Positions 1 to 49,820 of a DNA stretch of 49,820 nucleotides are shown here, in pieces. Made by a program: the position numbers and the translations under genes. Within the stretch, counting starts at the first letter, position 1. Every line of letters starts with the position of its first letter. The DNA is taken from the IMG/VR virus record IMGVR_UViG_3300014824_000003. One strand, written 5' to 3'. The notes beneath the pieces are model-generated. The model saw nothing but the letters and a program-made list of their open reading frames with translations, was not told where the DNA came from and ran no database searches. Origin of the DNA: a virus.

Positions 1-127
1 AAAATATCCGAAATTCTAAGCCCGGTATAAATACCAAACATAAAAAGAACATAATCACGTTCATTATTCGATTTTAGGTATTCGGCCAAATCCATCACAA
101 GATCCATGTCCCTGATCGGTTCGACCG
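1..127. repeat. Terminal direct repeat identical to 49694-49820 (circular closure overlap)
   Basis: Same 127-nt string read at both ends. It lies inside the tyrosine recombinase reading frame. Confidence 0.9.
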
Positions 128-134
128 TGTTCAT
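1..134 (-). CDS. 5' end of the tyrosine recombinase gene (wrap-around copy); reveals the true start ATG at 134
   Basis: An in-frame ATG 27 nt upstream of the MDLVMDL start adds MNTVEPIRD. SD AAGGGGGTG lies 5 nt upstream (141-149 on the plus strand). Confidence 0.7.
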   Translation of the reverse strand, partial: MNTVEPIRDMDLVMDLAEYLKSNNERDYVLFMFGIYTGLRISDI

Positions 135-160
135 CGGGCCACCCCCTTTTTTATGTACGC

Positions 161-187
161 AAAAAGCGCCGCCATTTCTGGCGACGC
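161..187 (-). terminator. Intrinsic terminator-like hairpin immediately upstream of the recombinase RBS
   Basis: Minus strand reads GCGTCGCC-AGAAAT-GGCGGCGC followed by TTTTTG. The 18-mer gccgccatttctggcgac recurs at 18146-18163. Confidence 0.5.
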
Positions 188-241
188 CTTTCAAGGAATT
201 TTTGATTCACTTATCAACGCTAATATATTAACACGGATTGA

Positions 242-295
242 CACGACATTTCCACGACATATTTTACGACAAAAACACGACATAAAACACGACAT
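242..295. repeat. Five direct iterons CACGACAT/TACGACAA with 11-12 bp phasing
   Basis: Copies start at 242, 253, 265, 276 and 288. Phased A5-6 tracts follow at about 330-385. Confidence 0.85.
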
Positions 296-389
296 GCAAT
301 TTTCGCGAAAATCCTTGTAAAATGTGGATTTCTTAAAAAATCAACGTTTCAAAAAGTGAAAAAATTTTCGTTTTAAAAAATTTTCATTT

Positions 390-839
390 TCAGATCAGCC
401 CTTTGTCCTTCATATCGCTTTCGATTCTCTGGAACTGGCGAACGGAAAGTCCGATTTCGTCCGCGGCGGCCGCTTGTGTCTTTTTTTGAATCACGCGACA
501 ATAATAAACCTGTGCTTCCATTCCGGAAAGTCCGGCATAGATTTTTTTCACGCGTCGCATGGTTCGGCGAAGATCTTTTCGTTCTTCCGTAAGCTGGTTT
601 ATCTTTTCCGTGTCACGGTTGATCATTTCCAGGCCTTCGGCGAATGAAATATGTGTCGAAGGGAAAGATTCCTTCGAATAGTCAATCCCACCAACGCCAG
701 AAGGGCCATACCAGCCACACATTTTTTTCACTTTTTCGATAGATCTTCGGTGATTCTTGATCTTCTCGTTGCATAGCATAATTTGAAGATCAATGTCTGT
801 AAAAAGATTCCTTTCGTTTGAATTCGATGGTTTCGCCAT
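390..839 (-). CDS. Putative late-gene transcriptional regulator with sigma-70 region-4-like C-terminal HTH (RinA/ArpU-like)
   Basis: 149 aa. C-terminus LSGMEAQVYYCRVIQKKTQAAAADEIGLSVRQFQRIE looks like a region-4 HTH. SD AAGGGGAAG. Located upstream of the packaging genes on the circular map. Confidence 0.45.
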   Translation of the reverse strand: MAKPSNSNERNLFTDIDLQIMLCNEKIKNHRRSIEKVKKMCGWYGPSGVGGIDYSKESFPSTHISFAEGLEMINRDTEKINQLTEERKDLRRTMRRVKKIYAGLSGMEAQVYYCRVIQKKTQAAAADEIGLSVRQFQRIESDMKDKGLI

Positions 840-967
840 TTTCAGCTTCCCCTTGCAATTATAACTTTTCGTGTTATAATTATTAAAGGCTACTTTTTAG
901 GGCGGAATTGCTGATCGGCGTTCCGTCTTTTTATTTTACCACTTATTTTTTGTCAAATCAAATACTT

Positions 968-1147
968 TTAGTAATATCCGGTTACTACAAGCCAGAAGCC
1001 TTCTTTTCCGTCTTTTCTATACAGAAAATCAGTTTCAACGCCAGATTTCACAAGTTCGTTCATCGTGTCGATCATGTCGTCCGGATCGTGGCACTTTATC
1101 GTGTCGCCGACTTTCAGGTCAGATTTCTTTTTCTTCTCCTGGGACAT
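968..1147 (-). CDS. Hypothetical protein (59 aa)
   Basis: ORF track 968-1156. The ATG at 1147 is preceded by SD GAAGGTGA. Confidence 0.5.
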   Translation of the reverse strand: MSQEKKKKSDLKVGDTIKCHDPDDMIDTMNELVKSGVETDFLYRKDGKEGFWLVVTGYY

Positions 1148-1334
1148 TCTTTTCACCTTCTTTCCAGTTTTTCACGCCGAAACTGCTATTATACCCAGCT
1201 TCACGAAGAATTTTCCGAACCCGGTCAAATTCCTTCTGTGAAAACTTTTCAATTTTTGCTACAACGACCGAATTTTCGACTTTTGCCGTATATCCGGCCT
1301 TTTCCAATATCAAAACCGCTTCTTCTTTGCTCAT
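1119..1334 (-). CDS. Hypothetical protein (71 aa)
   Basis: ORF track; packed co-directionally in the minus-strand operon. Confidence 0.5.
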   Translation of the reverse strand: MSKEEAVLILEKAGYTAKVENSVVVAKIEKFSQKEFDRVRKILREAGYNSSFGVKNWKEGEKNVPGEEKEI

Positions 1335-1340
1335 TTTTGA

Positions 1341-1580
1341 CTATCCTTTTGAATTTCTCATTTTCTGGATCTTCATGTTTTCTTTTCCGAATTCGCAATC
1401 TTCGAAATTGTCGCAATTCAGACATTTTTGTCCGGTCGCACACACATGGCACAAATTGTTATTGCAATCATAATCGGAATCGCTGTAATTCCCACATGAA
1501 AATTCGTTACAACGCCAGGCGCCGCACATTTTAGGATCATTAAAATTTTTCGCCATTTTCTTTTCCTTTCTTCGTTTCAT
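1341..1580 (-). CDS. Small Cys-rich protein (alternative start ATG 1556)
   Basis: 14 Cys in 79 aa (CGAWRCNEFSCG...CHVCATGQKCLNCDNFEDC). ATGA overlap with the upstream stop. Internal ATG has SD GAAAGGAAAAG. Confidence 0.55.
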   Translation of the reverse strand: MKRRKEKKMAKNFNDPKMCGAWRCNEFSCGNYSDSDYDCNNNLCHVCATGQKCLNCDNFEDCEFGKENMKIQKMRNSKG

Positions 1581-2302
1581 TCAAGTAGATAATCGGTCGT
1601 TACTCCTAGCGTGACCGCTATTTTCTTGAATTCTGTTATCTTTGGTAATCTTTCGGCGTTTATGTATCTGCTGATAGATACTTCCGAAATTCCGGTCGCG
1701 GTGGCTAATTCTCTTTGTGTCATTCCCTTGTCGTAAATCGTCTGTTTTAATCTATTACTAAAGCTTTGAACCGCGATTCCATCTTCCGAAAGCGTCGCCT
1801 TCTTCTGTTCTGTTTTTCGTTCCCTGGCCGCCGATCGAAACATCATAAGCAACATTTCAGAAACCGGACGCGTTCTGTCTTTTCTCCTGGCGTTTTTAAC
1901 AGATTTCAGATCGTACCAGTCGCCGAAATGGCTTTTGCATTTCGGAACAAATACGCCGACATTGTACGGTATTTCTCCCTTGACTTCGTCGAATACGTTT
2001 TCAGGCATGACATAATAATTAAAATCACCTAGAAAATTATGTCCGTTTTTCGAATGAAAATCATCGACCGACGATTTTACTTCAAAACAATAAAAATCAC
2101 CTTTTTCGATTCCAGAAACACTATTATTAACTGGCTTAAACCTCATAAAATCCACACGGCCGGCCGCCGTTGTGGAATAATCGAAAGTTACTTCTTTCGC
2201 CCAGTATATCCTTGTGTCGTTATTAGGGTTTATGTTTTTTTCGGTTGAAATTGATAATATTTTTGTTATTTCCGGCCGGCTCATTCCGTCAAATTCAATC
2301 AT
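1577..2302 (-). CDS. PD-(D/E)xK nuclease-like (MmcB-like) N-terminal domain fused to a C-terminal XRE-type HTH
   Basis: Motifs GRVDFMRF...CFEVKSSVDDF resemble a PD-(D/E)xK core. C-terminus MTQRELATATGISEVSISRYINAERLPK is an HTH. ATG 2302 has a GGGGG SD. Confidence 0.45.
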   Translation of the reverse strand: MIEFDGMSRPEITKILSISTEKNINPNNDTRIYWAKEVTFDYSTTAAGRVDFMRFKPVNNSVSGIEKGDFYCFEVKSSVDDFHSKNGHNFLGDFNYYVMPENVFDEVKGEIPYNVGVFVPKCKSHFGDWYDLKSVKNARRKDRTRPVSEMLLMMFRSAARERKTEQKKATLSEDGIAVQSFSNRLKQTIYDKGMTQRELATATGISEVSISRYINAERLPKITEFKKIAVTLGVTTDYLLE

Positions 2303-2579
2303 CAAGTACAACCCCCAGTTCCACAATTCTTTTATTGTTTTTGATAGACATTGTTTCGATCTGTTTTTTATAAAGTGCGCCGTAAACCTGATAGTCTTTT
2401 TTCAGTGTCAGGAAATATCTTTTATGTGGATCTCTTTCATGTAGTTTTATCAAGCTATTAAGCAAGTGATCCGTGACGCCTTTGTCAATGACCGTTATAT
2501 CTATTCTGGCGGCCGCGCGGTTGAATTCGCGGCAAATAACGACATATTCAGGCTTTTTATTTTTATTTTTTCTTGCCAT
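2295..2579 (-). CDS. Hypothetical protein (94 aa)
   Basis: ORF track; operon context. Confidence 0.5.
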   Translation of the reverse strand: MARKNKNKKPEYVVICREFNRAAARIDITVIDKGVTDHLLNSLIKLHERDPHKRYFLTLKKDYQVYGALYKKQIETMSIKNNKRIVELGVVLDD

Positions 2580-2583
2580 CTGT

Positions 2584-3019
2584 TTATATTCCTTTCCGGT
2601 TATAGATAACCACCATCGAAGGGAACGGGGCGGCGTTTTTGCTGTTTCCGAATTTCAATCTTCCGCGAATGAAACGAATTTCCGCTTTATGGTAAATATA
2701 TTCGTGGAACCATTTTGTATCGGTTCTGGCCGGAAGTAACATCACCACAAGATTTCCGTGTTCTTCGTTTGTTCTGAAAGCTTTTTCAACCCAGTTTCCA
2801 ATTTCGCGGCCGTAAGGCGGATTTACAAAAACGTTATGCCCCCCCCCACGATTGCAAAAGGCCATTTGTGTTTTTATCAAAATACAAATCGCACTTGTGA
2901 TTGTATTCGTCCGCGCATGGATCAAGGTCAAAATGAAATTCAGAATTTAATTTCTGGTAAAAGTCCGCTGGTGTCGCCCACGCGTCCGTTTTACTCGAAA
3001 ACATAACTTCTGTATTCAT
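2584..3019 (-). pseudogene. dam: Phage Dam-family DNA N6-adenine methyltransferase, reading frame split by a G9 tract
   Basis: ORF 2834-3019 (ATPADFY...DLDPCA...LLQSWGG) and ORF 2584-2931 (NVFVNPPYGREI...ARTDTKWFH) are the two halves of one methylase. Removing one G gives SWGGHNVFVNPPYG in frame. Confidence 0.75.
2839..2847. repeat. C9/G9 homopolymer at the dam frameshift point
   Basis: Nine consecutive C on the plus strand, counted directly. Confidence 0.9.
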
Positions 3020-3038
3020 TTTTTCTTTTTCTCCTTTG

Positions 3039-3260
3039 CTATTCCTCTATCTGTGACTTATCAAAAGTCGTTATTGACGTTACGCCGTTTTTTCGCTCCA
3101 CTTCGGTTCCGACTGTAATTTCAAGATTGATCGGTTCCTGATTCTGTAAATCGAACACCACCAGCGGCGCGCCATGCTCCACGGCCACGGTGATTCCGGT
3201 TTCCTGGGTGGCTTCCGTCATAAGTGACATAAATCTTTTAATTCTTTCTTCCAGTGTCAT
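3039..3260 (-). CDS. Hypothetical protein (73 aa)
   Basis: ORF track; SD GAAAGGAAAAG. Confidence 0.5.
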   Translation of the reverse strand: MTLEERIKRFMSLMTEATQETGITVAVEHGAPLVVFDLQNQEPINLEITVGTEVERKNGVTSITTFDKSQIEE

Positions 3261-3420
3261 TTTTCTTTTCCTTTCTACTTTTCAACTTCGACAACCATTC
3301 TTCTTGTTCAAGATCTTCGCGGATTTTTTCGTCGTCTGTCTGTTGTGCTATGATTGCACCACATACGAAAGCGAATAAAATCATAATCGCGAAGGCTCCG
3401 ATTACTGCCAGAATCTTCAT
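3238..3420 (-). CDS. Small membrane protein (60 aa)
   Basis: N-terminal hydrophobic helix ILAVIGAFAIMILFAFVCGAIIA; SD AAAGGGAAG. Confidence 0.5.
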   Translation of the reverse strand: MKILAVIGAFAIMILFAFVCGAIIAQQTDDEKIREDLEQEEWLSKLKSRKEKKNDTGRKN

Positions 3421-4169
3421 TCTTCTTCCCTTTCAAATTTCCCGTCTATGTATTTATAGGTTTCATATGCCGGTATTGTGTAGAAATTCGGATAAAGATC
3501 ATGTTTTTCAAGCCAGGCATTGAATACAACGTCAAGCTGTTCTTCCAGTTCCTCGCGCTGTTCCTTTGTTACGTCGTCAAGGTAATTTTCCGCATATTCT
3601 CCGCCTTCGTCGTATGCGTCAGTCTGAACAGCTTCGATCACATCATATCCACAAGATAAAAGTGACGGCCGGTAAAGTTCACATTCTCCGACGAAGACGC
3701 GTTCCGGAAGAACAACCTTATATCCTTTCTTTCTGGATTCGATCATGTATTCAATTTCGTTCCTGGCGTCTTCCAGCGCTTCCGCGGCTGTGTCGTACAT
3801 TGCGGAATAATTTTCGCCGTCCATGCTATACGCAACCTTATTTCGCGTATATTTCTTAATTTCACACCAGCCTTCTTCCGCGATATTACACGATTTATGA
3901 AGTGGCTTCGCCGTTTCGATCGGGAATGAATAATCGAATTCGATCAGCGTTTCCGGCTTCGGATTGATTTTGTTAAGTTTTGCATGTGTGATTAAATATT
4001 CAGCGTCCTTCACTTCGAATTTTCCAACAATTCCGATATTCAGGATATAACAGATCACTTCGGATCCGGATTCAACCGGTATCGGATTCTTTGTTTCAAT
4101 GGTTATCGTTTTGCTTTTCTTTAGTGCTTCCCACTGTTCCGGTGTTATGTCGATCAGTATTTCGCCCAT
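3417..4169 (-). CDS. Hypothetical protein (250 aa from ATG 4169; the ORF extends to 4211)
   Basis: Strong SD AAAAGGAGAG 9 nt before ATG 4169. Confidence 0.55.
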   Translation of the reverse strand: MGEILIDITPEQWEALKKSKTITIETKNPIPVESGSEVICYILNIGIVGKFEVKDAEYLITHAKLNKINPKPETLIEFDYSFPIETAKPLHKSCNIAEEGWCEIKKYTRNKVAYSMDGENYSAMYDTAAEALEDARNEIEYMIESRKKGYKVVLPERVFVGECELYRPSLLSCGYDVIEAVQTDAYDEGGEYAENYLDDVTKEQREELEEQLDVVFNAWLEKHDLYPNFYTIPAYETYKYIDGKFEREEE

Positions 4170-4284
4170 TTCTTTTTGCTCTCCTTTTCTTGATTTTATC
4201 AATTCCGGCACTTAAAGCGGCCAGCGACAACATAAAAAGATATGCTGTCGCCCTACCAAGAAATTTTATAAACTCCTCGTCCAT
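4096..4284 (-). CDS. Small membrane protein (62 aa)
   Basis: ATG 4284 is preceded by TAAGGCGGTG, which contains the mazG stop codon. Has a TM-like segment ATAYLFMLSLAALSAGI. Its 3' end overlaps the next gene by 74 nt. Confidence 0.4.
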   Translation of the reverse strand: MDEEFIKFLGRATAYLFMLSLAALSAGIDKIKKRRAKRNGRNTDRHNTGTVGSTKEKQNDNH

Positions 4285-4294
4285 TTGCACCGCC

Positions 4295-4705
4295 TTAAAT
4301 GTCGTCTTCGGATCTGTTGTTTGCTCTCCGCTCCGAAAATCCTTCCGGATATCTGGCTTTTAGTTTGTCAATGTTCATCTGGAAGATCTCGTCCAGATTG
4401 AAACCCATTGAATGGCAAATATCCGCGATATACCAGCAAACGTCGCCGATTTCTTTCTTCATGTGTTCGCGATCCAGTGGCTTCTTGTGGAAGATCCACT
4501 TTTTTACAAGGTCGTTAAGTTCTCCGGCTTCTCCGGAAAGCCCAAGGCACCCGTTAAGAAGTCCGCCGGCGTCAATTTCGTTTTCGATCATGACGTCACC
4601 TTTGTATTTGGCTCCGGTTTCTTCTCTGATCCATTCTTCCAGGCGATCCGTTCCCTTCCCGTCGTTTGTTCTCATTGCTAAATTCTGATATTCTTTTGCT
4701 TTCAT
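4295..4705 (-). CDS. mazG: MazG-like nucleoside triphosphate pyrophosphohydrolase
   Basis: LSGEAGELNDLVKK...EIGDVCWYIADICHSMGFNLDEIFQMNIDKLKARY matches the MazG EEXXE/D motif pattern. Confidence 0.75.
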   Translation of the reverse strand: MKAKEYQNLAMRTNDGKGTDRLEEWIREETGAKYKGDVMIENEIDAGGLLNGCLGLSGEAGELNDLVKKWIFHKKPLDREHMKKEIGDVCWYIADICHSMGFNLDEIFQMNIDKLKARYPEGFSERRANNRSEDDI

Positions 4706-4722
4706 TTCGTTTTTCCTTTCTG

Positions 4723-4944
4723 TTATCTGTAAACCGTTCCGGACTTTCTATCCCGGAAAGCGATTCTGTTATCAATGTCATACCCATAAGCCCTGGCGAT
4801 TTTGTGGAACATATCGACCATTTCTGTAACTTCATACGGCGGCTGGTATGACGATTTCGGCGGCTTATCTGCCGCCCTGATTGCTGTTTCCGCCGTTTTA
4901 TCACGATAGCCTTCGGCATTGTATTTCAAATCGTCTTTATTCAT
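4723..4944 (-). CDS. Hypothetical protein (73 aa)
   Basis: ORF track; SD TAGGGGGCG. Confidence 0.5.
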   Translation of the reverse strand: MNKDDLKYNAEGYRDKTAETAIRAADKPPKSSYQPPYEVTEMVDMFHKIARAYGYDIDNRIAFRDRKSGTVYR

Positions 4945-4953
4945 CGGCGCCCC

Positions 4954-5385
4954 CTAATTGAACGGAAGTTCGCTGTCTACGCCTTCCGGAATATCCATGA
5001 AGCTGTTATCTGGTGCCGGCTGTGGCTCCGGTTGTCCTTCTACCTGGCGACGCACTTCTTCTTCGGCCTTTGTTTCCGCAAAATTCAATTCTTCGACGAA
5101 TACTGTCTTTGTATAAATCTTCTTTCCGGTTTCGCGGTCGATATAGCTTCCGGACTGTAACGGCCCCATGACTTCGATTTTCTTTCCATCTCTCAAATAC
5201 TGTCGCGCCAGTTCGGCAATATTACCAGTACAAATACAGTCGATAAAATCGACCGCCTGGTCGCCGTCTTTGATCTTTCTGTTTCTCTTACACATCATCG
5301 TAAAGGCTACGAACGAAGCCTTGTCCTCTTTGTAACGGATTGTCGGATCTTTTATCACTTTTCCGGTTCCGATCCATTTATTCAT
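4954..5385 (-). CDS. ssb: Single-stranded DNA-binding protein
   Basis: OB-fold-like N-terminus (MNKWIGTGKVIKDPTIRY...) and acidic C-terminal tail ending DSELPFN. Confidence 0.8.
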   Translation of the reverse strand: MNKWIGTGKVIKDPTIRYKEDKASFVAFTMMCKRNRKIKDGDQAVDFIDCICTGNIAELARQYLRDGKKIEVMGPLQSGSYIDRETGKKIYTKTVFVEELNFAETKAEEEVRRQVEGQPEPQPAPDNSFMDIPEGVDSELPFN

Positions 5386-6095
5386 TTTCTTTTTCTCCCC
5401 TTTCCTTTTCTTCGCATAGGATAACCATGTAATTTCAGCCAGTTATTCGGGCGGATCCTGGTTTCGATCAGTTTATCCGCTTCATGTGCCGCGACTCTTA
5501 CAAGTGACGTCATGGCGTTTATTGCTTCGGTCGCCGATACTCCGATTCCGGAAAATCGTCTTGACATTTCCAGCAATTCCGCGCCGGCCGCGTCCGCGTC
5601 GTAGCTGTGGACGCCGTTTTCTTCCGCTATATGCCTAGCTTGTGCCGCCGCTTCGATCAGGTGACACAAATAATCGTGAAATCCCTGATCCGGAAGCGTT
5701 GCGACCTTGCGGCCTATCATTTCCGCCATGTCTTCGGGGATATAAAACATGATAGCGCCGAACACTTCTGAAAGTGCTATCACATAGATCTTGAACAGAT
5801 CCAGTCCGGTATCATAAACAAATTCAAGCTTCGCTTCGGAAACTCTGTGAAGTTCTTTTCCGAACTGGAATTCACACGTTCCGATCGCCCTTAAAATCAT
5901 TGCGTCGGTCGGAACGCTTTCGCCAGGTGATTTCGCTTTAATTTCTGGCTGTTGCTTTGAATACTGTGATTTTTCTTCCCTTGCAATACTTTGCAAGTTT
6001 TTTTCGCTTTCGCTCTGCGGCTTCTGGCGTGTCCCGAATAACCGCCCTTTCATCGCCTTCAACGATGATAAAATATTTTTCTTTGCAATTTTCAA
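5382..6095 (-). CDS. Hypothetical protein (237 aa with TTG start; the N-terminal 65 aa are doubtful)
   Basis: ORF track. The start region competes with the small ATG-initiated ORF 5938-6102. An internal ATG lies at 5900. Confidence 0.5.
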   Translation of the reverse strand: MKIAKKNILSSLKAMKGRLFGTRQKPQSESEKNLQSIAREEKSQYSKQQPEIKAKSPGESVPTDAMILRAIGTCEFQFGKELHRVSEAKLEFVYDTGLDLFKIYVIALSEVFGAIMFYIPEDMAEMIGRKVATLPDQGFHDYLCHLIEAAAQARHIAEENGVHSYDADAAGAELLEMSRRFSGIGVSATEAINAMTSLVRVAAHEADKLIETRIRPNNWLKLHGYPMRRKGKGRKRK

Positions 6096-6102
6096 AATTC
6101 AT
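5938..6102 (-). CDS. Possible small protein (54 aa, MNFENCKEKYFIIVEGDERAVIRDTPEAAERKRKK...), alternative to the 5' end of 5382-6095
   Basis: ATG 6102 sits 4 nt after SD GGAAGGTGG. Translated by hand. Below the 60-aa cutoff of the ORF track. Confidence 0.35.
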   Translation of the reverse strand: MNFENCKEKYFIIVEGDERAVIRDTPEAAERKRKKLAKYCKGRKITVFKATARN

Positions 6103-6414
6103 TCAACCACCTTCCGTTATTCTCATTTGTCCGGGAATCTGTTCGTCGGACGTGTAGAAAGCCGGTGAACCGTCCAATTCCTGGCCGATAAACATATTTG
6201 TTTCAGTCGCCCGGACTGGCGCTTTGTTCACTCTCGTTTCAATCTGGATCTTCATGTTCTTTCGATCTTTCGCCGGCCGGAATGTTATTTTCACGGTCAG
6301 CGTTCGCCTTGCCTGGGGCGTTGTCCCTTCGTCCCGGATATTATCCAGAATTTCGTTGATCCCTTTCCGGATCAACCTTGTTAATTCACCACCGGCGAAT
6401 TTATCAAGATTCAT
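6103..6414 (-). CDS. Conserved phage protein (103 aa; family often labelled phage replication terminator-like)
   Basis: MNLDKFAGGELTRLIRKGINEILDNIRDEGT...TLTVKITFRP... resembles a recurrent Firmicutes prophage protein. The start at 6414 overlaps the upstream stop. The longer 189-aa track ORF was rejected. Confidence 0.4.
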   Translation of the reverse strand: MNLDKFAGGELTRLIRKGINEILDNIRDEGTTPQARRTLTVKITFRPAKDRKNMKIQIETRVNKAPVRATETNMFIGQELDGSPAFYTSDEQIPGQMRITEGG

Positions 6415-7102
6415 ACGCCAGCCGTTCCTTGTCGCCGGCGTTCTGGAACGCCTTTCCGTCAACATATCCAGCCTGGCGAAGAACGTCGTTTTCGCGCTTT
6501 TGCTGATATTCGCGGCGGTTATATTCTTCCATTCCTGGAATTTCATCGACAAATTTAACAACTGCTTCCGGAACCAGAAGCGCCAGGGCGAAGGATTCAC
6601 TTTGTTTTTTCTGTTCTTCAAAATTCCGGTAAAGCCCGGAACAGAATCCATCGACATAAGCCATCTTTTCATTTCTTCCGAATTCGCGTTCCGCGTCGCG
6701 GTATATCGCGCGAAGCGTCGCCATTCTCTTTCGGATCACCTTTACGGCATAATTGAAAACGTTGATACTGATTTCCGCGTCTTCTTCGAAGCCGAAGAAT
6801 TTCAGCCGGTACGCGCCGCCGCTGTTGCACCTTTGCGATATGATCGCGCGGCACCTGAAATTATTTGCAATCAGGGAACCAACATCGACACACCAGTCAT
6901 CGCGGAACATCGGTGAAGTAAAGCAAACGACCGGGCGTTCCTTCTTTCGTTCCGGATCAATGCGATCCTGTTCGATTTCGTATTTTGCCATTAACTCCTG
7001 GGCTTTCAACATTGCCGCTTTTGCTTCATTCTCATTGTCTGAACCGGACAAGGCGATCAGTTTTTCGATTTTTTCAATGATTTTGTTTTCTTCGTCATTC
7101 AT
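6404..7102 (-). CDS. DUF2786-like protein
   Basis: N-terminus IIEKIEKLIALSGSDNENEAKAAMLKAQELMAKY is the characteristic DUF2786 helix pattern. Confidence 0.55.
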   Translation of the reverse strand: MNDEENKIIEKIEKLIALSGSDNENEAKAAMLKAQELMAKYEIEQDRIDPERKKERPVVCFTSPMFRDDWCVDVGSLIANNFRCRAIISQRCNSGGAYRLKFFGFEEDAEISINVFNYAVKVIRKRMATLRAIYRDAEREFGRNEKMAYVDGFCSGLYRNFEEQKKQSESFALALLVPEAVVKFVDEIPGMEEYNRREYQQKRENDVLRQAGYVDGKAFQNAGDKERLAYES

Positions 7103-7424
7103 CGTTTGTCCTTTCCGGGAACTCTACCTTCAACGCCTTGTCGTCAATGTAAAGATCCGCCGATATTTTCCGGCTGTTATTGCCGTATAACTGTTTTAAT
7201 TCTTCCAGGTTATCGTTCACGGCGTCGAATTCCAAGCCGTGAACCTTGCAAAACTCAACCGCCTTTTGAAGTGCTTCGTCCGCGCGGCACGTCCACAAGA
7301 TAACCTTGTCGCCGCGTTTTCTAAGGCATATCAGCCAGTTTATAAGCGCTTCGTTCGGTTCTCCGACTTCCGGCCACGTTCCGGCGGAAGCAAGGCACCC
7401 GTCAAAATCTACTGCGATAATCAT
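7095..7424 (-). CDS. Small HAD-superfamily-like hydrolase
   Basis: MIIAVDFDGCL (DxDG motif I) ... ILWTCR ... YIDDKA. Confidence 0.45.
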   Translation of the reverse strand: MIIAVDFDGCLASAGTWPEVGEPNEALINWLICLRKRGDKVILWTCRADEALQKAVEFCKVHGLEFDAVNDNLEELKQLYGNNSRKISADLYIDDKALKVEFPERTNDE

Positions 7425-8279
7425 TTATACACCTAACAATCTATCAAGAAGATCGTCGTTTTCCTTTCTGGCGATTGCTGTTCGAATTGATTCGTCCGGG
7501 AACTGTACCGGAAGCGCCATTTTAACAATTCGATTTGTGATTCTGTCGTCAAAATTCAATTCTTCGATCTTGCAATTACTTGTAAAAATCGTGACGCGTT
7601 TTTCTATCATGCGGCCGTTCAGAATGTTGTAAAATCTTTCGTTGATCCAATCCTTCACGGCTTCAACGCCTATATCGTCGATCACAAGCACCGGCACCGA
7701 AACAATATCGTGAATCAACTTCTGTTCGGATTCTTCGTTCTTGCTGATTCCGCCCCAGGTTGCTTTTATCTGATCCAAAATCTGAATCGTTGTCGCAAAT
7801 TTCGCCTGAATGAATTTCTTTTCGATCAGGTCATTCGCGATAGAAACGGCCAGTCGTGTTTTTCCGGATCCCTTCACCCTGGAATAAAAATACAATCCCT
7901 TTCCGGTTTCCTGGATCTCGTCAAACTTTTCGACGTATCGTTTCGCGATTGTCTGGGCCATAGCCGCAAGTTCTCTATTCGCCGCCGTACTGTAACAATC
8001 CGTTTGAAAATTGTCTACCGTCTGTCCTTCGAATTCCTTTGGGATTGTCGCAAACTTCAAGCGACCGTTCAGCCGGTATCTTTGAAGGTATCCACACGAA
8101 CATTCGCGACAAAATTCGTGTCCGTCCGGCTCTTTCACCATTTCCCAGCCGGTATCGCGGCATTTTTCGCACCTATACGCCGGTGCGGTTTCTTCGGAAT
8201 CGTTCAAGTGCTTCGTTCGTAGTGCGATCAGATCCGGAAACATCTTCCTGATTGTGTCGCTGATCTGTTCTTCCGGCAT
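7425..8279 (-). CDS. DnaC/IstB-like AAA+ helicase loader with N-terminal zinc-finger-like CxxC pairs
   Basis: Walker A VKGSGKTRLA and Walker B VLVIDDIG. N-terminal CEKCRDTGW...CRECSCG. SD AAAGGGGGCG. Confidence 0.75.
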   Translation of the reverse strand: MPEEQISDTIRKMFPDLIALRTKHLNDSEETAPAYRCEKCRDTGWEMVKEPDGHEFCRECSCGYLQRYRLNGRLKFATIPKEFEGQTVDNFQTDCYSTAANRELAAMAQTIAKRYVEKFDEIQETGKGLYFYSRVKGSGKTRLAVSIANDLIEKKFIQAKFATTIQILDQIKATWGGISKNEESEQKLIHDIVSVPVLVIDDIGVEAVKDWINERFYNILNGRMIEKRVTIFTSNCKIEELNFDDRITNRIVKMALPVQFPDESIRTAIARKENDDLLDRLLGV

Positions 8280-9210
8280 TGCTTACGCCCCCTTTGTTTT
8301 GATACTGCCCTTCAAGAACTTTCAGGGCGTTTGTTTTATTGATTAACCAGTCGAAGGAACAACCATTCCACTTCCCGGATCTCCCGGAAAGGAAATCGCT
8401 GTTCTGTGCCGCCTGGAAGATTACGTGTAACTTCTTTTCCGGCTCAATACCAGGAAAGATTTTAAGTTTATCAAGTTCCTTCACCAGTGAACGGATCTTT
8501 GTTTTCCTTGCGTCGTTTAACGCGCGTATACCTGGAAGATCCGGACAAGTAGCGTGAAAGTCTTTCATGATCTCGTCATAAGATAAACGTTCAGATTTTC
8601 GGTCAGGAACTTCGGACGTTTTTTCCGAAGTTTCGAATATATCTTCGTTAGAAGATATATTATATATATTCTTATTCTTATTCTTATTCTGTTTCGTGAC
8701 TTCACGCTCTGTCACGCGTGACGTCACGTGACTTGTCACATTGTCTGTCACGTTTTCCGGTAAAGTTTCCGGATTTTCCGAAGAATTGTCCGGAAGCGCC
8801 GGCGTGTTACCAGCTTCCAGAAGCGCGCGTTTTTTCTCGCGTTCTCTCTGCTTTCGGATCCTTGCTTGTTCTCTGATTTTCTCCATTCCTTCGGTGTTCT
8901 GGTGCTTTTCGAAGTTGGAAATATAAATACCTTTTTCGGTTCGTTCGATCATTCGGAATTTCTCAAAAGTGCCAAGTGCCAGGCGAACGGTCGCCAGCGG
9001 CTTATTGAATATCGTCGCCAGCATTTCGTCACTGTAAGGGAATTCGTCTTCGATCAGGACAAGCCCTTTCGCGTTACATTTGCCGGCAAGCGCTATTATC
9101 CGGATCCAGATAACAAGAATCGCGTCGCCTTCCGGCATAGACTGAATAATTTTGATTTTTTCATCGTCGAACATGTCAACGCGAAGCTTGATCCAGTTAA
9201 TATCTGCCAT
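8173..9210 (-). CDS. Phage replisome organizer (N-terminal Phage_rep_org_N-like domain plus C-terminal FDWL...KVLEGQY domain)
   Basis: MADINWIKLRVDMFDDEKIKIIQSMPEGDAILVIWIRI is typical of the family. A low-complexity linker separates the domains. The 3' end overlaps the dnaC-like gene by 107 nt. Confidence 0.7.
   Translation of the reverse strand: MADINWIKLRVDMFDDEKIKIIQSMPEGDAILVIWIRIIALAGKCNAKGLVLIEDEFPYSDEMLATIFNKPLATVRLALGTFEKFRMIERTEKGIYISNFEKHQNTEGMEKIREQARIRKQREREKKRALLEAGNTPALPDNSSENPETLPENVTDNVTSHVTSRVTEREVTKQNKNKNKNIYNISSNEDIFETSEKTSEVPDRKSERLSYDEIMKDFHATCPDLPGIRALNDARKTKIRSLVKELDKLKIFPGIEPEKKLHVIFQAAQNSDFLSGRSGKWNGCSFDWLINKTNALKVLEGQYQNKGGVSNAGRTDQRHNQEDVSGSDRTTNEALERFRRNRTGV
8651..8751. 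other. Putative origin of replication inside the organizer gene: AT-rich/TTCTTA repeats plus clustered GTCAC/GTGAC palindromes
   Basis: gatatattatatatatt(cttatt)x3 is followed by 7 GTCAC/GTGAC pentamers in 56 bp, including the perfect palindromes GTCACGCGTGAC and GTGACGTCAC. Confidence 0.45.
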
Positions 9211-9225
9211 AGTAAAACACCGCCT

Positions 9226-10257
9226 TTATAAATATTTACTCATAATGTTTCTGCGCGAAAGCGGCTTCTTCTCTGTTGCCGGTTTCTTCTCCGGTTCCAG
9301 GTCGTCCAGGAAGTTCACGTCTTTTTTCATCGTACTTTCATGTGTTGCCGCCAGGTTCTTTTTTATCGCTTCTTTGTTCTCTGAAACCTTGTTATACACA
9401 ATATCAAGGCGTGTCTGTGGATAATTCAGTCCAGAAACACAACATATTGTGTTTCCGTCGTTGAAGGTCTGGAATGTGTCGATCGGCGTTCCTAAGTCTT
9501 TTTCGAGGTCTGCCATTCGTACATTGCCAGACAATGACGCCGTAATGTATTTAACAGCTCTATCTCCTTCGATCGGGGCGAAAGGTGTATTATGTATAGC
9601 CTTAATCACTTCGGCGCTTTCCTGGGCCTTCTGGCGTGTCACAACGGCCATTCCGTGGGCCTTTAATGTTTCGATGATCTCCGCCTTGTCAATATTGCCC
9701 TTTACGCTCTTGTGTTTTTCCGGAATATCCAGGAATGAACAAAAATCTTCGACGAAGCGCGAATTCAGTTCTAGCTTGTCTCCGTTGTTGTTATCCAGGA
9801 TAAAGCAAGAAGCAAGTCCCGGAATCTGTGTCAGTTCCGAAAAACATTCATAGGAATTCATGTGGCTTTTAACGCTTTCTTCCGGGTTCGGAATGATCGT
9901 CATGGCGCCGATTGTCTTTCCGTCGTCAATCAGAAGATCCGCAAGCATAGGGCCGGCGCCTGAACCGGTTCCGCCGCCGCTAGCGAAGATTACAAAAATC
10001 AATTCTGACTTGATCTTTGTTTCGATTTCTGCGGCGATCTGGTCGAAGTCGTCGATCACAAGCTGTTTCGCCTTTCTTCTGTCCTTGTTACAACCTTCTC
10101 CGTTCGGGATATGATACTTGAATTTCGCCTTTTCAAGCGTGTCAAGATCTTCCTGGCTTGTGTTGATGTAAAGCACGTTATAGCCCTTCTGTTCAAAAAG
10201 CTGTCCGATATTTCCGCCAGCCTGGCCGACGGCTACAAAAGCAATTTTATTTTTCAT
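9226..10257 (-). CDS. tubZ: Tubulin/FtsZ-superfamily GTPase, TubZ-like
   Basis: GQAGGNIG (T1 loop) and the tubulin signature ASGGGTGSGAGP. Overall layout resembles clostridial phage TubZ. Confidence 0.8.
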   Translation of the reverse strand: MKNKIAFVAVGQAGGNIGQLFEQKGYNVLYINTSQEDLDTLEKAKFKYHIPNGEGCNKDRRKAKQLVIDDFDQIAAEIETKIKSELIFVIFASGGGTGSGAGPMLADLLIDDGKTIGAMTIIPNPEESVKSHMNSYECFSELTQIPGLASCFILDNNNGDKLELNSRFVEDFCSFLDIPEKHKSVKGNIDKAEIIETLKAHGMAVVTRQKAQESAEVIKAIHNTPFAPIEGDRAVKYITASLSGNVRMADLEKDLGTPIDTFQTFNDGNTICCVSGLNYPQTRLDIVYNKVSENKEAIKKNLAATHESTMKKDVNFLDDLEPEKKPATEKKPLSRRNIMSKYL

Positions 10258-10627
10258 TGTCTGATTCTCCCTTCGTTGTATTATCGAACGTCTGTTGTTC
10301 GGTTTCTGCCGGAACGCTCCCGATATTCCGGGCGCCGGTCAAAATGATTTCCTGGCCGTTAATCTCATATAGCCACGTTCCGTATAGTCCGGAATGTAAA
10401 TCAATAACGCCCTGGTATGTGTCCCAGCATTTCGTTTCTTCGTTGTAGATCTGAACAGTCGCAAGCGATCCGTCCAGATCTGAATTCTTTTTCTGTTTTT
10501 CCGTTTCTTCGCGTGCCGTGTTGCTGTTGCCCAGAATGGCGGCCAGCGTTAAGAATATGGCCGCCAGCATTAAGAAGATAAGGCCGTGTAAAACAGAATT
10601 AGCAAAAAGTTTTTTATTTCGATTCAT
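10247..10627 (-). CDS. Membrane-anchored protein (126 aa) between tubR and tubZ
   Basis: N-terminal TM helix LHGLIFLMLAAIFLTLAAIL. Translationally coupled: overlaps tubR by 14 nt and tubZ by 11 nt. Confidence 0.6.
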   Translation of the reverse strand: MNRNKKLFANSVLHGLIFLMLAAIFLTLAAILGNSNTAREETEKQKKNSDLDGSLATVQIYNEETKCWDTYQGVIDLHSGLYGTWLYEINGQEIILTGARNIGSVPAETEQQTFDNTTKGESDNEK

Positions 10628-10874
10628 TCTTCGCCCTTTCCAGAAATTCGCACCCTTCCGGCGTTATGAAAAACGTGTCCGCCCGGCCTTCTTTCAAGCC
10701 GCGGCATATGTAGCCGGACTGTTCAAATTCCTTTATTTTCTTAAAAATTGTATTTTCCTTGTAACCACAATCTTCTTCTGTGTCGGTGATTTCCCGAACC
10801 GACATAGAACATAATTTGTTTGTTGCTCCGTTTGCTTTCAGAATCGAAAGCACCAGGAAGCCCAGTCTGTTCAT
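10614..10874 (-). CDS. tubR: Small winged-helix DNA-binding protein, TubR-like centromere binder
   Basis: 86 aa with a wHTH-like pattern. First gene of the tubZ operon, 17 nt downstream of the iteron array. Confidence 0.55.
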   Translation of the reverse strand: MNRLGFLVLSILKANGATNKLCSMSVREITDTEEDCGYKENTIFKKIKEFEQSGYICRGLKEGRADTFFITPEGCEFLERAKNESK

Positions 10875-10890
10875 TCTTTCACCGTCCTTT

Positions 10891-10970
10891 CTAACTCTGA
10901 TAAACTCTGATTATCTCTGATTTACTCTGATAAACTCTGATTATCTCTGATTTACTCTGATAAACTCTGA
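10891..10970. repeat. tubC-like centromere: eight tandem 10-bp iterons NNNNCTCTGA (30-bp super-unit taaactctgattatctctgatttactctga)
   Basis: Read directly: ctaactctga taaactctga ttatctctga tttactctga, repeated. Confidence 0.85.
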
Positions 10971-11212
10971 TTTTTTGAAAGTAAATATTCAGGGATAGTC
11001 GGTTCGCCGCGTTCAGTTTTGATTTCTTCAAGGCTCTTTCCGTCCAGAAATGCCTTCTGATCCATCGAACCGCACGTCGGACATTCTGCTATACAGATAC
11101 ACGATAAAAAGACGTGTCCGCACTTGTTACATTTCATTTTCCAGAACGGATCCGTCACCCGTGTAATGCCGTCAGAATAATATCTTCTGGCGCTTGCGCC
11201 GATTCTTGACAT
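10952..11212 (-). CDS. Zinc-ribbon protein (86 aa)
   Basis: CNKCGH...CPTCGS. The last 6 codons are encoded by the iteron array. Confidence 0.55.
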   Translation of the reverse strand: MSRIGASARRYYSDGITRVTDPFWKMKCNKCGHVFLSCICIAECPTCGSMDQKAFLDGKSLEEIKTERGEPTIPEYLLSKNQSLSE

Positions 11213-11311
11213 TTTTACACTTTTCCTTTACAATAAATAAAGGCTGTGCTTTCACGGGTACGGTCAAAAGCGTAACGTCCGAGGGGCCAAACTTCCGCGT
11301 TGCGCTTTTTA

Positions 11312-11488
11312 TTATGCGGAATTAGCCGGAACGGTTATTGTGTCCGTCATAATTCCGATTGTCATAGCTTCCAGGGCGCCAGCAAGGGCGCCGTCAAGTT
11401 CTTCCTGGGAATTGATCCCGAAGTTTTTCAAAATGTCTTTCAGGCGTTCCGCCTGGCTCTTATTTCCAATATCAGAAGTCTTCTTCAT
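11312..11488 (-). CDS. Hypothetical protein (58 aa, MKKTSDIGNKSQAERLKDILKNFGINSQEELDGAL...)
   Basis: Hand translation. ATG 11488 is preceded by TAAGGCGGTG. Below the ORF-track cutoff. Confidence 0.5.
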   Translation of the reverse strand: MKKTSDIGNKSQAERLKDILKNFGINSQEELDGALAGALEAMTIGIMTDTITVPANSA

Positions 11489-11500
11489 AGAATCACCGCC

Positions 11501-12016
11501 TTAATAGTATTTATCCGGGGCCATAACGTGGAACCATTCGGCGCGTCCCTGGTATTTCCAGTCCACACGAAGATATTCCTTTTCCTGGGTGGAAACGGCG
11601 TCCACGTCGGCCATCGTCTTTCCTTCGTCCATGTACTTCTTGAACTTCTTCGTTCTTCCGTTTGCTTTTAAGATGATCCATTCGCGGCCGATCTCCCAGC
11701 GAATATTTCGCTGTTCGTCTTCGTCCCATTCCGGGGCGGAATAATAATCATATTCTTTCACGTAATGAACCGATTTTGGCCACATGGTTATTTTTGTATT
11801 CATTCCCAGGCTGTTCATGTGCGTGACACAATAGCTTTCGAACAGTTCTTTCTGTTCCTGGGTTAAATCTTCGTAGCCGTCCGTTTCGCGAATATCGAAT
11901 CCGTGAATGTTCAAAATGTCTTCGGCCGATCTCAAACGATAATCGGAACGACCGAATTTTTCATATAACGCGCAAACTTCTTTGTAACTGGTTCGATTTG
12001 TTGGTTTTCTTCTCAT
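11501..12016 (-). CDS. Hypothetical protein (171 aa)
   Basis: ORF track; SD GAAAGGTGG. Confidence 0.55.
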   Translation of the reverse strand: MRRKPTNRTSYKEVCALYEKFGRSDYRLRSAEDILNIHGFDIRETDGYEDLTQEQKELFESYCVTHMNSLGMNTKITMWPKSVHYVKEYDYYSAPEWDEDEQRNIRWEIGREWIILKANGRTKKFKKYMDEGKTMADVDAVSTQEKEYLRVDWKYQGRAEWFHVMAPDKYY

Positions 12017-12052
12017 AGTTCCACCTTTCTGGCCGTTTATCCGGCCTATTAG

Positions 12053-12068
12053 CCACGCTATCGCGTGG
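12053..12068 (-). other. Hairpin CCACGC-GATA-GCGTGG downstream of VR2 (DGR target-recognition-type stem-loop)
   Basis: 6-bp GC-rich stem with a 4-nt loop, 16 nt 3' of the target-2 stop. Same architecture as 26315-26334. Confidence 0.55.
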
Positions 12069-12083
12069 GTAAACAGATTACAG

Positions 12084-13055
12084 TTATCGGCGAACAGGTT
12101 CCCCTAAACAAGCGGAGAAAAAGCCGTGGTTCGTCCCGACGTTCGAACGTTCGTAGTACAAGTTCAACGCGGAAGGGCCAGCGCGCGAAGGGTTGCCGCA
12201 ACTGCCACCCACGATCGGGATTGCTTCTTCCAGATCGGCGTCTGCTGATAACCATTCCGAATTTTCCTTCATGTCGTCCGTGATGATTCCTAAGTCTTTC
12301 AGGATCTGCGGAACTTCGGTCAAATTGACGTATGTTTCCGATCTCATTCCACCGGCCCAGCCGTCAACCTTTTCTTTGTCGGTCGTGATAACAAGTTCGC
12401 CGTCTTCGTTTGCTCCTATCCTTACCGGATCCGGGAACGGAAGATCGTCAACGTGTACTTCCTGGAATTCTTCCGAAGAAATCGAAAGATCCGCGTCAGG
12501 TGCCGCCGCGTCGTTATCCGGCATATACTGGATCACGCCGCTTTTCAATCGAAGTCCGGCAATCATTTTCCAGACAAGCCCGACCACATCAGCGATTCCA
12601 GTTTCTTTATTTCCGTTGTGGAACCAATTCGCCGGGCCGGTGCCGGTCAGCGTTCTTCCACAATTCGGAATACCGATTCCGACTTCCGTTTCGTCATTGT
12701 GATACTTGCCGAAGCTTGTATTTCCGTGAATATCCGGAATTGTATGTTCGCGAATATACTTCCATTCCGCCCAGGTCAGCAAGTGCCAGCCGCGGCCCTT
12801 TCTCTTACATGCGGCGATTGCTTCGTCGAAGTTAATTCTTACGGCCGGATCAACCGCCGGCAACGAATACGCGCGTCCGTTTCTGATACAATTAACGAAC
12901 TGGCTTAAATAAATGGAATCATATTCCACACCGCGGACGAAAAACATTCGATCCGCTTCTTCCGGTGTCTTCGCCGTGTTCTCAACTTTCAGCATGATTG
13001 AAGGAATTCCCATGTCGTCATACTTTAAAACAATAGATTCTTTCGTGTTACTCAT
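12084..13055 (-). CDS. DGR target protein 2 (FGE/C-type-lectin-fold variable protein, paralog of 26364-27413)
   Basis: The C-terminal 36 codons are VR2. GRAYSLPAVDP...GWHLLTWAEWKYI...GPANWFH aligns with target 1. Confidence 0.85.
   Translation of the reverse strand: MSNTKESIVLKYDDMGIPSIMLKVENTAKTPEEADRMFFVRGVEYDSIYLSQFVNCIRNGRAYSLPAVDPAVRINFDEAIAACKRKGRGWHLLTWAEWKYIREHTIPDIHGNTSFGKYHNDETEVGIGIPNCGRTLTGTGPANWFHNGNKETGIADVVGLVWKMIAGLRLKSGVIQYMPDNDAAAPDADLSISSEEFQEVHVDDLPFPDPVRIGANEDGELVITTDKEKVDGWAGGMRSETYVNLTEVPQILKDLGIITDDMKENSEWLSADADLEEAIPIVGGSCGNPSRAGPSALNLYYERSNVGTNHGFFSACLGEPVRR
12110..12218 (-). repeat. DGR variable region VR2
   Basis: 109 bp align to TR 25721-25829 with 9 mismatches. 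All 9 fall at TR plus-strand T, which is coding-strand A. Confidence 0.9.
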
Positions 13056-13294
13056 TCGCTTATTTCCTCACTTTCCTTTTTGTCGAACATTCCCAGGCGT
13101 GCGCCCAACTCAACGCACCCCAAAACAATTTGTGTCAGGTCTTTTCCAGATACACCAGCAAATTCAAAACTTAACGTCGATTCGCCGTTCGGTTCGTCTT
13201 TGATATGACAGAAGAAACCTTTTTCGACGGTTTTACTTGTTCCGTCGGTGTAATTGAAAACAAAATTCTTGATTTCCTTTTCCTGATTGCTCAT
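13052..13294 (-). CDS. Hypothetical protein (80 aa)
   Basis: ORF track; SD AAAGGAGCG. Confidence 0.5.
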   Translation of the reverse strand: MSNQEKEIKNFVFNYTDGTSKTVEKGFFCHIKDEPNGESTLSFEFAGVSGKDLTQIVLGCVELGARLGMFDKKESEEISE

Positions 13295-13298
13295 GTTT

Positions 13299-13586
13299 TC
13301 ACGCTCCTTTTGCTGGAAGTTCCAGTTCTGAAACGTGGAACAAATGTCCTAACGCTCCGATTTTTCCATAAACAACTTCATTGTCGATCGGAACTTTGAA
13401 GTCTTGTGATCCGGTTCTAATCGCATACATCATTGCGGCCGGGTTTCCGTTGCTGTTCATCCAGGACGTGCCGCCGTTTACATTTTCCCAATAGTCTTCG
13501 ATTGTGAAATCGGCACCGCCGAACTTCTGAATGTCTTTTCTAATCTTCACTGTTTGTCCGGCAAATCTGAATTTTTCTCTTTTCAT
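13299..13586 (-). CDS. Hypothetical protein (95 aa from ATG 13586)
   Basis: SD GAAAGGAAATAAGCGA precedes ATG 13586. The track ORF extends to 13637. Confidence 0.5.
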   Translation of the reverse strand: MKREKFRFAGQTVKIRKDIQKFGGADFTIEDYWENVNGGTSWMNSNGNPAAMMYAIRTGSQDFKVPIDNEVVYGKIGALGHLFHVSELELPAKGA

Positions 13587-13689
13587 TCGCTTATTTCCTT
13601 TCTTCGCTATTAAATTGTAAGTGCTTATTTCCAACATCAGCCGCCGATTGCAGTCGGTTGTTCCGGCTATATGTCGAAGTGCTGGCGGC

Positions 13690-13845
13690 CTATCTGGCCG
13701 CCGTTGCGGTCTGTTTCTCTTGCAGATCCAGGCCGATAATAATTCCCTGGATAAGATTTTTCTTTTCCGGTGGAAGTGACATAATCACGCGGATAAAAGA
13801 TTTGTCTTCGTCGCGTACTGTTGTAATGTTCTTTTCGTTTGCCAT
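13690..13845 (-). CDS. Small protein (51 aa), first gene of the early minus-strand operon
   Basis: Hand translation MANEKNITTVRDEDKSFIRVIMSLPPEKKNLIQGIIIGLDLQEKQTATAAR. SD AAGGGGG lies 8 nt upstream. Confidence 0.45.
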   Translation of the reverse strand: MANEKNITTVRDEDKSFIRVIMSLPPEKKNLIQGIIIGLDLQEKQTATAAR

Positions 13846-13874
13846 AAGTACGGCCCCCTTTCTGTTGTTTTTTA

Positions 13875-13998
13875 GTTCGTCAACCGCTTCTGTTTGGTTG
13901 ATAAGCCAAGTATATATGTTTTATTTTGGTTTGTCAACCATTTTTACAAAAAATATAAAAATATTTTGGTTGACGAACCAAAGAAATAATGATATTAT
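13875..13998. promoter_or_regulatory. Immunity switch: divergent promoters with TTGGTT-N4-AACCAA-type operators
   Basis: Plus strand: TTGACG(13970)-17-TATTAT(13993). Minus strand: TTGACA(13937-13932)-17-TATACT(13914-13909). Palindromes at 13966-13981 (perfect), 13927-13940, 13894-13909 and 13875-13886 overlap the -35 boxes. Confidence 0.6.
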
Positions 13999-14027
13999 GT
14001 GTTCATAAAACGAAAGGGGGTGACGTG

Positions 14028-14486
14028 ATGAATGAAAGAATCCGTTGCTTACGCGAAGAAATAGGTCTTTCGCGCGCGGCTTTCGGTCAAAGAATAGGTG
14101 TAAGCGGCGACGTAATAAATAATTTAGAACGTGGTCGTGTAGAGATAAAAGAACCTATGATAAAACTTATCTGTTCCGAGTTTTCCATAAATGAAGAATG
14201 GTTAAGAACCGGATCCGGAGAAATGAAAGTAAAAAGTCCTTCTGATACTATGGATCAGTTAAAAAAGGAATTTAATCTTGACGATTTCAGTTATAATCTG
14301 GTTTACCAGTATTTGAAATTAGACGCCGATCAGCGTCAGACGGTAAGAGATTTCTTTTATAATGTGGTTGAATCAGGAAGTATGGACGAAGACTTGTTCG
14401 GTGATGTACCGAAAACGCCGGAAGAACTGGAAAAGGAATTTCCGCCGGTCGAAGAAAAACCGGTTCGGAATAAAGAAACGGGCTAG
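14028..14486 (+). CDS. CI-like XRE-family repressor
   Basis: HTH LSRAAFGQRIGVSGDVINNLERGR plus a C-terminal domain. SD AAAGGGGGTGA. Divergent from the early operon. Confidence 0.75.
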   Translation: MNERIRCLREEIGLSRAAFGQRIGVSGDVINNLERGRVEIKEPMIKLICSEFSINEEWLRTGSGEMKVKSPSDTMDQLKKEFNLDDFSYNLVYQYLKLDADQRQTVRDFFYNVVESGSMDEDLFGDVPKTPEELEKEFPPVEEKPVRNKETG

Positions 14487-14597
14487 GCGTTTAAAACGCC
14501 CGGCCTTGCCTATAAGGCTACCAGATCAACAAGTATATCTTCGTCCTTCCATTAAATTTCAAATTATAATACATTGTTTTGCAATTTGCGTAATAGA

Positions 14598-14620
14598 CCG
14601 CGTAAACGCGGCGGCTTTTG
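14598..14620 (+). terminator. Terminator-like hairpin CCGCG-TAAA-CGCGG followed by a T run
   Basis: Read directly; followed by cggcttttg. Confidence 0.4.
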
Positions 14621-14736
14621 TATTCTATGTATTTAATTATCATTAGCACCACCCCTTTTCCAGAAAAAGGCCGGGCTAAACTATTATAAATTTAATGGTC
14701 GGCAAGGTATACTGGTAATTTTTGGAAGGTGATATT

Positions 14737-15093
14737 GTGGTTTTAAAAATAATAATTGGTGCCGTTGTCGTCTTCCTGGCCGTGTGGGCCTGGAAGATCC
14801 GAATATATTTGAAATGGCAAAAGAAGGCGAAGGCGAATGTTGCGCCGTTCTATCGTTTCCCGGAAAGAATTCACCAGTTACCAGCCCAGAAAGAAAAGCT
14901 TCGTCAGGCAAAAGAAGAAAGCTTCATAGTTCACTTCCAGGACGAAGAAAAAGGGCTTGCAAGGATAAAAGCAGAATCCGATCCGGAAGAAGTCTGGTGT
15001 AATCTGGGAATGTGCCAGTGTGCAACATACAAGGCGGATCACCGTCCTTGTAAACACATATATAAAATCGCCCTGATGAAAGGGCTTATATAG
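14737..15093 (+). CDS. Membrane-anchored protein with SWIM-type zinc finger
   Basis: GTG 14737 follows SD GGAAGGTGA. TM helix LKIIIGAVVVFLAVWAW. CQCATYKADHRPCKHIY fits CxCxnCxH. Confidence 0.55.
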   Translation: MVLKIIIGAVVVFLAVWAWKIRIYLKWQKKAKANVAPFYRFPERIHQLPAQKEKLRQAKEESFIVHFQDEEKGLARIKAESDPEEVWCNLGMCQCATYKADHRPCKHIYKIALMKGLI

Positions 15094-15107
15094 AAAGGAA
15101 TAGGACT

Positions 15108-15659
15108 ATGAAAAAGAAAGTGGTGATTTTTATGTCGATTCTGTCAATTTTTGCTGGTCTGACCGGTTGCGGCAAATCAAAAGAACCGGTCGAAAGCAAT
15201 AAGGAAAGTGAAGTTGTCAGTGAATCAGCCGTCCAAGAATCCGAGCAGACGGAAGAAGCAACCGAAGCGGCTCCGGAAGTTGAACATCGTACTGGTGACG
15301 CGATCGTCGGCGTAAGCGATAAAGATATTTCAGATCTTGATCCTGTATTCTGGAAAAGTGTTGTTAATGACGCAACCGGAAAGTGGCGCTATGCTACTAT
15401 TTCCGACGATGTAAATATTTCGGATTATGCGTTATCGTATTACAAGGAATATTTCAAGTCTGACGACGAAGTTCACGCAATTATAAACTTCGCCAATAAA
15501 ACAACAACGCGTATCAACTGTGGCGGTGATCGTCTTCTTATTAGCGTACTGGACTATGTAGACGGTGAAGAACATGACGCGAAGAAAATGTTCGGCGGAA
15601 CTCCGCTGGAATCTTATTGTGTTTACCTGGATAACGGGGATATTGAAAAGACGGAATAA
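15108..15659 (+). CDS. Lipoprotein (candidate superinfection-exclusion moron)
   Basis: Signal peptide with lipobox LSIFAGLTG-C. Lies between the repressor and the integrase. Confidence 0.7.
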   Translation: MKKKVVIFMSILSIFAGLTGCGKSKEPVESNKESEVVSESAVQESEQTEEATEAAPEVEHRTGDAIVGVSDKDISDLDPVFWKSVVNDATGKWRYATISDDVNISDYALSYYKEYFKSDDEVHAIINFANKTTTRINCGGDRLLISVLDYVDGEEHDAKKMFGGTPLESYCVYLDNGDIEKTE

Positions 15660-15683
15660 GGTATTTTGTAACCGAATAAAAAC

Positions 15684-15715
15684 AGCCGGTCAACGACTGC
15701 AATCATCGACCGGCT
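15684..15715 (+). terminator. Hairpin AGCCGGTC...GACCGGCT after the lipoprotein gene
   Basis: 8-bp stem, 16-nt loop, weak T tract. Confidence 0.4.
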
Positions 15716-15721
15716 TTAATA

Positions 15722-15835
15722 CCAGGCAACCGAAAAACGGCCTTCTGATATTGGAAATAAGCACCCTATATTATAGCAAAGAAGGCCGGAAAAATCAATC
15801 GGCTTTCTTTTTTATACCCTTTTTTCGGTGCCTGG
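15722..15835. repeat. Nested inverted repeats upstream of the serine recombinase gene (attP or regulatory candidate)
   Basis: Outer arms CCAGGCAACCGAAAAA (15722-15737) and TTTTTCGGTGCCTGG (15821-15835). Inner arms CGGCCTTCT (15738-15746) and AGAAGGCCG (15780-15788). Confidence 0.5.
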
Positions 15836-15850
15836 GGAAAGGGGCTATTT

Positions 15851-17857
15851 ATGGCATACGCCAAAGCGAAAAAACACCTGAAAATCTGGACGAAGAAAAA
15901 GGCGGCGTTATACGTCCGCGTTTCCACCAGATACCAGGTCGATAAAGACAGTCTTCCGTTCCAACGGAAGAAATTAAAAGAATATTGTAAATTTCTAGGG
16001 CTTGAAGATTATGTAATTTTTGAAGACGACGGATATTCAGCAAAGAACACGGAACGTCCGCACTTTCAAGAAATGATGTCACGCGTCAGATCCGGCGAAT
16101 TTTCACACCTGATCGTGTGGAAGGTGGATCGTGTTTCCCGAAATCTTCTGGACTTCGCGGCAATGTACCAGGAATTAAAAGATCACAAGGTCACGTTTAT
16201 TTCGATGAACGAACAGTTCGACACTTCAACCGCGATCGGTGAAGCTATGCTTAAAATCATTCTGATTTTTGCGGAACTTGAAAGAAACATGACGTCCGAA
16301 CGTGTAACCGGAATCATGCTGGATCGTGCCGAACAAGGATTGTGGAACGGCGCACGTATGCCGGTTGGTTATCGTTGGAACAACGAAACAAAGTTCCCTG
16401 AACCGGATCCGGAAGAAGTGAAGATCGTTCAACTTATCTTTGACAAATACGAAGAATGGAAATCAAGCATAAAAATAGCGCGATACCTGAATAACAACAA
16501 TTTCAAGTCAAAGCGCGGCGGCCAGTGGACTTCGAAGCTTATCCACGATATTATTCGGAATCCGTTCTATATCGGAACATACCGCTATAATCTGCGTGAA
16601 TCCGGGCGCGGCCCATTGAAGCCGGAAAGTGAATGGATCGTCCGTGAAAACAATCACCCGGCGATCATTGACAAGGCGCAATTTGACCGGTGCAATAAGA
16701 TCATGGATCAGAACGGATCCAGCCGCGACACGTCCGATCTACGCGCCAGGAAGTACGTTCACACATTTTCCGGACACCTGGTTTGTGGCAAGTGCGGCGC
16801 TAATATGATCGCGTCGAAGGATCGCGCCAGAGCGAACGGCTGGCGGCCGTCAATGTATCGTTGCGCCCAGCGTTCCCGAATGTTGGATTGCGACAATTCC
16901 AGGACGATAAATGAATCTTATATCGGGCCTTTTATATTTAATTATATCGCGAACCTTGCCAGGGTTCAGAAGAATTTTAAGAATATAACCACGGTTGAAA
17001 AGCTGGAAAGGGAACTTCTGAAAGGTGAAACGTTCGACGGTGTGGCCGGAATACTTCCGGAAGGCTTAAATTTGACCTTCCAGGCACTTTCTTTTCGTCA
17101 GGTAGGGAATGGAACCTATATTCCGGATGTTGACTTCCTGGGCGATTCTGACGGCGCCAGTGACCGCGATCAGATCGAATTGTTGAAGTCAGAAATCGAG
17201 AAGTCAAAAAATGCTGTCACCAGATTAACGGACGTTTATCTGTTCGATCCGGATTCCATGACGAAGGAAGAATTCGCCACAAAGAAAAAGGAACTGTCAA
17301 AGAAAATTGAAGGCATGGAACGCCAGCTTGCGGATCTTCTGGACGATTCCGGGAACGATGATCTGGCCGACATGTCATTTATCAAGAAGGCTTCCGCGTT
17401 CCTGGTGGCTCAAAGGATCGTTTCAAAATCCTTCGTCGATTATGTCGGCATGGCCCAGGAATTAGACAACGAAATCCTGAAAGACTTTATCGACCAGATC
17501 GTCGATCAGATCGTCGTCCTGGACGGCCGTGTCCAGTCAATCACGTTCATAAACGGATTAAAGCACGAATTCCGGTACGCAACGCCGGCGGAATTGCCAG
17601 TGTGTCAGAAATGCGGCGGACGTATCGGTTCAACGTGCGGCTGTCGGACAAGGACGTTCGATTTCTCCGGTAAGCGTTACCAGCGAATAAAAGTCGGTGA
17701 TCCGCGCGACACGCTTCACGGGAAGAAGAATCCGGTTTGTCCGGAATGTTTCGCCCATGAAGGGCGCTGGCACCATTGGAATTGCAAGATTGAAACGTGT
17801 CCGATCTGTGGCGGACGCCTGGCGGAATGTGAACACGGGCCGAATGGTAAGAAATAG
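15851..17857 (+). CDS. Large serine recombinase (integrase) with an extra C-terminal Cys/His-rich module
   Basis: Resolvase domain ALYVRVSTRYQ...DGYSAKNTERP...VWKVDRVSRN, recombinase domain, zinc ribbon CGKCG...C, coiled coil, then about 90 aa with 4 CxxC pairs. Confidence 0.85.
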   Translation: MAYAKAKKHLKIWTKKKAALYVRVSTRYQVDKDSLPFQRKKLKEYCKFLGLEDYVIFEDDGYSAKNTERPHFQEMMSRVRSGEFSHLIVWKVDRVSRNLLDFAAMYQELKDHKVTFISMNEQFDTSTAIGEAMLKIILIFAELERNMTSERVTGIMLDRAEQGLWNGARMPVGYRWNNETKFPEPDPEEVKIVQLIFDKYEEWKSSIKIARYLNNNNFKSKRGGQWTSKLIHDIIRNPFYIGTYRYNLRESGRGPLKPESEWIVRENNHPAIIDKAQFDRCNKIMDQNGSSRDTSDLRARKYVHTFSGHLVCGKCGANMIASKDRARANGWRPSMYRCAQRSRMLDCDNSRTINESYIGPFIFNYIANLARVQKNFKNITTVEKLERELLKGETFDGVAGILPEGLNLTFQALSFRQVGNGTYIPDVDFLGDSDGASDRDQIELLKSEIEKSKNAVTRLTDVYLFDPDSMTKEEFATKKKELSKKIEGMERQLADLLDDSGNDDLADMSFIKKASAFLVAQRIVSKSFVDYVGMAQELDNEILKDFIDQIVDQIVVLDGRVQSITFINGLKHEFRYATPAELPVCQKCGGRIGSTCGCRTRTFDFSGKRYQRIKVGDPRDTLHGKKNPVCPECFAHEGRWHHWNCKIETCPICGGRLAECEHGPNGKK

Positions 17858-17859
17858 CA

Positions 17860-17890
17860 CAAGGGGCGTTCTGCCCCTTGCTTTTGTTTT
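17860..17890 (+). terminator. Terminator CAAGGGGC-GTTCT-GCCCCTTG followed by a T-rich run
   Basis: 8-bp perfect stem followed by cttttgtttt. Confidence 0.65.
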
Positions 17891-17891
17891 A

Positions 17892-18035
17892 TTAACAATT
17901 CCCATTTACTACCGGTTTGACGATCTCATAATCAACGAATGTCTTCGCCATGATTTCGGCCAAATCCTTATCTATTCCCTGGCTGATTAAGTTTTCCTTA
18001 TATGCTTTCTTTGCTTTCTTCTCTGCTGTTGTCAT
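17892..18035 (-). CDS. Small protein (47 aa, MTTAEKKAKKAYKENLISQGIDKDLAEIMAKTFVDYEIVKPVVNGNC)
   Basis: Hand translation. Driven by promoter cassette copy A with SD AAGGAAAGGCGG. Confidence 0.5.
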   Translation of the reverse strand: MTTAEKKAKKAYKENLISQGIDKDLAEIMAKTFVDYEIVKPVVNGNC

Positions 18036-18048
18036 TTTTTATTTCCGC

Positions 18049-18098
18049 CTTTCCTTAACTTCTGATTATATTATACACTCTAAAGTGTAATATGTCAA
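18049..18098 (-). promoter_or_regulatory. Promoter-operator-leader cassette, copy A
   Basis: TTGACA-17-TATAAT with palindrome TACACT-N4-AGTGTA (18074-18089). 47/50 identical to copies B and C. Confidence 0.7.
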
Positions 18099-18140
18099 GT
18101 AATTCTATATATTTTATTTACAAATTTCACTTCAAAGTGA

Positions 18141-18169
18141 AAAAAGCCGCCATTTCTGGCGACTTTTTT
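18141..18169. terminator. Bidirectional terminator hairpin GCCGCC-ATTTCT-GGCGAC flanked by A6 and T6
   Basis: Read directly; ends the 20337-18168 minus-strand operon. Confidence 0.6.
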
Positions 18170-18719
18170 ATTTGAAATATCCGCGTTCGACCTTTGATTT
18201 CAGGAATTCGTTTATTTGCGGCGTTTTGTAACCGGAAGAAATACGTTCTTCGCAATATGCCATAATGTCAAGGGCGGTTTTTTTATAAGTCGATCGGATC
18301 TGTTCTTCTGTTGCGTATTCGTCCCGAATGTATCTTGTCATAAAAAGCACAATGTCTGTATGGCAACAAGGACAAGTTGAGTATGGCTTGACCTTTGTTA
18401 TATCGTCGTGGCCGAACGGGCCGATCTCGTATTTTGATACATCTATCGACATTTTCCCGGTTCTGTTTGTGTAAATGACGGAAACTTTCCAGCCGAAAAC
18501 GATTTCTTCATCGTCCGAAGTTTCGAATTCTTCAACAACGCAATTATGTATTTCTGCGTATAATTCCGCCTTTCTTTTATCTCGGAATACGCCCAAAATC
18601 GAAGCGTCGTAAGGATCGCCTGGAACAACAATATAAACCTTTATAGTTTCATAATTCGATGGATTTTTATAAACACCTGGAATATATTTGTTTTCTTTAT
18701 TTACCATATCTTCGGCCAC
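18168..18719 (-). CDS. Hypothetical protein (183 aa)
   Basis: ORF track. Confidence 0.55.
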   Translation of the reverse strand: MAEDMVNKENKYIPGVYKNPSNYETIKVYIVVPGDPYDASILGVFRDKRKAELYAEIHNCVVEEFETSDDEEIVFGWKVSVIYTNRTGKMSIDVSKYEIGPFGHDDITKVKPYSTCPCCHTDIVLFMTRYIRDEYATEEQIRSTYKKTALDIMAYCEERISSGYKTPQINEFLKSKVERGYFK

Positions 18720-18970
18720 ACTTCCCCGGCAATCGGAACGCCTTCGGTGTGCCTTTCGATGTAAGCTTCACGATTGCGCGCTTCTATGTTTCCAGCGGAA
18801 GTATAGTTGAAATCAGCGTCGAATTCAGTTCCGCAAGCGATACATTCCCAGGAAGCCGTTGTGTCTGGCCCTTGATAGAATCCGGCCGATCGAAGGGCCG
18901 CGCCTTTTCTTTTCAAGATCACCATTCCGCCGCATAGTGGACATTTCTTTTTGTCATATAATGCCGACAT
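18701..18970 (-). CDS. Zinc-ribbon protein (89 aa)
   Basis: CPLCGG...CIACG. Confidence 0.55.
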   Translation of the reverse strand: MSALYDKKKCPLCGGMVILKRKGAALRSAGFYQGPDTTASWECIACGTEFDADFNYTSAGNIEARNREAYIERHTEGVPIAGEVWPKIW

Positions 18971-19245
18971 TATTCTTCACCTTCTTCGTAGTAATAGCGA
19001 TCGTGAATTTGCGAAATGGTTATGTCGCTATTTTGTGGAACAGTCACGGTCAAATCACAATCCGTCATAAAATCTTCATTAGTGCAAGTAATAAATCCAC
19101 ATTCCATAGATCCAGCGTCTTCCTTTCGCTTCCTTCGCTCTGTCAGATCACCGTTTCTTTTTATTCCGTATATGTTCGTGTATTGACATAACATATTATA
19201 TTCCAACTTTCCGCCACATATCGGACATTTATTAAGAATCTTCAT
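18970..19245 (-). CDS. Zinc-ribbon protein (91 aa)
   Basis: CPICGG...C...C. SD AAAGGGAAAGTGA. Confidence 0.55.
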   Translation of the reverse strand: MKILNKCPICGGKLEYNMLCQYTNIYGIKRNGDLTERRKRKEDAGSMECGFITCTNEDFMTDCDLTVTVPQNSDITISQIHDRYYYEEGEE

Positions 19246-19537
19246 TCACTTTCCCTTTCTTCAAAAGTTTTTTATATCTTCTGGAAGTTTTCAGAATTTC
19301 ACATTCAAGTTCCGGATCCCACCATCTATTATCCGGGCGGAACTCACATTCATTACACGGCCATTCGTTGGATCCGTTTTTCAATCCAGGGCAACCGCGA
19401 CATTCGATTATCATTCCACTTGAATTTATTTCTGGTTGAATAAGGAAGTTAATAATAACCGCTACGATAAATATAATAAATATGGCAATCGGGGCGCCAA
19501 TGATAACGCCGGCAATAATCAAAATCGTTTTTATCAT
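19232..19537 (-). CDS. Membrane-anchored Cys-rich protein (101 aa)
   Basis: TM helix ILIIAGVIIGAPIAIFIIFIVAVIINFLI followed by CRGCPG...CNEC. SD TAAGGCGGTGG. Confidence 0.55.
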   Translation of the reverse strand: MIKTILIIAGVIIGAPIAIFIIFIVAVIINFLIQPEINSSGMIIECRGCPGLKNGSNEWPCNECEFRPDNRWWDPELECEILKTSRRYKKLLKKGKVNEDS

Positions 19538-19549
19538 AGTTCCACCGCC

Positions 19550-19831
19550 TTAATGCCTGGATATTTCCCAGGGTTCGGAAGTATATCGATTTATGAAGTC
19601 GTTTACATTCTTCGCGTATTCTTCCAGTATCTCTTTTGATTCTTCGATTGCTCCAGGAAGTGATTCGGCTTTAAGCTTTTGGCCGTCAATTTGAAGCTGG
19701 GCGCACGATAGGAACCAGCCGTCCAGGTGAATAATTCTGTGGATCGTGACCGTGATTCCGTTCGTCGTTGTGTAGAATATTGTTCCGGTTTCAACCGGCT
19801 TTCTATAGCTTGAATTACTGATAAATTTCAT
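19550..19831 (-). CDS. Hypothetical protein (93 aa)
   Basis: ORF track; SD GGAAAGGAAAA. Confidence 0.5.
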   Translation of the reverse strand: MKFISNSSYRKPVETGTIFYTTTNGITVTIHRIIHLDGWFLSCAQLQIDGQKLKAESLPGAIEESKEILEEYAKNVNDFINRYTSEPWEISRH

Positions 19832-19870
19832 GTTTTCCTTTCCGGGAAAAGCCTTGAATTTACAAGAAGA

Positions 19871-20095
19871 TTACAACGTCTTTTTTACTCGCACGATAGG
19901 ACACCCGAAAGTTTGAGTAAAAAAGGTCATGGGACGTCCCAGTTCTTCGGATTTTTTCTTTACCCAGGAACGGGCTTTCGCCATAAAATAGAACTGTCTG
20001 TTCGGCTCAAATTCCGGTGCTGGCTTGCTTATGTCTACGGTGTCAAGATCTAAGTCTTTCAGATTGTCTATATATCGTAAATCTATTAAATTCAT
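19871..20095 (-). CDS. Hypothetical protein (74 aa)
   Basis: ORF track; SD GAAAGGGAAA. Confidence 0.5.
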   Translation of the reverse strand: MNLIDLRYIDNLKDLDLDTVDISKPAPEFEPNRQFYFMAKARSWVKKKSEELGRPMTFFTQTFGCPIVRVKKTL

Positions 20096-20118
20096 GTTAT
20101 TTCCCTTTCGATTTGATT

Positions 20119-20337
20119 TTAGAATTCTTCGCCGGATTCCTTATCCACGAAAATGATCTTAAATTCGCAATTAAGGAATTCCGCGATCTGTGACAATTCC
20201 GATTCCTTGAAATCGTCACGTTTTAATTTGTTCGAAAAGTTCTGGCGCGTCTGCCCCGTCCCTTCTGCGACTTCTCCCATTGTTACGCCGCGACGTCCAA
20301 CAATCAGGCGGATCTTTTCGGCTGTTGTCATTCCCAC
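20119..20337 (-). CDS. Small HTH regulator (Cro/Aca-like), divergent from cassette B
   Basis: 72 aa with HTH-like VTMGEVAEGTGQTRQNFSNKLKR. Its own promoter overlaps a TACACT half-palindrome. Confidence 0.55.
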   Translation of the reverse strand: MGMTTAEKIRLIVGRRGVTMGEVAEGTGQTRQNFSNKLKRDDFKESELSQIAEFLNCEFKIIFVDKESGEEF

Positions 20338-20369
20338 GAAAACACCTTCTTTCTTAAATTGATATATGT

Positions 20370-20398
20370 ATTTTACATTTTACACTTTATAATGTCAA
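20370..20398 (-). promoter_or_regulatory. Promoter of the HTH operon (TTGACA-17-TAAAAT) overlapping a degenerate operator
   Basis: Minus strand has TTGACA at 20398-20393 and TAAAAT at 20375-20370. The site TACACTttatAATGTC lies at 20381-20396. Confidence 0.55.
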
Positions 20399-20445
20399 GT
20401 TGAAATAAATATTTTATTTTTTAATTGTTTTCTTTACATTATATA

Positions 20446-20495
20446 TTGACATATTACACTATAAAGTGTATAATGTAATCAGAAGTTAAGGAAAG
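20446..20495 (+). promoter_or_regulatory. Promoter-operator-leader cassette, copy B
   Basis: TTGACA(20446)-17-TATAAT(20469), palindrome TACACTataaAGTGTA at 20455-20470. 50/50 identical to copy C. Confidence 0.7.
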
Positions 20496-20508
20496 TGAGG
20501 AATTAAAA

Positions 20509-20958
20509 ATGTTAGATAAGAACGGAAAAGAAATGGTAACTGGTTGTGTGGTAGAAATCAAAAACGCATACTTCAAAACAGATAACGGACTTTACTTCAT
20601 TGAAAAGTCGCCGGAAGAACTCGGCTGGCTCGGAAGTGATTATTGTCTTCTTAAATTAAAAAGAAACGGTCAGTTAAGCACCGCAAAGAAAAATATTTGT
20701 TTCTGGCCGATTATGTCATTCGTAAGTGATCGAATGAAATCCATTGAAGCCAACGCCTGGAATAAAGAACATGCGACAATCGAAGTCAGAACAGACATTG
20801 ATCGCCAGTATATCAAGGAATACTTCAAGGAAGAAGCCGAACGTCTGGATCCGATGATCGAACACATGAAATATAATTTCGGTGAAGATCACCCGGAAAC
20901 AATTAAACAGATAAAGCTTCGCGATCATCGAATGGAAGTCAGCGATTCAATCCAGTAA
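20509..20958 (+). CDS. Hypothetical protein (149 aa)
   Basis: ORF track; SD AAGTGAGGAAT. Confidence 0.6.
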   Translation: MLDKNGKEMVTGCVVEIKNAYFKTDNGLYFIEKSPEELGWLGSDYCLLKLKRNGQLSTAKKNICFWPIMSFVSDRMKSIEANAWNKEHATIEVRTDIDRQYIKEYFKEEAERLDPMIEHMKYNFGEDHPETIKQIKLRDHRMEVSDSIQ

Positions 20959-20963
20959 ATGAA

Positions 20964-20987
20964 GGGCGGCCAGTGCGCCGCCTTTTA
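20964..20987 (+). terminator. Terminator GGCGGC-cagtgc-GCCGCC followed by TTTT
   Basis: Read directly. Confidence 0.6.
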
Positions 20988-21053
20988 TACACTTTATAAT
21001 GTAATATAGAAATAATATTTTTACATTTTTATTATTTTCCTTTACATTTTTAC

Positions 21054-21103
21054 TTGACATATTACACTATAAAGTGTATAATGTAATCAGAAGTTAAGGA
21101 AAG
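21054..21103 (+). promoter_or_regulatory. Promoter-operator-leader cassette, copy C
   Basis: TTGACA(21054)-17-TATAAT(21077), palindrome at 21063-21078. An upstream half-site TACACTttatAATGTA lies at 20988-21003. Confidence 0.7.
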
Positions 21104-21116
21104 GCGGTAAATAAAA

Positions 21117-21341
21117 ATGACGAAATTTGAAATCGGAAAAACTTATTCAATGCGTAGTATCTGCGATCATGATTGTGTGTGGACTTACACCGTAACAGCC
21201 AGAACGGCGAAGACAATCACCATTTCGGACGGTGAAAAGGTTCAGAAGTGCCGGATCATCAAGGCGGCTTCTGAATACAGAAACGCCGAAACCGTATATC
21301 CACTGGGCCAGTATTCAATGGCCCCGGCATTAACAGCATAA
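21117..21341 (+). CDS. Hypothetical protein (74 aa)
   Basis: ORF track; SD AAGGAAAGGCGG. Confidence 0.6.
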   Translation: MTKFEIGKTYSMRSICDHDCVWTYTVTARTAKTITISDGEKVQKCRIIKAASEYRNAETVYPLGQYSMAPALTA

Positions 21342-21389
21342 TATTTTTTAAGCCGGCGGCCTGGCGCCGCTGGTGGAAAGGTTAAGTAT

Positions 21390-21794
21390 ATGAGAAGAAA
21401 ATATAATAGAGAACAAAAAGAGTATATCGAAACGAAGAAAGCCCTGGAAGCGTTGGAAGCCAGGGAAAAGGAAATGGAAGCCGCTTTCGTGAAAAGCCTG
21501 GGTGTTGTAAACGAAGACGGAACGGTTCCTTCTCGCACATGGGCGATTGATGATGATTCGATCGCGGATCAGGCAATCGACGACTTCGGCGCACTCGTTG
21601 AAGACTGCGGACTGTGGGCGGAATTATGCAAGGCGAAGGAAGAATTTCAGGCGGCGGAAGAAAAACTTGTGAATTACGCGATTTCGCTTGTGCCTTGTAG
21701 GCGTGAACGTGAAATCTTAACAACTTCGGCTTCTAACTTGAAATACCGGATCAAGATCATAGAAACGGTTATGAAGTTCGATTCAACACTTTAA
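21390..21794 (+). CDS. Hypothetical acidic protein (134 aa)
   Basis: ORF track. Confidence 0.55.
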   Translation: MRRKYNREQKEYIETKKALEALEAREKEMEAAFVKSLGVVNEDGTVPSRTWAIDDDSIADQAIDDFGALVEDCGLWAELCKAKEEFQAAEEKLVNYAISLVPCRREREILTTSASNLKYRIKIIETVMKFDSTL

Positions 21795-21831
21795 CATTTG
21801 CGGCGGCTCCGGCCGCCAGGAAGGAAAGACA

Positions 21832-22062
21832 ATGGAAGAATGGAAAGAAGCTCTTGAAGCGGCTGTGAATAAAACAATAGGCGCCTGGAATAAGGCAAGT
21901 GAAGCCTTCTTATCTCACAATCAGAAAGGTTTTGAACACTGGCACAACGAATTTAATAGATATGTGGAAACTTTTTCACATGCGATCGGAATTCCGGAAG
22001 AAGATTTTATTTCTTACTTGGAAGAAAAAGGACTGTATAGAACAGAAAAGAAAGGTGAATGA
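21832..22062 (+). CDS. Hypothetical protein (76 aa)
   Basis: ORF track; SD AGGAAGGAAAG. Confidence 0.55.
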   Translation: MEEWKEALEAAVNKTIGAWNKASEAFLSHNQKGFEHWHNEFNRYVETFSHAIGIPEEDFISYLEEKGLYRTEKKGE

Positions 22063-22316
22063 ATATGTATAAGAATTATTTCGATGAATTAAAGGTTAGG
22101 CTTTTTGAATCTTGTGATTGGTGCAATAAACAAGCGAACGACGGAGATCGGAACCGAAATCATGTGAACTATGGTTCTGCTTCTGCTATCGCCCGGATCA
22201 TGACGGATTTCGGCCACAACGTACACATTCCAGTCTGGGACGACAACGGATTCCTTCGGATTCCGAAAATTGTAATTGACGGCGAAGTGTTTATTGATTT
22301 TGAAAAATCAGAGTAA
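22059..22316 (+). CDS. Hypothetical protein (85 aa); the last codons run into iteron array 2
   Basis: ORF track; ATGA-type overlap with the upstream gene. Confidence 0.55.
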   Translation: MNMYKNYFDELKVRLFESCDWCNKQANDGDRNRNHVNYGSASAIARIMTDFGHNVHIPVWDDNGFLRIPKIVIDGEVFIDFEKSE

Positions 22317-22367
22317 ATCAGAGATAATCAGAGTTTATCAGAACAAATCAGAATATATCAGAAATAA
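22308..22367. repeat. Second centromere-like iteron array, inverted relative to 10891-10970
   Basis: tcagagtaaa tcagagataa tcagagttta is the exact reverse complement of the 30-bp super-unit of array 1. Three degenerate TCAGAA units follow. Confidence 0.85.
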
Positions 22368-22373
22368 AAAGAA

Positions 22374-22414
22374 CCCACACAAGCCCCGTAAATCGGTTTT
22401 ACTGCTTGCGTGGG
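22374..22414. terminator. Long hairpin CCCACACAAGC...GCTTGCGTGGG; the T run is better on the minus strand
   Basis: 11-bp stem with one mismatch and a 19-nt loop. The minus strand continues TTCTTTTTATTTC. Confidence 0.5.
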
Positions 22415-22606
22415 TATTTCTTCGTCAAAAATCATTTAGGGCGAAATCCGGGCAAATCCGGAAGCCTGGCGGCCATTTTACGACCGATTATCCAGGTGGA
22501 TTTTCAGAAGAATTTTGTTCCCCCCTTAAACCCCCTTCCCTCTGCGCCATTGTATCACATATTTTCTAAACTGTAAAGTGTATTTTGTAAATTATATCAC
22601 TTACAA

Positions 22607-23797
22607 TTAACACATTTTGTTTACAAGCGCCTGAATGGTTGCGTAATTGTAACCGGCGGCTTCAAGCTTTGCCTTTCTCTGTGGGTTATTTCCCCATTTT
22701 CCGGCCAGAACTTCCTTCGCGATTTCCTCGTTGGATTTCTTCGCCGGTGCGGCTTTCTGATTAACGATCGCCTGGATCGCGTTGTAATCGTAGCCAGCGG
22801 CGGAAAGTCTGTTCTTTCTGTCATCACCATTTCCCCAGGCTCCAGCCAGAACTTCCTTCGCGATTTCCTCGTTGGATTTCTTCGCCGGTGTGGCTTTCTG
22901 ATTAACAATCGCCTGGATCGCGTTGTAATCGTAGCCAGCGGCGGAAAGTCTGTTCTTTCTGTCATCACCATTTCCCCAGGCTCCAGCCAGAACCTCGTTC
23001 GCGATTTCCTCGTTAGATTTCTTCGCTGGTGCCGGTGTGGCTTTCTGATTAACAATCGCCTGGATCGCGTTGTAATCATAACCGGCGGCGGAAAGTCTAT
23101 TCTTTCTGTCGTCGCCATTTCCCCATTTTCCGGCCAGAACTTCCTTCGCGATTTCCTCGTTGGACTTCTTCGGCTGTGCCGGTGCTGGCTTTGATCCGCC
23201 CAGTTCTGCCGGAAAATCTCTGTAACAAATATTCATGTCAAGTCCGGAAGATCCGATTCCGTCACATGATCCCTTGCTGGTGTACTGCCAAATATCGAAG
23301 TTTGAAACGTTCGGCTTGTTTCCAGGCTGTCCGTTGTTTACTCCGTACTTTGCAACCCATTTTGTGTATGAATCAACGCCCACCAGGTAGTTATTCCACC
23401 AGTTTTCGTTAGCATACACGCCAGGCATGTAACCAGCGGCCTTCACGGCTTCACAAAAGACTTTTACAACGTCCTTCGCAATTCCGGACTGGCTGGCTTC
23501 CTCAACGTCGATATAAAGCGGATAACTAAGCTTGTAGCCTTTCACCAGACGAAGCGCGTGATCTGCTTCTGATTTTGCCATATCTGTATTTTTTGCGTAA
23601 GAATACAGATAAACGCCGAACGGAATCCCTAGTCTGGAACACTCGTCGGCGTTTCTCTTGAACATTTTGTCGTCCTGGCTTTCAATGTCGGAACCATAGC
23701 CGCAACGCATAAGCACGCCGCCGATTCCAGACGCCTTTACCTTGTCCCAGTCAATAACGCCATTATGAACTGATACGTCAATCATTTTTACTTCCAT
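22607..23797 (-). CDS. Endolysin: GH25 muramidase plus four CW_7 cell-wall-binding repeats (Cpl-7-like)
   Basis: N-terminus IDVSVHNGVIDWDKVK...DIWQYTS resembles GH25. Four copies of KKSNEEIAKEVLAGxWGNGDDRKNRLSAAGYDYNAIQAIVNQKA. ATG 23797 follows SD AGTGAGGAA. Confidence 0.85.
   Translation of the reverse strand: MEVKMIDVSVHNGVIDWDKVKASGIGGVLMRCGYGSDIESQDDKMFKRNADECSRLGIPFGVYLYSYAKNTDMAKSEADHALRLVKGYKLSYPLYIDVEEASQSGIAKDVVKVFCEAVKAAGYMPGVYANENWWNNYLVGVDSYTKWVAKYGVNNGQPGNKPNVSNFDIWQYTSKGSCDGIGSSGLDMNICYRDFPAELGGSKPAPAQPKKSNEEIAKEVLAGKWGNGDDRKNRLSAAGYDYNAIQAIVNQKATPAPAKKSNEEIANEVLAGAWGNGDDRKNRLSAAGYDYNAIQAIVNQKATPAKKSNEEIAKEVLAGAWGNGDDRKNRLSAAGYDYNAIQAIVNQKAAPAKKSNEEIAKEVLAGKWGNNPQRKAKLEAAGYNYATIQALVNKMC
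22610..23170. repeat. Four tandem 141-147 bp repeats encoding the CW_7 modules (three are near-identical)
   Basis: The protein repeats R1-R3 differ at only a few residues. Confidence 0.85.
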
Positions 23798-23801
23798 GAT
23801 A

Positions 23802-24032
23802 TTATTCCTCACTTTCTACTTCCGGAATACCGGCAACACTTGTTAAAATGCTTACAACGCCAGAAACTACGGCGGAAGATACGACGATCTTCCAGTCTAC
23901 GGCGGCTACAACGGTGCTTGTGCCGATCACCGCAACGGCTGTCTGTGCCATTGTTTTAACGGCGCGAATAGCCGCTTTCTTTGCCCATTCCTTTGTGTTT
24001 ACTGACGCTTTCAAAACTGAATTCTTAAACAT
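23802..24032 (-). CDS. Holin (LL-H/phi LC3-like)
   Basis: 76 aa with two hydrophobic helices and a charged C-terminus PEVESEE. Directly upstream of the endolysin. Confidence 0.7.
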   Translation of the reverse strand: MFKNSVLKASVNTKEWAKKAAIRAVKTMAQTAVAVIGTSTVVAAVDWKIVVSSAVVSGVVSILTSVAGIPEVESEE

Positions 24033-24051
24033 AGTCTTCTTTGCTCCTTTC

Positions 24052-24315
24052 TTACATTCCGACGCCTGATCGAATTAACGTGAATAAAATCCCGACCGCC
24101 GCTGTGATGATTGCCGCGACGACTGTTCGGAAAAGCCATTTGTTCGATTCTTCCAGGCTGTCAACCTTTGTTGTTGCATCTTCAAGATCGTTCTGGATCC
24201 GAAGAATCGCTTTCTCGTTCTCGTATGTTTTCACCTTTGCGTTGTTGTAGCCGTCAAGCTTTTCTTCGATCTTGATAAGGCGATCGAGAACTTCTCTTTC
24301 AAATTCTGCTTCCAT
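24052..24315 (-). CDS. xhlA: XhlA-like hemolysin/lysis accessory protein
   Basis: Coiled-coil N-terminus plus a C-terminal TM helix WLFRTVVAAIITAAVGILFTLI. Precedes the holin. Confidence 0.6.
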   Translation of the reverse strand: MEAEFEREVLDRLIKIEEKLDGYNNAKVKTYENEKAILRIQNDLEDATTKVDSLEESNKWLFRTVVAAIITAAVGILFTLIRSGVGM

Positions 24316-24372
24316 CGGCGAACCCCCTTTCCCTGAAAATAGACAATTAAAAATAGCCGGGATAATTCCCGA

Positions 24373-25509
24373 CTATGAATTGTTGCGAATACGAAAAGAA
24401 AATTCGTCAATGATTTTTCTTAAAAGATTTCCGGCCGTGAAATGCTGGATCAGGCCGAAATAGCTTTGCATTGTGTTATTAAGTTTTTGAAAACCTATTT
24501 CGCAAGCTTCAAAAAGCTTTTTAATGAACTTTATCCGGCGGAACATACGCTTTCGCGTGCTTTTCCTCATTCGGATAAATTTCGGTGAAATCTGCGCCCC
24601 TACGAACGTGACCGGAAGCCACGCCGGGCGAATACTGGTTTTATTATTTAGTTCCAGGTGAAGGCGTTCTTCCAGGAAGTTTTTTATATTATCCAGGATT
24701 CCCTTCAATTCCTCTTTATCCGGCCACAAGATAATAATGTCGTCCACGTATCGAATAAACAGATGGATTCCAAGTTCGTGTTTACAGTATTGATCTAATT
24801 CGTTTAGATAGATATTCGCGAACATCTGGCTTGTAAGGTTTCCGATTGGCATACCGCGATCAAAAAGCCAGTCTTCTTCGTTGCAAAGTTCCGGTTGCAC
24901 GCCAGCCGGAAGGCCGAACGCCGTATTTTCACAATTTATCAGTTTGTAAAGGTCGCGAAGAATTTCTTCGTCCTTGATTTTTCGTGATAATATATCCATC
25001 AAAACCGCGTGATCCACGCGATAGAAATATTTTGAAATGTCAAGCTTTAACACGTACCAGGTTTTTCCACTTCGATTCACTTTTCGAAGCCAGCGTTGAA
25101 GCTGATCGCGCGCTTTTGTTGTGCCTTTCCCTTGTCTACAACCGTAACTGTGCGTTATAAACTGCTTATCGAATAACGGGTTTAAGATCTGGTAATAGGC
25201 CCATTGAACAACGCGATCCGGATATTCCAGCGCCATAATAATTCGCGGCTTCGGTTCGTAAATCTGTTTCTTCCGGTATCGTCCGACTTTGTATGAAGAT
25301 TCTGTTTTTCCGGGAATCTGGTTCCCTTCTTCGTCAAAAACCGGATAATAAGTAAGTCGATTAAGTAAATCAATGATCCCTTCTTCCCTATGTGCCGAAA
25401 ACTTCAAATTTTCGTCGCGGTAGTGTTTACATTGCGAAGCGTTTTTGTCAGCTTCAAGAATATTTTCAAAATTGACAATATCGCTATGCTTTACATCAAA
25501 GGTCTTCAT
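24373..25509 (-). CDS. DGR reverse transcriptase
   Basis: YVDD catalytic box (IRYVDDIIIL) and the DGR-type motif PIGNLTSQMFANIYL. ATG 25509 follows SD AAAGGAAT. The track ORF starts at TTG 25515. Confidence 0.9.
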   Translation of the reverse strand: MKTFDVKHSDIVNFENILEADKNASQCKHYRDENLKFSAHREEGIIDLLNRLTYYPVFDEEGNQIPGKTESSYKVGRYRKKQIYEPKPRIIMALEYPDRVVQWAYYQILNPLFDKQFITHSYGCRQGKGTTKARDQLQRWLRKVNRSGKTWYVLKLDISKYFYRVDHAVLMDILSRKIKDEEILRDLYKLINCENTAFGLPAGVQPELCNEEDWLFDRGMPIGNLTSQMFANIYLNELDQYCKHELGIHLFIRYVDDIIILWPDKEELKGILDNIKNFLEERLHLELNNKTSIRPAWLPVTFVGAQISPKFIRMRKSTRKRMFRRIKFIKKLFEACEIGFQKLNNTMQSYFGLIQHFTAGNLLRKIIDEFSFRIRNNS

Positions 25510-25720
25510 TGACAAAATTCCTTTCTTTGGAATATGCGCCCAGGTTTTCGGCCGTAGGCGCGGCGCTACCCGTGAAACCCTTCCCTGTCTTCGTACCGGT
25601 ACTAACTAACTTGATAGCAACGTTAATATTTCCGGATATAGCACCCGGAACGGAGATAGATCCCTTTCCCTTTCTTGCACTGTGAAGCGTCCTTGAACGC
25701 TCCCTTCTGGCTAAAAGGGT

Positions 25721-25835
25721 AAGCGGAGAAAAAGCCGTGGTTCGTCCTGACGTTCGAACGTTCGTTGTTCAAGTTCAACGCGGAAGGGCCAGCGTTCGAA
25801 GTGTTGTTGTAACTGCCACCCACGATCGGCAAGCG
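25721..25835 (-). repeat. DGR template repeat (TR)
   Basis: 115 bp homologous to VR1 and 109 bp to VR2. By my count it has 25 coding-sense adenines and 8 AAC codons in the VR frame. The track ORF 25623-25832 is not a gene. Confidence 0.9.
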
Positions 25836-25862
25836 TTATTTGACCTATCCCCACCGCGGAAA

Positions 25863-26282
25863 TTACTTTCCGCATTTAGCTGATTCTTTTTGTGAATTGA
25901 TCCAGCCGCCGAGAAGCCGGCCTATTTCACATAACTTTTCCGAAATCAGTTTGTAACGCTTTTCGTCGATGAACCGTAAGTCATAAGAAAGATCGTTGAA
26001 TAGCCTTAATTCTTCAAGTTGAATATCCGCGTCTTGAAGTGTCGTTTTCTTGAAATACTTCTTTTGTGCCGCGATAATGTATTCTAAAAATCCGAATAGA
26101 CATTTCTTGTAATCTGTTACGAAGCCCAGTTTTTCGCTACGTGGATATTTCGACCACGTAGTATAAAGATATTTCATAAGATCTTTCGTTTTCTGCAAAA
26201 TGATAAGGCCGCTTCGTTGATCCTTCCCTTCGTTTGTTTCTGGATCCACGTTCGCCTTATGATAAAATCTTTGTTGTCCCAC
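25863..26282 (-). CDS. avd: Accessory variability determinant (Avd, four-helix-bundle family)
   Basis: 139 aa, basic and helical, MKYLYTTWSKYPRSEKLGFVTDYKK... Positioned between the target gene and the TR. Confidence 0.8.
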   Translation of the reverse strand: MGQQRFYHKANVDPETNEGKDQRSGLIILQKTKDLMKYLYTTWSKYPRSEKLGFVTDYKKCLFGFLEYIIAAQKKYFKKTTLQDADIQLEELRLFNDLSYDLRFIDEKRYKLISEKLCEIGRLLGGWINSQKESAKCGK

Positions 26283-26314
26283 TCCTGGAATTTTTCCTTT
26301 CTGTCTAAAATAAA

Positions 26315-26334
26315 GGGGCTACTACCGTAGCCCC
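26315..26334 (-). other. Hairpin GGGGCTAC-GGTA-GTAGCCCC downstream of VR1
   Basis: 8-bp perfect GC-rich stem with a 4-nt loop, 30 nt 3' of the target-1 stop. Confidence 0.65.
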
Positions 26335-26363
26335 AAACAGAACACGGTCTGTCAGATTACAGA

Positions 26364-27413
26364 TCACAATTCCATATAAGCGGAGAAAAAGCCGCGGTTC
26401 GTCCCGACGTACGAACGTTCGTTGTTCAAGAGCAACGCGGAAGGGCCAGCGAGCGAAGTGTCGTAGTAACTGCCACCCACGAACGGCAAGCGCTCACCTT
26501 CGTTGTTGATCCAGAATCCGCCGGTGTGAGTTACGCCCGTAACCGGTGCAAGGAATAATTCCTTTAAGATCTCCGGAATAGTTGTGACGCCCGTTCCGGC
26601 CGCAATATTTCCGAAGTTTGGTGAATAAGTTGATCCAGCGGCGACAGTATCTGTTGCAATTTTGAAATCCTTTGTATATTTCAAAGTTCCGGCTGTTCCA
26701 GGTTCAACAAGTGATCCGTCCGGCTTGATAGCCTTCCAGAATGTGGACGCGTCGGCGTGTGATACCTGTTTCGCGGCAAGGTTGCCGGCGAAGATCTGAA
26801 TTTCGCCGTTCTTAACACGCATACCAGAACACCACTTCCAGCAATTTCCAACCCAGTCCGCGATTCCCTGGCGTGTTCCGTCGTGGAACCATGTCGCCGG
26901 GCCTGATCCGGTCGCTGTTCTGGTTGTTCTTGTGCCGCCGGAACCGTCGCTTTCTGTTGCGGTTGTTTCGCCGGTTTCGTATGTATAGGTGTGATTCTTG
27001 CCATACTGTGTATTTCCACGCGGAACAAATCCGGATTTATAGATCAAGTGGTTAATGACCGCGCGTTCCGGAATACTCATCAGGTGGAATCCAGTTCCCT
27101 TCGCATTACAAGCCTTGACAGAATCGTCAAAGTTGATTGAAGCGCGCGGATCTACGCCAGGCCATGAATAAGCACGTCCGTTTACGATTGTGTTTAAGAA
27201 ATTCGAAATGAAGAATCGCTTGTATAACACGCCGTCAACATTGAACGCTTCGGCGACTTTTGAACTTCCGCCGGCAAAAAGCTGGGCGTTTGTGATCTGG
27301 TTAATAGGCTTCATAAAGGACGGAAGGTTCGCGTTATCCATGATAACAGTAGAACCGTAGCCAGTAAGGCCTTCCGTCGCGAATTTTAAGCTGTCAAACT
27401 GATAACTATTCAT
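26364..27413 (-). CDS. DGR target protein 1 (FGE/C-type-lectin-fold receptor-binding candidate)
   Basis: Last gene of the tail module. GRAYSWPGVDP...GFHLMSIPE...GPATWFH. The C-terminal 38 codons are VR1. Confidence 0.85.
   Translation of the reverse strand: MNSYQFDSLKFATEGLTGYGSTVIMDNANLPSFMKPINQITNAQLFAGGSSKVAEAFNVDGVLYKRFFISNFLNTIVNGRAYSWPGVDPRASINFDDSVKACNAKGTGFHLMSIPERAVINHLIYKSGFVPRGNTQYGKNHTYTYETGETTATESDGSGGTRTTRTATGSGPATWFHDGTRQGIADWVGNCWKWCSGMRVKNGEIQIFAGNLAAKQVSHADASTFWKAIKPDGSLVEPGTAGTLKYTKDFKIATDTVAAGSTYSPNFGNIAAGTGVTTIPEILKELFLAPVTGVTHTGGFWINNEGERLPFVGGSYYDTSLAGPSALLLNNERSYVGTNRGFFSAYMEL
26378..26492 (-). repeat. DGR variable region VR1
   Basis: 115 bp align to the TR with 10 mismatches, all at TR plus-strand T (coding-strand A). 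Confidence 0.9.
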
Positions 27414-27768
27414 AAATTACACCTTCTTTCAGCGCGAAAAGCGTTAATGTCACGTTGTCGATAGAGAACGGAACGGCTTCGCGTTTGATAGTAGTTTTTG
27501 AAGAATAAGGTTCTTCTTCGTTGTAGTCCGGATTTTCGACTTCGGTTTCGGTGTACTGTCTGGCCGGAATATCCACCTGGGCCACGTAGTAAAGCCCCGA
27601 TCCGGTTCCCAGCGCCCCGAATTCGTCCGAAGTAATGTCGATATGGACGTCGTAGTCTGCTTCGCGGCTTTTCAGGTTCAACATGATCTGATCGCCGATA
27701 TTAAGCCAGTTTTTATTGACAGAATAGGAAATCTTCTGTCCTTCGTTAGCTTCAACAATTTTAATCAT
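27406..27768 (-). CDS. Hypothetical tail-module protein (120 aa)
   Basis: ORF track; overlaps both neighbouring genes. Confidence 0.55.
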   Translation of the reverse strand: MIKIVEANEGQKISYSVNKNWLNIGDQIMLNLKSREADYDVHIDITSDEFGALGTGSGLYYVAQVDIPARQYTETEVENPDYNEEEPYSSKTTIKREAVPFSIDNVTLTLFALKEGVIYE

Positions 27769-27932
27769 CGAATACCTACCTCTCTTTTTACTTCGTTCAT
27801 GCGCGCGTTGATTTCTTCGGCGTACTCACGGTTTTCACGATCGGAATTTCTTTCGCAACCGCCGCCGAACTGGCTAAGAATAGCCGTTTCCTGGTGTCTT
27901 CTTTCGTCTGATTTAATAATCACATTTGCCAT
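27765..27932 (-). CDS. Small protein (55 aa, MANVIIKSDERRHQETAILSQFGGGCERNSD...)
   Basis: Hand translation. TAATG and ATGA overlaps with its neighbours. SD AAAGGCGGA. Confidence 0.45.
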   Translation of the reverse strand: MANVIIKSDERRHQETAILSQFGGGCERNSDRENREYAEEINARMNEVKREVGIR

Positions 27933-28423
27933 TAGTACAATCCGCCTTTCACATGAAATTTAATAGTTACATTTTTCGCGCTTCCAAGATAGGAAGCCTT
28001 GAAAGCGTTCAGGGCCTTTCCGTACACTTCGACGTGTTCGACCGGGCCGTCCGCTTCTACAATTTCCGCTTCGACCTGATATTCAGTGTTATTCACCATC
28101 TGCGGAAGTGGAATTGTCGCTTCTGCATTTGTCGCCGGAAATTTAAGCGTATTCTTCAAAGTGGACGTGATGATCTGGCCACGCAAGTCGTCAATGTAAT
28201 TGTGCGCCAGGCGAACATTCATAGCCAGATAAGCGCCCAGAAGTGCGTTTTCCACGTTTCCGAAATCCATATTTCCGAAATTAGTCGAAGACTGCTGGGT
28301 TCCTTTCTGGCTGATTTCGCCAGGATCCGGCGCCCACTCTTTGATTCCATTTCCAAGATCTGTTACACGAACCCTTCTAGGGTGTTCAACAATTCGATCT
28401 TGCCAGAATACCGGTATATACAT
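27932..28423 (-). CDS. Hypothetical tail fibre/baseplate-distal protein (163 aa)
   Basis: ORF track; SD GGAAGGAGTG. Position follows the gpI-like gene. Confidence 0.5.
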   Translation of the reverse strand: MYIPVFWQDRIVEHPRRVRVTDLGNGIKEWAPDPGEISQKGTQQSSTNFGNMDFGNVENALLGAYLAMNVRLAHNYIDDLRGQIITSTLKNTLKFPATNAEATIPLPQMVNNTEYQVEAEIVEADGPVEHVEVYGKALNAFKASYLGSAKNVTIKFHVKGGLY

Positions 28424-28439
28424 GTTCTTTCACTCCTTC

Positions 28440-28769
28440 CTATTTGCCCGAAGACTGGACAAGTTTAATCGTATAACGATAAAGGACGCCTTCTTCGAAA
28501 TCCTCTTTGTTAAGATTTTCATTTCCGCCGGCGAAAATAAATCCGTTTCTGTGATAGAATCGAATTCCGGTAATCTGATTCGGGGCGGTATGGTCGAACA
28601 TAACAAAAATAGCCGCGCGGCCGTCCGGTAACGTTTCGACCTTATAGATCGGAATTTTGTACCAGGTGGATCCGGAACGATATTCTGCATAAGCCACGGA
28701 ATTTTTCAGGTATTCCTTGAAGTCTTCCAGGGCTTCGTTCGTTAATGGGATATAACTTCCTTCTGCCAT
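28440..28769 (-). CDS. Hypothetical tail-module protein (109 aa from ATG 28769)
   Basis: SD AAAGGAG lies 8 nt before ATG 28769. Confidence 0.5.
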   Translation of the reverse strand: MAEGSYIPLTNEALEDFKEYLKNSVAYAEYRSGSTWYKIPIYKVETLPDGRAAIFVMFDHTAPNQITGIRFYHRNGFIFAGGNENLNKEDFEEGVLYRYTIKLVQSSGK

Positions 28770-28783
28770 GCTTCGAACTCCTT

Positions 28784-29803
28784 TCATTCTTCGGCGGCTT
28801 CTTTTGCCGCGTCAGTGTTATAATATAAGTCAAAATTTTCGCCTTCCGGTGATAAGGAAACGCCGCTTTCCACTTGTGCGAAGCTGATAGAAGTTTCCGG
28901 ATAATCTCCGGATTCTGCTTCGCTGTCTGCCGGATAAACGATTGTAGATCCGTCAGAATCGCCTTGAACGTCAATTTGAACTTCTGTAAATTGTGCGCCG
29001 ATTGAAATATCCGGCGCGGTTCCTGATTCCGCTTCGCTGTCTGTTGGATAAACGATTGTTGTATCGTCGGAAGCGGTCTGAATGTCGATCTGGTTTTCAG
29101 ATAATGCGGCACCGACCGAAATATCCGGTGTTGTTCCGGTTTCTGTATAGATTACAGATCCGGCGGAATCACCATTCGGAACAATGTCGATCTGTACTTC
29201 TGTAAATTCTGCGCCGATTTCAGTATTCGGATATGTTCCACATTCCATTTCGCCGCAAAATGTATAAAAGAAGCTCTGATAATCAGATTTTGGATATAGA
29301 AAAAGCGTGGTTCCGTTCTGAAATACCAGGTAATCAAAACGTGACCGCGCATTTTTAACAGTGTTTAAGTATCTTAAAAATTCCGTGATCGAAGTCTGTG
29401 AAACATTTGTTCCGACCGTGATCCGGAAATGGAAGGCTTCGCCGGCGTATGTGTACCATTCTTCGACCGAAGAATTATCGTTCTGGAAGACAATATCAAT
29501 CATTTCTTCCATTGCCTGGCGTGTGCCTAGTTTCATATACCAGTAAATCGAATTTTGAATCAACTGGCGTTTTATTGAAGGATCCAGTCCTGAATTGTAG
29601 AATAAGACTCTGTTTTCTACTGCCAGGACGTCCAGTTTGTCGTCTGGTACATTTTCCAGGCTGGCCCATATTAACACGCGCTTTTTCGCTTCCAGGATCC
29701 TTTTTTTCTCCTGGTCGAACGCATACGCGGCCGCGCAACGACTAGCTGTTTTCATTTCGGACGGGAACGCGTCTTCCGTCCGGTAATCTGCAAGCTTAAT
29801 CAT
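28784..29803 (-). CDS. Baseplate protein, P2 gpI/XkdU-like N-terminus, with a tandem-repeat C-terminal region
   Basis: N-terminus ...AAYAFDQE...LDVLAVENRVLFYN...IQNSIYWYMKLGT resembles Tail_P2_I. Follows the gpJ-like gene. Confidence 0.6.
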   Translation of the reverse strand: MIKLADYRTEDAFPSEMKTASRCAAAYAFDQEKKRILEAKKRVLIWASLENVPDDKLDVLAVENRVLFYNSGLDPSIKRQLIQNSIYWYMKLGTRQAMEEMIDIVFQNDNSSVEEWYTYAGEAFHFRITVGTNVSQTSITEFLRYLNTVKNARSRFDYLVFQNGTTLFLYPKSDYQSFFYTFCGEMECGTYPNTEIGAEFTEVQIDIVPNGDSAGSVIYTETGTTPDISVGAALSENQIDIQTASDDTTIVYPTDSEAESGTAPDISIGAQFTEVQIDVQGDSDGSTIVYPADSEAESGDYPETSISFAQVESGVSLSPEGENFDLYYNTDAAKEAAEE

Positions 29804-30959
29804 CTTCTACACCGCCATAAACAAATTCGATCGTATTATCAATAGCGACCGAGGTTTCCGGAATTCTCTGAAACACTGGGGAAGTAATAACGACGCGTTT
29901 TCCACCAGCGGCGCGGACGAATTCCGTTAATGCGTCCGGGTTAATATCCCGGCCGATCTTTGTCTTCTGCCAGTTCAAATATGTATCTTTCGCGGCTTCG
30001 ACGTTTTCCTTGATAGAATCAAGATTGTTTATGTCGCTTCTGGCTATATAATAAGTCGCTTTCAAGTCGTATTTCACCACATCAGGCGCCGCCACCTTGT
30101 CATTATCCGTCAGTGGAATGATCGGGTTTTCTTTCAGGAAAGCAAGAACGCCGTCGCAAAATGCTTTTGAAGGCAATCCGCCGCCGTTCAGAAGAATTCT
30201 AATATCGACGATAGCGTCTGTCGGTTCGTGGATCTTCACGTCTTCGATTGCCGCCGAATTGTACTGTTTTACCCAGTATTCGTATGCGTCGGAAGGGCCG
30301 GCTGTTGAATATGAAGACGGCGCCAGGTATATTCTTTCACGGAAACTTTCTTCGGTTTCTTCTCCGGCTCCGCCGTCTGTTTTGGTAATGTTCGAAACTG
30401 TCGCCACGTAAGGAACCGGATCAACGATAATTTCAAGCTGTCCCGGCGTGTAGTCGTTTCCGACCGTTCCGGCCGTCTGACAAGTACAGTCTATATCGAC
30501 ATAGGTTTCGCCGGCTGTAACTTCCGCGTAGTCGTCAGTTTCAAAATAAATCCCGTCGCCGGCTGTGATCCTGGTTCCGGCCGGAATATATACAACTTCC
30601 TTTCGACTTTCTGAAAGCGTAAATCTGGCCGTCGTGACAGCCGCTTTCGGTTCCTGGACGAACGTTTTCTTGAACGCTCCCAGGTGCTTCAAATAGTCGC
30701 CTTTTGAGTATTTCAGAAGGTTCATTTTTGCCGAAAAATCTATCTGTTGATACATCTGGAAAAATTCAGCCGCGTAGACGGTTAATTCGATGTATTCTTT
30801 ATCACCAGGGCGAAGAACGACCTTCTTCCCGGTTTCTTCTTCGTATCTTGCTTCGTAATCAGAAACAAGTCTTTGAAGAACTGTGTCAAAATCCGGTGCA
30901 ACGTCAGAAACGAACGATATATCCGGAAGACTATATAATTTTTGAATGTCATTCGCCAT
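29796..30959 (-). CDS. Baseplate J-like protein (P2 gpJ/XkdT)
   Basis: 387 aa. Synteny W-J-I; motif pattern of the Baseplate_J family. Confidence 0.7.
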   Translation of the reverse strand: MANDIQKLYSLPDISFVSDVAPDFDTVLQRLVSDYEARYEEETGKKVVLRPGDKEYIELTVYAAEFFQMYQQIDFSAKMNLLKYSKGDYLKHLGAFKKTFVQEPKAAVTTARFTLSESRKEVVYIPAGTRITAGDGIYFETDDYAEVTAGETYVDIDCTCQTAGTVGNDYTPGQLEIIVDPVPYVATVSNITKTDGGAGEETEESFRERIYLAPSSYSTAGPSDAYEYWVKQYNSAAIEDVKIHEPTDAIVDIRILLNGGGLPSKAFCDGVLAFLKENPIIPLTDNDKVAAPDVVKYDLKATYYIARSDINNLDSIKENVEAAKDTYLNWQKTKIGRDINPDALTEFVRAAGGKRVVITSPVFQRIPETSVAIDNTIEFVYGGVEDD

Positions 30960-31266
30960 TGTATGAAAGCACCACCTTCGGAATCATATTTCCGGAATCT
31001 CCGGATTCAAACTGGACTTCTTCCACGGAAAGGCGGTCTTCGAATTCTTCAATCAGTTCGATCGCGCTTACCGTGTATAAATTTCTTGCTATTGTGTCAG
31101 GTTGTGAAATAATATTCGGATCAAGTCCGATATTCCGGTTCATTGGGATTGTTCCCTTTATGCACGATAGTAAAAAGAATACCTTGTCAAGTAGTTCCTG
31201 GCGAAGCCCTCTTTCGTACACGCTGTTAATCACAATCTGCACGCCGTCTATTTTAATCATAGGCAC
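30949..31266 (-). CDS. Baseplate wedge protein, gp25/gpW-like
   Basis: 105 aa. Position precedes gpJ; ...IELIEEFEDRLSVEEVQF. Confidence 0.55.
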   Translation of the reverse strand: MPMIKIDGVQIVINSVYERGLRQELLDKVFFLLSCIKGTIPMNRNIGLDPNIISQPDTIARNLYTVSAIELIEEFEDRLSVEEVQFESGDSGNMIPKVVLSYNGE

Positions 31267-31270
31267 CGCC

Positions 31271-31660
31271 TTAATAATATTCTGTCGCCGTTATGGATAA
31301 ACTGACAGAAACAAGTTCGCCGCGGTTCCACACTTCGTTATATGTGGCGTCCACGCTGTCAATCGTCCATTTTCCGCCGCCTACTCTGTGGCCGCCGATC
31401 ATGAACGGAAGAACGTCGCCGTTCTGACAATGTTTTATTACTTTATCCATCATTTTTTTAGGTTTTACCCCGTGTCCGGCTCTGATATTCATTTCAAACG
31501 AAACGCCCTGATTTTCCGCGCCTTCAAATTCGCGCTGACTTTTCTTTTTATAGCGCTTATGTTCTGAGTAGTTCGCGGAAATGGAACGTTTCAATCCCTT
31601 AAAGTTACAAATCTTTTTGTCGCTAGTTTCGAAGATAATATCCCCTAAATAGCCGATCAT
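31271..31660 (-). CDS. P2 GpU-like tail protein
   Basis: MIGYLGDIIFE...LPFMIGGHRVGGGKWTIDSVD pattern. Confidence 0.45.
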   Translation of the reverse strand: MIGYLGDIIFETSDKKICNFKGLKRSISANYSEHKRYKKKSQREFEGAENQGVSFEMNIRAGHGVKPKKMMDKVIKHCQNGDVLPFMIGGHRVGGGKWTIDSVDATYNEVWNRGELVSVSLSITATEYY

Positions 31661-31674
31661 ATATAATCACCGCC

Positions 31675-32133
31675 TTACTTTGGATAACTTCCGTCAACCG
31701 TCAGATTCCCTTTGATATGGACGTTTCCGCCCGTGGTTATGGATCCGGCGTTTATGGATCCGGAAACTGAAAGATTCCCGGAAACAGAAAGTCCTTCCAT
31801 GTGGACGGAATCGCTCACAATGTCAAGCTGTTTCGATTCTTTATCGTACCGGATATAACTTCCGTCGCCGAAATCTTTTCGCCAGATTCCTTTTTTTCCT
31901 TCTGGCGGACGGTTTCCTTTCGTGTACGGCGGAACAAGGATCATTCCGCGCGTGCCGCCGTTCGGAAGGTGGACGACGTAAACAAGCGTGTCCGTTTCCG
32001 GCGGATCGTATTCGTTAGAAGCAAAAGGAAGGTAAGGCGAAACCGCATTGTCGCGGTCTTTATAAACCACCTGGGCCGTTCCTTCTGCGTAGTTAACATT
32101 TGAAATATAACCCACTCTGATAATATCAGACAT
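31675..32133 (-). CDS. Baseplate spike/assembly protein V-like
   Basis: OB-like N-terminus (GYISNVNYAEGTAQVVYKD...) and a beta-helical C-terminus (LSVSGNLSVSGSINAGSITTGGNVHIKGNLTVDG). Confidence 0.6.
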   Translation of the reverse strand: MSDIIRVGYISNVNYAEGTAQVVYKDRDNAVSPYLPFASNEYDPPETDTLVYVVHLPNGGTRGMILVPPYTKGNRPPEGKKGIWRKDFGDGSYIRYDKESKQLDIVSDSVHMEGLSVSGNLSVSGSINAGSITTGGNVHIKGNLTVDGSYPK

Positions 32134-32146
32134 ACGTTTTCGCCCC

Positions 32147-33412
32147 CTATCCTGGAATTGTTAATGTGGTTCCTGGATAAATCCAGTGTCCGTTGCTCGA
32201 AGAAGATTTTCCATGTGACTTCGCGGTCGATTCTATGGTTCCGGAATTCGCGTTGTATATTTGCATGTACTTTGCACCGGATCCAAGAAACTTCGTGCTG
32301 ATTCTCCACAATGTATCGCCGGAAACAATCGTGTATCTCTTTCCGGCCGTTGAAGAAGAAGCCGCTTTTTTGACTGTATCGCCCGAAAGAACCGTCGCAA
32401 CAGTTACGCCTTTAACAATAATGCAAAGGTGGGCTTCCAGCGTGCAATAATAGCCGTTTCCGGCGTCCTTGCTGTGTGATACCGTGTCGATATAATATTT
32501 TCCGTCAAGCTTTCCGAAGCCTTCAAGCTTCATGCACTTACTGGATATGTATTTCGTGTCGCCTTTCACTTTCAAATTTGCCGTCTGGCACTTTCTGTTA
32601 TGTTCAAGTAGCTTCGATTTTGCTTTGATCTCTGCGTCTTGTAGGCTTTCCGCGGTTTCATTCAGTTTCAGAATTCGGCTTCCATTCTTTAACATGAATT
32701 TATATTTCAATGTCTGGTTCTTCTTTGAATCAGTATAGGAAATCGAAACGCCGTCATACATTCGTGTAAGACTGTAAGTAAACGACCAGCTTTCGCAATT
32801 TTCTTTTTTCAACGTAAAGCTGGCCGGTTTCTTTTCATATTCTGTCTGATCGAATGTGACAATCTTCTTGTTATAAAGTTTCATGGCCAGGTTATAGGAA
32901 CTGCAAAGTTCGAACGCAAAATTCACGTCTTCTTTGTCTGACTGTTCCAGTTCGTCGATCGGATAGTCCTGGCCGGAAAAATACAGTCCGATTTTCGCGG
33001 AAGAAGCTATCGAAGAAAGGATTCCTTTGACCGACGTTTTCTTCCATGTCTTACTTTTTTTCGTGACATTAAAGTCAGTATTGATCGGCGTTGATATTCC
33101 GCCGATTGAAGCAACCGAAGGCGGCCCCGAAAAGCTCAAATCGTCGATCAGGAAATATCCACAATCGAACTTCCGGTTGTCGCCTTCTTTGTTCCAGTTT
33201 GTTAATTTAATTATTGTTTTAACGGAATCCCCCTGAACGGGGATCCAGCTTCCCGACCACTTTCCGCTTCTGTTGTTAAGCTTCAAAGTCACCGTGTCGG
33301 CCGATCCGCTGGCGTTGTCAACATAAGAAAAACCTTCTATGTAGTCCGTTATGGTTTTCGTAATGTCTTTATCGTTGTATTTGACTACAACGGACGCCTG
33401 ACGTGCTTTCAT
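32147..33412 (-). CDS. Late control D/baseplate hub-like protein with C-terminal LysM
   Basis: N-terminus VVVKYNDKDITKTITDYIEGFSYVDNASGSADTVTLKL is gpD-like. C-terminus YTIVSGDTLWRISTKFLG...IYNAN is LysM-like. Confidence 0.65.
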   Translation of the reverse strand: MKARQASVVVKYNDKDITKTITDYIEGFSYVDNASGSADTVTLKLNNRSGKWSGSWIPVQGDSVKTIIKLTNWNKEGDNRKFDCGYFLIDDLSFSGPPSVASIGGISTPINTDFNVTKKSKTWKKTSVKGILSSIASSAKIGLYFSGQDYPIDELEQSDKEDVNFAFELCSSYNLAMKLYNKKIVTFDQTEYEKKPASFTLKKENCESWSFTYSLTRMYDGVSISYTDSKKNQTLKYKFMLKNGSRILKLNETAESLQDAEIKAKSKLLEHNRKCQTANLKVKGDTKYISSKCMKLEGFGKLDGKYYIDTVSHSKDAGNGYYCTLEAHLCIIVKGVTVATVLSGDTVKKAASSSTAGKRYTIVSGDTLWRISTKFLGSGAKYMQIYNANSGTIESTAKSHGKSSSSNGHWIYPGTTLTIPG

Positions 33413-33415
33413 GGT

Positions 33416-33625
33416 TTACAATCTCCATTCCGGAATATCTTCGTCTTCTTCGTCCGGAAGTTCCGGAATATATACCTTCGTTCCGGCCGAAAAGACAAAA
33501 ATATCAAGTAGATCCTGGTTATTCTCAAAAAGAAGGCCTATGTATTTCGTGTCGCCGTAAAACTGATAGGCGATAGAATCCCACATGTCACCTTGAACGG
33601 TTGTGTAATATCTGTTTTCGTCCAC
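33416..33625 (-). CDS. Tail protein X-like (LysM)
   Basis: YTTVQGDMWDSIAYQFYGDTKYIGLLFENN; 69 aa; follows the TMP. Confidence 0.65.
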   Translation of the reverse strand: MDENRYYTTVQGDMWDSIAYQFYGDTKYIGLLFENNQDLLDIFVFSAGTKVYIPELPDEEDEDIPEWRL

Positions 33626-33642
33626 ACATTAAGCCCCCTTTC

Positions 33643-36600
33643 TTACGCGAAAGAAACACGTCTGTTTTGCCGTTCATATTCCGCCATCATGGCGTTAAAT
33701 TTCTCCTGGGACATATCAAGCGCGGATTGTACGTCTTCCTTGCTTGCGTTGCCCTGAATAATGATCTGCGGCTGATAAACGATCTTCGAAGAATTATCCG
33801 AAGAATTCTTTTCGCTTGATTTGTTCACGGTGTTGTTTGTTGTTATGTTGTTATAAAGTTCCTTTGTTACGGAATCAGTCTGTGTCTGCGGCTGGCTGTT
33901 ACCGTCTGCAAGTTCTGACGCTTGTTTATAGGCTTCTGTTGCCGCGTTCGGTTGGCTTCCCATTACTCCGGCGACAACCGTTTTCATGTTCGACCATAAT
34001 TCAGACAATGGAAGGACTGCTTCCTTGCCGGCTTCTCCGCCACCCAGAAGCGAATTTCCGTTCGCTCCGAATATTGTCGGGCCGGTTAAAATACCGCCGT
34101 TCTTGTACCAGTCAACCGAAATCTTCGGCGCTGTTCCTTTTCCGGCAATTCCCCACGGCGCTTGGCCGCCGGAAATATTGAAATGCGGAATCTTAATGTG
34201 TGGAAGTGACAGCTTCACGTTTGAGAAAAAGCCGCTGATCGCGCTTAAACCACTTCTGACAGTACTTTTCGCGCCTTCCAGTTTTTCGGAAATTCCGCTT
34301 TTTATTGATTCAAACTTCGATAGTGCCGCTGACCTTGCACCTTCCAGTTTTTCGGAAAAGCTATTTTTTAGCTGTTCCAGTTTTCCACCGGTCGCCGTGT
34401 TGATCGCCGACATTACAGTCGAAGTTGTGGTCTGTATTCCGGCCATTGCTCCGGAAACAATACCTTTGATTCCGCCGCCGGCGTTTGTGTATGCGGCTTT
34501 CATGCTATCCAGTCCGCCGCCGGTTACGGTGTTAATAGTTGATAGGGCGCTTGAAGTTATGCTTTGCACTCCGGCCATTGTTCCGGCCATTATGCCCTTG
34601 ATTCCACCGCCGGCGTTTGTATATGCCGACTTCATGGTTTCTAGGTGTGCGCTTGCGTTCGAAGCCGCCTGGGACATTGCGTTTCCGATCGTAGATTTCA
34701 CGTTCGAAAATGCGGTTAAAACATTGGATCCGATCGACGACATTTTTTCAGAAAATTTCGAACGAACTTCTTCAAGCTTTCCGCCGGTCAAATTGTTTAT
34801 GAAAGAATATCCGGCCGTGTAATAGCCTTTTACACCTTCCATAGCGGCCGCGGCTACGCCCCTGATTCCGCCGCCGTTTTCTTCGTAGGCTGATTTGATA
34901 TTGTTCAGTTTTTCGCTGATCGTATCTTTCGCCGCCGACATGATATTTCCGGCGGTTTCCTTCACCTTTGAAAATGCGTCTTTGACCTTATTTTTTATTG
35001 CTGTCAGTTTTCCGCCCGTTGCTACGTCTATCGCATTAAACGCACCGGTCACAACCCCTTTCAGGGCGTTAAGTGGTGCAAGTGCCAGCGACGAAAGGGC
35101 CTTAAATGCGCCAGAAAAGATATTTTTCAATCCTTCAAGTGCTTTCGACCAATCGCCAGTGAAAACGCCGGTAAAAAACTGAATGATTCCCTGGAAAAAT
35201 GTCTTGATTCCGCCGAAAATATTTGTCGCCGTCTGCTTGAAACTTTCAAATACGGACGAAATGAAAGCGAACGCTTCCGGGAATTTATTCGCGAATTCCT
35301 GGATATACTGTGAACATTTTCCCTTGAAATTGTTAAATACATTGACGATCCAGTCGCCAAGTTGCGAAGCTTTTTCCTTTACAGTGTCCCAGTTTTTGTA
35401 TAACAGAACGCCAATCGCAATCACCGCCGTAATGGCGATAATAACAAGGCCGATCGGGCTTGTAAGGAAGGTAAAAGCCGCGCCTAGTGCTGTTGTGACA
35501 GCCGTTCCGACTGCACAAATCGCGTTCCATGCCGTCATTGCCGCCGTCTGCGCCCAGGTTGCCGCTGTGCTGGCTCCCTTGACAATAGCGTCTTTGATAT
35601 ACAGTGCATGGATAGCCGCCGTTTCTGCAAGATCTTTCGCTTTCGCGGCTATATTTGCCAGCATGGCCTTTTTCTGTGCAAGAAATACGGTTACAAGTGC
35701 TTTTGTTGCTGTTACTGCCTGGATTGTATCTTTTGCGAATTTTACCATTTTCATGGCCGCAATAGCCCCAGCAATGCCTATAATAATAGGTTTCAGAAGT
35801 CCCCACTGGTTTAACTTCTGGTAAACCGTCGCCGCCGCGCCGATGATTTTCATAATAGCGCTTACAACCGCCGGAATGGCCGTTGTAGCTATAAAAGTGA
35901 TTGCCGGTTTCGCCGCGTTAAATGCCTGGAATAACTTGTCTTTCAGGTCAAGCGCGACCGTGATCACCTTATCAATCGCCGGTTTGTTGGTTTCGATTGC
36001 TGTTTTGATATTCTGGAAGGCCGTCTTTCCGGTTTCTGCCAGAAATGTAAACGCGTCAGTCGCTTTTGTTCGTATGTCGTCCAGAACCGGCTTCACCTTT
36101 TCGAAGGCCGCTTGTGCTTTCTTTGCGAAATCTTCCGCCGCCGGAACTGCTTTATCATATAAACTCTGGACTACTCCGACCACTTTATCAGTAATCGAAG
36201 GAAGCGCGTCGGCAACGCCTTTTATGGCGTCTTTTGCCATAGGTGCGAACACCTGACACAATCGGATCTTTGCGTCGTCTACGGCCGAATTAAATATCGC
36301 CATAGCCGCCGGAAGTGTATCGTTCATCTGGTTCGCCATATTCATAAGCGCGCCGTCTGAATTGTCGAAGGCTTCTGTTAATGACGTCCACGTCGAAGCC
36401 GCGCCGTCTGCCCCTTCTTTTACGCCTTCCAGCAAATATCCAAACTGTGTATAGTAGTTTGTGCCGGCAATAGCCGACATGTAGTTGTTTTTCTGTTCCT
36501 GGGTAAGTCCGGACATTGCGCCGTTTAATTCAACAAGAATATCTTGCATATTTCGCATTTGACCGGAACTATCGTATATCGAAACACCCAGTTCCTTAAA

Positions 36601-37329
36601 CGCTTTCTGCGCTACGTCCTTCGTCGTCATACGGACTAACATTGAATTCAACGCTGTTCCAGCTTCGGCGCCCTTGACACCATTGTTCGCCAAGATTCCC
36701 AGCGCGGCGGCCGTTTGTTTATAGTCCATTCCGGCCGACTTTGCGGCACCACCGCACCTGATCATAGCTTCCATTAAAGCCTGGGCCGTGGTGTTAGACT
36801 TATTATTCGCCTGACATGTAACGTTCAGATAGTCCGTCAACTGATCCGCCGTCAGGCCTAACGCACTCATTGAGTCGGTGACAAGATCCGAGCATGTCGC
36901 CAGATCCATTTGTGTAGCTTCTGAAAGTCGAAGAACCGGTTCCAGGGAAGCAATCGAAGTATCGACGTCCCACCCGGCAAGCGCCATATATCCAAGCGCT
37001 TCCGAAGCTTCCGTCGCCGTCTTTGTCGTCTTCTTTCCCATTTCCAGCGCGGCGTTTTCCAGCTTTTTCATTTGTTCTTCATTCGCCCCGGCGATCGCGG
37101 ACGTGTTCGCCATTGCCTGGTTGAAATCCGAATATGTGCTTACCGCGTCTTTTACGAAATCGCCGACCTTAACGGCCGCGAAGGCGGCTGTTGCTATCTT
37201 CGCGGCTGTCTTTGCGGCTTTTCCGATAGAATCCAGCTTTTTATTAACTCCGCCGACACTTTTTTCAAGTGAACTTTGAATCTTTCCGCCAATCTCAAGC
37301 GCTAATTCATACTTTGTTTTGCTTGCCAA
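33643..37329 (-). CDS. Tape measure protein (TTG start)
   Basis: 1228 aa, Ala-rich and helical with TM segments and internal repeats (AYTNAGGGIKGI...INTxTGGKL, 3 copies). Position follows the chaperone. Confidence 0.9.
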   Translation of the reverse strand: MASKTKYELALEIGGKIQSSLEKSVGGVNKKLDSIGKAAKTAAKIATAAFAAVKVGDFVKDAVSTYSDFNQAMANTSAIAGANEEQMKKLENAALEMGKKTTKTATEASEALGYMALAGWDVDTSIASLEPVLRLSEATQMDLATCSDLVTDSMSALGLTADQLTDYLNVTCQANNKSNTTAQALMEAMIRCGGAAKSAGMDYKQTAAALGILANNGVKGAEAGTALNSMLVRMTTKDVAQKAFKELGVSIYDSSGQMRNMQDILVELNGAMSGLTQEQKNNYMSAIAGTNYYTQFGYLLEGVKEGADGAASTWTSLTEAFDNSDGALMNMANQMNDTLPAAMAIFNSAVDDAKIRLCQVFAPMAKDAIKGVADALPSITDKVVGVVQSLYDKAVPAAEDFAKKAQAAFEKVKPVLDDIRTKATDAFTFLAETGKTAFQNIKTAIETNKPAIDKVITVALDLKDKLFQAFNAAKPAITFIATTAIPAVVSAIMKIIGAAATVYQKLNQWGLLKPIIIGIAGAIAAMKMVKFAKDTIQAVTATKALVTVFLAQKKAMLANIAAKAKDLAETAAIHALYIKDAIVKGASTAATWAQTAAMTAWNAICAVGTAVTTALGAAFTFLTSPIGLVIIAITAVIAIGVLLYKNWDTVKEKASQLGDWIVNVFNNFKGKCSQYIQEFANKFPEAFAFISSVFESFKQTATNIFGGIKTFFQGIIQFFTGVFTGDWSKALEGLKNIFSGAFKALSSLALAPLNALKGVVTGAFNAIDVATGGKLTAIKNKVKDAFSKVKETAGNIMSAAKDTISEKLNNIKSAYEENGGGIRGVAAAAMEGVKGYYTAGYSFINNLTGGKLEEVRSKFSEKMSSIGSNVLTAFSNVKSTIGNAMSQAASNASAHLETMKSAYTNAGGGIKGIMAGTMAGVQSITSSALSTINTVTGGGLDSMKAAYTNAGGGIKGIVSGAMAGIQTTTSTVMSAINTATGGKLEQLKNSFSEKLEGARSAALSKFESIKSGISEKLEGAKSTVRSGLSAISGFFSNVKLSLPHIKIPHFNISGGQAPWGIAGKGTAPKISVDWYKNGGILTGPTIFGANGNSLLGGGEAGKEAVLPLSELWSNMKTVVAGVMGSQPNAATEAYKQASELADGNSQPQTQTDSVTKELYNNITTNNTVNKSSEKNSSDNSSKIVYQPQIIIQGNASKEDVQSALDMSQEKFNAMMAEYERQNRRVSFA

Positions 37330-37480
37330 TATCGTTCACTTCCTTCGCTACGTCGATGAATTCATCAATCGGAAGATCTGTGAAAAAATCAATACCGGTA
37401 TGTGTAGCCATCGCAAGATATACGCTGGTTTTCTGTATATCCTGGCCGGAATCATGTCTTATTCGTCTTTGTAGAAAAAA
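37307..37480 (-). CDS. -1 frameshift extension of the tail assembly chaperone (gpGT-like)
   Basis: Slippery T TTT TTC at 37480-37474. The -1 frame stays open to TGA 37309-37307 and encodes ...SGQDIQKTSVYLAMATHTGIDFFTDLPIDEFIDVAKEVN... Confidence 0.7.
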   Translation of the reverse strand, partial: FFLQRRIRHDSGQDIQKTSVYLAMATHTGIDFFTDLPIDEFIDVAKEVNDIGKQNKV

Positions 37481-37869
37481 CCTGTCACGACATTTTTGAT
37501 CTTTTCGATCTCGTAACCCGGAAGATCTTCGAAGAATTCGGCCGGTAAACCAGTTACCTTCGTGGCTACGATCTTCGCGTAAGTCGTTGTTGTTTCCGGC
37601 ATAAAGCTGGAAATTCCCGTCTTATTGAAAGCTTTTTCAATAGCCGTAAGGTCACGGCCGCGAATGTCTTCCAGGGCGTGAAGGTCAAGTTTTTCATAAA
37701 TTTCGCCTTCGAAATCGAAAGGTTTTCTGAACTTCACGATCAGATCGTCGTCTTCGCTCTCTTTCTTCGGAAGAAGGGCGTTTTCCGCCCCTTCCGGTAC
37801 GTTTGCGACCGGAATATCCGCGGTCACGTCTTCCCTTGCTGTTACTTCGTAATTATCTTCTTTGCTCAT
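37459..37869 (-). CDS. Tail assembly chaperone (gpG-like)
   Basis: 136 aa, between the tube and TMP genes. Confidence 0.75.
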   Translation of the reverse strand: MSKEDNYEVTAREDVTADIPVANVPEGAENALLPKKESEDDDLIVKFRKPFDFEGEIYEKLDLHALEDIRGRDLTAIEKAFNKTGISSFMPETTTTYAKIVATKVTGLPAEFFEDLPGYEIEKIKNVVTGFFYKDE

Positions 37870-37889
37870 ATGCTTATTTCCTCACTTTC

Positions 37890-38405
37890 CTAGATCTGGG
37901 ATCTTACTTTCTGTAAACGGTCAACGCCGTTAAGTTTCCAGATCAGATTATATTTATCAAGTTCAAGGACGGTCGTTCCGCCGATCTGAATTTTACAGTA
38001 AGTAATTTCACGAACGACTTTCGGTTCTCCCTTGCCGCCTTTTTTCAGGCTTCCAAGTTCGAACGACTTCACCTTTCCTTTTGTTGTTACGACCAGGCCT
38101 TCAAAATCGTTTGTCTGTGTTGCTGTGTTCAGCACTTGCATAGATCCGCGATATGTGACATTTCCAGTCTGTGTAATGAAATCAAACATTTCTCTACTAA
38201 TGTTCTGAAATGTTGTTTCTGTTTCAAGCGATCCGAAGCTTCCTTCGATAGCTTCTTCGATCTCGCCGCCGATTCCGGCGCCGTCGATCGTTTCCGTCAT
38301 GTACTCGAAACTAGGAAGAGAAACTTCGCTTGAAACTCCGACGTACTTATGACCGGATCCGTATGTGTTAAAGTTGTTTAACACGGTAGGAATTTTATAT
38401 CCCAT
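37890..38405 (-). CDS. Tail tube protein
   Basis: 171 aa, immediately after the sheath gene. Confidence 0.75.
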   Translation of the reverse strand: MGYKIPTVLNNFNTYGSGHKYVGVSSEVSLPSFEYMTETIDGAGIGGEIEEAIEGSFGSLETETTFQNISREMFDFITQTGNVTYRGSMQVLNTATQTNDFEGLVVTTKGKVKSFELGSLKKGGKGEPKVVREITYCKIQIGGTTVLELDKYNLIWKLNGVDRLQKVRSQI

Positions 38406-39877
38406 TATTCAGCACCCCCTTCAAGTGCGGCCTGGGTAATGGTAGGATCGAATTCAAATACGTTTTCGATGTCTTCCGCCGGTACATAGCCGCCGATTCT
38501 TGTATGGAACTTAATGTGTCCGCCCAGGATATTCGCGATCGGATTTTCTTCGTGATCGAATACGATTTCGCCGCCGGCTATATCGTCGGATCCCTGAAGG
38601 CCGTTCAACTGAATGTTGAATCCGGAAACTACTTCGTCAATCAGTCTGTAATTTGTCAGATCGTCCACGTTCTGGAAGAACGAAAGTTTGAAGTTGTTTT
38701 CGATGTAATCGAAAATAGTTACAATGTTGATCCATCTGTCGATCGGATCTGTTGAAGACGGGTAAGCCGCGGTATTATTTCCCCAAGCTTTCCAGCCGTT
38801 CATATTGATCGCGGTAACTACGCCGCAAGCGTTACAATAATCGTTCGCTTCGTCCATATCCAGGATAATTTCATCGCCGGCCTTGTTGTAGGTTCCGGTG
38901 ATTTTAAGATCCTTATTTGAAGGACTCCTTGAAGGAACGCCGCTGTTATTTGCGGCTAAATACTGTAAGCTTGCCGCAAGCTGGGCGGAAAAGTAATAAA
39001 CATAATCGCCGACGCCAACAAGCGGCCATGTCGGAATTGTGTTTCTGTCGGAATATCCGGACTTATCCTTAAATTCCTTTACTTCGTCCGCTGATTCTGC
39101 CTTTTCTGCGTCTGTGTCAATATCTGATACGACCTTCGCTGTGAAAAGGGAAGAAATCAGGTTCGCTTTTGCGTTAAGCGCAAGATTTACCGCCGGAATG
39201 TGCGACCAGCCAGGCGCCAGAAGCAAAGAAGGAACGATTCCGTATTTCGGATAGATGTTTCCGATCAGTTCCATTCCGGTTTTCTTTTTTGAAGAAACGT
39301 CATAGCTTCCGATCACGTCCTGATATGTAACCTTTGAAGGATCAATCTGAACGTAAGTCACTTTTACTTTCTTCGCGCTCTTTGCGGCTCCGGTTGCTAC
39401 GATTGCGATTGAAACTGTACCGTCTGAATTGAAAGAAGCGATATAGTCTTCGTCTGCTTTGTAGCTTGTTCCGCCGTTTTCGTCAGATACGGAAAGCTTA
39501 TCCATAAGGATTCCGGTTTCTGTAACCTTTGCTGTTCCGCCTACGACGTCGAATGTCTTTGAAAGCTCCGCTGATACATGCTTCTTCGGATCCAGAACGT
39601 TAATAAGCACGATCGGGGCAACTCCGAAGACGTCGAATGTCGCGTAAACACTCTGACATAATGTGTAATTCTCGAAATCGTCGCTATATCCCAGGGCGGA
39701 AATCGCGTCCGCCTTCTTGTATGCGACGAAAGGCTTATTCACTGTGTCGTAAGGATCGGCGGCAAGGTTGACCGGTGCCGTTCCGATGATGCACTGTAAA
39801 CAGCCGTCGGACGTTACCGGTGTGGCTAACTGTGTAGCCTGGCGGCTTGTCCTGATACCATGTTTGTAATTAGACAT
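38405..39877 (-). CDS. Contractile tail sheath protein
   Basis: 490 aa; size and synteny fit a sheath protein. Confidence 0.8.
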   Translation of the reverse strand: MSNYKHGIRTSRQATQLATPVTSDGCLQCIIGTAPVNLAADPYDTVNKPFVAYKKADAISALGYSDDFENYTLCQSVYATFDVFGVAPIVLINVLDPKKHVSAELSKTFDVVGGTAKVTETGILMDKLSVSDENGGTSYKADEDYIASFNSDGTVSIAIVATGAAKSAKKVKVTYVQIDPSKVTYQDVIGSYDVSSKKKTGMELIGNIYPKYGIVPSLLLAPGWSHIPAVNLALNAKANLISSLFTAKVVSDIDTDAEKAESADEVKEFKDKSGYSDRNTIPTWPLVGVGDYVYYFSAQLAASLQYLAANNSGVPSRSPSNKDLKITGTYNKAGDEIILDMDEANDYCNACGVVTAINMNGWKAWGNNTAAYPSSTDPIDRWINIVTIFDYIENNFKLSFFQNVDDLTNYRLIDEVVSGFNIQLNGLQGSDDIAGGEIVFDHEENPIANILGGHIKFHTRIGGYVPAEDIENVFEFDPTITQAALEGGAE

Positions 39878-39883
39878 AGCTTT

Positions 39884-40156
39884 TTACTCTCCTTCCGTAA
39901 ACTCTTTTACTTCCGCTTCGCTGATCTCTGCGATTTTATCGAAGGCGATCGCTTCCGCTGTTCCTTCGACGCGGATATTCTTCGAAACGTCCACAATGTT
40001 TTCAAGTGGAACGATCAAATTCTGAATGATAGGCTTCTTTCCGGCGATCTTTTCAAGATTCTTCGGAATTCCACCTTCAAAAACAGCGCCGTTTTTAACG
40101 ACGCCGCGAATTGTAGGCCCTAAATACATGACCTTTTTATTTTCTTTCCTAGTCAT
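39884..40156 (-). CDS. Hypothetical protein (90 aa)
   Basis: ORF track. Confidence 0.5.
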   Translation of the reverse strand: MTRKENKKVMYLGPTIRGVVKNGAVFEGGIPKNLEKIAGKKPIIQNLIVPLENIVDVSKNIRVEGTAEAIAFDKIAEISEAEVKEFTEGE

Positions 40157-40616
40157 ATTCGGTTTCCCTCATTTCCATTTTACTAACGTCCCATAAAGTA
40201 GACATTCCGCCGATAAACTTCGGCCAGGTGTCTTCTTCCTGGAACTTCTTTGTGATCGGGAACTGGATTCTGTATCGCTGATCTATCAGACGATCTTTCA
40301 GGAATCTGTCTTGTAATTTATTTAAGACATTCGCAACGTCAAAATGTCCCTGGCGGTTCGGGTTCTGATCCTGGATTCCAACCAGGAAATAGATTGAACA
40401 AATATTGTTTGAATCTTCCCCAGCGATCGTTTCTTCGTCCAGGCACACCAGCACGTAAGGAAAGTGGTCTTTGTCATTCTTCCCTTGCTTTGCTGGTAAA
40501 TTCTGTGGATAGACGTTGAATTCTACCATTTCGCCATTGTTTAACGTGACATATCCTTTCAGTTCTTCTTTCACAACTTCAACAAGTGTCTTCTGTAAAA
40601 AAATATCTGTCTGCAT
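40149..40616 (-). CDS. Putative tail completion/neck protein
   Basis: 155 aa; assigned by position only. Confidence 0.35.
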   Translation of the reverse strand: MQTDIFLQKTLVEVVKEELKGYVTLNNGEMVEFNVYPQNLPAKQGKNDKDHFPYVLVCLDEETIAGEDSNNICSIYFLVGIQDQNPNRQGHFDVANVLNKLQDRFLKDRLIDQRYRIQFPITKKFQEEDTWPKFIGGMSTLWDVSKMEMRETEYD

Positions 40617-40619
40617 GTC

Positions 40620-41207
40620 TTACCCCCTTCGCAAAAGGTTGTTGATCTCCGCGTCAATTCGCTTTTGAAGCGTTTCGTTTGCGTCGCGGTTGATCTTATC
40701 CATAATGTCTTCATTCTTCACCATCTGCGGAACAGACGGGCCGTATAGCTGTTTGATCGGAAGGCTTTTCGCGGACGTTCTGGAAAAAACGCCGATGTGT
40801 CCGGATTTCATAACAGCAACGAAAGACTTCGGGTTTCCGTCCAGCGGCTTTACGCCGCCGGCCTTCTTAACACCGGCACGATATACCTTCGGCGATCTGG
40901 ACGCCCCACGGTATCGAACCGGTGTTTTGGGATTTACCTTGAATTTTGACAAGGCAATTCCGGCACCTTGCGAAATTGCCGCGGCTTGAAGCCGTGACTT
41001 TGTGGCTTTTGTGACATTGACAGTCTTTTTCACTTCGCCGGACGTGATAAAATACCTTTCCGACGTTTCTTTTCCCATATTCTTCTTTACGTTCTGAATC
41101 GCCCTATTGATTGCCCTGGAAACAACCGTCGGGGCGTTCTTTTTCATGTTTCCTAAACGTTTTTCAACGTCTTCAATGCCGGAAACCTTTATTTCCGAAA
41201 CGATCAA
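40620..41207 (-). CDS. HK97 gp10-family neck protein
   Basis: ...VVSRAINRAIQNVKKNMGKETS... pattern and position. Confidence 0.5.
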   Translation of the reverse strand: MIVSEIKVSGIEDVEKRLGNMKKNAPTVVSRAINRAIQNVKKNMGKETSERYFITSGEVKKTVNVTKATKSRLQAAAISQGAGIALSKFKVNPKTPVRYRGASRSPKVYRAGVKKAGGVKPLDGNPKSFVAVMKSGHIGVFSRTSAKSLPIKQLYGPSVPQMVKNEDIMDKINRDANETLQKRIDAEINNLLRRG

Positions 41208-41530
41208 TCTTCGTTACCTGATAGAATGATCGTATAGCCGCCCATATCTTCATTAACAGTTTTGATCGGGTAGATCTCTCCGTCGAAGGATAAGTGTTGA
41301 CCGGCCACCGGTTCAAATTCCAGGTATTTTTTTTGTACGAAAATCATTTTATCGTCGGTGAATATTCCGTCGGCGTCCGCATGTTTTCCAAGTGAAAGCG
41401 CGATAATTATGTCGTTATCAACTACGACCGGAACTTCATTTCCTTGCAATTCGTGAATTTCCGCGAATTCGTCCGTATTGAAGAATGTGGTTTCAAAATC
41501 TTTTTCAAGCTGTTCTTTGAAGCTTTTCAT
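41204..41530 (-). CDS. Putative head-tail adaptor
   Basis: 108 aa; assigned by position only. Confidence 0.35.
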   Translation of the reverse strand: MKSFKEQLEKDFETTFFNTDEFAEIHELQGNEVPVVVDNDIIIALSLGKHADADGIFTDDKMIFVQKKYLEFEPVAGQHLSFDGEIYPIKTVNEDMGGYTIILSGNED

Positions 41531-41934
41531 TACTTGTCGGATCCGTCGTCAGAACCAGCTTCCATTTCTTCCTGAAAATTGATAACTGTTTCTTTCAGAT
41601 TGTCCAGGGCCTTGTCTTTGTAATCTTCGCCAAGATCAAGCCCGATAGAAGCCGCGTATTGTGCAACGTCGGCCTTTGAGCGAAGCTTCATGATCTCGTC
41701 AGCGCTTTTCAGGCTGTCTACATCGCCGAACCCGTCTGTGAATCCGTCATTGTCCGGATCTTCGTCGGAATCTTCCGCCGCAAGCGTTGCCAGCGGATCA
41801 GCGTCTACAACCTCAACGAATTTTTTTCTTTTAAGGAACGCAAGATCAAGCGGTGAAATATCTTCCGGAAGGATTGTTCCAGGAAGGTATTTCTTGCCGC
41901 CGGTTCTTACCTCGATTTTTGTTCTGTATGCCAT
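41530..41934 (-). CDS. Acidic protein with HeH/Rho-N-like motif
   Basis: SADEIMKLRSKADVAQYAASIGLDL; follows the capsid gene. Confidence 0.4.
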   Translation of the reverse strand: MAYRTKIEVRTGGKKYLPGTILPEDISPLDLAFLKRKKFVEVVDADPLATLAAEDSDEDPDNDGFTDGFGDVDSLKSADEIMKLRSKADVAQYAASIGLDLGEDYKDKALDNLKETVINFQEEMEAGSDDGSDK

Positions 41935-41945
41935 ATAATCGCCCC

Positions 41946-42986
41946 CTACTCTGCTTTTGTGCCGTCAACGTAGATAATCGCCCAGGAATCAACGTCGTAA
42001 GGTCTAGGAAGTGGACGGGAAGTAAGACGTAACATCTTAACTTCGTTCTTCTCGTCTGCGTACTCCTTCGGAACAAGCTTTCCTTCGTAAGTGACGAATT
42101 TCTTATCTTCCATCTGGGTAACAGATCCATACTCAACCTGTCCTTCGCCGTCGGAATGTCCGATCAGAACAGTTCCGGCCGGGATCATTGCTTCCTCGTC
42201 GCCCTCGTCGTTTAAGAACCACTCGTCATAAGTGTAAATGTCAAGATCCAGTTCTGCGATTCTTCCGTAGAAGGTAAGCGCCGGATCTACCACACGCGGC
42301 TCAATAACAACATTCTTCATGTTAAGAACGTTCATGGCCTTCATGACATAAGGGTTATTTACGAAGTCCTCGATTGCGTCAGACGCGAAGATCGCAATAT
42401 CAGGGGCCTTTCCGGTCGCCTTGATAATCTTTCTTCTGATCTCGCGAAGTACCTTCAAAGGATCCACGCTGGCAAGTGACCACTTCGCGTCAGCTCCCAG
42501 ATAGGTGATATTTGAGAATCCGAAGTCGATCTGAACGTCAAGTCCTTCTTCCTCGTCCTCAACGTCGATTTTTCCTTCAAAAAGGATCTGGCGGCACATC
42601 CACTCTTTTCTTCGTGCGATTGATTCTTCAAGATCCGTCCAGTCCTTCGCCAGAAGTTCGTCTTCTCTTTCCTCTGGTGTTCTCTGGCTGTAAATGTTCT
42701 CTCCGATCGCACGCTGTGTAATGTCGTCGATTGTCATAGGTCTTTCAGGTGCAATCTTCGGTGTGGTGAACTGGTTTGTTCTGAATCCCTGGCGTGTGAT
42801 AACCTTTCCGCCCATTCTAGGACTTACAAGCGGCGCCATGATTCTTTTTCCCTTTCTTACATCAAATTCAACCTTTTCGGAAACATGCGTTTCCTCTGTC
42901 GGGAAGAAAGTCTTCTGTAAGAAGGTTTTGACGGGCGGCGTCTGGTCGAACGCTTCCATCATTTCGCGTGTTGTGTAATCAGACAT
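41946..42986 (-). CDS. Major capsid protein, lambda gpE family
   Basis: 346 aa. N-terminus ...MMEAFDQTPPVKTFLQKTFFP... is typical. Follows the decoration protein. Confidence 0.8.
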   Translation of the reverse strand: MSDYTTREMMEAFDQTPPVKTFLQKTFFPTEETHVSEKVEFDVRKGKRIMAPLVSPRMGGKVITRQGFRTNQFTTPKIAPERPMTIDDITQRAIGENIYSQRTPEEREDELLAKDWTDLEESIARRKEWMCRQILFEGKIDVEDEEEGLDVQIDFGFSNITYLGADAKWSLASVDPLKVLREIRRKIIKATGKAPDIAIFASDAIEDFVNNPYVMKAMNVLNMKNVVIEPRVVDPALTFYGRIAELDLDIYTYDEWFLNDEGDEEAMIPAGTVLIGHSDGEGQVEYGSVTQMEDKKFVTYEGKLVPKEYADEKNEVKMLRLTSRPLPRPYDVDSWAIIYVDGTKAE

Positions 42987-43004
42987 GATTTAATACCCCC
43001 TTGT

Positions 43005-43391
43005 TTACTCGTATTTCTGGACGTTACGAAGGTACATTCCGACGCCCTTCATATCGTCTTCGTATGTGTCAATAGTTGCTTCGGACTTAACAATCACCGC
43101 GCCGCGGTTGAAATGTCCGGTAATGTAGCACGTAGCCGGTACGTTCTCGTTTTTATCCTCTGATCCGGTGTCTACGTCGTCCGTAAGGATTCCGAACACC
43201 TTCAAAGTAACGGAAGAAACGGTTGTTCCGGCAAGATAAGCGTGTTTGTCAGATCCCTTCACGATAAGGGATCCGCGTTTCAATACGCCCTGACCTTTTT
43301 TCAGGCCGATTCCTTCTTTCAAAACCGGGTAGTCAGGTGACGCAAAAAGTGAATCCGGCGTAAATTCGCCGACTTTTCCATATAATCCCAT
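43005..43391 (-). CDS. Head decoration protein (lambda gpD-like)
   Basis: 128 aa, between the protease and the capsid gene. Confidence 0.65.
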   Translation of the reverse strand: MGLYGKVGEFTPDSLFASPDYPVLKEGIGLKKGQGVLKRGSLIVKGSDKHAYLAGTTVSSVTLKVFGILTDDVDTGSEDKNENVPATCYITGHFNRGAVIVKSEATIDTYEDDMKGVGMYLRNVQKYE

Positions 43392-43394
43392 GAT

Positions 43395-44600
43395 TTATTT
43401 CTCCTTTCTTCTCTTGTCGCCCTTTAACGCGTTTGCAAATCCGCGAACTTTGGCTTCCTTCTGTTCCGGTGTCTGCGCTCCGGCGTCGTTTCCAACGTTC
43501 GGAACTGCTCCAACCTCTCCGGATCCGGATTTTGTCAGATCGTCAACAACATTTGTCATCGTCTGCACTCCGGCGGCGTTGTTTGCTTTCATCTGTGCCA
43601 GTGCAAGATCAGCGGCGGAAAGCGGCTCGTCATACTTTGCCTTTTTCAAAACGTCGTCTGGAATTCCGTTCGCGATCTCGTCAATGGCTTTTAAGCGATC
43701 GCGTTCGTTCTGAATAGCTTCGTCCACGATCTGATTTATCATATCGGGATAAGCACTTCGCAACTGTGCGGCGTTCTCGATTTTCACCGGCGCCGTGTTC
43801 TGGTTCTGATTCTGTCCCATGTCATTATTTCCTTTCTGTGGATTGGTTTTATTAAAAAAAGTCCCGTCGTCCTTCTGCGGCGTTTTAGAAAGATTCTGAA
43901 CCTTTTTTCGAACATCATCGGGAAGAATAGGTTCCACATAGTTCTTGAAACTGTATCTTCCTTCGTTTGTGACTGCGGCGTTCGTGAAGTTTTCTTCGAT
44001 CACTTCGTCGCAAAATCCATTGTCAACGGCTTCCTGACCGACATACCAAGCCGTTTCGTTCATCATTTCTTCGATTTCTTCGTCTGTTTTCCCCAGGCGA
44101 TCGCGATAAACGGCCTTGATTGAATCTTTTACTTTGTCGGTTGCTTCCGCTAACTTTCGCAAATCGTCCGCTTCATAGGCTCCATAAACCGTTACTTTTG
44201 GATTGTGTGCCATAATTACGCCGTTTTTTGCGATTCTGCGCGTTTCTGCCGCTTGTAAAATGATCGTGGCGGCGGAAGCACAAATTCCGATAATTGTCGC
44301 GGTAATCTTTGCGCTGTTTGCCACAAGCGCGTTATAAATCGCATTTGCCGCGAATACGTCGCCGCCCTGGGACTGGATCAATACGTTTATATTGTCTTTA
44401 GTCCCCAGTGCGTTCAAATCGTTAATAAAATTTCTGTAAGTGACACAATCGTCACTCCACCAGTCTTCTTCCGAAGAAATCGTTCCGAAAAGTTGTAATT
44501 CGGCGTCGTTTCCGTGTTCTGTGAAGTTCCAGAATTTATTGACCTTCGGCGCCGGTGTCGCCATGTTCAGGAACTTTGTCTTCTTCGTTGCCTTCTTCAT
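43395..44600 (-). CDS. ClpP/S49-like prohead protease with scaffold-like C-terminus
   Basis: IQSQGGDVFAANAIYNAL...ICASAATIILQAA...MAHNP. ATG 44600 lies 10 nt after SD AAGGAG. Confidence 0.8.
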   Translation of the reverse strand: MKKATKKTKFLNMATPAPKVNKFWNFTEHGNDAELQLFGTISSEEDWWSDDCVTYRNFINDLNALGTKDNINVLIQSQGGDVFAANAIYNALVANSAKITATIIGICASAATIILQAAETRRIAKNGVIMAHNPKVTVYGAYEADDLRKLAEATDKVKDSIKAVYRDRLGKTDEEIEEMMNETAWYVGQEAVDNGFCDEVIEENFTNAAVTNEGRYSFKNYVEPILPDDVRKKVQNLSKTPQKDDGTFFNKTNPQKGNNDMGQNQNQNTAPVKIENAAQLRSAYPDMINQIVDEAIQNERDRLKAIDEIANGIPDDVLKKAKYDEPLSAADLALAQMKANNAAGVQTMTNVVDDLTKSGSGEVGAVPNVGNDAGAQTPEQKEAKVRGFANALKGDKRRKEK

Positions 44601-46209
44601 CGTCAACATTCTCCTTTTCTGTTTTATTTTCAGCCGGTGCGGACGGTGCCGCGCCAGAAATGCCGTATTCTTTCATCAGGTCGTTTTCGCGTGCAAGCTG
44701 GGCGACGTTTGCTTCAAAGTCTCCGCCGGTCATTTCGATTGTTTCTTTCTGTCGTGTCGAAATTCCGATTGATATTCTTTCTTTTGCCGCGTTTACTTCT
44801 TTGACCGGATCAATCATTCCCTGGGCTGGGCCGTTCCATTGCGCGCCGGAATATGCTTTTTTAATCATCGGATCCAGGAAGAATCCTGGCGCCTTTAATC
44901 TTCCGGAAGAAATCGCTTCGATCAGGAAAATTTCATATATCGGCTGGCAAAAATCAGCGGCAAGCCACGCCCTTTTCATTCGAAAAGCCTTCCAAGCTTC
45001 CAGAAGGGCGGCGCGTGAAGCGGAATAACTTGACGTGAAGTTCTTTGTCAGTAGTTCGACCGGGATTTCCAGCGCGGCGCCGATATACTTCGAAAGCGCG
45101 GTCACGAACGCGTCAAAATTCGTCGAAGGTCTTTTCGCGTCAGCGATTTCGACCTTTTCGCCCGGATTTAACATGTTCACCATTCCAGGCCCCAGTTCGT
45201 AACTGACATTATCGTTCGTCACTTCTTCGCCTTCCGGAACTACTCCGGTGAACCCTACGTCTTGCGCTCCGGATTCCGATGTAATAAACACCGTGAAGAA
45301 TCCATTGATAACAGCCGCCATTTGTTCGGCTTCGCTGTATCTGGTTAATTGTTTTAATGAATCAATAACCGGTGCCAGATAAGGAACGCCGCGGTATTGC
45401 TCCGGGCGTTCTGTTTCGTAAATCATTAGCACGTTCGGAATTCCCGTCTTATCACCGAAGGCTTTTACACGCGTCCACTTCTTTTCCGTGTGAAGGTTGC
45501 TGTTTGGATAAGTCGAACAAATATGATATGCCACGATCTGGCCGGCGTCGTTAAGTTCAACGCCGTTATAGATCCGGTTCCCGGTCTGTAAGTCCTTCGC
45601 GTATAAATTCACGGTGTTTCCGGTTGTGTGCGGTGTCGAGACTCGATCCGATTCGATCAGACGGACGCGCAACCCATACGGGAAGAACTTCGTCGGGCGT
45701 TCGTACTCTACCAGGACGCAAGCGTCGCCATTCATAAGCCACGACATTAACGCCGTTTGCTGGATTTCGTAAAAATTATTCGATCGTATCGCGTCACAAA
45801 ACTTTGATTCCGCCCATAATTCAAATTCGCGTTCCGCCTGGCGTTGCCATTCTGCCGCCGCTTCCGGCGTCATTCCAAGATAGGAATAGTCGATCGTGCT
45901 TTTCAGTTTCAATCCTTCGCCAACTACATTCGTTCGGTTTGTCTTGATTGCCGAAGCGGCCAGCGGCGCCGACATATACAAGCTTCTTGATCGCTGGCGT
46001 AGTGTCGGAAGATTCTTGTCAATGTCTTCTTGCGGACTTTTTGATCTTGCCGACCAGCCGCGCATTGAATTTTTTGTTCTGGAAGCCCCCGATTCGTCAT
46101 ATCCTGAATTTTGAAATGTTCGGATCAGTTCCATTCCCATTCGTGCCTGTTGTCGTTTCAGGGCGGCCGCCGGATTGAAAGCTTCAATCGCTTTGTCGAT
46201 AATATTCAC
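44536..46209 (-). CDS. Portal protein, lambda gpB family (GTG start)
   Basis: 557 aa. Synteny terL-gpW-portal-protease. Confidence 0.85.
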   Translation of the reverse strand: MNIIDKAIEAFNPAAALKRQQARMGMELIRTFQNSGYDESGASRTKNSMRGWSARSKSPQEDIDKNLPTLRQRSRSLYMSAPLAASAIKTNRTNVVGEGLKLKSTIDYSYLGMTPEAAAEWQRQAEREFELWAESKFCDAIRSNNFYEIQQTALMSWLMNGDACVLVEYERPTKFFPYGLRVRLIESDRVSTPHTTGNTVNLYAKDLQTGNRIYNGVELNDAGQIVAYHICSTYPNSNLHTEKKWTRVKAFGDKTGIPNVLMIYETERPEQYRGVPYLAPVIDSLKQLTRYSEAEQMAAVINGFFTVFITSESGAQDVGFTGVVPEGEEVTNDNVSYELGPGMVNMLNPGEKVEIADAKRPSTNFDAFVTALSKYIGAALEIPVELLTKNFTSSYSASRAALLEAWKAFRMKRAWLAADFCQPIYEIFLIEAISSGRLKAPGFFLDPMIKKAYSGAQWNGPAQGMIDPVKEVNAAKERISIGISTRQKETIEMTGGDFEANVAQLARENDLMKEYGISGAAPSAPAENKTEKENVDDEEGNEEDKVPEHGDTGAEGQ

Positions 46210-46227
46210 TTTTCAGCCACCGCCTTT

Positions 46228-46464
46228 CTAAATATCACGCGGAACAAATCGGAAAGCCTTGTTTTTTCCGCCTGATTCTAATAAATCAATCTGTTTTTCC
46301 AGGTCTTTAATAGCCGCCCGGATAGTTCCAAGATCGGCACGTTTTAAGCTTTTCGTCCCGATCGTGTATTCCTGGTTAAGAAGAACAGCTTCTTCCGCTT
46401 CCAGGTACATATTCAGCCTGGATTTATAACGTTCCAGGCGTTCCTTCTGTGTGTTGCTTAACAT
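46228..46464 (-). CDS. gpW-like head-tail joining protein
   Basis: 78 aa between terL and the portal gene, as in lambda. Confidence 0.6.
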   Translation of the reverse strand: MLSNTQKERLERYKSRLNMYLEAEEAVLLNQEYTIGTKSLKRADLGTIRAAIKDLEKQIDLLESGGKNKAFRFVPRDI

Positions 46465-46475
46465 ATTTCACCGCC

Positions 46476-48386
46476 TTACAACTGGACGCCGCGGTTTAAG
46501 GCGCCAGTTTTTCGTTTTCCGGTCTTTTTTGCCGGTTGTCTTTTCATGTAGTTAATTCCGGCCTTGACCTTTGATTCCAGAACGTCCCAGTCAGGACGTA
46601 GGATCTCGACCGCGGCTGTGGAATAGTTTCGAAGATCCAGCGGTTCGTTTCTGATTCCGCCGGCTTTCTTTACCCACTTGATAACCGGGCGCCCGTCTTT
46701 TATGTGAACGACACGTTGCTCACTGTTAAGCCCCTTTATGTAGGTTTCGTTATATCCGCGGTCGGCATTGATCGGAAAATGGCAATACCCCGGCCCTTCG
46801 TCAACCGTATTAAGCCGCGTCATAAGTATTTCTTTTCCGGAATCCACACCCAGGATAAAAACCTTAACTTTTAGCTGGTTGTTTGTGGATAACTTGTGTA
46901 TAAGTGGAATACCTGGGCCACCCATACCCTTAACACCGTAAATCCTTTTGCTTTTTCGCTCCATTTTTTTCAGCCATTTGTAACATTGCGTCGTGAAATG
47001 GCCGCCGGTATCTATGCAAGTGCAAGCGATCAGAAGCGAACTTCCGGAAGCAAAGTAAAATTCTTTATCAAGATAGTTTTCCAGAAGATCCCAGGTTTCT
47101 TCTTTTTCCAGGTCGCCGAAAATCTTATCGTACTTAATGCCCCACGATTCATAACCGCGGCCCCAGCCGGTGATCTCGATTTCGAAACGGTCGTCCTGAA
47201 CGTCCACGCCGGCCGTGAGAACGACAGCACCGTCCGGAATGTCTGCTTCGTATCTTTCGCGGCGTCCGATGATAGAATCATCGTCGGCACTTTTGCCGCG
47301 TTCTTCCCATGTTTCGCCAAGCGTCGTATTGATCCAGGTTTTCATTTTGTTAATGTCGCCGTTTTCCTTCAATTCCTTTTGTGCTTCCCTGAATTCCCGG
47401 ATAATTTCTTCCCAGTGTTTCCATGGCGACGCTAATTCGTTAAGGTGAAAGCTTCTTTTTCGCTTTCTGTCCGGAAATTTTGCGATATACTTTCCTTTTT
47501 GCTGTTTCCAGTCAACTTCGGAAATATGTTCGCCGCAAAATTTACATTCCATCGTCACATCTGAAAAATGAATCCTTCCCCATTCGTAAGGCTGGTATTT
47601 TCCGCAACAAGGGCAAGGAACACACCATTCTTCTTGTGATCCGGTTAGGAATTCGGCTTCGATCTGGCTCTGTCCTTTGATTGTCGGCGTTGAAACCTTT
47701 ATTTTTTTACGATTCCAGAAGGTCGTCGTTCGCTTTTCAGCTAACTTGATCGGGTTTCCTTCTGTTCCAGCGCTGGCCGGATAGCGGTCGATCTCGTCCA
47801 TTAAGGCGATTCGGATAGGTCTTGACGCCAGGGAAGCCGGCGAATTCGCCCCGGCCATAGTGATATGACCGCCCGGAAACTGTTTGTGAAGAATTGTGTT
47901 TCCGGAATTCTTTGATTTTGCGTCGCGAACCTTTTCGCGAAGTGCCGGCGTGTCGCGGATCATCGGCGCCAGTCTGTCCTTCGAAAAGGTCTGGGCCATT
48001 TCGATTGTCGGGTTTACGACCAGGATCGGCGCCGGATCGTAGTCGATATAATATCCGATTGTGTTCAGAATAAGTTCTGTCTTTCCGACCTGGGCGGAAG
48101 ACATAATCACCACTTCTTCACATTCCGGATTGTTTACGGCGTCCAAGATCTCGCGCTGATAAGGTGCGCGGTCTGTATTCCAGCGTCCGGCTTCGGCGCT
48201 ACTTTCTGCCGACAGTCTTCTTTCAGCGTCCGCCCACTGGCTAACCGTCATAATAGGCGGCGGCGCTACTGCTTTTGCTATCTTTTCAAATAATTTGATT
48301 GTCTTTAAGTCGATACCTAAATCTTTCGAACGTTTTCTGTCTGGCTCTGATTTAATCATCGTCTTCACCTTCGACGTATTCATCAC
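46476..48386 (-). CDS. terL: Terminase large subunit, GpA family
   Basis: 636 aa. Walker A-like MSSAQVGKTE, zinc-finger-like CPCCGK...CKFCG. Confidence 0.9.
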   Translation of the reverse strand: MMNTSKVKTMIKSEPDRKRSKDLGIDLKTIKLFEKIAKAVAPPPIMTVSQWADAERRLSAESSAEAGRWNTDRAPYQREILDAVNNPECEEVVIMSSAQVGKTELILNTIGYYIDYDPAPILVVNPTIEMAQTFSKDRLAPMIRDTPALREKVRDAKSKNSGNTILHKQFPGGHITMAGANSPASLASRPIRIALMDEIDRYPASAGTEGNPIKLAEKRTTTFWNRKKIKVSTPTIKGQSQIEAEFLTGSQEEWCVPCPCCGKYQPYEWGRIHFSDVTMECKFCGEHISEVDWKQQKGKYIAKFPDRKRKRSFHLNELASPWKHWEEIIREFREAQKELKENGDINKMKTWINTTLGETWEERGKSADDDSIIGRRERYEADIPDGAVVLTAGVDVQDDRFEIEITGWGRGYESWGIKYDKIFGDLEKEETWDLLENYLDKEFYFASGSSLLIACTCIDTGGHFTTQCYKWLKKMERKSKRIYGVKGMGGPGIPLIHKLSTNNQLKVKVFILGVDSGKEILMTRLNTVDEGPGYCHFPINADRGYNETYIKGLNSEQRVVHIKDGRPVIKWVKKAGGIRNEPLDLRNYSTAAVEILRPDWDVLESKVKAGINYMKRQPAKKTGKRKTGALNRGVQL

Positions 48387-48906
48387 TATAAAAAGCCTTT
48401 GGATCGTAGTCTTTCAATTCGTTTAAGGCTTCCGTGACTTCCGCTGTCAGGCGATCTTTGATAAATCCGGCGTCGCGGCTTTCCAGCACCGGCGCAACCT
48501 TCGAAGGGATATTCATAACCCTTGTTTTGAATGAAGTCAGCATGTCAGTCATTACTTTTTCGACGTCTTCGGCCTTGTGAAGTTCTCCCTTCATGGTTTG
48601 AAGGCGAAGTTCTGAAATGTGACGCTTAACTCTTTCGTGAAGTGCTTTTTCTTCTTCAATGTTCAGTTCTCCGTCCGGATTGTCCTGGTTTGCCGTGTCA
48701 ACGGCAAGCTTCAAAGACAAGATATAATTCTTAACGGATTCCTGGAAGTTGTACCGGCCTTTCGCCACGCGGACGATGATTCCTTCTTCTGCCATCTGGC
48801 GAATACGTCTGTCAGACACACCGAATATATCGCCCAGGACGGCGGCCGATACGGTCAAGCTGTCTACGTTCGTGATTTTTGCTGATTCTGTTTCTGCTTT
48901 TGCCAT
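48352..48906 (-). CDS. terS: Terminase small subunit (Nu1-like HTH)
   Basis: LTVSAAVLGDIFGVSDRRIRQMAEEGIIV; overlaps terL. Confidence 0.75.
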   Translation of the reverse strand: MAKAETESAKITNVDSLTVSAAVLGDIFGVSDRRIRQMAEEGIIVRVAKGRYNFQESVKNYILSLKLAVDTANQDNPDGELNIEEEKALHERVKRHISELRLQTMKGELHKAEDVEKVMTDMLTSFKTRVMNIPSKVAPVLESRDAGFIKDRLTAEVTEALNELKDYDPKAFYSDEYVEGEDDD

Positions 48907-48980
48907 ATCCTCGCCCCCTTTCCGGTCAAATCGGTAACGGCAACTTCTGTTATTTTTTGTCTGTATCTAGGAAGATTTTG

Positions 48981-49017
48981 GGCTTCGCTTACCCGCGGGG
49001 CCGATTCGGTCGCCGGA
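48981..49017. other. GC-rich dyad-symmetric island upstream of terS (cos/packaging-site candidate)
   Basis: Contains the palindrome CCCGCGGG, the near-palindrome CCGATTCGG, and GGTCGCC (reverse complement GGCGACC, as in the lambda cos end). Confidence 0.3.
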
Positions 49018-49092
49018 AGAACCTACGAAAGTTCGGGGAAAAATTCCACGATGATTTTCACGTCCTGGCCGGGTGCCTTGTCGTCCCCTTCT

Positions 49093-49197
49093 CTTGACAT
49101 ATCTTGTAATTGTGTCAAGTCACTTGTGCGCCTTTCCTTTCTATTAAACGCAACGAAAACGATCACACTTCACTTGTCAACGCCCCGTTGTGTCAAG
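49093..49197. repeat. Two inverted-repeat units CTTGACA-N13-TGTCAAG (49093-49119) and CTTGTCA-N11-TGTCAAG (49173-49197)
   Basis: Read directly. The 11-mer TTGTGTCAAGT is repeated at 49110 and 49188. Confidence 0.7.
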
Positions 49198-49202
49198 TAA
49201 AA

Positions 49203-49251
49203 GGCAAAAAGAAAGAAGTCTTCCGATTATCCGTGTGGATAGGAAGGCTTC
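49203..49251 (-). terminator. Terminator after the tyrosine recombinase gene
   Basis: Minus strand reads GAAGCCTTCC-17 nt-GGAAGACTTC followed by TTTCTTTTTGCC. Confidence 0.6.
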
Positions 49252-49260
49252 TTGTGTGTG

Positions 49261-49820
49261 CTATCTCTTGCCCTTGCCATGCTTGAAGGTCAGGCTCTTA
49301 ATCAGCTTATCTTTGTTGTCCTGGTTGATACCAATGTATCGAAGGGTGACGCTTATGTCTGCATGGTTGAATATCTCCATCAGTGTAACCGCGTCGTGTG
49401 TCTGCTGGTACATGTGATAGCCGAATGTCTTTCGTAGTGTGTGCGTGCCTATTGCTTCCAGGCCGAACACCTTCGCCGCGTCAGTCAGTACGTTGTACGC
49501 TTGCTGTCTGGTGATAGGCTTATTCGGGTATCGTGGCGATTTGAATAGATATTCATAATCTCTTTTGCCAGCGATATATTCTTCGATGATAGGTTTCAGT
49601 TCGGAATTTATCGGGAATCTTTTTTCCTTCCCGGTTTTTTTCTCCCTGATATAAACAGCGTCTTTTTCCCGGACGTCACGAATTCGGAATTTTAAAATAT
49701 CCGAAATTCTAAGCCCGGTATAAATACCAAACATAAAAAGAACATAATCACGTTCATTATTCGATTTTAGGTATTCGGCCAAATCCATCACAAGATCCAT
49801 GTCCCTGATCGGTTCGACCG
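49261..49820 (-). CDS. Small tyrosine recombinase (catalytic domain only, 188 aa in full); the 5' end continues across the circular junction (see 1-134)
   Basis: GLRISD (Arg I), HTLRKTF (His-x-x-Arg), NHADISVTLRYI (catalytic Tyr). No N-terminal core-binding domain. Confidence 0.8.
   Translation of the reverse strand, partial: VEPIRDMDLVMDLAEYLKSNNERDYVLFMFGIYTGLRISDILKFRIRDVREKDAVYIREKKTGKEKRFPINSELKPIIEEYIAGKRDYEYLFKSPRYPNKPITRQQAYNVLTDAAKVFGLEAIGTHTLRKTFGYHMYQQTHDAVTLMEIFNHADISVTLRYIGINQDNKDKLIKSLTFKHGKGKR
49694..49820. repeat. Terminal direct repeat, second copy of 1-127
   Basis: Identical string. Confidence 0.9.

Follow-up and report, generated by a model that had tools for sequence, protein, structure and literature searches.

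A putative c-st-type TubZRC module, with a membrane-protein gene between tubR and tubZ, in a temperate phage of human-gut Clostridia

To our knowledge, studies of type III (tubulin-based) DNA segregation have been confined to a few Bacillus virulence plasmids and one plasmid prophage, c-st. The locus described here, at first annotated as a tubulin-type partition module with the gene of a membrane protein (X) inserted into it, raises the questions of what such a module does for a phage and whether X is part of it. The stretch of DNA that was analysed (the window, 49,820 nt) carries a 127-bp direct repeat at its ends and is, therefore, a circular assembly of 49,693 bp. The phage is a temperate tailed phage (~49.7 kb) of human-gut Clostridia (Lachnospiraceae and relatives). 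The features of the locus and its surroundings are as follows.

7425-8279, following the replisome organiser: DnaC/IstB-like loader (PF01695, PF00308)
8173..9210, minus strand: replisome organiser (Phage_rep_org_N; PF09681, 5.4e-47), directly downstream of tubZ
9226..10257, minus strand: tubZ, 343 aa, tubulin/FtsZ-fold GTPase of the phage c-st TubZ type by phmmer, Pfam, PHROGs and Foldseek
10247..10627, minus strand: X, 126 aa, predicted single-pass membrane protein between tubR and tubZ, defined by its ORF and overlaps
10614..10874, minus strand: tubR, 86 aa, winged-helix protein of the short c-st TubR type by BLASTP and profile, predicted to bind a centromere
10891-10970, minus strand: tubC-like array 1, eight direct 10-bp TCAGAGNNNN iterons upstream of tubR
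10952..11212, minus strand: zinc-ribbon ORF, 86 aa, CxxC...CxxC, weak zinc-ribbon Pfam matches; shown for context, module membership not being claimed
15851-17857: large serine recombinase
22308-22363, plus strand: array 2, six 10-bp iterons of the same kind as array 1, three TCAGAG then three TCAGAA

The genes on the minus strand are in the order tubR, X, tubZ and overlap by 14 nt (10614-10627) and 11 nt (10247-10257). The coordinates of the three ORFs (86, 126 and 343 aa) and both overlaps were confirmed as initially annotated.

The c-st proteins provide the reference structures: PDB 3V3T/4XCQ for TubZ and 6TEY for TubR (PMC6009700; PMC5322520). In a phmmer search of the PDB the tubZ product matched c-st TubZ (4xcq/3v3t) over residues 1-338 with an E-value of 1e-37, the next-best match being a CetZ at 7.7e-10. 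Pfam gave PF00091 (Tubulin, 1.4e-15) and PF22340 (TubZ_C_3, 4.7e-18), and phrog_17961 matched at 2.9e-38. An AF2 model of moderate quality (pLDDT 58.5, with a poor C-domain) was placed by Foldseek among TubZ, CetZ and FtsZ, with 3v3t and 4xcq as the top matches. The two sequences first noticed in the protein, GQAGGNIG and SGGGTGSGAG, are both present; the former is the T1 motif, T4 is GGGTGSG and T7 is N188-x-D190-x-x-E193 (N188-I-D190-K-A-E193). In an alignment of 17 homologues the motifs for GTP binding, T7 and the C-terminal tip were invariant. The tail, which is of low confidence or disordered in the AF2 model, consists of a variable linker (~305-331) and then the conserved tip R-R-N-I-M-S-K-Y-L; the residues invariant in the 17 homologues are P332, R336, I338, M339, S340, K341, Y342 and L343. 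Judged by its sequence, the 343-aa protein is a TubZ, in keeping with the first assignment.

Similarity to PhuZ-type proteins was limited to the N-domain of TubZ (phrog_4733, 2.2e-13, residues 2-138; 3zbp, E 0.005). A PhuZ identity was rejected, as only the N-domain matches, TubR and a candidate tubC are present and the genome is 49.7 kb. The family of the locus is large, with 648 homologues in a word-indexed search. It is unannotated: the PHROGs label is 'unknown function' and the NCBI names are generic.

The 86-aa protein has 30% identity over 79 aa with c-st TubR CST190 (BLASTP, E 1e-10). A profile, A2, was built without c-st TubR to give a non-circular test and matched 6tey_A (TubR) over its full length at 5.4e-12; phrog_17403 matched the protein at 8.4e-7. 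The plasmid TubRs 4asn and 3m8e matched profile A2 at E 0.2, a distant similarity. By sequence comparison this protein is a TubR, and its earlier description as TubR-like is borne out.

Array 1, read from 10970 to 10891 on the minus strand, is made up of eight units of TCAGAG plus 4 nt. TRF found a period of 10 with 8.1 copies and a perfect 30-bp super-period, the spacers being TTTA/TAAA/ATAA. With at most one mismatch, TCAGAGNNNNTCAGAG has 10 occurrences in the window where 0.15 would be expected (the maximum in 100 shuffles was 2), and three of the ten occurrences are supplied by array 2. The gap between array 1 and the ATG of tubR is 16 nt (10875-10890) rather than the 17 nt first reported, and at its other end the array overlaps the last 19 nt, including the stop codon, of the zinc-ribbon ORF, which is itself syntenic upstream of tubC in most relatives (tblastn). 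An iteron array of 4-12 units lies directly 5' of tubR in ~50 related loci. The centromere-like array of the initial annotation is, therefore, a good candidate for tubC: it occupies the invariable position of tubC and has been kept throughout the family. A search for a sigma-70-like promoter in or beside the array gave none, so TubR autoregulation as in pBtoxis/pBsph is not evident. A triple-iteron scan of genome contigs was swamped by chance matches in unrelated GC-rich genomes; among the matches listed, it was useful for only a few Lachnospiraceae loci.

The iteron core switches with the class of TubR among the related loci, essentially as two classes: the TCAGA core accompanies the TubR helix ..NT[IFYL][FY]K.., and the TGAAA core of L024 and L064 accompanies ..T[LV][HR]R.., a helix shared with c-st TubR. 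The c-st iteron as published is (A/T)GAA (PMC6009700).

The iterons could also be thought of in terms of replication, with the adjacent replisome organiser, and not TubR, binding the TCAGAG arrays as an origin. Phages with replisome organisers use repeated boxes as origins. The arrays are near the replication module, and the genome has two of them, which as separated origins would be reminiscent of oriL/oriR in phage SPP1. An origin of this kind is nevertheless very improbable: the array is always immediately 5' of tubR, as is every described tubC (PMC6009700), TCAGA arrays persist 5' of tubR in five loci where no Phage_rep_org_N homologue follows (L023, L054, L055, L073, L101), and the core changes to TGAAA together with the c-st-like TubR helix.

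TubY is an accessory of many but not all type III systems. It has an N-terminal MerR HTH, a central coiled coil and a C-terminal lysine-rich amphipathic helix, and is a peripheral membrane protein. When c-st TubY was compared with all window ORFs by phmmer the best E-value was about 1, and tblastn of all related loci matched only c-st itself. Among the 44 window ORFs scanned with Pfam (coordinates 390-22316) there was no MerR match. The system is a c-st-type type III (TubZRC) system without TubY.

The presence of X between tubR and tubZ suggests that it might take the place of TubY. X begins with a short basic tail, followed by a TM segment at ~15-33 and an acidic β-rich domain; the TM segment contains a 21-bp (7-aa) tandem duplication (TRF 10536-10576, period 21). 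It is a C-terminally shortened form of a family of 165-171 aa whose conserved core is QIYNEET..DTYQG..GLYG.WLYEING.E..LTGAR.IGS; 25 homologues were found, and an alignment of the family had 36 invariant columns. The family is tiny (18 representatives among 1.84 billion in an exhaustive profile search). An AF2 model from a 6-sequence alignment gave a helix (3-50) and then four strands with a pLDDT of 55, only the TM helix being confident. The identification of X as TubY was rejected on account of its N-terminal TM helix, acidic β-rich domain, lack of an HTH and lack of a significant Pfam match. An apparent homology to giant proteins was also rejected, the match being to MBG_2 (YGX) repeats via a short YxFxGTV-like stretch. 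In the long forms, the C-terminal module has a weak similarity to MBG repeats, which occur in secreted surface proteins; this hints at a secreted β-module in the family.

X could still be a fourth component of a different type, a membrane anchor or modulator that replaces TubY and tethers or releases the TubR-tubC cargo or the TubZ filaments at the membrane. A mediating role of the membrane in type III partition has been proposed (PMC7762940), and no TubY homologue is found in the window or the relatives. X appears from its overlaps to be translationally coupled to both tubR and tubZ. It is in the same slot, with coupled start/stop codons, in at least four divergent lineages (TubZ identity 100, 85, 76 and 66%) as well as in P0151, a somewhat stronger retention than one would expect of a random passenger gene. 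Set against this, X is absent from 36 of the 37 species-level tubRZ loci, where tubR abuts tubZ and TubY is absent too, the X-bearing loci are scattered in the TubZ tree and one family member (P0154) lies between unrelated genes, outside a tubRZ context. The charge distribution in the family (net +2 to +4 in the N-flank, net -3 to -21 in the rest of the protein) predicts an N-in/C-out topology, so that only 5-14 residues would face the cytoplasm and the domain would probably be exposed outside the membrane. The weak resemblance of the long forms to MBG repeats also counts against a fourth component. X has neither the HTH nor the coiled coil of TubY. A role for X as a fourth component is, on balance, unlikely. 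X is probably a sporadic accessory gene rather than a component of the partition system, and the initial suggestion that it was an extra component did not survive the comparison of related tubZ operons. It would be a facultative passenger in the operon that TubZRC does not need in order to function.

The next question is what state of the phage genome the module would act on. The initial annotation mentioned several integrases and offered two roles, an extrachromosomal prophage stage and the intracellular positioning of phage DNA. The only recombinase found is the large serine recombinase. One relative (L053) is in a complete 6.4-Mb chromosome and others are in contigs or scaffolds of ~100-950 kb, including a 950-kb scaffold (L032) and a 170-kb contig that holds a 99%-identical copy (L028). 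Metagenome contigs with the identical array junction are 101-309 kb long. In L031 and L057 the stretch homologous to the window stops a little beyond the serine recombinase, as it would at att junctions; in L028 it runs past the recombinase to ~19.7 kb in the window, and the contig seems to end in endolysin repeats. The relatives are chromosomally integrated via the large serine recombinase. Some of them are present in cultured bacteria, namely Anaerocolumna xylanovorans DSM 12503 and Blautia glucerasea MSK.18.94.

These contigs bear on the first of the two roles, in which the prophage would be a low-copy circular episome segregated by TubZRC, as in c-st, and the recombinase would serve dimer resolution or an alternative integrated state. 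The closest characterised homologues, the TubZ and TubR of c-st, carry out exactly this type of partition, several relatives are stand-alone ~50-kb contigs in IMG/VR, and the assembly of the window is circular, its ends overlapping by 127 bp, although the same would be expected of circularly permuted virion DNA. However, with so many relatives, among them the near-identical copy and the identical-junction contigs, embedded in chromosome-size contigs beside a large serine recombinase, a plasmid prophage is not supported. The operon, moreover, is on the lytic side of a cI/cro-type switch and should be repressed in a lysogen. Partition of a plasmid prophage is thus doubtful, and of the two roles first offered it is the positioning of phage DNA during replication that is now favoured.

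The genetic context is in line with a function in replication. The replisome organiser and loader follow tubZ, an order also found in relatives, so tubR-X-tubZ would head the replication block (replisome organiser, DnaC-like loader, SSB) of an early operon. A cI-like repressor, divergent promoter-like sites and the downstream replication genes place this operon, which would start at the Cro-side promoter of the switch, and we infer that tubR-X-tubZ is transcribed from this far upstream early promoter.

Taken together, the best explanation, and one we regard as probable, is a DNA-positioning module of type III (TubZRC), from the c-st lineage, that serves replicating phage circles and has X as a passenger. 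By homology, TubR would coat the eight 10-bp TCAGAG iterons 5' of its own gene to give a nucleoprotein 'segrosome', and TubZ with GTP would form treadmilling filaments. The C-terminal tip of TubZ (…RRNIMSKYL) may then engage the TubR-DNA complex so that the phage genome is pulled through the cell. As the relatives are integrated via the serine recombinase, the module would act on excised or infecting, replicating circles, where it could separate or position replication templates, rather than in the upkeep of a plasmid prophage. As for AlpAC or PhuZ, the module is more likely to act once the phage has been induced or has infected a cell. This mechanistic picture is drawn from ~30% identity to the c-st proteins.

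Array 2 was absent from the initial annotation. It is inverted relative to array 1 and is 11.4 kb away from it by the shorter arc of the circle and 38.3 kb by the longer. The two arrays have an identical stretch of 35 nt. Array 2 is at the 3' end of an ORF (22059-22316) and just 5' of a strong hairpin, which faces the end of the endolysin gene. It is kept at the same genomic position in five relatives (L077, L098, L118, L134, L176) and evolves in concert with array 1. L077 is the phage of L007 and has 80% TubZ identity. We know of no described tubC with a second, distal array. Array 2 would most simply be a second loading site for TubR.

A more elaborate proposal is that the inverted, co-evolving arrays form a bipartite centromere around the 11.4-kb segment, a lysogeny/accessory region containing cI, the serine recombinase and small ORFs, with X as an integral-membrane partner in the lineages that have it. 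TubR bound at both arrays might loop or pair them, TubZ might engage this defined higher-order structure, and X would couple the machine to the envelope in X-bearing lineages. Alternatively, recombination between the arrays might invert the segment and re-wire which upstream operon reads through to tubR-tubZ-replication. A public contig (L074) carries a hybrid junction of the type expected from an inter-array inversion, and the normal junction is present in six metagenome contigs. Searches of viral and metagenome contigs for the complementary junction (orf85-array-tubR) and of genome contigs for the L074-type junction were negative, so an invertible segment is not claimed. A bipartite centromere seems a long shot; if true, the type III system of an integrative phage would have a second centromere far from the first and an integral-membrane partner.

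The preferred reading, a module that positions replicating circles, has wider implications. The carriers of the locus family are ordinary integrating temperate phages (~50 kb) of Clostridia that are common in the human gut. If TubZRC acts on their excised replicating genomes, tubulin-driven DNA positioning would be a routine part of temperate-phage replication in Firmicutes and not a curiosity of plasmid maintenance. Structural work on the TubR segrosome would have a simpler substrate in the compact tubC (8 x 10 bp) than in the 350-bp site of c-st. Cultured lysogens, e.g. the Anaerocolumna and Blautia strains named above, make the role testable.

Among known systems the closest in sequence is the TubZRC(Y) system of c-st (Oliva et al. 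2012, as reference 70 in PMC4446434). TubZ is homologous over its full length (~30% identity) with the same TubZ_C_3 C-domain and a flexible C-tail ending in a conserved tip, and the short TubR is also homologous (30% identity). In both cases tubR is 5' of tubZ, a direct-repeat centromere (here a candidate one) is 5' of tubR, and the system is phage-borne in Clostridia. The differences are that there is no TubY here, that the tubC is a compact 80 bp of eight contiguous 10-bp iterons whereas the c-st site is split, ~350 bp long and has two iteron types, and that only here is there a second inverted array 11.4 kb away. The present module is within an early replication operon, in this lineage with a membrane-protein gene between tubR and tubZ, and is carried by a ~50-kb phage with relatives integrated via a serine recombinase, whereas c-st is a 186-kb plasmid prophage.

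The plasmid systems of pBtoxis, pXO1/pBc10987, pBM400 and pBsph likewise combine a tubulin-like motor, a small wHTH adaptor and iterons upstream of the operon, but their TubRs are only distantly similar in sequence to the present one. The membrane link proposed for plasmid type III systems is through the amphipathic tail of TubY (PMC7762940), whereas here there is no TubY and no plasmid carrier, and the iterons are 10 bp and contiguous. PhuZ and the phiKZ-type TubZ proteins are also phage tubulins, positioning replicating phage DNA in lytic growth, and have a weak N-domain similarity to the present TubZ, which is much closer to c-st TubZ. They have a different C-terminal domain and no TubR/tubC adaptor system, and belong to jumbo lytic phages with a phage nucleus.

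For the present context the best functional analogy may be the AlpA/AlpC/alpS system of CGP3, an integrated prophage of Corynebacterium glutamicum. Its motor is actin-like and not tubulin-like, there is no sequence relationship, and CGP3 is cryptic. It does, however, pair a cytomotive filament with a DNA adaptor encoded on the same transcript, with repeats 5' of the operon, and the AlpAC genes are induced early and are needed for efficient replication of phage DNA after induction (PMC4446434).

Three overlapping minus-strand ORFs lie within 9226-10970, as the initial annotation had described, with overlaps of 14 nt and then 11 nt. The eight-iteron array that it placed upstream of tubR is also present, starting 16 nt, not 17 nt, 5' of the tubR ATG. 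The module and its neighbours are as follows.

10970-10891, minus strand: array 1, eight head-to-tail 10-bp units, each TCAGAG plus a 4-nt spacer
10614-10874, minus strand: tubR, ORF of 86 aa
10247-10627, minus strand: X, membrane-protein ORF of 126 aa
9226-10257, minus strand: tubZ, ORF of 343 aa
3' of tubR-X-tubZ: replisome organiser (PF09681, 5e-47)
next after the replisome organiser: DnaC/IstB-like loader
beyond the loader: SSB, MazG and Dam
13989-14486: cI-like HTH repressor, preceded by a plus-strand promoter-like site
15851-17857: large serine recombinase

The 343-aa protein matched TubZ of the Clostridium botulinum phage c-st (4xcq/3v3t) over nearly its full length (E 1e-37), and its matches to FtsZ and CetZ were weaker (1e-9 or worse). 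Pfam returned Tubulin (1.4e-15) and the TubZ-specific C-terminal domain TubZ_C_3 (4.7e-18). The AF2 model was moderate (pLDDT 58.5 overall, 69-92 in the N-domain), and with it Foldseek ranked 3v3t and 4xcq first. The T1, T4 and T7 NxDxxE motifs are invariant in 17 homologues, as is the C-terminal tip beyond a variable linker. The 86-aa protein aligned end to end with c-st TubR (30% identity, E 1e-10), and a profile of 15 TubR family members matched the solved c-st TubR 6tey_A at 5.4e-12; as this profile was built without c-st TubR, the match is non-circular. Bacillus TubRs were matched weakly by the same profile. The original assignments of a tubulin-type TubZ and a TubR-like winged-helix protein are thus supported, and the locus is a bona fide TubZRC module of the c-st type. 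Its family is large, almost wholly unannotated, and resides in integrating phages of gut Clostridia; a literature search found no paper linking TubZ with the gut-Clostridia hosts of these phages.

TRF analysis of array 1 gave a period of 10, 8.1 copies and a perfect 30-bp super-period. The motif pair TCAGAGNNNNTCAGAG (up to 1 mismatch) has 10 matches in the window against 0.15 expected, and the array overlaps the final 19 nt of the upstream zinc-ribbon ORF (10952-11212). Loci encoding TubZ relatives of 44-100% identity were compared, 25 from IMG/VR and 41 from genomes at species level. About 50 of these have, directly 5' of tubR and on the same strand, a TCAGA[GA] array of 10-bp period and 4-12 units; a position upstream of tubR is 'common to all' described type III centromeres (PMC6009700). 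These arrays pair with a TubR helix of the form ..N-T-[IFYL]-[FY]-K... The most divergent branch (L024 and L064, TubZ about 52%) keeps the period with an iteron core of TGAAA, and its TubR recognition-helix region, ..T-L-H-R-R.., is near the ..T-V-R-R-S.. of c-st TubR; the published c-st iteron is (A/T)GAA (PMC6009700). An alternative is that the TCAGA arrays are origin iterons bound by the replisome organiser, but they stay with tubR in five loci where the organiser gene has been replaced (L023, L054, L055, L073 and L101), which argues against this. We take array 1 to be tubC and infer that TubR binds it. A separate TATTCT x4 repeat (8667-8690) inside the organiser gene encodes NKNKNKN in a linker and is a candidate AT-rich origin region, by analogy with other phages whose origin lies inside the organiser gene.

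Three of the ten motif matches belong to a second array, which had been overlooked.

22308-22363, plus strand: array 2, six 10-bp units, three TCAGAG and then three TCAGAA

Array 2 is inverted relative to array 1 and 11.4 kb distant from it. It lies at the 3' end of an ORF (22059-22316), directly before a strong hairpin facing the end of the endolysin gene. The L007 phage carries both arrays on opposite strands of one 50-kb contig (array 2 in L077), and the arrangement recurs between the orf85 cluster and endolysin in L098, L118, L134 and L176. Each phage has a rare spacer common to its two arrays (window, ATAA; L007 phage, TTCG), and a 35-nt stretch is identical in the two arrays of the window; the arrays therefore evolve in concert. 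The distal inverted copy is new, and its simplest reading is as a putative second TubR loading site.

One IMG/VR contig, L074 (IMGVR_UViG_3300045988_008683), carries a hybrid array at 3439-3504. Comparison with window 10916-10970 and 22308-22400 showed that its zinc-ribbon side comes from array 1 and its terminator/endolysin side from array 2, and that the crossover falls within the stretch common to both. Such a junction is expected if the 11.4-kb inter-array segment were inverted. Viral and metagenome collections yielded no complementary junction, and genomes yielded no junction of the L074 type; the normal junction is present in six metagenome contigs. The hybrid may have arisen as a rare recombinant, or it may be an assembly chimera.

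Other repeats were noted in the window. The endolysin gene (22607-23812, minus strand) contains a 141-bp tandem repeat (22688-23172, 3.4 copies, 90% match) encoding repeated modules of about 47 aa (…KKSNEEIAKEVLAGKWGNGDDRKNRLSAAGYDYNAIQAIVNQKA…), presumably cell-wall-binding repeats, and several assemblies appear broken there. A direct repeat of about 109 bp occurs three times (12110-12218, 25721-25829 and 26378-26486; 88-92% identity). One of these makes up the 3' end of an early 323-aa ORF (12084-13055, minus strand), whose C-terminus (…GPSALNLYYERSNVGTNHGFFSA…) resembles that of a late 349-aa ORF (26364-27413, minus strand). A dispersed repeat of about 135 bp (20378-20511 and 20985-21119, 84% identity) lies 5' of the plus-strand genes 20509-20958 and 21117-21341, with a 64-bp inverted partial copy at 18036-18098, just 3' of the recombinase gene; candidate roles are repeated promoter/operator regions or att-related sequence.

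X begins with a short basic N-tail, followed by a single TM segment and then by an acidic, beta-rich domain whose core is strongly conserved. Its alignment contains 36 invariant columns at 42-49% identity, and X is a real gene. Across ten members the N-flank carries a net charge of +2 to +4 and the rest -3 to -21, which predicts an N-in/C-out topology with only 5-14 cytoplasmic residues. AF2 was uninformative and no fitting Pfam or NCBIfam family was found. Homologues numbered 25 by word-indexed search and 18 by exhaustive profile search of 1.84 billion representatives. A 21-bp tandem duplication (10536-10576, minus strand) adds seven TM residues (IFLMLAA/IFLTLAA) and is missing from a 119-aa variant, P0132.

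The initial annotation had treated X as part of the system. Of the 41 species-level loci, however, L028 (99% identical) alone has it, and tubR abuts tubZ in 36 others (gap -7 to 69 bp). Longer forms (165-171 aa), found in loci with TubZ of 85%, 76% and 66% identity and in P0151, sit between tubR and tubZ in every case; the loci bearing them are scattered across the TubZ tree. Their extra C-terminal module shows weak similarity to the MBG_2 repeats found in giant surface proteins, and a 101-aa family member is flanked by unrelated genes. A TubY-like membrane role is retained as a minority alternative because the same coupled slot recurs in several lineages and no TubY was found in the window ORFs or related loci. 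Our conclusion is that X rides in the operon as an accessory (moron-like) gene and is no regular component.

An exact 127-bp terminal direct repeat (1-127 and 49694-49820) shows that the window was assembled as a circle of 49,693 bp, and L028 stays colinear with it through the join. A promoter-like minus-strand site (13937-13909) lies upstream of the operon, opposite the plus-strand site in front of the repressor, and the remaining genome consists of minus-strand lysis and structural genes. The relatives are integrated. L053 lies within a complete 6.4-Mb Anaerocolumna chromosome, L032 within a 950-kb scaffold and L028 within a 170-kb contig; the identical zinc-ribbon-array-tubR junction occurs in six human-gut metagenome contigs, four of them 62-309 kb long. 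Homology to the window ends just past the recombinase in Blautia glucerasea (L031) and A. xylanovorans (L057). For this family the data therefore do not support the extrachromosomal prophage stage proposed earlier or, with it, a role in plasmid-prophage partition like that of the c-st system, although the window's own circle may differ.

Two human-gut genomes are candidate hosts, as they hold near-identical phages: L176 (HF995246.1, Firmicutes bacterium CAG:194), where translated ORFs adjoining array 2 are 99-100% identical to the window phage, and L028 (URNT01000001.1, uncultured Clostridium sp. UMGS1169), with 99% identical TubZ. The phage is common in public metagenomes, given that 899 sequences belong to TubZ cluster P0001.

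In function, the nearest parallel is AlpA/AlpC/alpS from the integrated prophage CGP3, an early-induced filament-plus-adaptor system required for efficient phage DNA replication (PMC4446434). Compared with described TubZRC systems, the module here has a compact tubC, is without TubY and possesses a second distal array, and in this lineage it carries the accessory membrane-protein gene X.

Follow-up and report, generated by a model that had tools for sequence, protein, structure and literature searches.

The 72-aa HTH protein encoded in the window (the whole analysed stretch of viral DNA, 49,820 nt) is probably a trans-acting, autoregulated repressor that permits a burst of accessory-gene expression upon entry into a naive cell and subsequently shuts it off, in a region that also carries attP and a phage-borne 5' end of miaB. 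Established from the sequence are the operator sites with their geometry and conservation, their linkage to the gene of the HTH protein, the position of attP, and the fusion to miaB. With three near-identical promoters, predicted to be very strong, in front of its small accessory genes, each overlapped by the proposed repressor site, this temperate phage of gut Clostridia would follow a known design, with the peculiarity that the repressor operon also holds the integration site and takes over host miaB in the lysogen.

Promoter-operator cassettes

The following elements make up the cassette region:

18036..18098, minus strand: cassette 1, consensus promoter (-35 box 18098-18093, -10 box 18075-18070), main operator 18074-18089, leader and SD
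20446..20508, plus strand: cassette 2, consensus promoter, main operator 20455-20470 (74 bp from the site at 20381), leader and SD
21054..21116, plus strand: cassette 3, consensus promoter, main operator 21063-21078, leader and SD
18126..18141, no strand assigned: auxiliary operator (TTCACTTCAAAGTGAA) belonging to cassette 1, at a distance of 52 bp from its main operator and directly after the HTH-operon terminator
20988..21003, no strand assigned: auxiliary operator (TACACTTTATAATGTA) belonging to cassette 3, at a distance of 75 bp from its main operator
20370..20398, minus strand: HTH-operon promoter, TTGACA-17-TAAAAT, weak operator 20381-20396 over the -35 box
20119..20337, minus strand: gene of the 72-aa XRE/Cro-C1-type HTH protein, the proposed repressor (PF13443, phrog_4583, AF2 fold)
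18148..18161, no strand assigned: terminator of the HTH operon (operon on the minus strand), hairpin flanked by T runs on both sides
20965..20982, plus strand: terminator hairpin after the 149-aa gene

An earlier note on this DNA had described three near-identical 50-nt blocks, each a consensus sigma-70-type promoter with a perfect palindrome. The blocks at 20446-20495 and 21054-21103 are indeed identical in 50 of 50 positions, and the reverse complement of 18049-18098 matches in 47 of 50. All three promoters agree with TTGACA-17-TATAAT in 12 out of 12 positions, no other such promoter occurs in 15500-24500, and the palindrome TACACT-N4-AGTGTA overlies the spacer and the -10 box in each case without deviation. 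The ORFs of 47, 149, 74, 134, 76, and 85 aa as well as the 72-aa HTH ORF were likewise found as described.

The search for TACACTNNNNAGTGTA with up to two mismatches, proposed in the same note, yielded eight sites in the window (0.62 expected; eight were reached in none of 100 shuffles). Perfect sites start at 18074, 20455, and 21063, weaker ones at 18126, 20381, 20988, and 22567, and the site at 28023 is probably due to chance. Among the degenerate copies noted before, 20381-20396, which overlies the -35 box of the HTH promoter, and 20988-21003 were correctly placed, while the one reported near 22571-22586 is in fact located at 22567-22582. With a weight matrix built solely from relatives whose HTH protein is less than 95% identical, 21063 and 20455 scored 26.1 bits, 18074 scored 23.8, 20988 scored 22.7, and 20381 scored 21.7, compared to 18.7 for the best of 20 shuffles. 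The scores of 22567 (16.4) and 18126 (11.5) taken alone are within the chance range, but the position of both sites is conserved in relatives. Within the window, strong sites are confined to the cassette region (TACACT sites 18074-22582). The weaker copies are situated 52-75 bp upstream of the main cassette operators, and in case of three related loci (L011, L016, and L022) a better auxiliary copy, TTCACTTTATAGTGTA, is found 53 bp from the main operator of cassette 1.

The unit 20378-20511 is repeated as a whole at 20985-21119, and the leader is identical between cassettes due to this recent duplication. The copy at 20988..21003 accordingly reads as a relic of the duplicated divergent promoter that lost its -35 box. 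Given this duplication, and a leader that is identical among close relatives only, the repeats might be regarded as a mere trace of duplication or as a recombination substrate with no regulatory role. We consider this barely conceivable, since promoter and palindrome arms are fixed where the flanking DNA has diverged, the sites hold their place with respect to the -35 and -10 boxes, as well as their 73-75 bp spacing, from one family to the next, and gene order is collinear in all relatives seen, with no inversion found between the cassettes. In diverged phages (HTH proteins 64-66% and p149 46-49% identical) the central 4 nt and the leader vary around a preserved promoter and preserved palindrome arms. 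The identical leader, which had been listed as a common feature of the cassettes, is thus not conserved in relatives.

The 72-aa HTH protein and its operator

The 72-aa protein matches PF13443 (HTH_26; 25.7 bits, cut-off 22) and phrog_4583, annotated as 'transcriptional repressor' (E 6.8e-7). Its AF2 model (pLDDT 93.7) consists of four helices and a C-terminal beta hairpin, and the nearest PDB folds are ClgR, DdrO, HipB, SinR, P22 C2 (TM 0.63-0.70 for these five), C.BclI, and HigA2, i.e., the fold resembles dimeric operator-binding repressors. A PDB profile search found nothing for this protein. A HipB/HigA-type antitoxin was considered and rejected: the downstream gene is a miaB 5' fragment, a co-transcribed toxin is absent, and the fold likeness is generic.

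Similarity to restriction-modification controller (C) proteins goes further. C.BclI and C.Esp1396I rank with the closest structures (TM 0.65), the protein shares with them its small size, a palindromic operator at its own promoter, the presence of two operators and, by proposal, a timing role after host entry, and one HTH relative adjoins a methyltransferase and an HNH gene. That the protein first activates and, at higher dose, represses its own operon, the cargo promoters being secondary targets, is nevertheless very unlikely: the promoters already match the consensus and need no activator, the operators are spaced 73-75 bp apart and not adjacent as C-boxes, the sites overlap core promoter elements, and the window contains no restriction enzyme gene, whereas C proteins activate before they repress.

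Relatives of the HTH protein were found in 98 Clostridia genomes. An ACAC-N6-GTGT site is present at -165 to -20 of the HTH start in 70 out of 75 distinct upstream regions, at a density of 12.2 per kb compared to 0.24 per kb elsewhere, and in 47 of these 75 regions the operator pair is spaced by 73-75 bp. The recognition helix, QTRQNFSNK in the 72-aa protein, is invariant as QTRQN(F/L)SNK among the relatives; in the genome loci this is partly so by construction, due to the fact that the peptide pattern used for recruiting them includes the helix. Since helix and site are both invariant, the association is one of co-occurrence without covariation. Except for the HTH gene, the phage loci L023-L025 (Ku/LigD/DnaD-type) share no gene with the window within 4 kb; all the same, the divergent promoter has a perfect site there, with a weak one 74 bp away on the promoter of the HTH gene itself. 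In other phage backbones as well, a weak site (GACATT-N4-AGTGTA) is located over the HTH gene's own promoter. Most likely, the divergent 72-aa protein is the binder of the palindrome, as the earlier note had proposed; the comparative evidence of co-occurrence in about 70 genomes, the invariant helix, and the 73-75 bp spacing points to it as the likeliest regulator.

The same note had named CI as a second candidate. CI is an XRE-type HTH protein as well (gene 14028-14486), but it is an unlikely binder, because its switch at 13868-13988 contains four TTGGTT..AACCAA operators and no TACACT site. That the palindrome is bound by CI, by some other DNA-binding protein of the phage, or by a regulator of the host, the HTH gene being merely adjacent, is highly improbable: the site accompanies the HTH gene in phage backbones that are unrelated and in further bacterial families which otherwise have no gene in common with the window, and it is not enriched in the host genome, where perfect copies occur in the prophage only and four one-mismatch copies lie outside of it (control about 4.5). 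An interpretation of the cassettes and the HTH gene as a CI/Cro immunity switch was discarded as well, with CI being encoded separately with its own operators and the TACACT sites being confined to 18074-22582.

For the 72-aa protein as a repressor, we infer binding, repression, timing, looping, and the function of the cargo as follows. It would be a dedicated repressor acting in trans, as a dimer, on [T/G]ACACT-N4-AGTGT[A/C]. In each of the three cargo promoters the perfect site sits in the spacer behind the -35 box and reaches into the first bases of the -10 box, and bound repressor would exclude RNA polymerase. The weaker second site, found 52/53 or 74/75 bp further upstream (5 or 7 turns of the helix), probably makes binding cooperative through looping. 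Between the divergent genes it is this weaker site that overlies the -35 box of the repressor promoter, so that the cargo promoters would be shut before the repressor promoter, which would need a higher concentration. In a repressor-free cell that phage DNA has just entered, the consensus promoters would fire at once and be silenced as repressor accumulates; in a lysogen the cargo promoters would stay off, also on a superinfecting relative.

Integration into miaB

The HTH operon continues into the attachment region:

19871..20095, minus strand: phage-borne miaB 5' end (74-aa ORF in the free phage), fused in frame to the host miaB body on integration
19883..19924, no strand assigned: attP of a large serine integrase, 10-bp inverted arms TTTTTTACTC / GAGTAAAAAA, crossover in GACA 19900-19903
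18168..19831, minus strand: five accessory genes encoding proteins of 183 aa (DUF7336), 89 aa (weak Lar-like zinc ribbon), 91 aa, 101 aa (with TM helix), and 93 aa

On two contigs of one genome (C1 and C59 of G001), the attL and attR junctions change from phage to host sequence at attP. The rejoined host flanks restore an intact miaB 5' end, which has an uninterrupted match in at least 12 genomes of the same genus. A 500-aa phage-host chimera from another locus (L010) matches MiaB TIGR01574 over its full length with 517 bits (cut-off 355), and full-length miaB is situated after the HTH gene in 11 genomes. The phage-borne MiaB N-terminus is 54% identical to the displaced host N-terminus. The 74-aa ORF behind the HTH gene was therefore rejected as cargo; it is the phage copy of the host miaB 5' end, with attP in it.

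Due to the location of attP within this 5' end, the region is taken apart on integration: in the prophage, cassette 1 lies at the integrase end, and the HTH gene lies with cassettes 2 and 3 at the lysin end. This matters for annotation, as the region is not a single block in the prophage. The five accessory genes, a set that differs in G001, follow the HTH gene and the miaB 5' end as long as the phage is free; in a lysogen it is the host miaB promoter that precedes them.

Replacement of a 5' end at integration is comparable to a known kind of case, the duplication of tRNA genes or ORF ends by prophages that rebuild their target gene. As in those prophages, a phage copy of the gene end keeps the gene intact; here, however, it is the 5' end that is replaced, and the integrase is a large serine recombinase. 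Host miaB is thereby placed behind a phage-controlled promoter and phage genes behind a host promoter. In the integrated state the repressor promoter would transcribe the repressor and the rebuilt miaB, and the accessory genes 19831-18168 would fall behind the host's own miaB promoter. If miaB depends on the repressor promoter, this promoter would have to stay fairly active in lysogens, which counts against the repressor model but would fit autoregulation. As far as the sequence indicates, miaB, a housekeeping tRNA-modification gene, would be under the phage repressor's promoter in every lysogen of this lineage. On a more speculative reading, the regulator would perform a reciprocal promoter exchange in the miaB-integrating lineage, in which miaB would join the phage regulon and five phage genes would pass to the host miaB promoter.

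The prophage layout also bears on a different view of the cassettes, namely as lysogeny-expressed morons (superinfection exclusion, defence, host fitness), which would be on in the prophage, with the HTH protein only trimming their level or releasing them on a signal instead of limiting them to DNA entry. The location between the lysin gene and att at the prophage end is a classic moron site, which argues against silencing in the lysogen; furthermore, every unit has its own promoter and terminator, and the HTH operon, carrying the rebuilt miaB, is built for expression in the lysogen. We regard this view as rather unlikely. A perfect operator on each cargo promoter and a repressor made in the lysogen predict silence, a 72-aa protein has no room for a ligand-sensing domain, none of the cargo proteins matches a PADLOC defence model, and related cargo sets (ArdC-N, methyltransferase) resemble establishment genes.

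Cargo genes and related systems

The cargo of the cassettes comprises:

17892..18035, minus strand: 47-aa cargo gene of cassette 1, ORF conserved behind the same promoter
20509..20958, plus strand: 149-aa cargo gene of cassette 2, predicted SH3-like barrel and helical hairpin
21117..22316, plus strand: cargo operon of cassette 3, ORFs of 74, 134, 76, and 85 aa, conserved in relatives

Proteins with 79-100% aa identity to the 47-aa protein are encoded behind the same promoter in L009, L011, L014, L016, and L022. The 149-aa protein belongs to a large unnamed family (99 homologue clusters, none with a Pfam domain), and in BFVD its domain is fused to a DUF3560 protein. Structure prediction, suggested previously for the small proteins, gave a model of the 149-aa protein (AF2 pLDDT 93.5) with no match in the PDB. 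The 74-aa cargo family recurs as first cargo beside HTH relatives and also adjoins an Arc-like repressor in phage Saumur. Other cargo beside HTH relatives includes an ArdC-N-like protein (22.7 bits, cut-off 22.6), a C5 methyltransferase with HNH, an amidoligase, a HIRAN protein, and a helicase, i.e., typical establishment-type baggage of mobile elements.

The earlier note had compared the units to anti-defence loci with an Aca-like repressor. The logic does resemble that of autorepressed early units with such a repressor; an anti-defence function, however, is conjecture, since none of the cargo proteins has a match in Pfam, PHROG, PADLOC, NCBIfam, or PDB, anti-defence and defence families included. 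Aca repressors may control several neighbouring operons (Feussner et al. 2026, PMC13551039). A small HTH protein, inverted repeats in strong promoters of small phage accessory genes, predicted autoregulation, and several operons nearby are common to both, but no known acr gene was recognised here in the annotated families searched, and the HTH gene heads its own divergent operon rather than following acr. In case of Reg576 of the Bacillus pumilus plasmid p576, one small repressor acts on several establishment-gene promoters, including that of ardC, and on its own (PMC6294495); operator configurations differ in sensitivity, binding is cooperative, and expression is restricted to a window after DNA entry (PMC6294495; Val-Calvo et al. 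2018). Similarly, the same operator occurs here at the cargo promoters (18074, 20455, 21063) and at the repressor's own promoter (20381). Reg576, however, is a ribbon-helix-helix protein with direct TTATCCC repeats on a conjugative plasmid, whereas the present system, known from sequence, has an XRE-type HTH protein and a palindrome in a temperate phage. Due to the design shared with Aca anti-CRISPR operons and Reg576 establishment genes, the small cargo proteins most likely have entry or establishment functions.

It is tempting to speculate, albeit tentatively, that the 72-aa protein founds an undescribed Aca/Reg576-like regulator family in phages and mobile elements of gut Clostridia (Lachnospiraceae, Oscillospiraceae, and others). 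If so, the invariant operator pair (ACAC-N6-GTGT, 74-75 bp) would be a searchable tag for a large pool of entry or anti-defence genes, including the p149, p74, and p47 families, ArdC-N-like proteins, and others. Such genes of gut-Clostridia phages are almost unknown, since they are small and have no homologues, and a regulator with a fixed, searchable operator would offer a route to them through their association with it, just as anti-CRISPRs were found through Aca. Cultured carriers of HTH relatives are Anaerocolumna xylanovorans DSM 12503, Blautia glucerasea MSK.18.94, Jutongia huaianensis NSJ-37, and Lachnospiraceae bacterium COE1.

Two further candidate elements are located behind the cargo operon of cassette 3:

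22549..22582, minus strand: possible fourth regulated promoter, TTTACA-17-TACAAT with TG; one-mismatch site 22567-22582 over the -35 box
22375..22542, minus strand: candidate non-coding RNA (about 165 nt) with a strong terminator, 22374-22414, at its end

The candidate RNA has no match in Rfam, and neither a consensus structure nor covariation was found among its loci. Its fold z-score is -3.35. The promoter and its site are identical in diverged relatives, and a 5' motif AGGGGGU..UAAAGGGGG together with a block GAAAUACCCAC of the candidate RNA is conserved in 23 distinct loci.

Cassette architecture in the integrase-endolysin interval

The phage genome is circular (49.7 kb), bases 1-127 being the same as 49694-49820, and the cassette region corresponds to the interval between the integrase and the endolysin gene:

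13637 to 390, minus strand: early genes
14028-14486, plus strand: CI-like repressor
15851-17857, plus strand: large serine integrase
18036-18098, minus strand: cassette 1
20119-20337, minus strand: gene of the 72-aa HTH protein
20446-20508, plus strand: cassette 2
21054-21116, plus strand: cassette 3
last gene at 22607, minus strand: late and lysis genes, ending with the endolysin

The repeated promoter-palindrome blocks described in the earlier note were recovered in full. Of the 50-nt blocks, those at 20446-20495 and 21054-21103 agree at all 50 positions and match the reverse complement of 18049-18098 at 47 of 50, and all three are 12/12 TTGACA-17-TATAAT promoters. With at most two mismatches, the palindrome TACACT-N4-AGTGTA occurs in eight copies in the window against 0.62 expected; the positions previously listed were confirmed, except for the last weak site, which is located at 22567-22582. 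All cassettes share the same order of parts, i.e., the terminator of the previous unit, a weaker palindrome, an AT-rich stretch, the -35 box, a perfect palindrome that starts at spacer position 4 and takes in bases 1 and 2 of the -10 box, and a short SD-containing leader. Weak and perfect sites are 52, 74, and 75 bp apart (centre to centre) in cassettes 1, 2, and 3, equal to 5, 7, and 7 helical turns, respectively. The weak site of cassette 2, at 20381-20396, has the minus-strand sequence GACATT-ATAA-AGTGTA and shares bases with the -35 box of the HTH promoter (TTGACA-17-TAAAAT). A second copy of segment 20378-20511 occupies 20985-21119, and in this copy the divergent promoter has lost its -35 box.

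Within the leader, GTAATCAGAAG resembles a single unit of the ATCAGAG iteron arrays. Since diverged relatives retain the iterons and lack this leader sequence, the leader was rejected as a conserved RNA element or TubR site and the likeness is treated as due to chance or recent duplication. GC-rich hairpins without T runs are situated in the cassette-3 operon at 21345-21385 (between the 74- and 134-aa genes) and 21795-21830 (between the 134- and 76-aa genes), and may represent RNA-stability or processing elements.

The HTH protein as putative repressor of the cassettes

The 72-aa protein belongs to the XRE/Cro-C1 HTH group, with a PF13443 match over the cut-off and a match to a PHROG "transcriptional repressor" family. 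Its AF2 model (pLDDT 93.7) comprises four helices and a C-terminal hairpin, and the closest solved folds, ClgR, DdrO, HipB, SinR, C.BclI, and HigA2, are all dimeric operator-binding repressors.

Four lines of sequence comparison link it to the palindrome, namely diverged phages, unrelated backbones, a genome scan, and the recognition helix. In diverged phages with HTH proteins 64-66% and p149 (the 149-aa cargo protein) 46-49% identical, the leader and the central four bases of the palindrome vary (ATAA, TTAG, TTAA, TTAT, ATAT), whereas the promoter and the palindrome arms do not. The Ku/LigD/DnaD phages L023-L025 have only the HTH gene in common with the window within 4 kb, and a perfect site at the divergent promoter is accompanied, 74 bp apart, by a weak GACATT-N4-AGTGTA at the HTH gene's own promoter. 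HTH relatives were found in 98 Clostridia genomes (one genome per species scanned). Of 75 distinct upstream regions, 70 carry the relaxed site ACAC-N6-GTGT at -165 to -20 of the HTH start codon and 47 show a two-site spacing of 73-75 bp; the density of the site at these positions is 12.2 per kb versus 0.24 per kb in the rest of the same loci. The recognition helix QTRQN(F/L)SNK does not vary among the relatives, an invariance that is partly by construction for the genome loci, which were recruited with a peptide pattern including this helix; among the relatives there is no helix-site covariation to exploit.

CI, which had been considered as another possible binder, was rejected due to the different operators of its switch: between 13868 and 13988, the CI/early-operon region carries four copies of TTGGTT-N4-6-AACCAA, e.g., TTGGTTGATAAGCCAA and TTGGTTGACGAACCAA, a set distinct from the TACACT palindrome, of which no site is present there. 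A host regulon was likewise discarded, because the nearest host genome shows no enrichment of the palindrome: the three perfect palindromes are all located in prophage, and the four one-mismatch palindromes outside prophage equal the reversed-pattern control. In the window, a weight matrix derived from relatives only returns strong sites at 18074, 20381, 20455, 20988, and 21063 and nowhere else.

The regulatory reading of the cassettes is well supported by comparison. Upon entry into a naive cell without repressor, the consensus promoters would fire; repressor from its own, less sensitive promoter would shut the perfect operators first, and the HTH promoter would be shut only at a higher repressor level. 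Looping between the same-face sites probably assists repression, and the cassettes would remain off in lysogens. This kind of system is already known, and the one reported here would be a new, widespread member of the family. A proven model is Reg576 of plasmid p576, which acts on four promoters including its own, with differing operator configurations and a post-transfer expression window (PMC6294495), and the same model has been described for Aca proteins, with several neighbouring operons under one regulator (PMC13551039). The timing logic of both equals that proposed here for the 72-aa HTH protein.

A fourth regulated target is possible at 22567-22582, where a one-mismatch copy of the site and the -35 box of an extended -10 promoter on the minus strand overlap. 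The predicted RNA ends in a strong terminator adjoining the second iteron array:

22375-22582 including the promoter, minus strand: candidate non-coding RNA of ~165 nt, its promoter overlapped by the operator-like site

Promoter, site, and a 5' twin G-run motif AGGGGGU..UAAAGGGGG, as well as the block GAAAUACCCAC of the candidate RNA, are conserved in 23 distinct loci, which come from several lineages of Lachnospiraceae. A search of Rfam gave no match in the window or in 22250-22650, and neither a consensus structure nor covariation was found for the candidate RNA.

Cargo proteins

None of the cargo proteins of 47, 149, 74, 134, 76, and 85 aa gave a match above threshold in Pfam, PHROGs, PADLOC, NCBIfam, or PDB sequence searches; an 89-aa protein has weak Lar-like zinc-ribbon matches under the cut-off. 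The p149 protein belongs to a large unnamed family and is confidently modelled as an SH3-like barrel with a helical hairpin, for which no neighbour was found among PDB structures. The single BFVD match is from one virus, where a DUF3560 protein carries a homologous domain as a fusion.

The first divergent gene beside HTH relatives is highly variable and encodes members of the p149 and p74 families, ArdC-N-like, amidoligase, HIRAN, and RecD-like helicase proteins, or a C5 methyltransferase with HNH. The latter pair was observed in the Ku/LigD-carrying phage L023, whose C5 DNA methyltransferase (837-2219) and HNH nuclease (312-671) genes are part of the operon divergent from the HTH relative. 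In the cultured Clostridium phage Saumur (ON453901.1; L108 2700-2960), a p74 homologue is divergent from an annotated Arc-like repressor, and three copies of TATACTTCCGTAA-like repeats, another repeated operator, lie over the promoters; p74-type cargo is thus also paired with a small repressor and an operator of another kind. The variable cargo would fit establishment or anti-defence baggage, a pattern that is no proof of function.

The attachment site within the HTH operon

Both the attP and the identity of the 74-aa ORF at 19871-20095 had escaped the earlier note. This ORF, next after the HTH gene, is a phage copy of the miaB 5' end. In G001, a genome with an integrated close relative, the junctions fall inside the cassette region: contig C1 tracks the window to ~19903 and continues as host DNA, and contig C59 is host DNA that meets the window at ~19900. 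On C59, the phage miaB 5' end is fused in frame with the host gene, giving a 500-aa protein that scores 517 bits against the MiaB model TIGR01574, while at the opposite junction the displaced host 5' end (...LTCCINTFGC) stops after three phage codons. The crossover lies in GACA (19900-19903), the centre of the perfect 10-bp inverted repeat TTTTTTACTC ... GAGTAAAAAA (19883-19924). Such a layout, with the crossover centred in an inverted repeat, is typical of serine-integrase attP sites.

Joining the two host flanks restores the miaB 5' end, and the joined flanks align unbroken in at least 12 same-genus genomes, i.e., empty sites. Both junction types recur at IMG/VR proviral ends (L014; L017 and L020), and in 11 of the genomes found the HTH gene is directly followed by full-length miaB. 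Nested inverted repeats preceding the integrase gene (15722-15835) were rejected as attP, since the G001 junctions and the empty sites of relatives point to 19883-19924; these repeats therefore need another explanation. Phage Shimadzu, which integrates inside its own int gene, was dismissed as a model and is uninformative on this module.

The added twist compared to the known systems is the location of attP inside the regulator's operon. In the prophage, cassette 1 is situated at the integrase end and the HTH gene with cassettes 2 and 3 at the lysin end; because ~47 kb part cassette 1 from the HTH gene, the repressor must act in trans. Judging from gene order only, the HTH promoter would drive the HTH gene and the rebuilt miaB in the lysogen, and the five accessory genes at 19831-18168 would be severed from it and placed behind the host miaB promoter. 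In the G001 prophage, a homologue of a 101-aa membrane protein (L009 12458-12982, on C1) is lengthened to 174 aa, the added part being a repeat that shares 55-65% identity with the cell-wall-binding repeats at the endolysin C-terminus.

In the viral record G002 (L002, contig C1), the lysin side (window 24247 to 22307) is joined straight to window 10916 to 12461. Such a junction would result from inversion of the 11.4-kb segment enclosed by the two inverted ATCAGAG iteron arrays (10896-10983 and 22298-22372), and the rearrangement could be either genuine or an artefact of assembly across the inverted repeat. For this segment, G001 and the window have the opposite orientation to G002.

Follow-up and report, generated by a model that had tools for sequence, protein, structure and literature searches.

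The stretch of viral DNA analysed here, 49,820 nucleotides long and called the window below, carries two arrays of short direct repeats. Array 1 precedes an operon for a tubulin-like GTPase and its presumed DNA-binding partner. Array 2 has no adjacent tub gene and lies in a non-coding gap where the transcription of the accessory operon (plus strand) and that of the lysis and late genes (minus strand) converge. The features concerned are the following.

8173–9210: replisome organiser (Phage_rep_org_N), directly after tubZ and 1.7 kb from array 1
9226–10257, minus strand: tubZ, a tubulin/FtsZ-like GTPase of the phage c-st type, from Pfam and PDB matches
10247–10627, minus strand: ORF of 126 aa between tubR and tubZ, in close relatives only; its N-terminus has a hydrophobic stretch
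10614–10874, minus strand: tubR-like gene; its product, a winged-helix protein of 86 aa, presumably binds both arrays
10895–10974, minus strand: array 1, a canonical centromere of the tubC-like kind, with eight 10-bp units and 20 bp between its end and the tubR start codon
10952–11212, minus strand: Zn-ribbon-like ORF of 86 aa, with its last codons and TAA stop in array 1; conserved upstream of array 1 across the family
15851–17857, plus strand: large serine recombinase (integrase) of 668 aa (Pfam Resolvase, Recombinase, Zn_ribbon_recom), the only recombinase in the segment between the arrays
19871–20095, minus strand: ORF of the attP region, supplying from the phage a new 5' end to a miaB-like radical-SAM gene of the host in place of its own start
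22059–22316, plus strand: ORF of 85 aa, with its last codons and TAA stop inside the first units of array 2
22304–22363, plus strand: array 2, six phased 10-bp units (AAAATCAGAG TAAATCAGAG ATAATCAGAG TTTATCAGAA CAAATCAGAA TATATCAGAA), a proposed auxiliary TubR-binding site
22373–22415, no strand assigned: terminator hairpin adjoining array 2, stronger on the minus strand (−25.7 kcal/mol, z = −4.7)
22607–23812, minus strand: endolysin (GH25/CW_7), the last gene of the ~38-kb co-directional block (tubR to lysis) that the arrays delimit

The units of array 2 are of the type TAAATCAGAG in strict 10-bp phasing, three perfect ones being followed by three with ATCAGAA. Against a PWM derived from array 1 of other phages (243 units), the six (22304, 22314 and so on to 22354) all score 9.0–16.5 bits in exact 10-bp phase, and TRF finds a period of 10 bp at 10892–10972 and at 22305–22368. 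The 30-mer TCAGAGTAAATCAGAGATAATCAGAGTTTA has three exact copies in the window, two in array 1 (10901–10930 and 10931–10960, minus strand) and one in array 2 (22308–22337, plus strand), where none is expected from shuffled sequence. The core motif ATCAGAG occurs 18 times in the window against 4.3 expected, and 11 of the 18 fall within the two arrays. The longest exact match between the arrays is 36 bp and is inverted; on the circle they lie 11.4 kb apart one way and 38.4 kb the other. Homology ends at the array edges, so that no larger duplicated segment is involved, and because the PWM gives only isolated single matches in the rest of the 49.8-kb window there are exactly two arrays. The sequence-only reading had seen in array 2 a second, inverted copy of the tubC-like array, with 22308–22337 as the reverse complement of its 30-bp unit and three degenerate units behind it; all of this is confirmed. 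The A-run flank common to the arrays (ctctgattttt / aaaaatcagag), which had been placed on their outer side, is in fact on the segment-proximal side of both. An Rfam search of 22150–22700 gave no match. A promoter scan found a single weak match, TTGAAA-17-GATAAT, overlapping array 2 and no equivalent at array 1, and a promoter role is therefore without basis.

The operon behind array 1 has the composition of a type III (TubZRC) system, with a TubZ GTPase and, upstream of tubZ in the same operon, a small winged-helix TubR. The TubR-like protein aligns over its full length with PDB 6TEY, "DNA-binding protein TubR" (E = 1.4e-6), its PHROG match is a transcriptional regulator, and its putative recognition helix has the form K-x-N-T-x-[FY]-K. 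TubZ matches the Pfam families Tubulin (1.4e-15) and TubZ_C_3 (4.7e-18) and the structures 4XCQ and 3V3T (E = 1e-37). The earlier mention of a TubR-like protein is thus borne out, and both genes are of the c-st type; no TubY homologue was seen downstream of tubZ. The gene order Zn-ribbon ORF, array, TubR, TubZ is kept in more than 40 relatives, in which the gap between array 1 and tubR is always 20–30 bp, and among near-identical strains array 1 has 5, 8, 10 or 11 units. Array 1 is the single iteron locus immediately upstream of tubR that a type III system is expected to have; array 2 is not so placed.

The phage is usually integrated. At least four distinct neighbourhoods of host DNA have their junction with the phage at window position ~19900, and in contigs of 0.05–0.9 Mb the element lies beside or in the miaB-like gene; ~50-kb contigs with the unintegrated circular arrangement are also found (L128). 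Since attP at ~19900 is inside the 11.4-kb module, the arrays of the prophage bracket instead the block from tubR to the endolysin, about 38–40 kb. In Anaerocolumna xylanovorans, COE1 and Blautia glucerasea, for which the prophage spacing was worked out, it is 39–40 kb, and both arrays are on one contig in L037 and eight further relatives. The proposal that the arrays bracket an 11.4-kb lysogeny module therefore describes the circular form but not the prophage, where they flank the lytic block. The serine integrase does lie inside that module, as had been stated; the account of its contents was incomplete, the module also holding minus-strand genes (10952–13637 and 18168–20337) and attP.

Around array 2 the layout is compact. 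It had been pointed out that an ORF reads into each array, and both of these ORFs do end on TAA in the first units. The one at array 2 (22059–22316) is, however, absent from many near-identical strains, as a 260-bp presence/absence polymorphism, and is dispensable; in the strains without it ORF 21832–22062 reads into array 2 instead. On the far side the minus-strand U-tract of the terminator hairpin runs into the outer end of the array, and all 12 diverged genomes with array 2 have a hairpin within 10–25 bp beyond it. Transcription is directed towards array 2 by consensus promoters at 20446 and 21054.

Array 2 is kept in 12 of 16 species-level relatives, in each case between the last accessory gene and the terminator hairpin beside the lysis cassette, and in these prophages it has 4–6 phased units. 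Among their hosts are Anaerocolumna xylanovorans, Blautia glucerasea, B. schinkii and Lachnospiraceae COE1. In the diverged relatives the sequences flanking array 2 are non-homologous and the neighbouring proteins are 41–63% identical (up to 82% in one MAG). Across more than 25 near-identical strains array 2 always has six units, whilst array 1 varies in length. Outside the family, none of ~60 DGR phages has such arrays. In a blastn search of GenBank phages neither array region had a close relative; the matches were short and lay in endolysin or replication genes. The degenerate three-unit pattern returned mostly unrelated repeats among the matches listed for genome contigs, and many unrelated arrays, such as the ATCAGAAGCG family, in viral contigs; neither result added anything outside the family. 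The array is missing from at least one sublineage that has TubRZ and array 1 (L391, L394 and L398, with the viral L157, plus L397 and L152); array 2 is therefore dispensable, and in lineages without it the gene layout is unchanged, with no visible rearrangement. The sequence-only reading had named inconsequential loss in relatives as evidence against a role, and this finding goes part of the way in that direction. Taken together, the persistence of phased units between flanks that no longer align suggests that array 2 is no accident but a selectively maintained copy.

The two arrays of a genome also appear to evolve together. Rare unit variants recur in the two arrays of the same genome: A. 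xylanovorans has TTCGTCAGAG, strain X68 has TTTATCCGAA and the window phage ATAATCAGAG. Sharing of unit variants is higher within the own genome (0.40) than with other genomes (0.27), with p = 0.0004 in a permutation test, an optimistic value because related genomes were counted as independent. Sequence exchange or gene conversion between the arrays is thus indicated.

We consider it rather probable that array 2 is a second, selectively maintained iteron array of the tubC type, most likely serving as an auxiliary docking site for TubR. The most plausible type of role for it is still that of a centromere in split or dispersed form, or of a site for bridging by TubR. TubR, whose gene stands in the leftward early operon just ahead of tubZ and the replication genes, would be made after induction or infection. 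It would polymerise on array 1 and, we infer, on array 2, along their phased 10-bp units. The excised or replicating genome would then carry two TubR–DNA complexes in inverted orientation, 11.4 and 38.4 kb apart on the circle, which TubZ filaments might capture or which might pair with one another. Such a dispersed type III centromere would position the phage DNA and would not act as an inversion switch; the arrays would swap sequence by gene conversion, with a reciprocal crossover inverting the segment at most a rare accident. A broader and more tentative version, which we think doubtful, is that a plasmid-type TubZRC system has been repurposed so that two inverted, TubR-coated arrays delimit the tubR–endolysin block and act as a pair, either anchoring loops and marking boundaries or forming a centromere with two handles for TubZ filaments. 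They would give the excised or replicating genome a spatial order and shield the lytic block from flanking transcription, with gene conversion the usual and an inverting crossover the occasional outcome of recombination between them.

Type III partition belongs to extrachromosomal low-copy replicons, and this element is integrated. A classical role in plasmid partition is therefore unlikely, and positioning in the lytic cycle, as proposed for AlpAC of CGP3 (below), is the more likely of the two on our analysis. A normally integrated prophage has no obvious need of partition, so that the tub system probably positions or organises phage DNA in the lytic cycle; what benefit an integrated phage would draw from a second DNA handle is speculative.

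The arrangement of stop codons, arrays and hairpin can also be read in terms of transcription, TubR at the arrays acting as a roadblock that gates traffic at both borders of the lytic block. At array 2 it would reinforce a bidirectional terminator, blocking read-through of the strongly promoted accessory operon (20509–22316) antisense to the lysis genes and also that of the late operon into the accessory genes; at array 1 it would limit how much early transcription runs on into tubR, tubZ and the replication genes, a form of autoregulation. Each array does start at the stop codon of an incoming ORF and has the same orientation to the incoming transcription, the hairpin adjoins array 2 in all 12 diverged genomes, and the promoters at 20446 and 21054 point at it. 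The ~20 bp between array 1 and the tubR start codon leave no room for a separate promoter, and TubR–tubC complexes are known repressors of tubRZ (PMC6009700, PMC5016525). A strong intrinsic terminator is already present at array 2, however, the overlap of ORFs and arrays may reflect no more than genome compaction and the TAA triplets of the spacers, and lineages without array 2 have the same gene layout; we consider this explanation unlikely. It is quite unlikely that array 2 is merely a decaying relic, left by an old duplication or illegitimate recombination of part of tubC and kept similar to array 1 by occasional gene conversion without having any function. The signs of gene conversion, the weaker ATCAGAA form of three of its six units and its loss from some sublineages without visible rearrangement would fit. 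But ATCAGAA units are also normal in array 1 of relatives, the array is fixed at six units in the close strains in which array 1 fluctuates, and a neutral non-coding stretch of 60 bp should not persist in place, as 4–6 phased and high-scoring units, amid unalignable flanks.

Two further explanations involve replication and recombination. In the first, both arrays, though far apart, would be bound by the Phage_rep_org_N protein, for which phage SPP1 offers a precedent: its G38P, a replisome organiser, binds two distant repeat regions, oriL and oriR. An organiser is encoded 1.7 kb from array 1, and by Pfam it stands directly after tubZ here and in many relatives, the distant L369 and L028 included. 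Unlike the SPP1 case, array 1 is neither inside nor beside the organiser gene but adjoins tubR, the organiser gene following behind tubR and tubZ, and the repeats track TubR rather than the organiser's DNA-binding domain. ATCAGAG units persist where the N-domain of the organiser is only 27% identical (L028, L372, L374, L375) and where the protein after tubZ has no Pfam-detectable Phage_rep_org_N (L353, L360, L371). In outgroups the motif shifts with the TubR helix, KKVTLHRR going with [AG]TGAAA[CT] units and KSPTIYKR with units of the TTTGTAAAAG type. The motif thus follows TubR, changing where the putative recognition helix changes, and not the replication initiator, and origin repeats are very unlikely. 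Inversion of the module, which had been suggested from the sequence alone, would make the arrays substrates for programmed or frequent recombination that flips the 11.4-kb arc or, equivalently, the 38.4-kb one, moving the replication and late genes off the early promoter and behind the promoters of the accessory operon. The arrays do form inverted repeats (36 bp exact within arrays of 60–80 bp), exchange of sequence between them is indicated, and contig IMGVR_UViG_3300045988_008683 has exactly the predicted inversion junction, running from the endolysin side through a 7-unit hybrid array into window positions 10916–13285 with the crossover within the 36-bp shared stretch. It is the one recombinant among contigs of close strains, where parental junctions number ~26 at array 2 and ~20 at array 1 (assemblies giving consensus states, in which a minority orientation may go unseen), and may be an assembly chimera at the inverted repeat. 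In diverged genomes the array-1 junction is parental in ~25, and array 2 is beside the accessory genes in all 12 carriers. A pattern specific for the recombinant junction had no match in JGI metagenome contigs, the 12 metagenome and two genome contigs matched by a generic junction pattern were all parental, and so were the longest contigs with the exact flanking proteins; the reciprocal junction had no match with either type of flank. There is no dedicated invertase, the serine integrase being the only recombinase and its attP at ~19900 lying away from the arrays, and in an inverted genome the replication and late genes would be cut off from the early promoter that immunity controls. From this census of junctions, with parental forms predominating and no reciprocal junction, we reject programmed inversion as the main explanation and regard it as highly improbable.

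The reading of array 2 as an auxiliary TubR docking site can be compared with several known systems. TubR and TubZ are sequence homologues of those of the Clostridium botulinum c-st TubZRC(Y) system (PDB 6TEY, 4XCQ, 3V3T), in which short direct iterons likewise stand immediately upstream of tubR. The c-st tubC is bipartite; TubR forms a ring on each of its two blocks, one of high and one of low affinity (PMC6009700). Its blocks lie within about 350–500 bp upstream of tubR and have the iterons TTGAC and A/TGAA, whereas the second block here is 11.4 or 38.4 kb off, inverted and without a tub neighbour, and the units (TAAATCAGAG) are strictly 10-bp phased. c-st is, moreover, a plasmid prophage, whereas the window phage integrates by means of its serine integrase. 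In the tubC of the Bacillus plasmids pBtoxis and pBsph the repeat length is 12 bp. Like the arrays here, these are direct repeats, bound there by winged-helix TubR in two or three blocks and also autoregulatory (PMC5016525), but their blocks form one locus upstream of the operon on a plasmid replicon, and no remote inverted copy has been described for those plasmids. In all described type III systems tubC is a single locus upstream of tubR (PMC6009700, PMC5016525), and there is no precedent among them for a remote tubC site that is needed or used. The present layout, with a conserved second array that is inverted and remote from the tub genes, thus departs from the textbook type III arrangement, and if TubR binds both arrays it would represent a natural dispersed or bipartite type III centromere.

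In having at least two remote copies of one centromere site on a replicon, the phage resembles N15 and the parS sites of chromosomes. N15 has several sites for its centromere-binding protein at scattered places on the one replicon, in part amid the phage lytic genes; they are said to have been described by Ravin and Lane in 1999 and by Grigoriev and Lobocka in 2001. Those systems are of type I, with ParA/SopA and ParB/SopB acting on palindromic sites, whereas motor and adaptor here are TubZ and TubR and the sites are directional iteron arrays; N15, besides, is never integrated. Some centromere-type sites have been called "scattered across the genome" (PMC5016525). An integrated prophage with a plasmid-type cytoskeletal filament and a DNA adaptor is also known in CGP3 of Corynebacterium glutamicum, where AlpAC/alpS is expressed early after induction and supports replication or positioning of the phage DNA (PMC4446434). 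The CGP3 adaptor binds repeats upstream of its own operon, comparable to array 1; unlike the present case, AlpC is actin-like, and one concentrated repeat region but no second remote array is reported (PMC4446434). Should TubR prove to bind both arrays, they would offer a route to asking what cytoskeletal systems do in temperate phages.

The phage, one of a prophage family common in human-gut Lachnospiraceae, is very common in gut metagenomes: about 5,900 blocks of the assembly collection list its exact TubR protein. Both arrays are present in the cultured lysogens Anaerocolumna xylanovorans DSM 12503, Blautia glucerasea MSK.18.94 and Lachnospiraceae bacterium COE1.

The second, inverted copy of the centromere-like repeats proposed in the sequence-only reading is real, and the window holds no more than these two arrays. 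The 30-mer noted there has exactly three occurrences, two in array 1 (the tubC-like repeats ahead of tubR) and one, inverted, in array 2 (the second copy); by chance none is expected. TRF finds a 10-bp period at both arrays, and ATCAGAG is present 18 times in the window against 4.3 expected, 11 of the 18 lying inside the arrays. Scored with a PWM built from 243 array-1 units in 32 distinct arrays of other phages, all six array-2 units reach 9.0-16.5 bits in perfect phase, and the scan detects no third phased cluster elsewhere in the window. The longest exact stretch common to both arrays is 36 bp and there is no homology between them past the array edges. Array 1 ends 20 bp from the start of the 86-aa gene, the minus-strand order being Zn-ribbon ORF, array 1, tubR-like gene, 126-aa ORF, tubZ, replisome organiser and DnaC-like loader. 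The features are as follows.

8173-9210, minus strand: replisome organiser (Phage_rep_org_N)
9226-10257, minus strand: tubZ (Pfam Tubulin and TubZ_C_3; c-st TubZ structures 4XCQ and 3V3T, E=1e-37)
10247-10627, minus strand: 126-aa ORF between tubR and tubZ, with an N-terminal hydrophobic stretch
10614-10874, minus strand: tubR-like gene, 86 aa (solved TubR 6TEY, E=1.4e-6, full length)
10895-10974, minus strand: array 1, eight 10-bp units of type [T/A][A/T][A/T]ATCAGAG
10952-11212, minus strand: Zn-ribbon ORF
19871-20095, minus strand: ORF in the attP region, with the prophage-host junction at ~19900
22304-22363, plus strand: array 2, units AAAATCAGAG TAAATCAGAG ATAATCAGAG TTTATCAGAA CAAATCAGAA TATATCAGAA

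Outside the window lineage, only a few relatives have the 126-aa ORF (at 35-45% identity); in the majority, tubZ comes straight after tubR.

In close strains (at least 93% identity), array 2 always has six units, in two haplotypes; the number of array-1 units is polymorphic (5, 8, 10 or 11), mostly in 30-bp steps. Of the diverged relatives, 12 of 16 species-level prophages from GTDB genomes and several IMG/VR contigs retain array 2 as 4-6 phased units with scores of 8 bits or more. Its position is unchanged, behind the last accessory gene and with 10-25 bp between it and the terminator hairpin by the lysis cassette, although the flanks cannot be aligned. It is missing from four genomes, three of one sublineage (L391, L394, L398) and L397, and from viral contigs L152 and L157, all of which keep TubR, TubZ and array 1. 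Conservation thus holds in most of the related prophages but not in the TubRZ-bearing relatives just named, so that array 2 is under selection yet dispensable. In ~60 DGR phages from outside the family, no such arrays occur.

The arrays appear to be read by TubR. Array 1 lies directly ahead of tubR in more than 40 relatives, and in the TubR alignment every phage with ATCAGAG arrays conserves the putative recognition helix, K-x-N-T-x-[FY]-K. Where outgroups depart from this segment, the 10-bp iterons ahead of tubR differ too: KKVTLHRR pairs with [AG]TGAAA[CT] units, KSPTIYKR with units of the TTTGTAAAAG type. The units might instead be origin repeats for the replisome organiser, which Pfam identifies in relatives L369 and L028 alike. 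However, ATCAGAG units persist where the organiser N-domain is only 27% identical to that of the window (L028, L372, L374, L375) and where the post-tubZ protein has no Phage_rep_org_N match (L353, L360, L371). This favours TubR as the reader and leaves origin repeats highly unlikely. From the persistence of the motif across organisers and its change with the TubR segment, binding of TubR to array 2 is a well-grounded inference.

Rare unit variants (TTCGTCAGAG, TTTATCCGAA, ATAATCAGAG) are common to both arrays of one genome, and sharing is 0.40 within a genome vs 0.27 between genomes (permutation p=0.0004, an optimistic value since the test ignores relatedness among genomes). This points to gene conversion, co-adaptation or both. 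A decaying relic kept similar through gene conversion is a distinctly unlikely account of array 2. The arrays had also been suggested as substrates for inversion, and contig IMGVR_UViG_3300045988_008683 (31.7 kb; labelled L001/L032/L145) connects the endolysin side to window 10916-13285 by way of a hybrid array of 7 units, the exact junction expected, with the crossover inside the 36-bp stretch. It is the only contig whose hybrid array joins the Zn-ribbon ORF side to the terminator/endolysin side; it stops within the variable immunity region, ~3.6 kb further on, and any reciprocal junction would lie beyond that end. Against an inversion switch, the junction at array 2 is parental (unflipped) in ~26 close-strain contigs and the one at array 1 in ~20, no invertase is encoded, and the reciprocal pattern goes unmatched whichever flank type is used. 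Among diverged genomes, ~25 are parental at the array-1 junction, and array 2 stays beside the accessory genes in all 12 that carry it. The specific recombinant pattern has no match among JGI metagenome contigs, and 008683 may be an assembly chimera. Inversion would set replication and late genes under accessory-operon promoters and is probably deleterious. Judged from assemblies, which may hide a minority orientation, reciprocal exchange is at most rare, and the switch is the least probable of the readings.

We favour, with some reserve, array 2 as an auxiliary TubR loading site. TubR would be an early product of the operon it shares with tubZ and the replication genes, and would coat both arrays, so that the excised or replicating genome would carry two TubR-DNA complexes, which TubZ filaments might capture or which might pair with each other. 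An alternative role, with TubR forming a roadblock or insulator where transcription converges, is unlikely. ORF 22059-22316 (plus strand) precedes array 2, and past the hairpin at 22373-22415 the GH25/CW_7 endolysin, holin, XhlA and DGR reverse transcriptase all lie on the minus strand. Read on that strand, the hairpin makes a good intrinsic terminator (-25.7 kcal/mol, z=-4.7, U-tract); its plus-strand form is weaker.

The closest functional analogy to the auxiliary site is with centromere sites that are dispersed, as in N15 and for chromosomal parS; those systems, unlike TubZRC, are of type I. Known tubC is a single locus upstream of its operon, split into two or three blocks (PMC5016525, PMC6009700); that of c-st is bipartite, one ring forming on its high-affinity block and another on its low-affinity block (PMC6009700). 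The layout proposed here would stretch the c-st spacing from hundreds of bp to kilobases. A remote, inverted, conserved second array is not described in the tubC reviews and primary work (PMC5016525, PMC6009700). By analogy with prophage CGP3, an integrating phage whose AlpAC/alpS system, with an actin-like filament, positions phage DNA in the lytic cycle (PMC4446434), lytic-cycle positioning is more plausible here than plasmid-style maintenance, because the phage integrates. Cultured lysogens make the question testable.

Since positions 1 and 49820 are joined in relatives, the window is a circularly permuted complete genome. The phage is normally integrated. For the exact TubR and for the exact Zn-ribbon protein alike, the assembly collection has more than 5,600 blocks, many of them contigs of 0.2-0.9 Mb. 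In six prophage contigs with at least four different host neighbourhoods, homology starts at ~19900, beside a host miaB-like radical-SAM gene (491-494 aa; UPF0004/Radical_SAM/TRAM), whose 5' end ORF 19871-20095 appears to replace. This places attP within the supposed 11.4-kb lysogeny module, 2.4 kb from array 2. The host range is Lachnospiraceae (Blautia, Anaerocolumna, Hungatella), the closest being 'Clostridium sp. UMGS1169' and 'Firmicutes bacterium CAG:194'. By coordinates, the arrays of integrated relatives lie in inverted orientation, with 39-40 kb between them across the lytic genes; they thus delimit the tubR-to-endolysin block and do not bracket a lysogeny module.

ORF 22059-22316 (85 aa) is a 260-bp presence/absence polymorphism (22043-22302) adjoining array 2; in strains without it, ORF 21832-22062 runs into the array. 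The plus-strand accessory genes that end at array 2 are driven from a duplicated ~135-bp cassette (20378-20511 and 20985-21119, ~84% identity), each copy with a perfect TTGACA-17-TATAAT promoter (20446-20474, 21054-21082). Between the endolysin stop and the hairpin is a conserved minus-strand promoter, TTTACA-17-TG-n-TACAAT (22577-22549), followed by a conserved G-rich element GGCGCAGAGGGAAGGGGGTTTAAGGGGGGAACAAAA and ~130 nt to the terminator. This unit (22416-22606) could be a ~170-nt small RNA; it has no Rfam match and weak covariation support for structure, and is present in many diverged relatives and missing from Blautia schinkii-type ones. In the endolysin (22607-23812), 141-bp tandem repeats (22688-23172) encode CW_7 domains in strain-dependent number, so that the product ranges from 253 to 401 aa; the region is a frequent breakpoint in assemblies. 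Each repeat holds one isolated high-scoring TubR-type unit, TTAATCAGAA (22755, 22896, 23043), probably by coincidence since it encodes VNQK. The DGR has one template repeat adjoining Avd and RT and two variable repeats (25721-25829, 26378-26486, 12110-12218). VR1 lies at the 3' end of ORF 26364-27413, its differences from the template falling at plus-strand T, that is, A on the coding strand; VR2 is likewise 3'-terminal in ORF 12084-13055, a gene of the early leftward operon close to array 1.

Follow-up and report, generated by a model that had tools for sequence, protein, structure and literature searches.

The window analysed here is the whole 49,820-nucleotide stretch of viral DNA in the IMG/VR record IMGVR_UViG_3300014824_000003, a circular assembly of a phage genome of about 49.7 kb. 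On the minus strand there are, in order, the gene of a variable target protein with a variable repeat (T1 with VR1), a GC-rich hairpin, avd, the template repeat (TR) and lastly the gene of a reverse transcriptase (RT). The upstream neighbours are baseplate genes (Tail_P2_I, baseplate wedge) and the downstream neighbours are two holins and an endolysin, in keeping with an earlier note, made from the letters alone, which had placed a complete diversity-generating retroelement (DGR) between the tail-fibre region and the lysis cassette. The RT (24,373–25,509), avd (25,863–26,282) and target (26,364–27,413) ORFs are all on the minus strand where that note had put them, and all ORFs of the element have intact reading frames. 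While the components of this single-target span stand, its completeness does not, as a second target gene, T2 (12,084–13,055, minus strand), lies outside it together with a second variable repeat, VR2. Each defining component that was tested came out positive, supporting the reading of the locus as a DGR. A terminator-like hairpin (24,353–24,376, minus strand; 10 pairs and then a T run), found in the consensus scan only, overlaps the stop codon of the RT. No described close relative of this phage turned up in INPHARED, where a distant blastn search with the 3-kb region gave only three short, weak matches. In one IMG/VR contig the segment from 10.9 to 22.3 kb, which has iteron arrays at its borders, is inverted, for which recombination and misassembly are both possible.

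The TR (25,721–25,835, minus strand) is 115 nt long and contains 25 adenines. It is shared over its whole length with VR1 (26,378–26,492, minus strand) at the 3′ end of T1, and from 25,721 to 25,829 with VR2 (12,110–12,218, minus strand), 13.6 kb from the TR. VR1 differs from the TR at 10 positions and, exactly as had been claimed, all 10 coincide with coding-strand adenines of the TR (hypergeometric p = 6.5e-8, with 25 A in 115 nt). The nine differences between VR2 and the TR are likewise all at adenines. When the window was scanned with as many as 28 mismatches permitted, only the TR, VR1 and VR2 were returned, and no third VR. Read in the VR frame, the TR carries the eight AAC codons that had been counted in it, and the VR peptide strings had been quoted exactly. 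The adenines fall mainly at the first and second codon positions (13 at each), with only 2 at the third. Seventeen codons, including the eight AAC, can vary in this way with no stop codon being reachable, giving about 6.3e14 peptide combinations. Where it stands, the TR is non-coding, with a stop codon in the VR frame just upstream. A 69-aa ORF over the TR at 25,623–25,832 was rejected as spurious, being nothing but the TR translated in the VR frame.

The 139-aa product of avd (accessory variability determinant) passes the curated cut-off of the NCBIfam equivalog DivGenRetAVD (99 bits against 80), which bears out the identity given to it before, and that of Pfam bAvd (1.6e-23; 83.7 bits against 40). 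In the PDB it matches the Avd chains of BPP-1, 4dwl and 8ub7_B. The start codon of the gene (GTG at 26,282) is uncertain because the profile match starts only at residue 26. A 7-bp hairpin with a GTAA loop, read from the sequence at 25,856–25,873 (minus strand), contains the avd stop codon and lies just upstream of the TR; in the alignment of relatives both of its arms change together.

The RT, of 378 aa, matches Pfam RVT_1 with 1.7e-23 and has the two motifs reported for it, the catalytic YVDD and IGNLTSQ, the latter at residues 222–228. The signature of DGR RTs is [I/V/L]GxxxSQ, which replaces QGxxxSP (PMC7826257). The best match to a solved structure is bRT of BPP-1 (8ub7_A, 1.4e-38), with the group II RTs at 1.6e-23; the two enzymes have the signature motif in common, and Arg89 and Ile222 align with Arg74 and Ile181 of bRT, residues that promote adenine mutagenesis (PMC7826257). 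Could the RT instead belong to another retroelement, such as a group II intron, a retron or a Drt or Abi defence system, with the repeats resulting from homology between paralogues or from gene conversion between T1 and T2? The top RT match in NCBIfam, a library that holds no model for DGR RTs, is indeed the group II intron RT/maturase, but the score of 131.7 bits is far under the cut-off of 300 for group_II_RT_mat, and Drt3a (64.6 against 200), retron St85 (38.4 against 235) and AbiA (39 against 250) are weaker still. By these scores the RT would not be classed with either the group II intron or the retron enzymes. Its closest solved relative is from a DGR, a bona fide Avd adjoins it, the TR, where it lies, codes for no protein, and an Rfam scan of 24,000–27,600 found no intron RNA domains and no retron RNA family. 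Gene conversion, for its part, fails to explain why the differences are limited to the adenines of a third, invariant copy. We therefore give this alternative practically no credence and, on sequence criteria, assign the RT to the DGR type.

T2 is a paralogue of T1 (37% identity, BLASTP 9e-51), the two proteins having 323 and 349 residues, respectively. For neither was a family found in Pfam or NCBIfam, the only matches being to phrog_2889, of unknown function, and to PDB entry 5VF4. This entry is TaqVP, a DGR variable protein with the formylglycine-generating enzyme (FGE)-type C-type lectin fold (PMC6328139). T1 matches 5vf4_A with 2.1e-55, the VR regions being aligned, and phrog_2889 with 1e-100, and the corresponding values for T2 are 5e-33 and 6e-66. 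Both proteins would thus be expected to adopt a C-type lectin fold, by homology to TaqVP. VR1 encodes residues 310–345 of T1 and VR2 residues 280–315 of T2.

The surroundings of the two genes are distinct. T1 is the last gene of the baseplate/tail module and its start overlaps the upstream ORF of that module. As it closes this module, T1 is most likely a receptor-binding protein, with its variation changing host tropism. T2 is in a leftward early operon, where the sequence ATGA contains both its own ATG and the overlapping stop codon of the ORF upstream of it; the operon diverges from a CI-like repressor and runs on into partition and replication genes. T2 has neither a signal peptide nor a distinct anchoring domain. 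Given that it is translationally coupled into the repressor-divergent operon, that it has no signal or anchor and that VR2 is diversified as strongly as VR1, T2 might be an early-expressed cytoplasmic binding protein rather than a receptor-binding protein of the virion, perhaps one acting in host takeover, anti-defence or superinfection, though we consider this a rather doubtful proposal. Orthologues of T2 in IMG/VR were found in two close lineages only.

A single genome provides one VR allele per target, so that the window alone shows no current activity, and it could be argued that the element is a fossil in which the VRs were diversified in the past, the TR/VR differences being historical and the machinery now non-working. 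Contigs from several metagenomes, in which the RT is 100% identical and the TR unchanged, gave five VR1 and five VR2 alleles; these phage genomes share about 98% identity with the window. The five VR1 alleles are all different from one another, as are the five VR2 alleles. Compared with the TR, these ten alleles have 115 differences, of which 114 are at adenines and the sole exception is a C>T change; all 25 adenines are used. The divergence is 9–16% within the VRs compared with 0.3–1.9% in the remainder of the same genes. A lineage with 73% RT identity has kept both VRs, including the remote VR2, and these differ only at adenines from its own TR. That such similar genomes, with the same TR and RT, should carry ten VR alleles differing almost exclusively at TR adenines speaks against a fossil, as do the intact ORFs, the conservation of the catalytic and mutagenesis-promoting residues, and the purifying and compensatory selection on the spacer RNA and hairpins; a fossil element seems very improbable. 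We infer instead, since a single TR accounts for ten VR1 and VR2 alleles with 114 of 115 differences at adenines, that the element is at work in nature on T1 and T2 alike, with mutagenic retrohoming occurring on both.

The spacer (Sp) that separates TR from RT (25,510–25,720, minus strand) is a conserved structured RNA. In 16 relatives it has 42 base pairs in six helices, 20 of them with compensatory changes, and 94.8% of cells are paired, compared with 41–58% when the partners are slid; none of 500 shuffles reaches 94.8%. About 48–60 nt past the TR is a purine tract, AAAGGG-A-AAGGGA, which pairs with the 3′ end of the TR. The same pairing between spacer and TR 3′ end, some 55–60 nt into the spacer, is seen in BPP-1 (PMC6182149), where the priming site is Sp A56. 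The sole credible match in the Rfam scan of 24,000–27,600 was to RT-14 (RF02921) at 25,580–25,721, which covers the full length of the model and begins exactly at the 3′ end of the TR, but at 39.6 bits (E 4e-4) is below the gathering score of 48.1. A match to HOTTIP (E 0.55) was dismissed as noise. The homologous RNA of one relative (L009) scores 48.5 bits and passes the RT-14 gathering score. The 3′ half of the RT-14 model is poorly aligned, and there are extra long-range helices in the local consensus. The window RNA is therefore best described, from its sequence and covariation, as a borderline, divergent relative of RT-14 and not a formal member. RT-14 was defined from its location near RT genes, and for such motifs a DGR or retron role was speculated (Weinberg et al, 2017; PMC5737381).

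Downstream of VR1 is the hairpin GGGGCTAC-GGTA-GTAGCCCC (26,315–26,334, minus strand), 43 nt past the end of the TR/VR homology. The 8-bp GC-rich stem and 4-nt loop are as had been described, although the distance from the TGA stop codon is 29 nt, not 30. A second hairpin, CCACGC-GATA-GCGTGG (12,053–12,068, minus strand), with a 6-bp stem and no T run, is found 41 nt past the end of VR2. In the relatives the distance from the VR end to the VR1 hairpin is +42 to +44 nt, the stem covaries and the loop is always G-R-N-A (GATA, GGTA, GGGA or GAGA), and the VR2 hairpin, whose stem covaries too, becomes CGCGC-GATA-GCGCG with its distance unchanged. A GC-rich stem with a 4-nt GRNA loop 3′ of the VR is needed for homing in BPP-1 (PMC3240598). 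Both hairpins fit this DGR inverted repeat, with a distance of 41–43 nt that is slightly beyond the 4–34 bp tabulated for other phage DGRs (PMC3240598) and, for VR2, a stem shorter than the reported 7–10 bp.

The VR1 hairpin was also picked up by the intrinsic-terminator scan, it is followed by TTTATTTT and it stands where the structural operon ends, so it might be merely the terminator of the late (tail) operon with no part in DGR targeting. This would leave unaccounted for the equally distant G-R-N-A-loop hairpin after VR2, which lacks a T run and lies in an operon that continues. In three relatives (L017, L109 and L110), moreover, the T run is lost from the VR1 hairpin while the stem, which covaries, the loop class and the distance are retained. 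With the agreement with the element needed for BPP-1 homing (PMC3240598), these features make it unlikely that the hairpin is a terminator alone, and we favour a part for it in DGR targeting. The terminator and DGR roles can coexist.

Homology between the TR and VRs ends, as the earlier note had pointed out, in the A-free block GGCTTTTTCTCCGCTT, which it had likened to an IMH. This 16-nt block is identical in the TR, VR1 and VR2, with complete divergence straight after it. In a DGR the IMH at the 3′ end of the VR is not identical to the IMH* of the TR, which sets directionality. As there is no TR/VR difference within the block to support calling it an IMH, it would be that part of an IMH-like element which TR and VR have in common rather than a discriminating IMH/IMH* pair; any discriminating element would therefore have to be downstream. 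Here BPP-1 differs, since it has a (GC)14 element where this phage has an A-free, T-rich block without an IMH/IMH* difference.

Our reading, to which we give a probability of about 0.95, is that this is a canonical, currently active DGR of a temperate Clostridia/Lachnospiraceae phage, which would diversify two paralogous proteins with a C-type lectin fold. By homology with Bordetella phage BPP-1, a mechanism can be proposed that takes its priming site, cDNA intermediate, homing steps and protein functions from what is expected of that system. A transcript covering the 3′ end of avd, the TR and the spacer would be bound by a complex of RT and Avd. The spacer would fold, with its purine tract pairing with the 3′ end of the TR, and cDNA synthesis would be self-primed from a spacer purine beside the TR–Sp duplex, for which the candidate is position 25,661 of the window, and would start within the TR's A-free block. 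C, G and U would be copied faithfully while any nucleotide may be put opposite the 25 template adenines. The mutagenised cDNA would then replace VR1 or VR2, the targets presumably being recognised through the common A-free block and the GC-rich GRNA-tetraloop hairpin 41–43 nt downstream. The outcome would be variation of 17 codons without stops, allowing the ligand-binding face about 6e14 different peptides.

The likeness to BPP-1 extends to the gene order of target, avd, TR and RT (mtd-avd-TR-brt in BPP-1), the Avd homologue, the adenine-specific variation, the AAC codons in the TR and the GC-rich hairpin with its 4-nt GRNA loop after the VR. The targets, however, are different: here a single-domain, TaqVP-like C-type lectin protein, in BPP-1 the trimeric three-domain Mtd. 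The present phage also has two targets, the second of which is 13.6 kb off, the hairpins are 41–43 nt from the VR end, the spacer is RT-14-like whereas the BPP-1 spacer motif is Rfam RT-10, and a Gram-positive gut anaerobe serves as host. The DGR of the Thermus aquaticus prophage, in which TaqVP was described, has the gene layout of BPP-1 (PMC6328139), and T1 and T2 are sequence homologues of its target with aligned VR regions; it is from another host phylum and has one described target, in contrast to the two paralogous ones found here. Targets that are not adjacent to the element but within 50 kb of it are common in phage-associated DGRs (Wu et al, 2018; PMC5758913). The Faecalibacterium phages Lelie, Lagaffe_CP and CP11 have one TR and two VRs, with adenine-specific variation among cognate genomes (PMC11792537). 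The present phage resembles them in having one TR for two VRs in a temperate phage genome, but it belongs to another lineage; its own second target is in an early operon beside a repressor.

Two-target phage DGRs have thus already been described, and the element is an ordinary example of a mechanism well known from BPP-1 and gut phages. It does provide a clean natural data set, with an invariant TR, a strongly covarying spacer RNA and several natural alleles of each VR. T1 and T2 have diverged such that their only common features are the VR, the short motif AATCTG downstream of it and the GRNA hairpin, and the data set could help in defining the minimal signal for target recognition in trans. 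Through this element the RT-14 motif, an orphan in Rfam, is also linked to the template RNA of a DGR. The position of T2 in the early operon is the sole feature that possibly points to new biology: if T2 does act outside the virion, a phage DGR would be used here for a purpose other than tropism switching.

The diversity-generating retroelement (DGR) occupies 24373-27413 on the minus strand, in the order that the earlier note had given: the target gene T1 (26364-27413, 349 aa), a GC-rich hairpin (26315-26334), the accessory variability determinant gene avd (25863-26282, 139 aa), the template repeat (TR, 25721-25835) and the reverse transcriptase gene (RT, 24373-25509, 378 aa). The 115-nt TR aligns without gaps to the variable repeat at the 3' end of T1 (VR1, 26378-26492) and, as had been claimed, all 10 differences between them are at coding-strand adenines of the TR, of which there are 25 in the 115 nt (hypergeometric P = 6.5e-8). 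In the reading frame of T1 the TR adenines are distributed 13 + 13 over codon positions 1 and 2, with 2 at position 3; the eight AAC codons and both peptide strings reported previously are exact. Substitution of the adenines cannot create a stop codon, and the 17 variable codons would give ~6e14 peptides. With all of the testable defining features present, the interpretation as a DGR was right. The span described, which correctly took in VR1 and T1, missed a second target lying outside it.

The RT matches Pfam RVT_1 and contains both of the motifs noted in it, YVDD and IGNLTSQ, the latter conforming to the DGR RT signature [I/V/L]GxxxSQ (PMC7826257). R89 and I222 align with R74 and I181 of bRT, both of which have been shown to promote adenine mutagenesis (PMC7826257). 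The protein is very unlikely to be of the group II or retron type: every score against the NCBIfam group II, retron, Drt and AbiA models is far under the cut-off (NCBIfam holds no DGR RT model), and the best match among solved structures is the DGR RT of Bordetella phage BPP-1 (8ub7_A, 1.4e-38), with group II intron RTs behind at 1.6e-23. Avd scores 99 bits on the NCBI curated DGR-Avd equivalog (cut-off 80), also passes Pfam bAvd and matches the BPP-1 Avd chains.

The second target was revealed by a repeat search of the whole window, which found a third copy of the repeat on the same strand 13.6 kb away (VR2, 12110-12218), at the 3' end of an ORF of 323 aa (T2, 12084-13055, minus strand). VR2 has 109 nt in common with the TR, and its nine differences are all at TR adenines. 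No further copies were found in the window with 28 mismatches allowed. T2 is a paralogue of T1, with 37% identity, and their variable regions align. Neither protein has a family in Pfam or NCBIfam; both belong to phrog_2889, whose function is unassigned. PDB 5VF4 is a clear homologue of T1 (2e-55) and of T2 (5e-33). This is TaqVP, a monomeric variable protein with an FGE-type C-type-lectin fold from a Thermus aquaticus prophage DGR (PMC6328139), and its variable region aligns with that of T1.

In place of a read pile-up, alleles were compared among IMG/VR contigs with ~98% identity to the window, drawn from several metagenomes; their RT is 100% identical to that of the window, and so is their TR. 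Counting those of the window, there are five alleles of VR1 and five of VR2, all mutually different. The adenine specificity holds across these natural alleles too, with 114 of 115 differences from the TR at TR adenines (A>G 66, A>T 33, A>C 15), and all 25 adenines have changed at least once. Pairwise divergence from the window is 9-16% within the VRs as against 0.3-1.9% elsewhere in the same genes. In a sister lineage, whose RT is 73% identical, a separate TR is likewise accompanied by an adjacent VR1 and, at the corresponding position, a remote VR2; there too, the VRs differ from the lineage's own TR at adenines only. The distinct alleles beside an unchanged TR, the near-confinement of change to adenines and the pattern in the sister lineage together indicate, at the level of sequence, that T1 and T2 have both been rewritten repeatedly and recently.

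Both VRs are followed by a hairpin, GGGGCTAC-GGTA-GTAGCCCC after VR1 (43 nt beyond the end of homology) and CCACGC-GATA-GCGTGG after VR2 (41 nt beyond). In about twenty relatives the VR1 hairpin is at +42 to +44, with a G-R-N-A loop every time and a stem that covaries (CTAC/GTAG, CCGC/GCGG, CCAC/GTGG, CTGC/GCAG). These hairpins match in kind that of BPP-1, where homing needs a 7-10 bp GC-rich stem with a 4-nt GRNA loop (PMC3240598), though they are slightly farther from the VR than the 4-34 bp of published phage DGRs (PMC3240598) and the VR2 stem is short. A T run follows the VR1 hairpin, which may double as the late-operon terminator; the VR2 hairpin and some of the relatives' VR1 hairpins have none, which argues for a DGR-specific role. 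The homology between TR and targets ends in an A-free block, GGCTTTTTCTCCGCTT, which had been likened to an IMH, the element at the VR 3' end that with IMH* of the TR sets the direction of homing. The block does lie at the end of homology, but being identical in TR, VR1 and VR2 it is not a discriminating IMH/IMH* pair, and the signal separating donor from recipient must therefore sit downstream. One or two copies of AATCTG, as in CTGTAATCTG, lie in the interval from the VR end to the GRNA hairpin (26335-26377 and 12069-12109). This motif is kept in both targets and their relatives in otherwise unrelated flanks and may be part of the target-recognition signal.

The 210-nt spacer between TR and RT (Sp) forms a structured RNA that is conserved. 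Across 16 aligned relatives there are 42 pairs in six helices, 20 of them with compensatory changes; pairing holds in 94.8% of cells, compared with 41-58% when the partners are slid by 1-3 columns, and was reached by 0/500 shuffles. In helix 1 the last nucleotides of the TR and the first of Sp (TCCGCTT, ACCCTTT) pair with a purine tract ~48-60 nt into Sp. In BPP-1, limited TR-Sp pairing sets the priming adenosine, Sp A56, beside the first templated base, TR G117 (PMC6182149), and by analogy priming would be predicted from the purine at 25661. The full-length Rfam RT-14 model aligns to 25580-25721, from exactly the 3' end of the TR onward, with 39.6 bits, below the gathering threshold of 48.1. 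The homologous spacer RNA of L009, a relative with 75% RT identity, passes this threshold (L009:9782-9943), its match beginning at the L009 TR 3' end. RT-14 is one of the motifs, RT-1 to RT-19, that Weinberg et al. defined by their closeness to RT genes; RT-10 was shown to be the BPP-1 spacer, and it was speculated that others serve DGRs (PMC5737381). The L009 match ties RT-14, an orphan motif, to DGR template RNA. The avd stop codon is enclosed, just upstream of the TR, by a hairpin of 7 bp with a GTAA loop (25856-25873). Its two arms change in concert among relatives, and it is a possible marker of the 5' portion of the DGR RNA.

T1 closes a baseplate/tail module. It overlaps at its start with the ORF before it, and upstream come a tape-measure gene and homologues of Tail_P2_I and the baseplate wedge. 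The RT is followed by a terminator-like hairpin and by the lysis genes, two holins and an endolysin. In the endolysin (22607-23812) a C-terminal repeat of 141 nt (47 aa) is present in 3.4 tandem copies, which are presumably cell-wall-binding modules; since a number of related contigs stop within it, the repeat may break assemblies. An AT-rich repeat family of 50-70 nt, in direct and inverted copies (18031-18120, 20371-20511, 20985-21121, 22564-22613), occurs in the region from the recombinase to the lysis genes and holds perfect matches to the TTGACA-17-TATAAT promoter consensus. Since the window ends (1-127 and 49694-49820) are 100% identical over 127 nt, this is a phage genome assembled as a circle, or terminally redundant, with a unit of 49,693 bp. 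A 100% identical RT is found on a 170-kb contig of an uncultured human-gut Clostridium MAG, and RTs of 67-80% identity in genomes of Anaerocolumna, Blautia, Acetatifactor and other Lachnospiraceae. No close relative was found among deposited phage genomes.

A candidate TubZRC-type partition cassette lies at 9226-10991. In it are the gene of a TubZ-like tubulin GTPase (9226-10257; Pfam Tubulin and TubZ_C_3), a small ORF (10614-10874) whose product putatively binds DNA and, immediately upstream, eight 10-bp iterons with consensus TAACTCTGAT (10892-10972). As the same genome encodes a large serine recombinase (15851-17857) and a CI-like repressor, it combines, by gene content, integration with plasmid-type maintenance genes. 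A second array of six iterons (ATCAGA + 4 nt, 22298-22372) is inverted and 11.4 kb from the first (10896-10980), 36 nt of the two being perfectly complementary. One IMG/VR contig, 3300045988_008683, has precisely the stretch from one array to the other (10906-22307), with T2, the repressor and the recombinase in it, in the opposite orientation to the window. This is either a real inversion or a misassembly; a further five contigs are colinear with the window here.

The locus at 24373-27413 together with T2 is a real DGR of a kind already known. Phage DGRs whose second target is non-adjacent but in the same prophage have been described (PMC5758913), as have gut Firmicutes phages with two variable regions, both adenine-specific in their variation (PMC11792537), and viral DGR clades of gut Firmicutes phages, mostly with tail-protein targets, have been catalogued from data of the same kind (PMC8144416). 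T2 is about the fourth gene of a leftward operon that diverges from the XRE/CI-like repressor (13989-14486, plus strand) and runs on into TubR/TubZ-like and DnaD-like genes, its start being coupled to the stop of the upstream ORF by an ATGA overlap. From this position the operon would be expressed early, which leaves some room for T2 to be a non-virion protein diversified by the phage, a reading that we consider unlikely. The position of T2 in a presumably early operon is the one feature here that might carry new biology.
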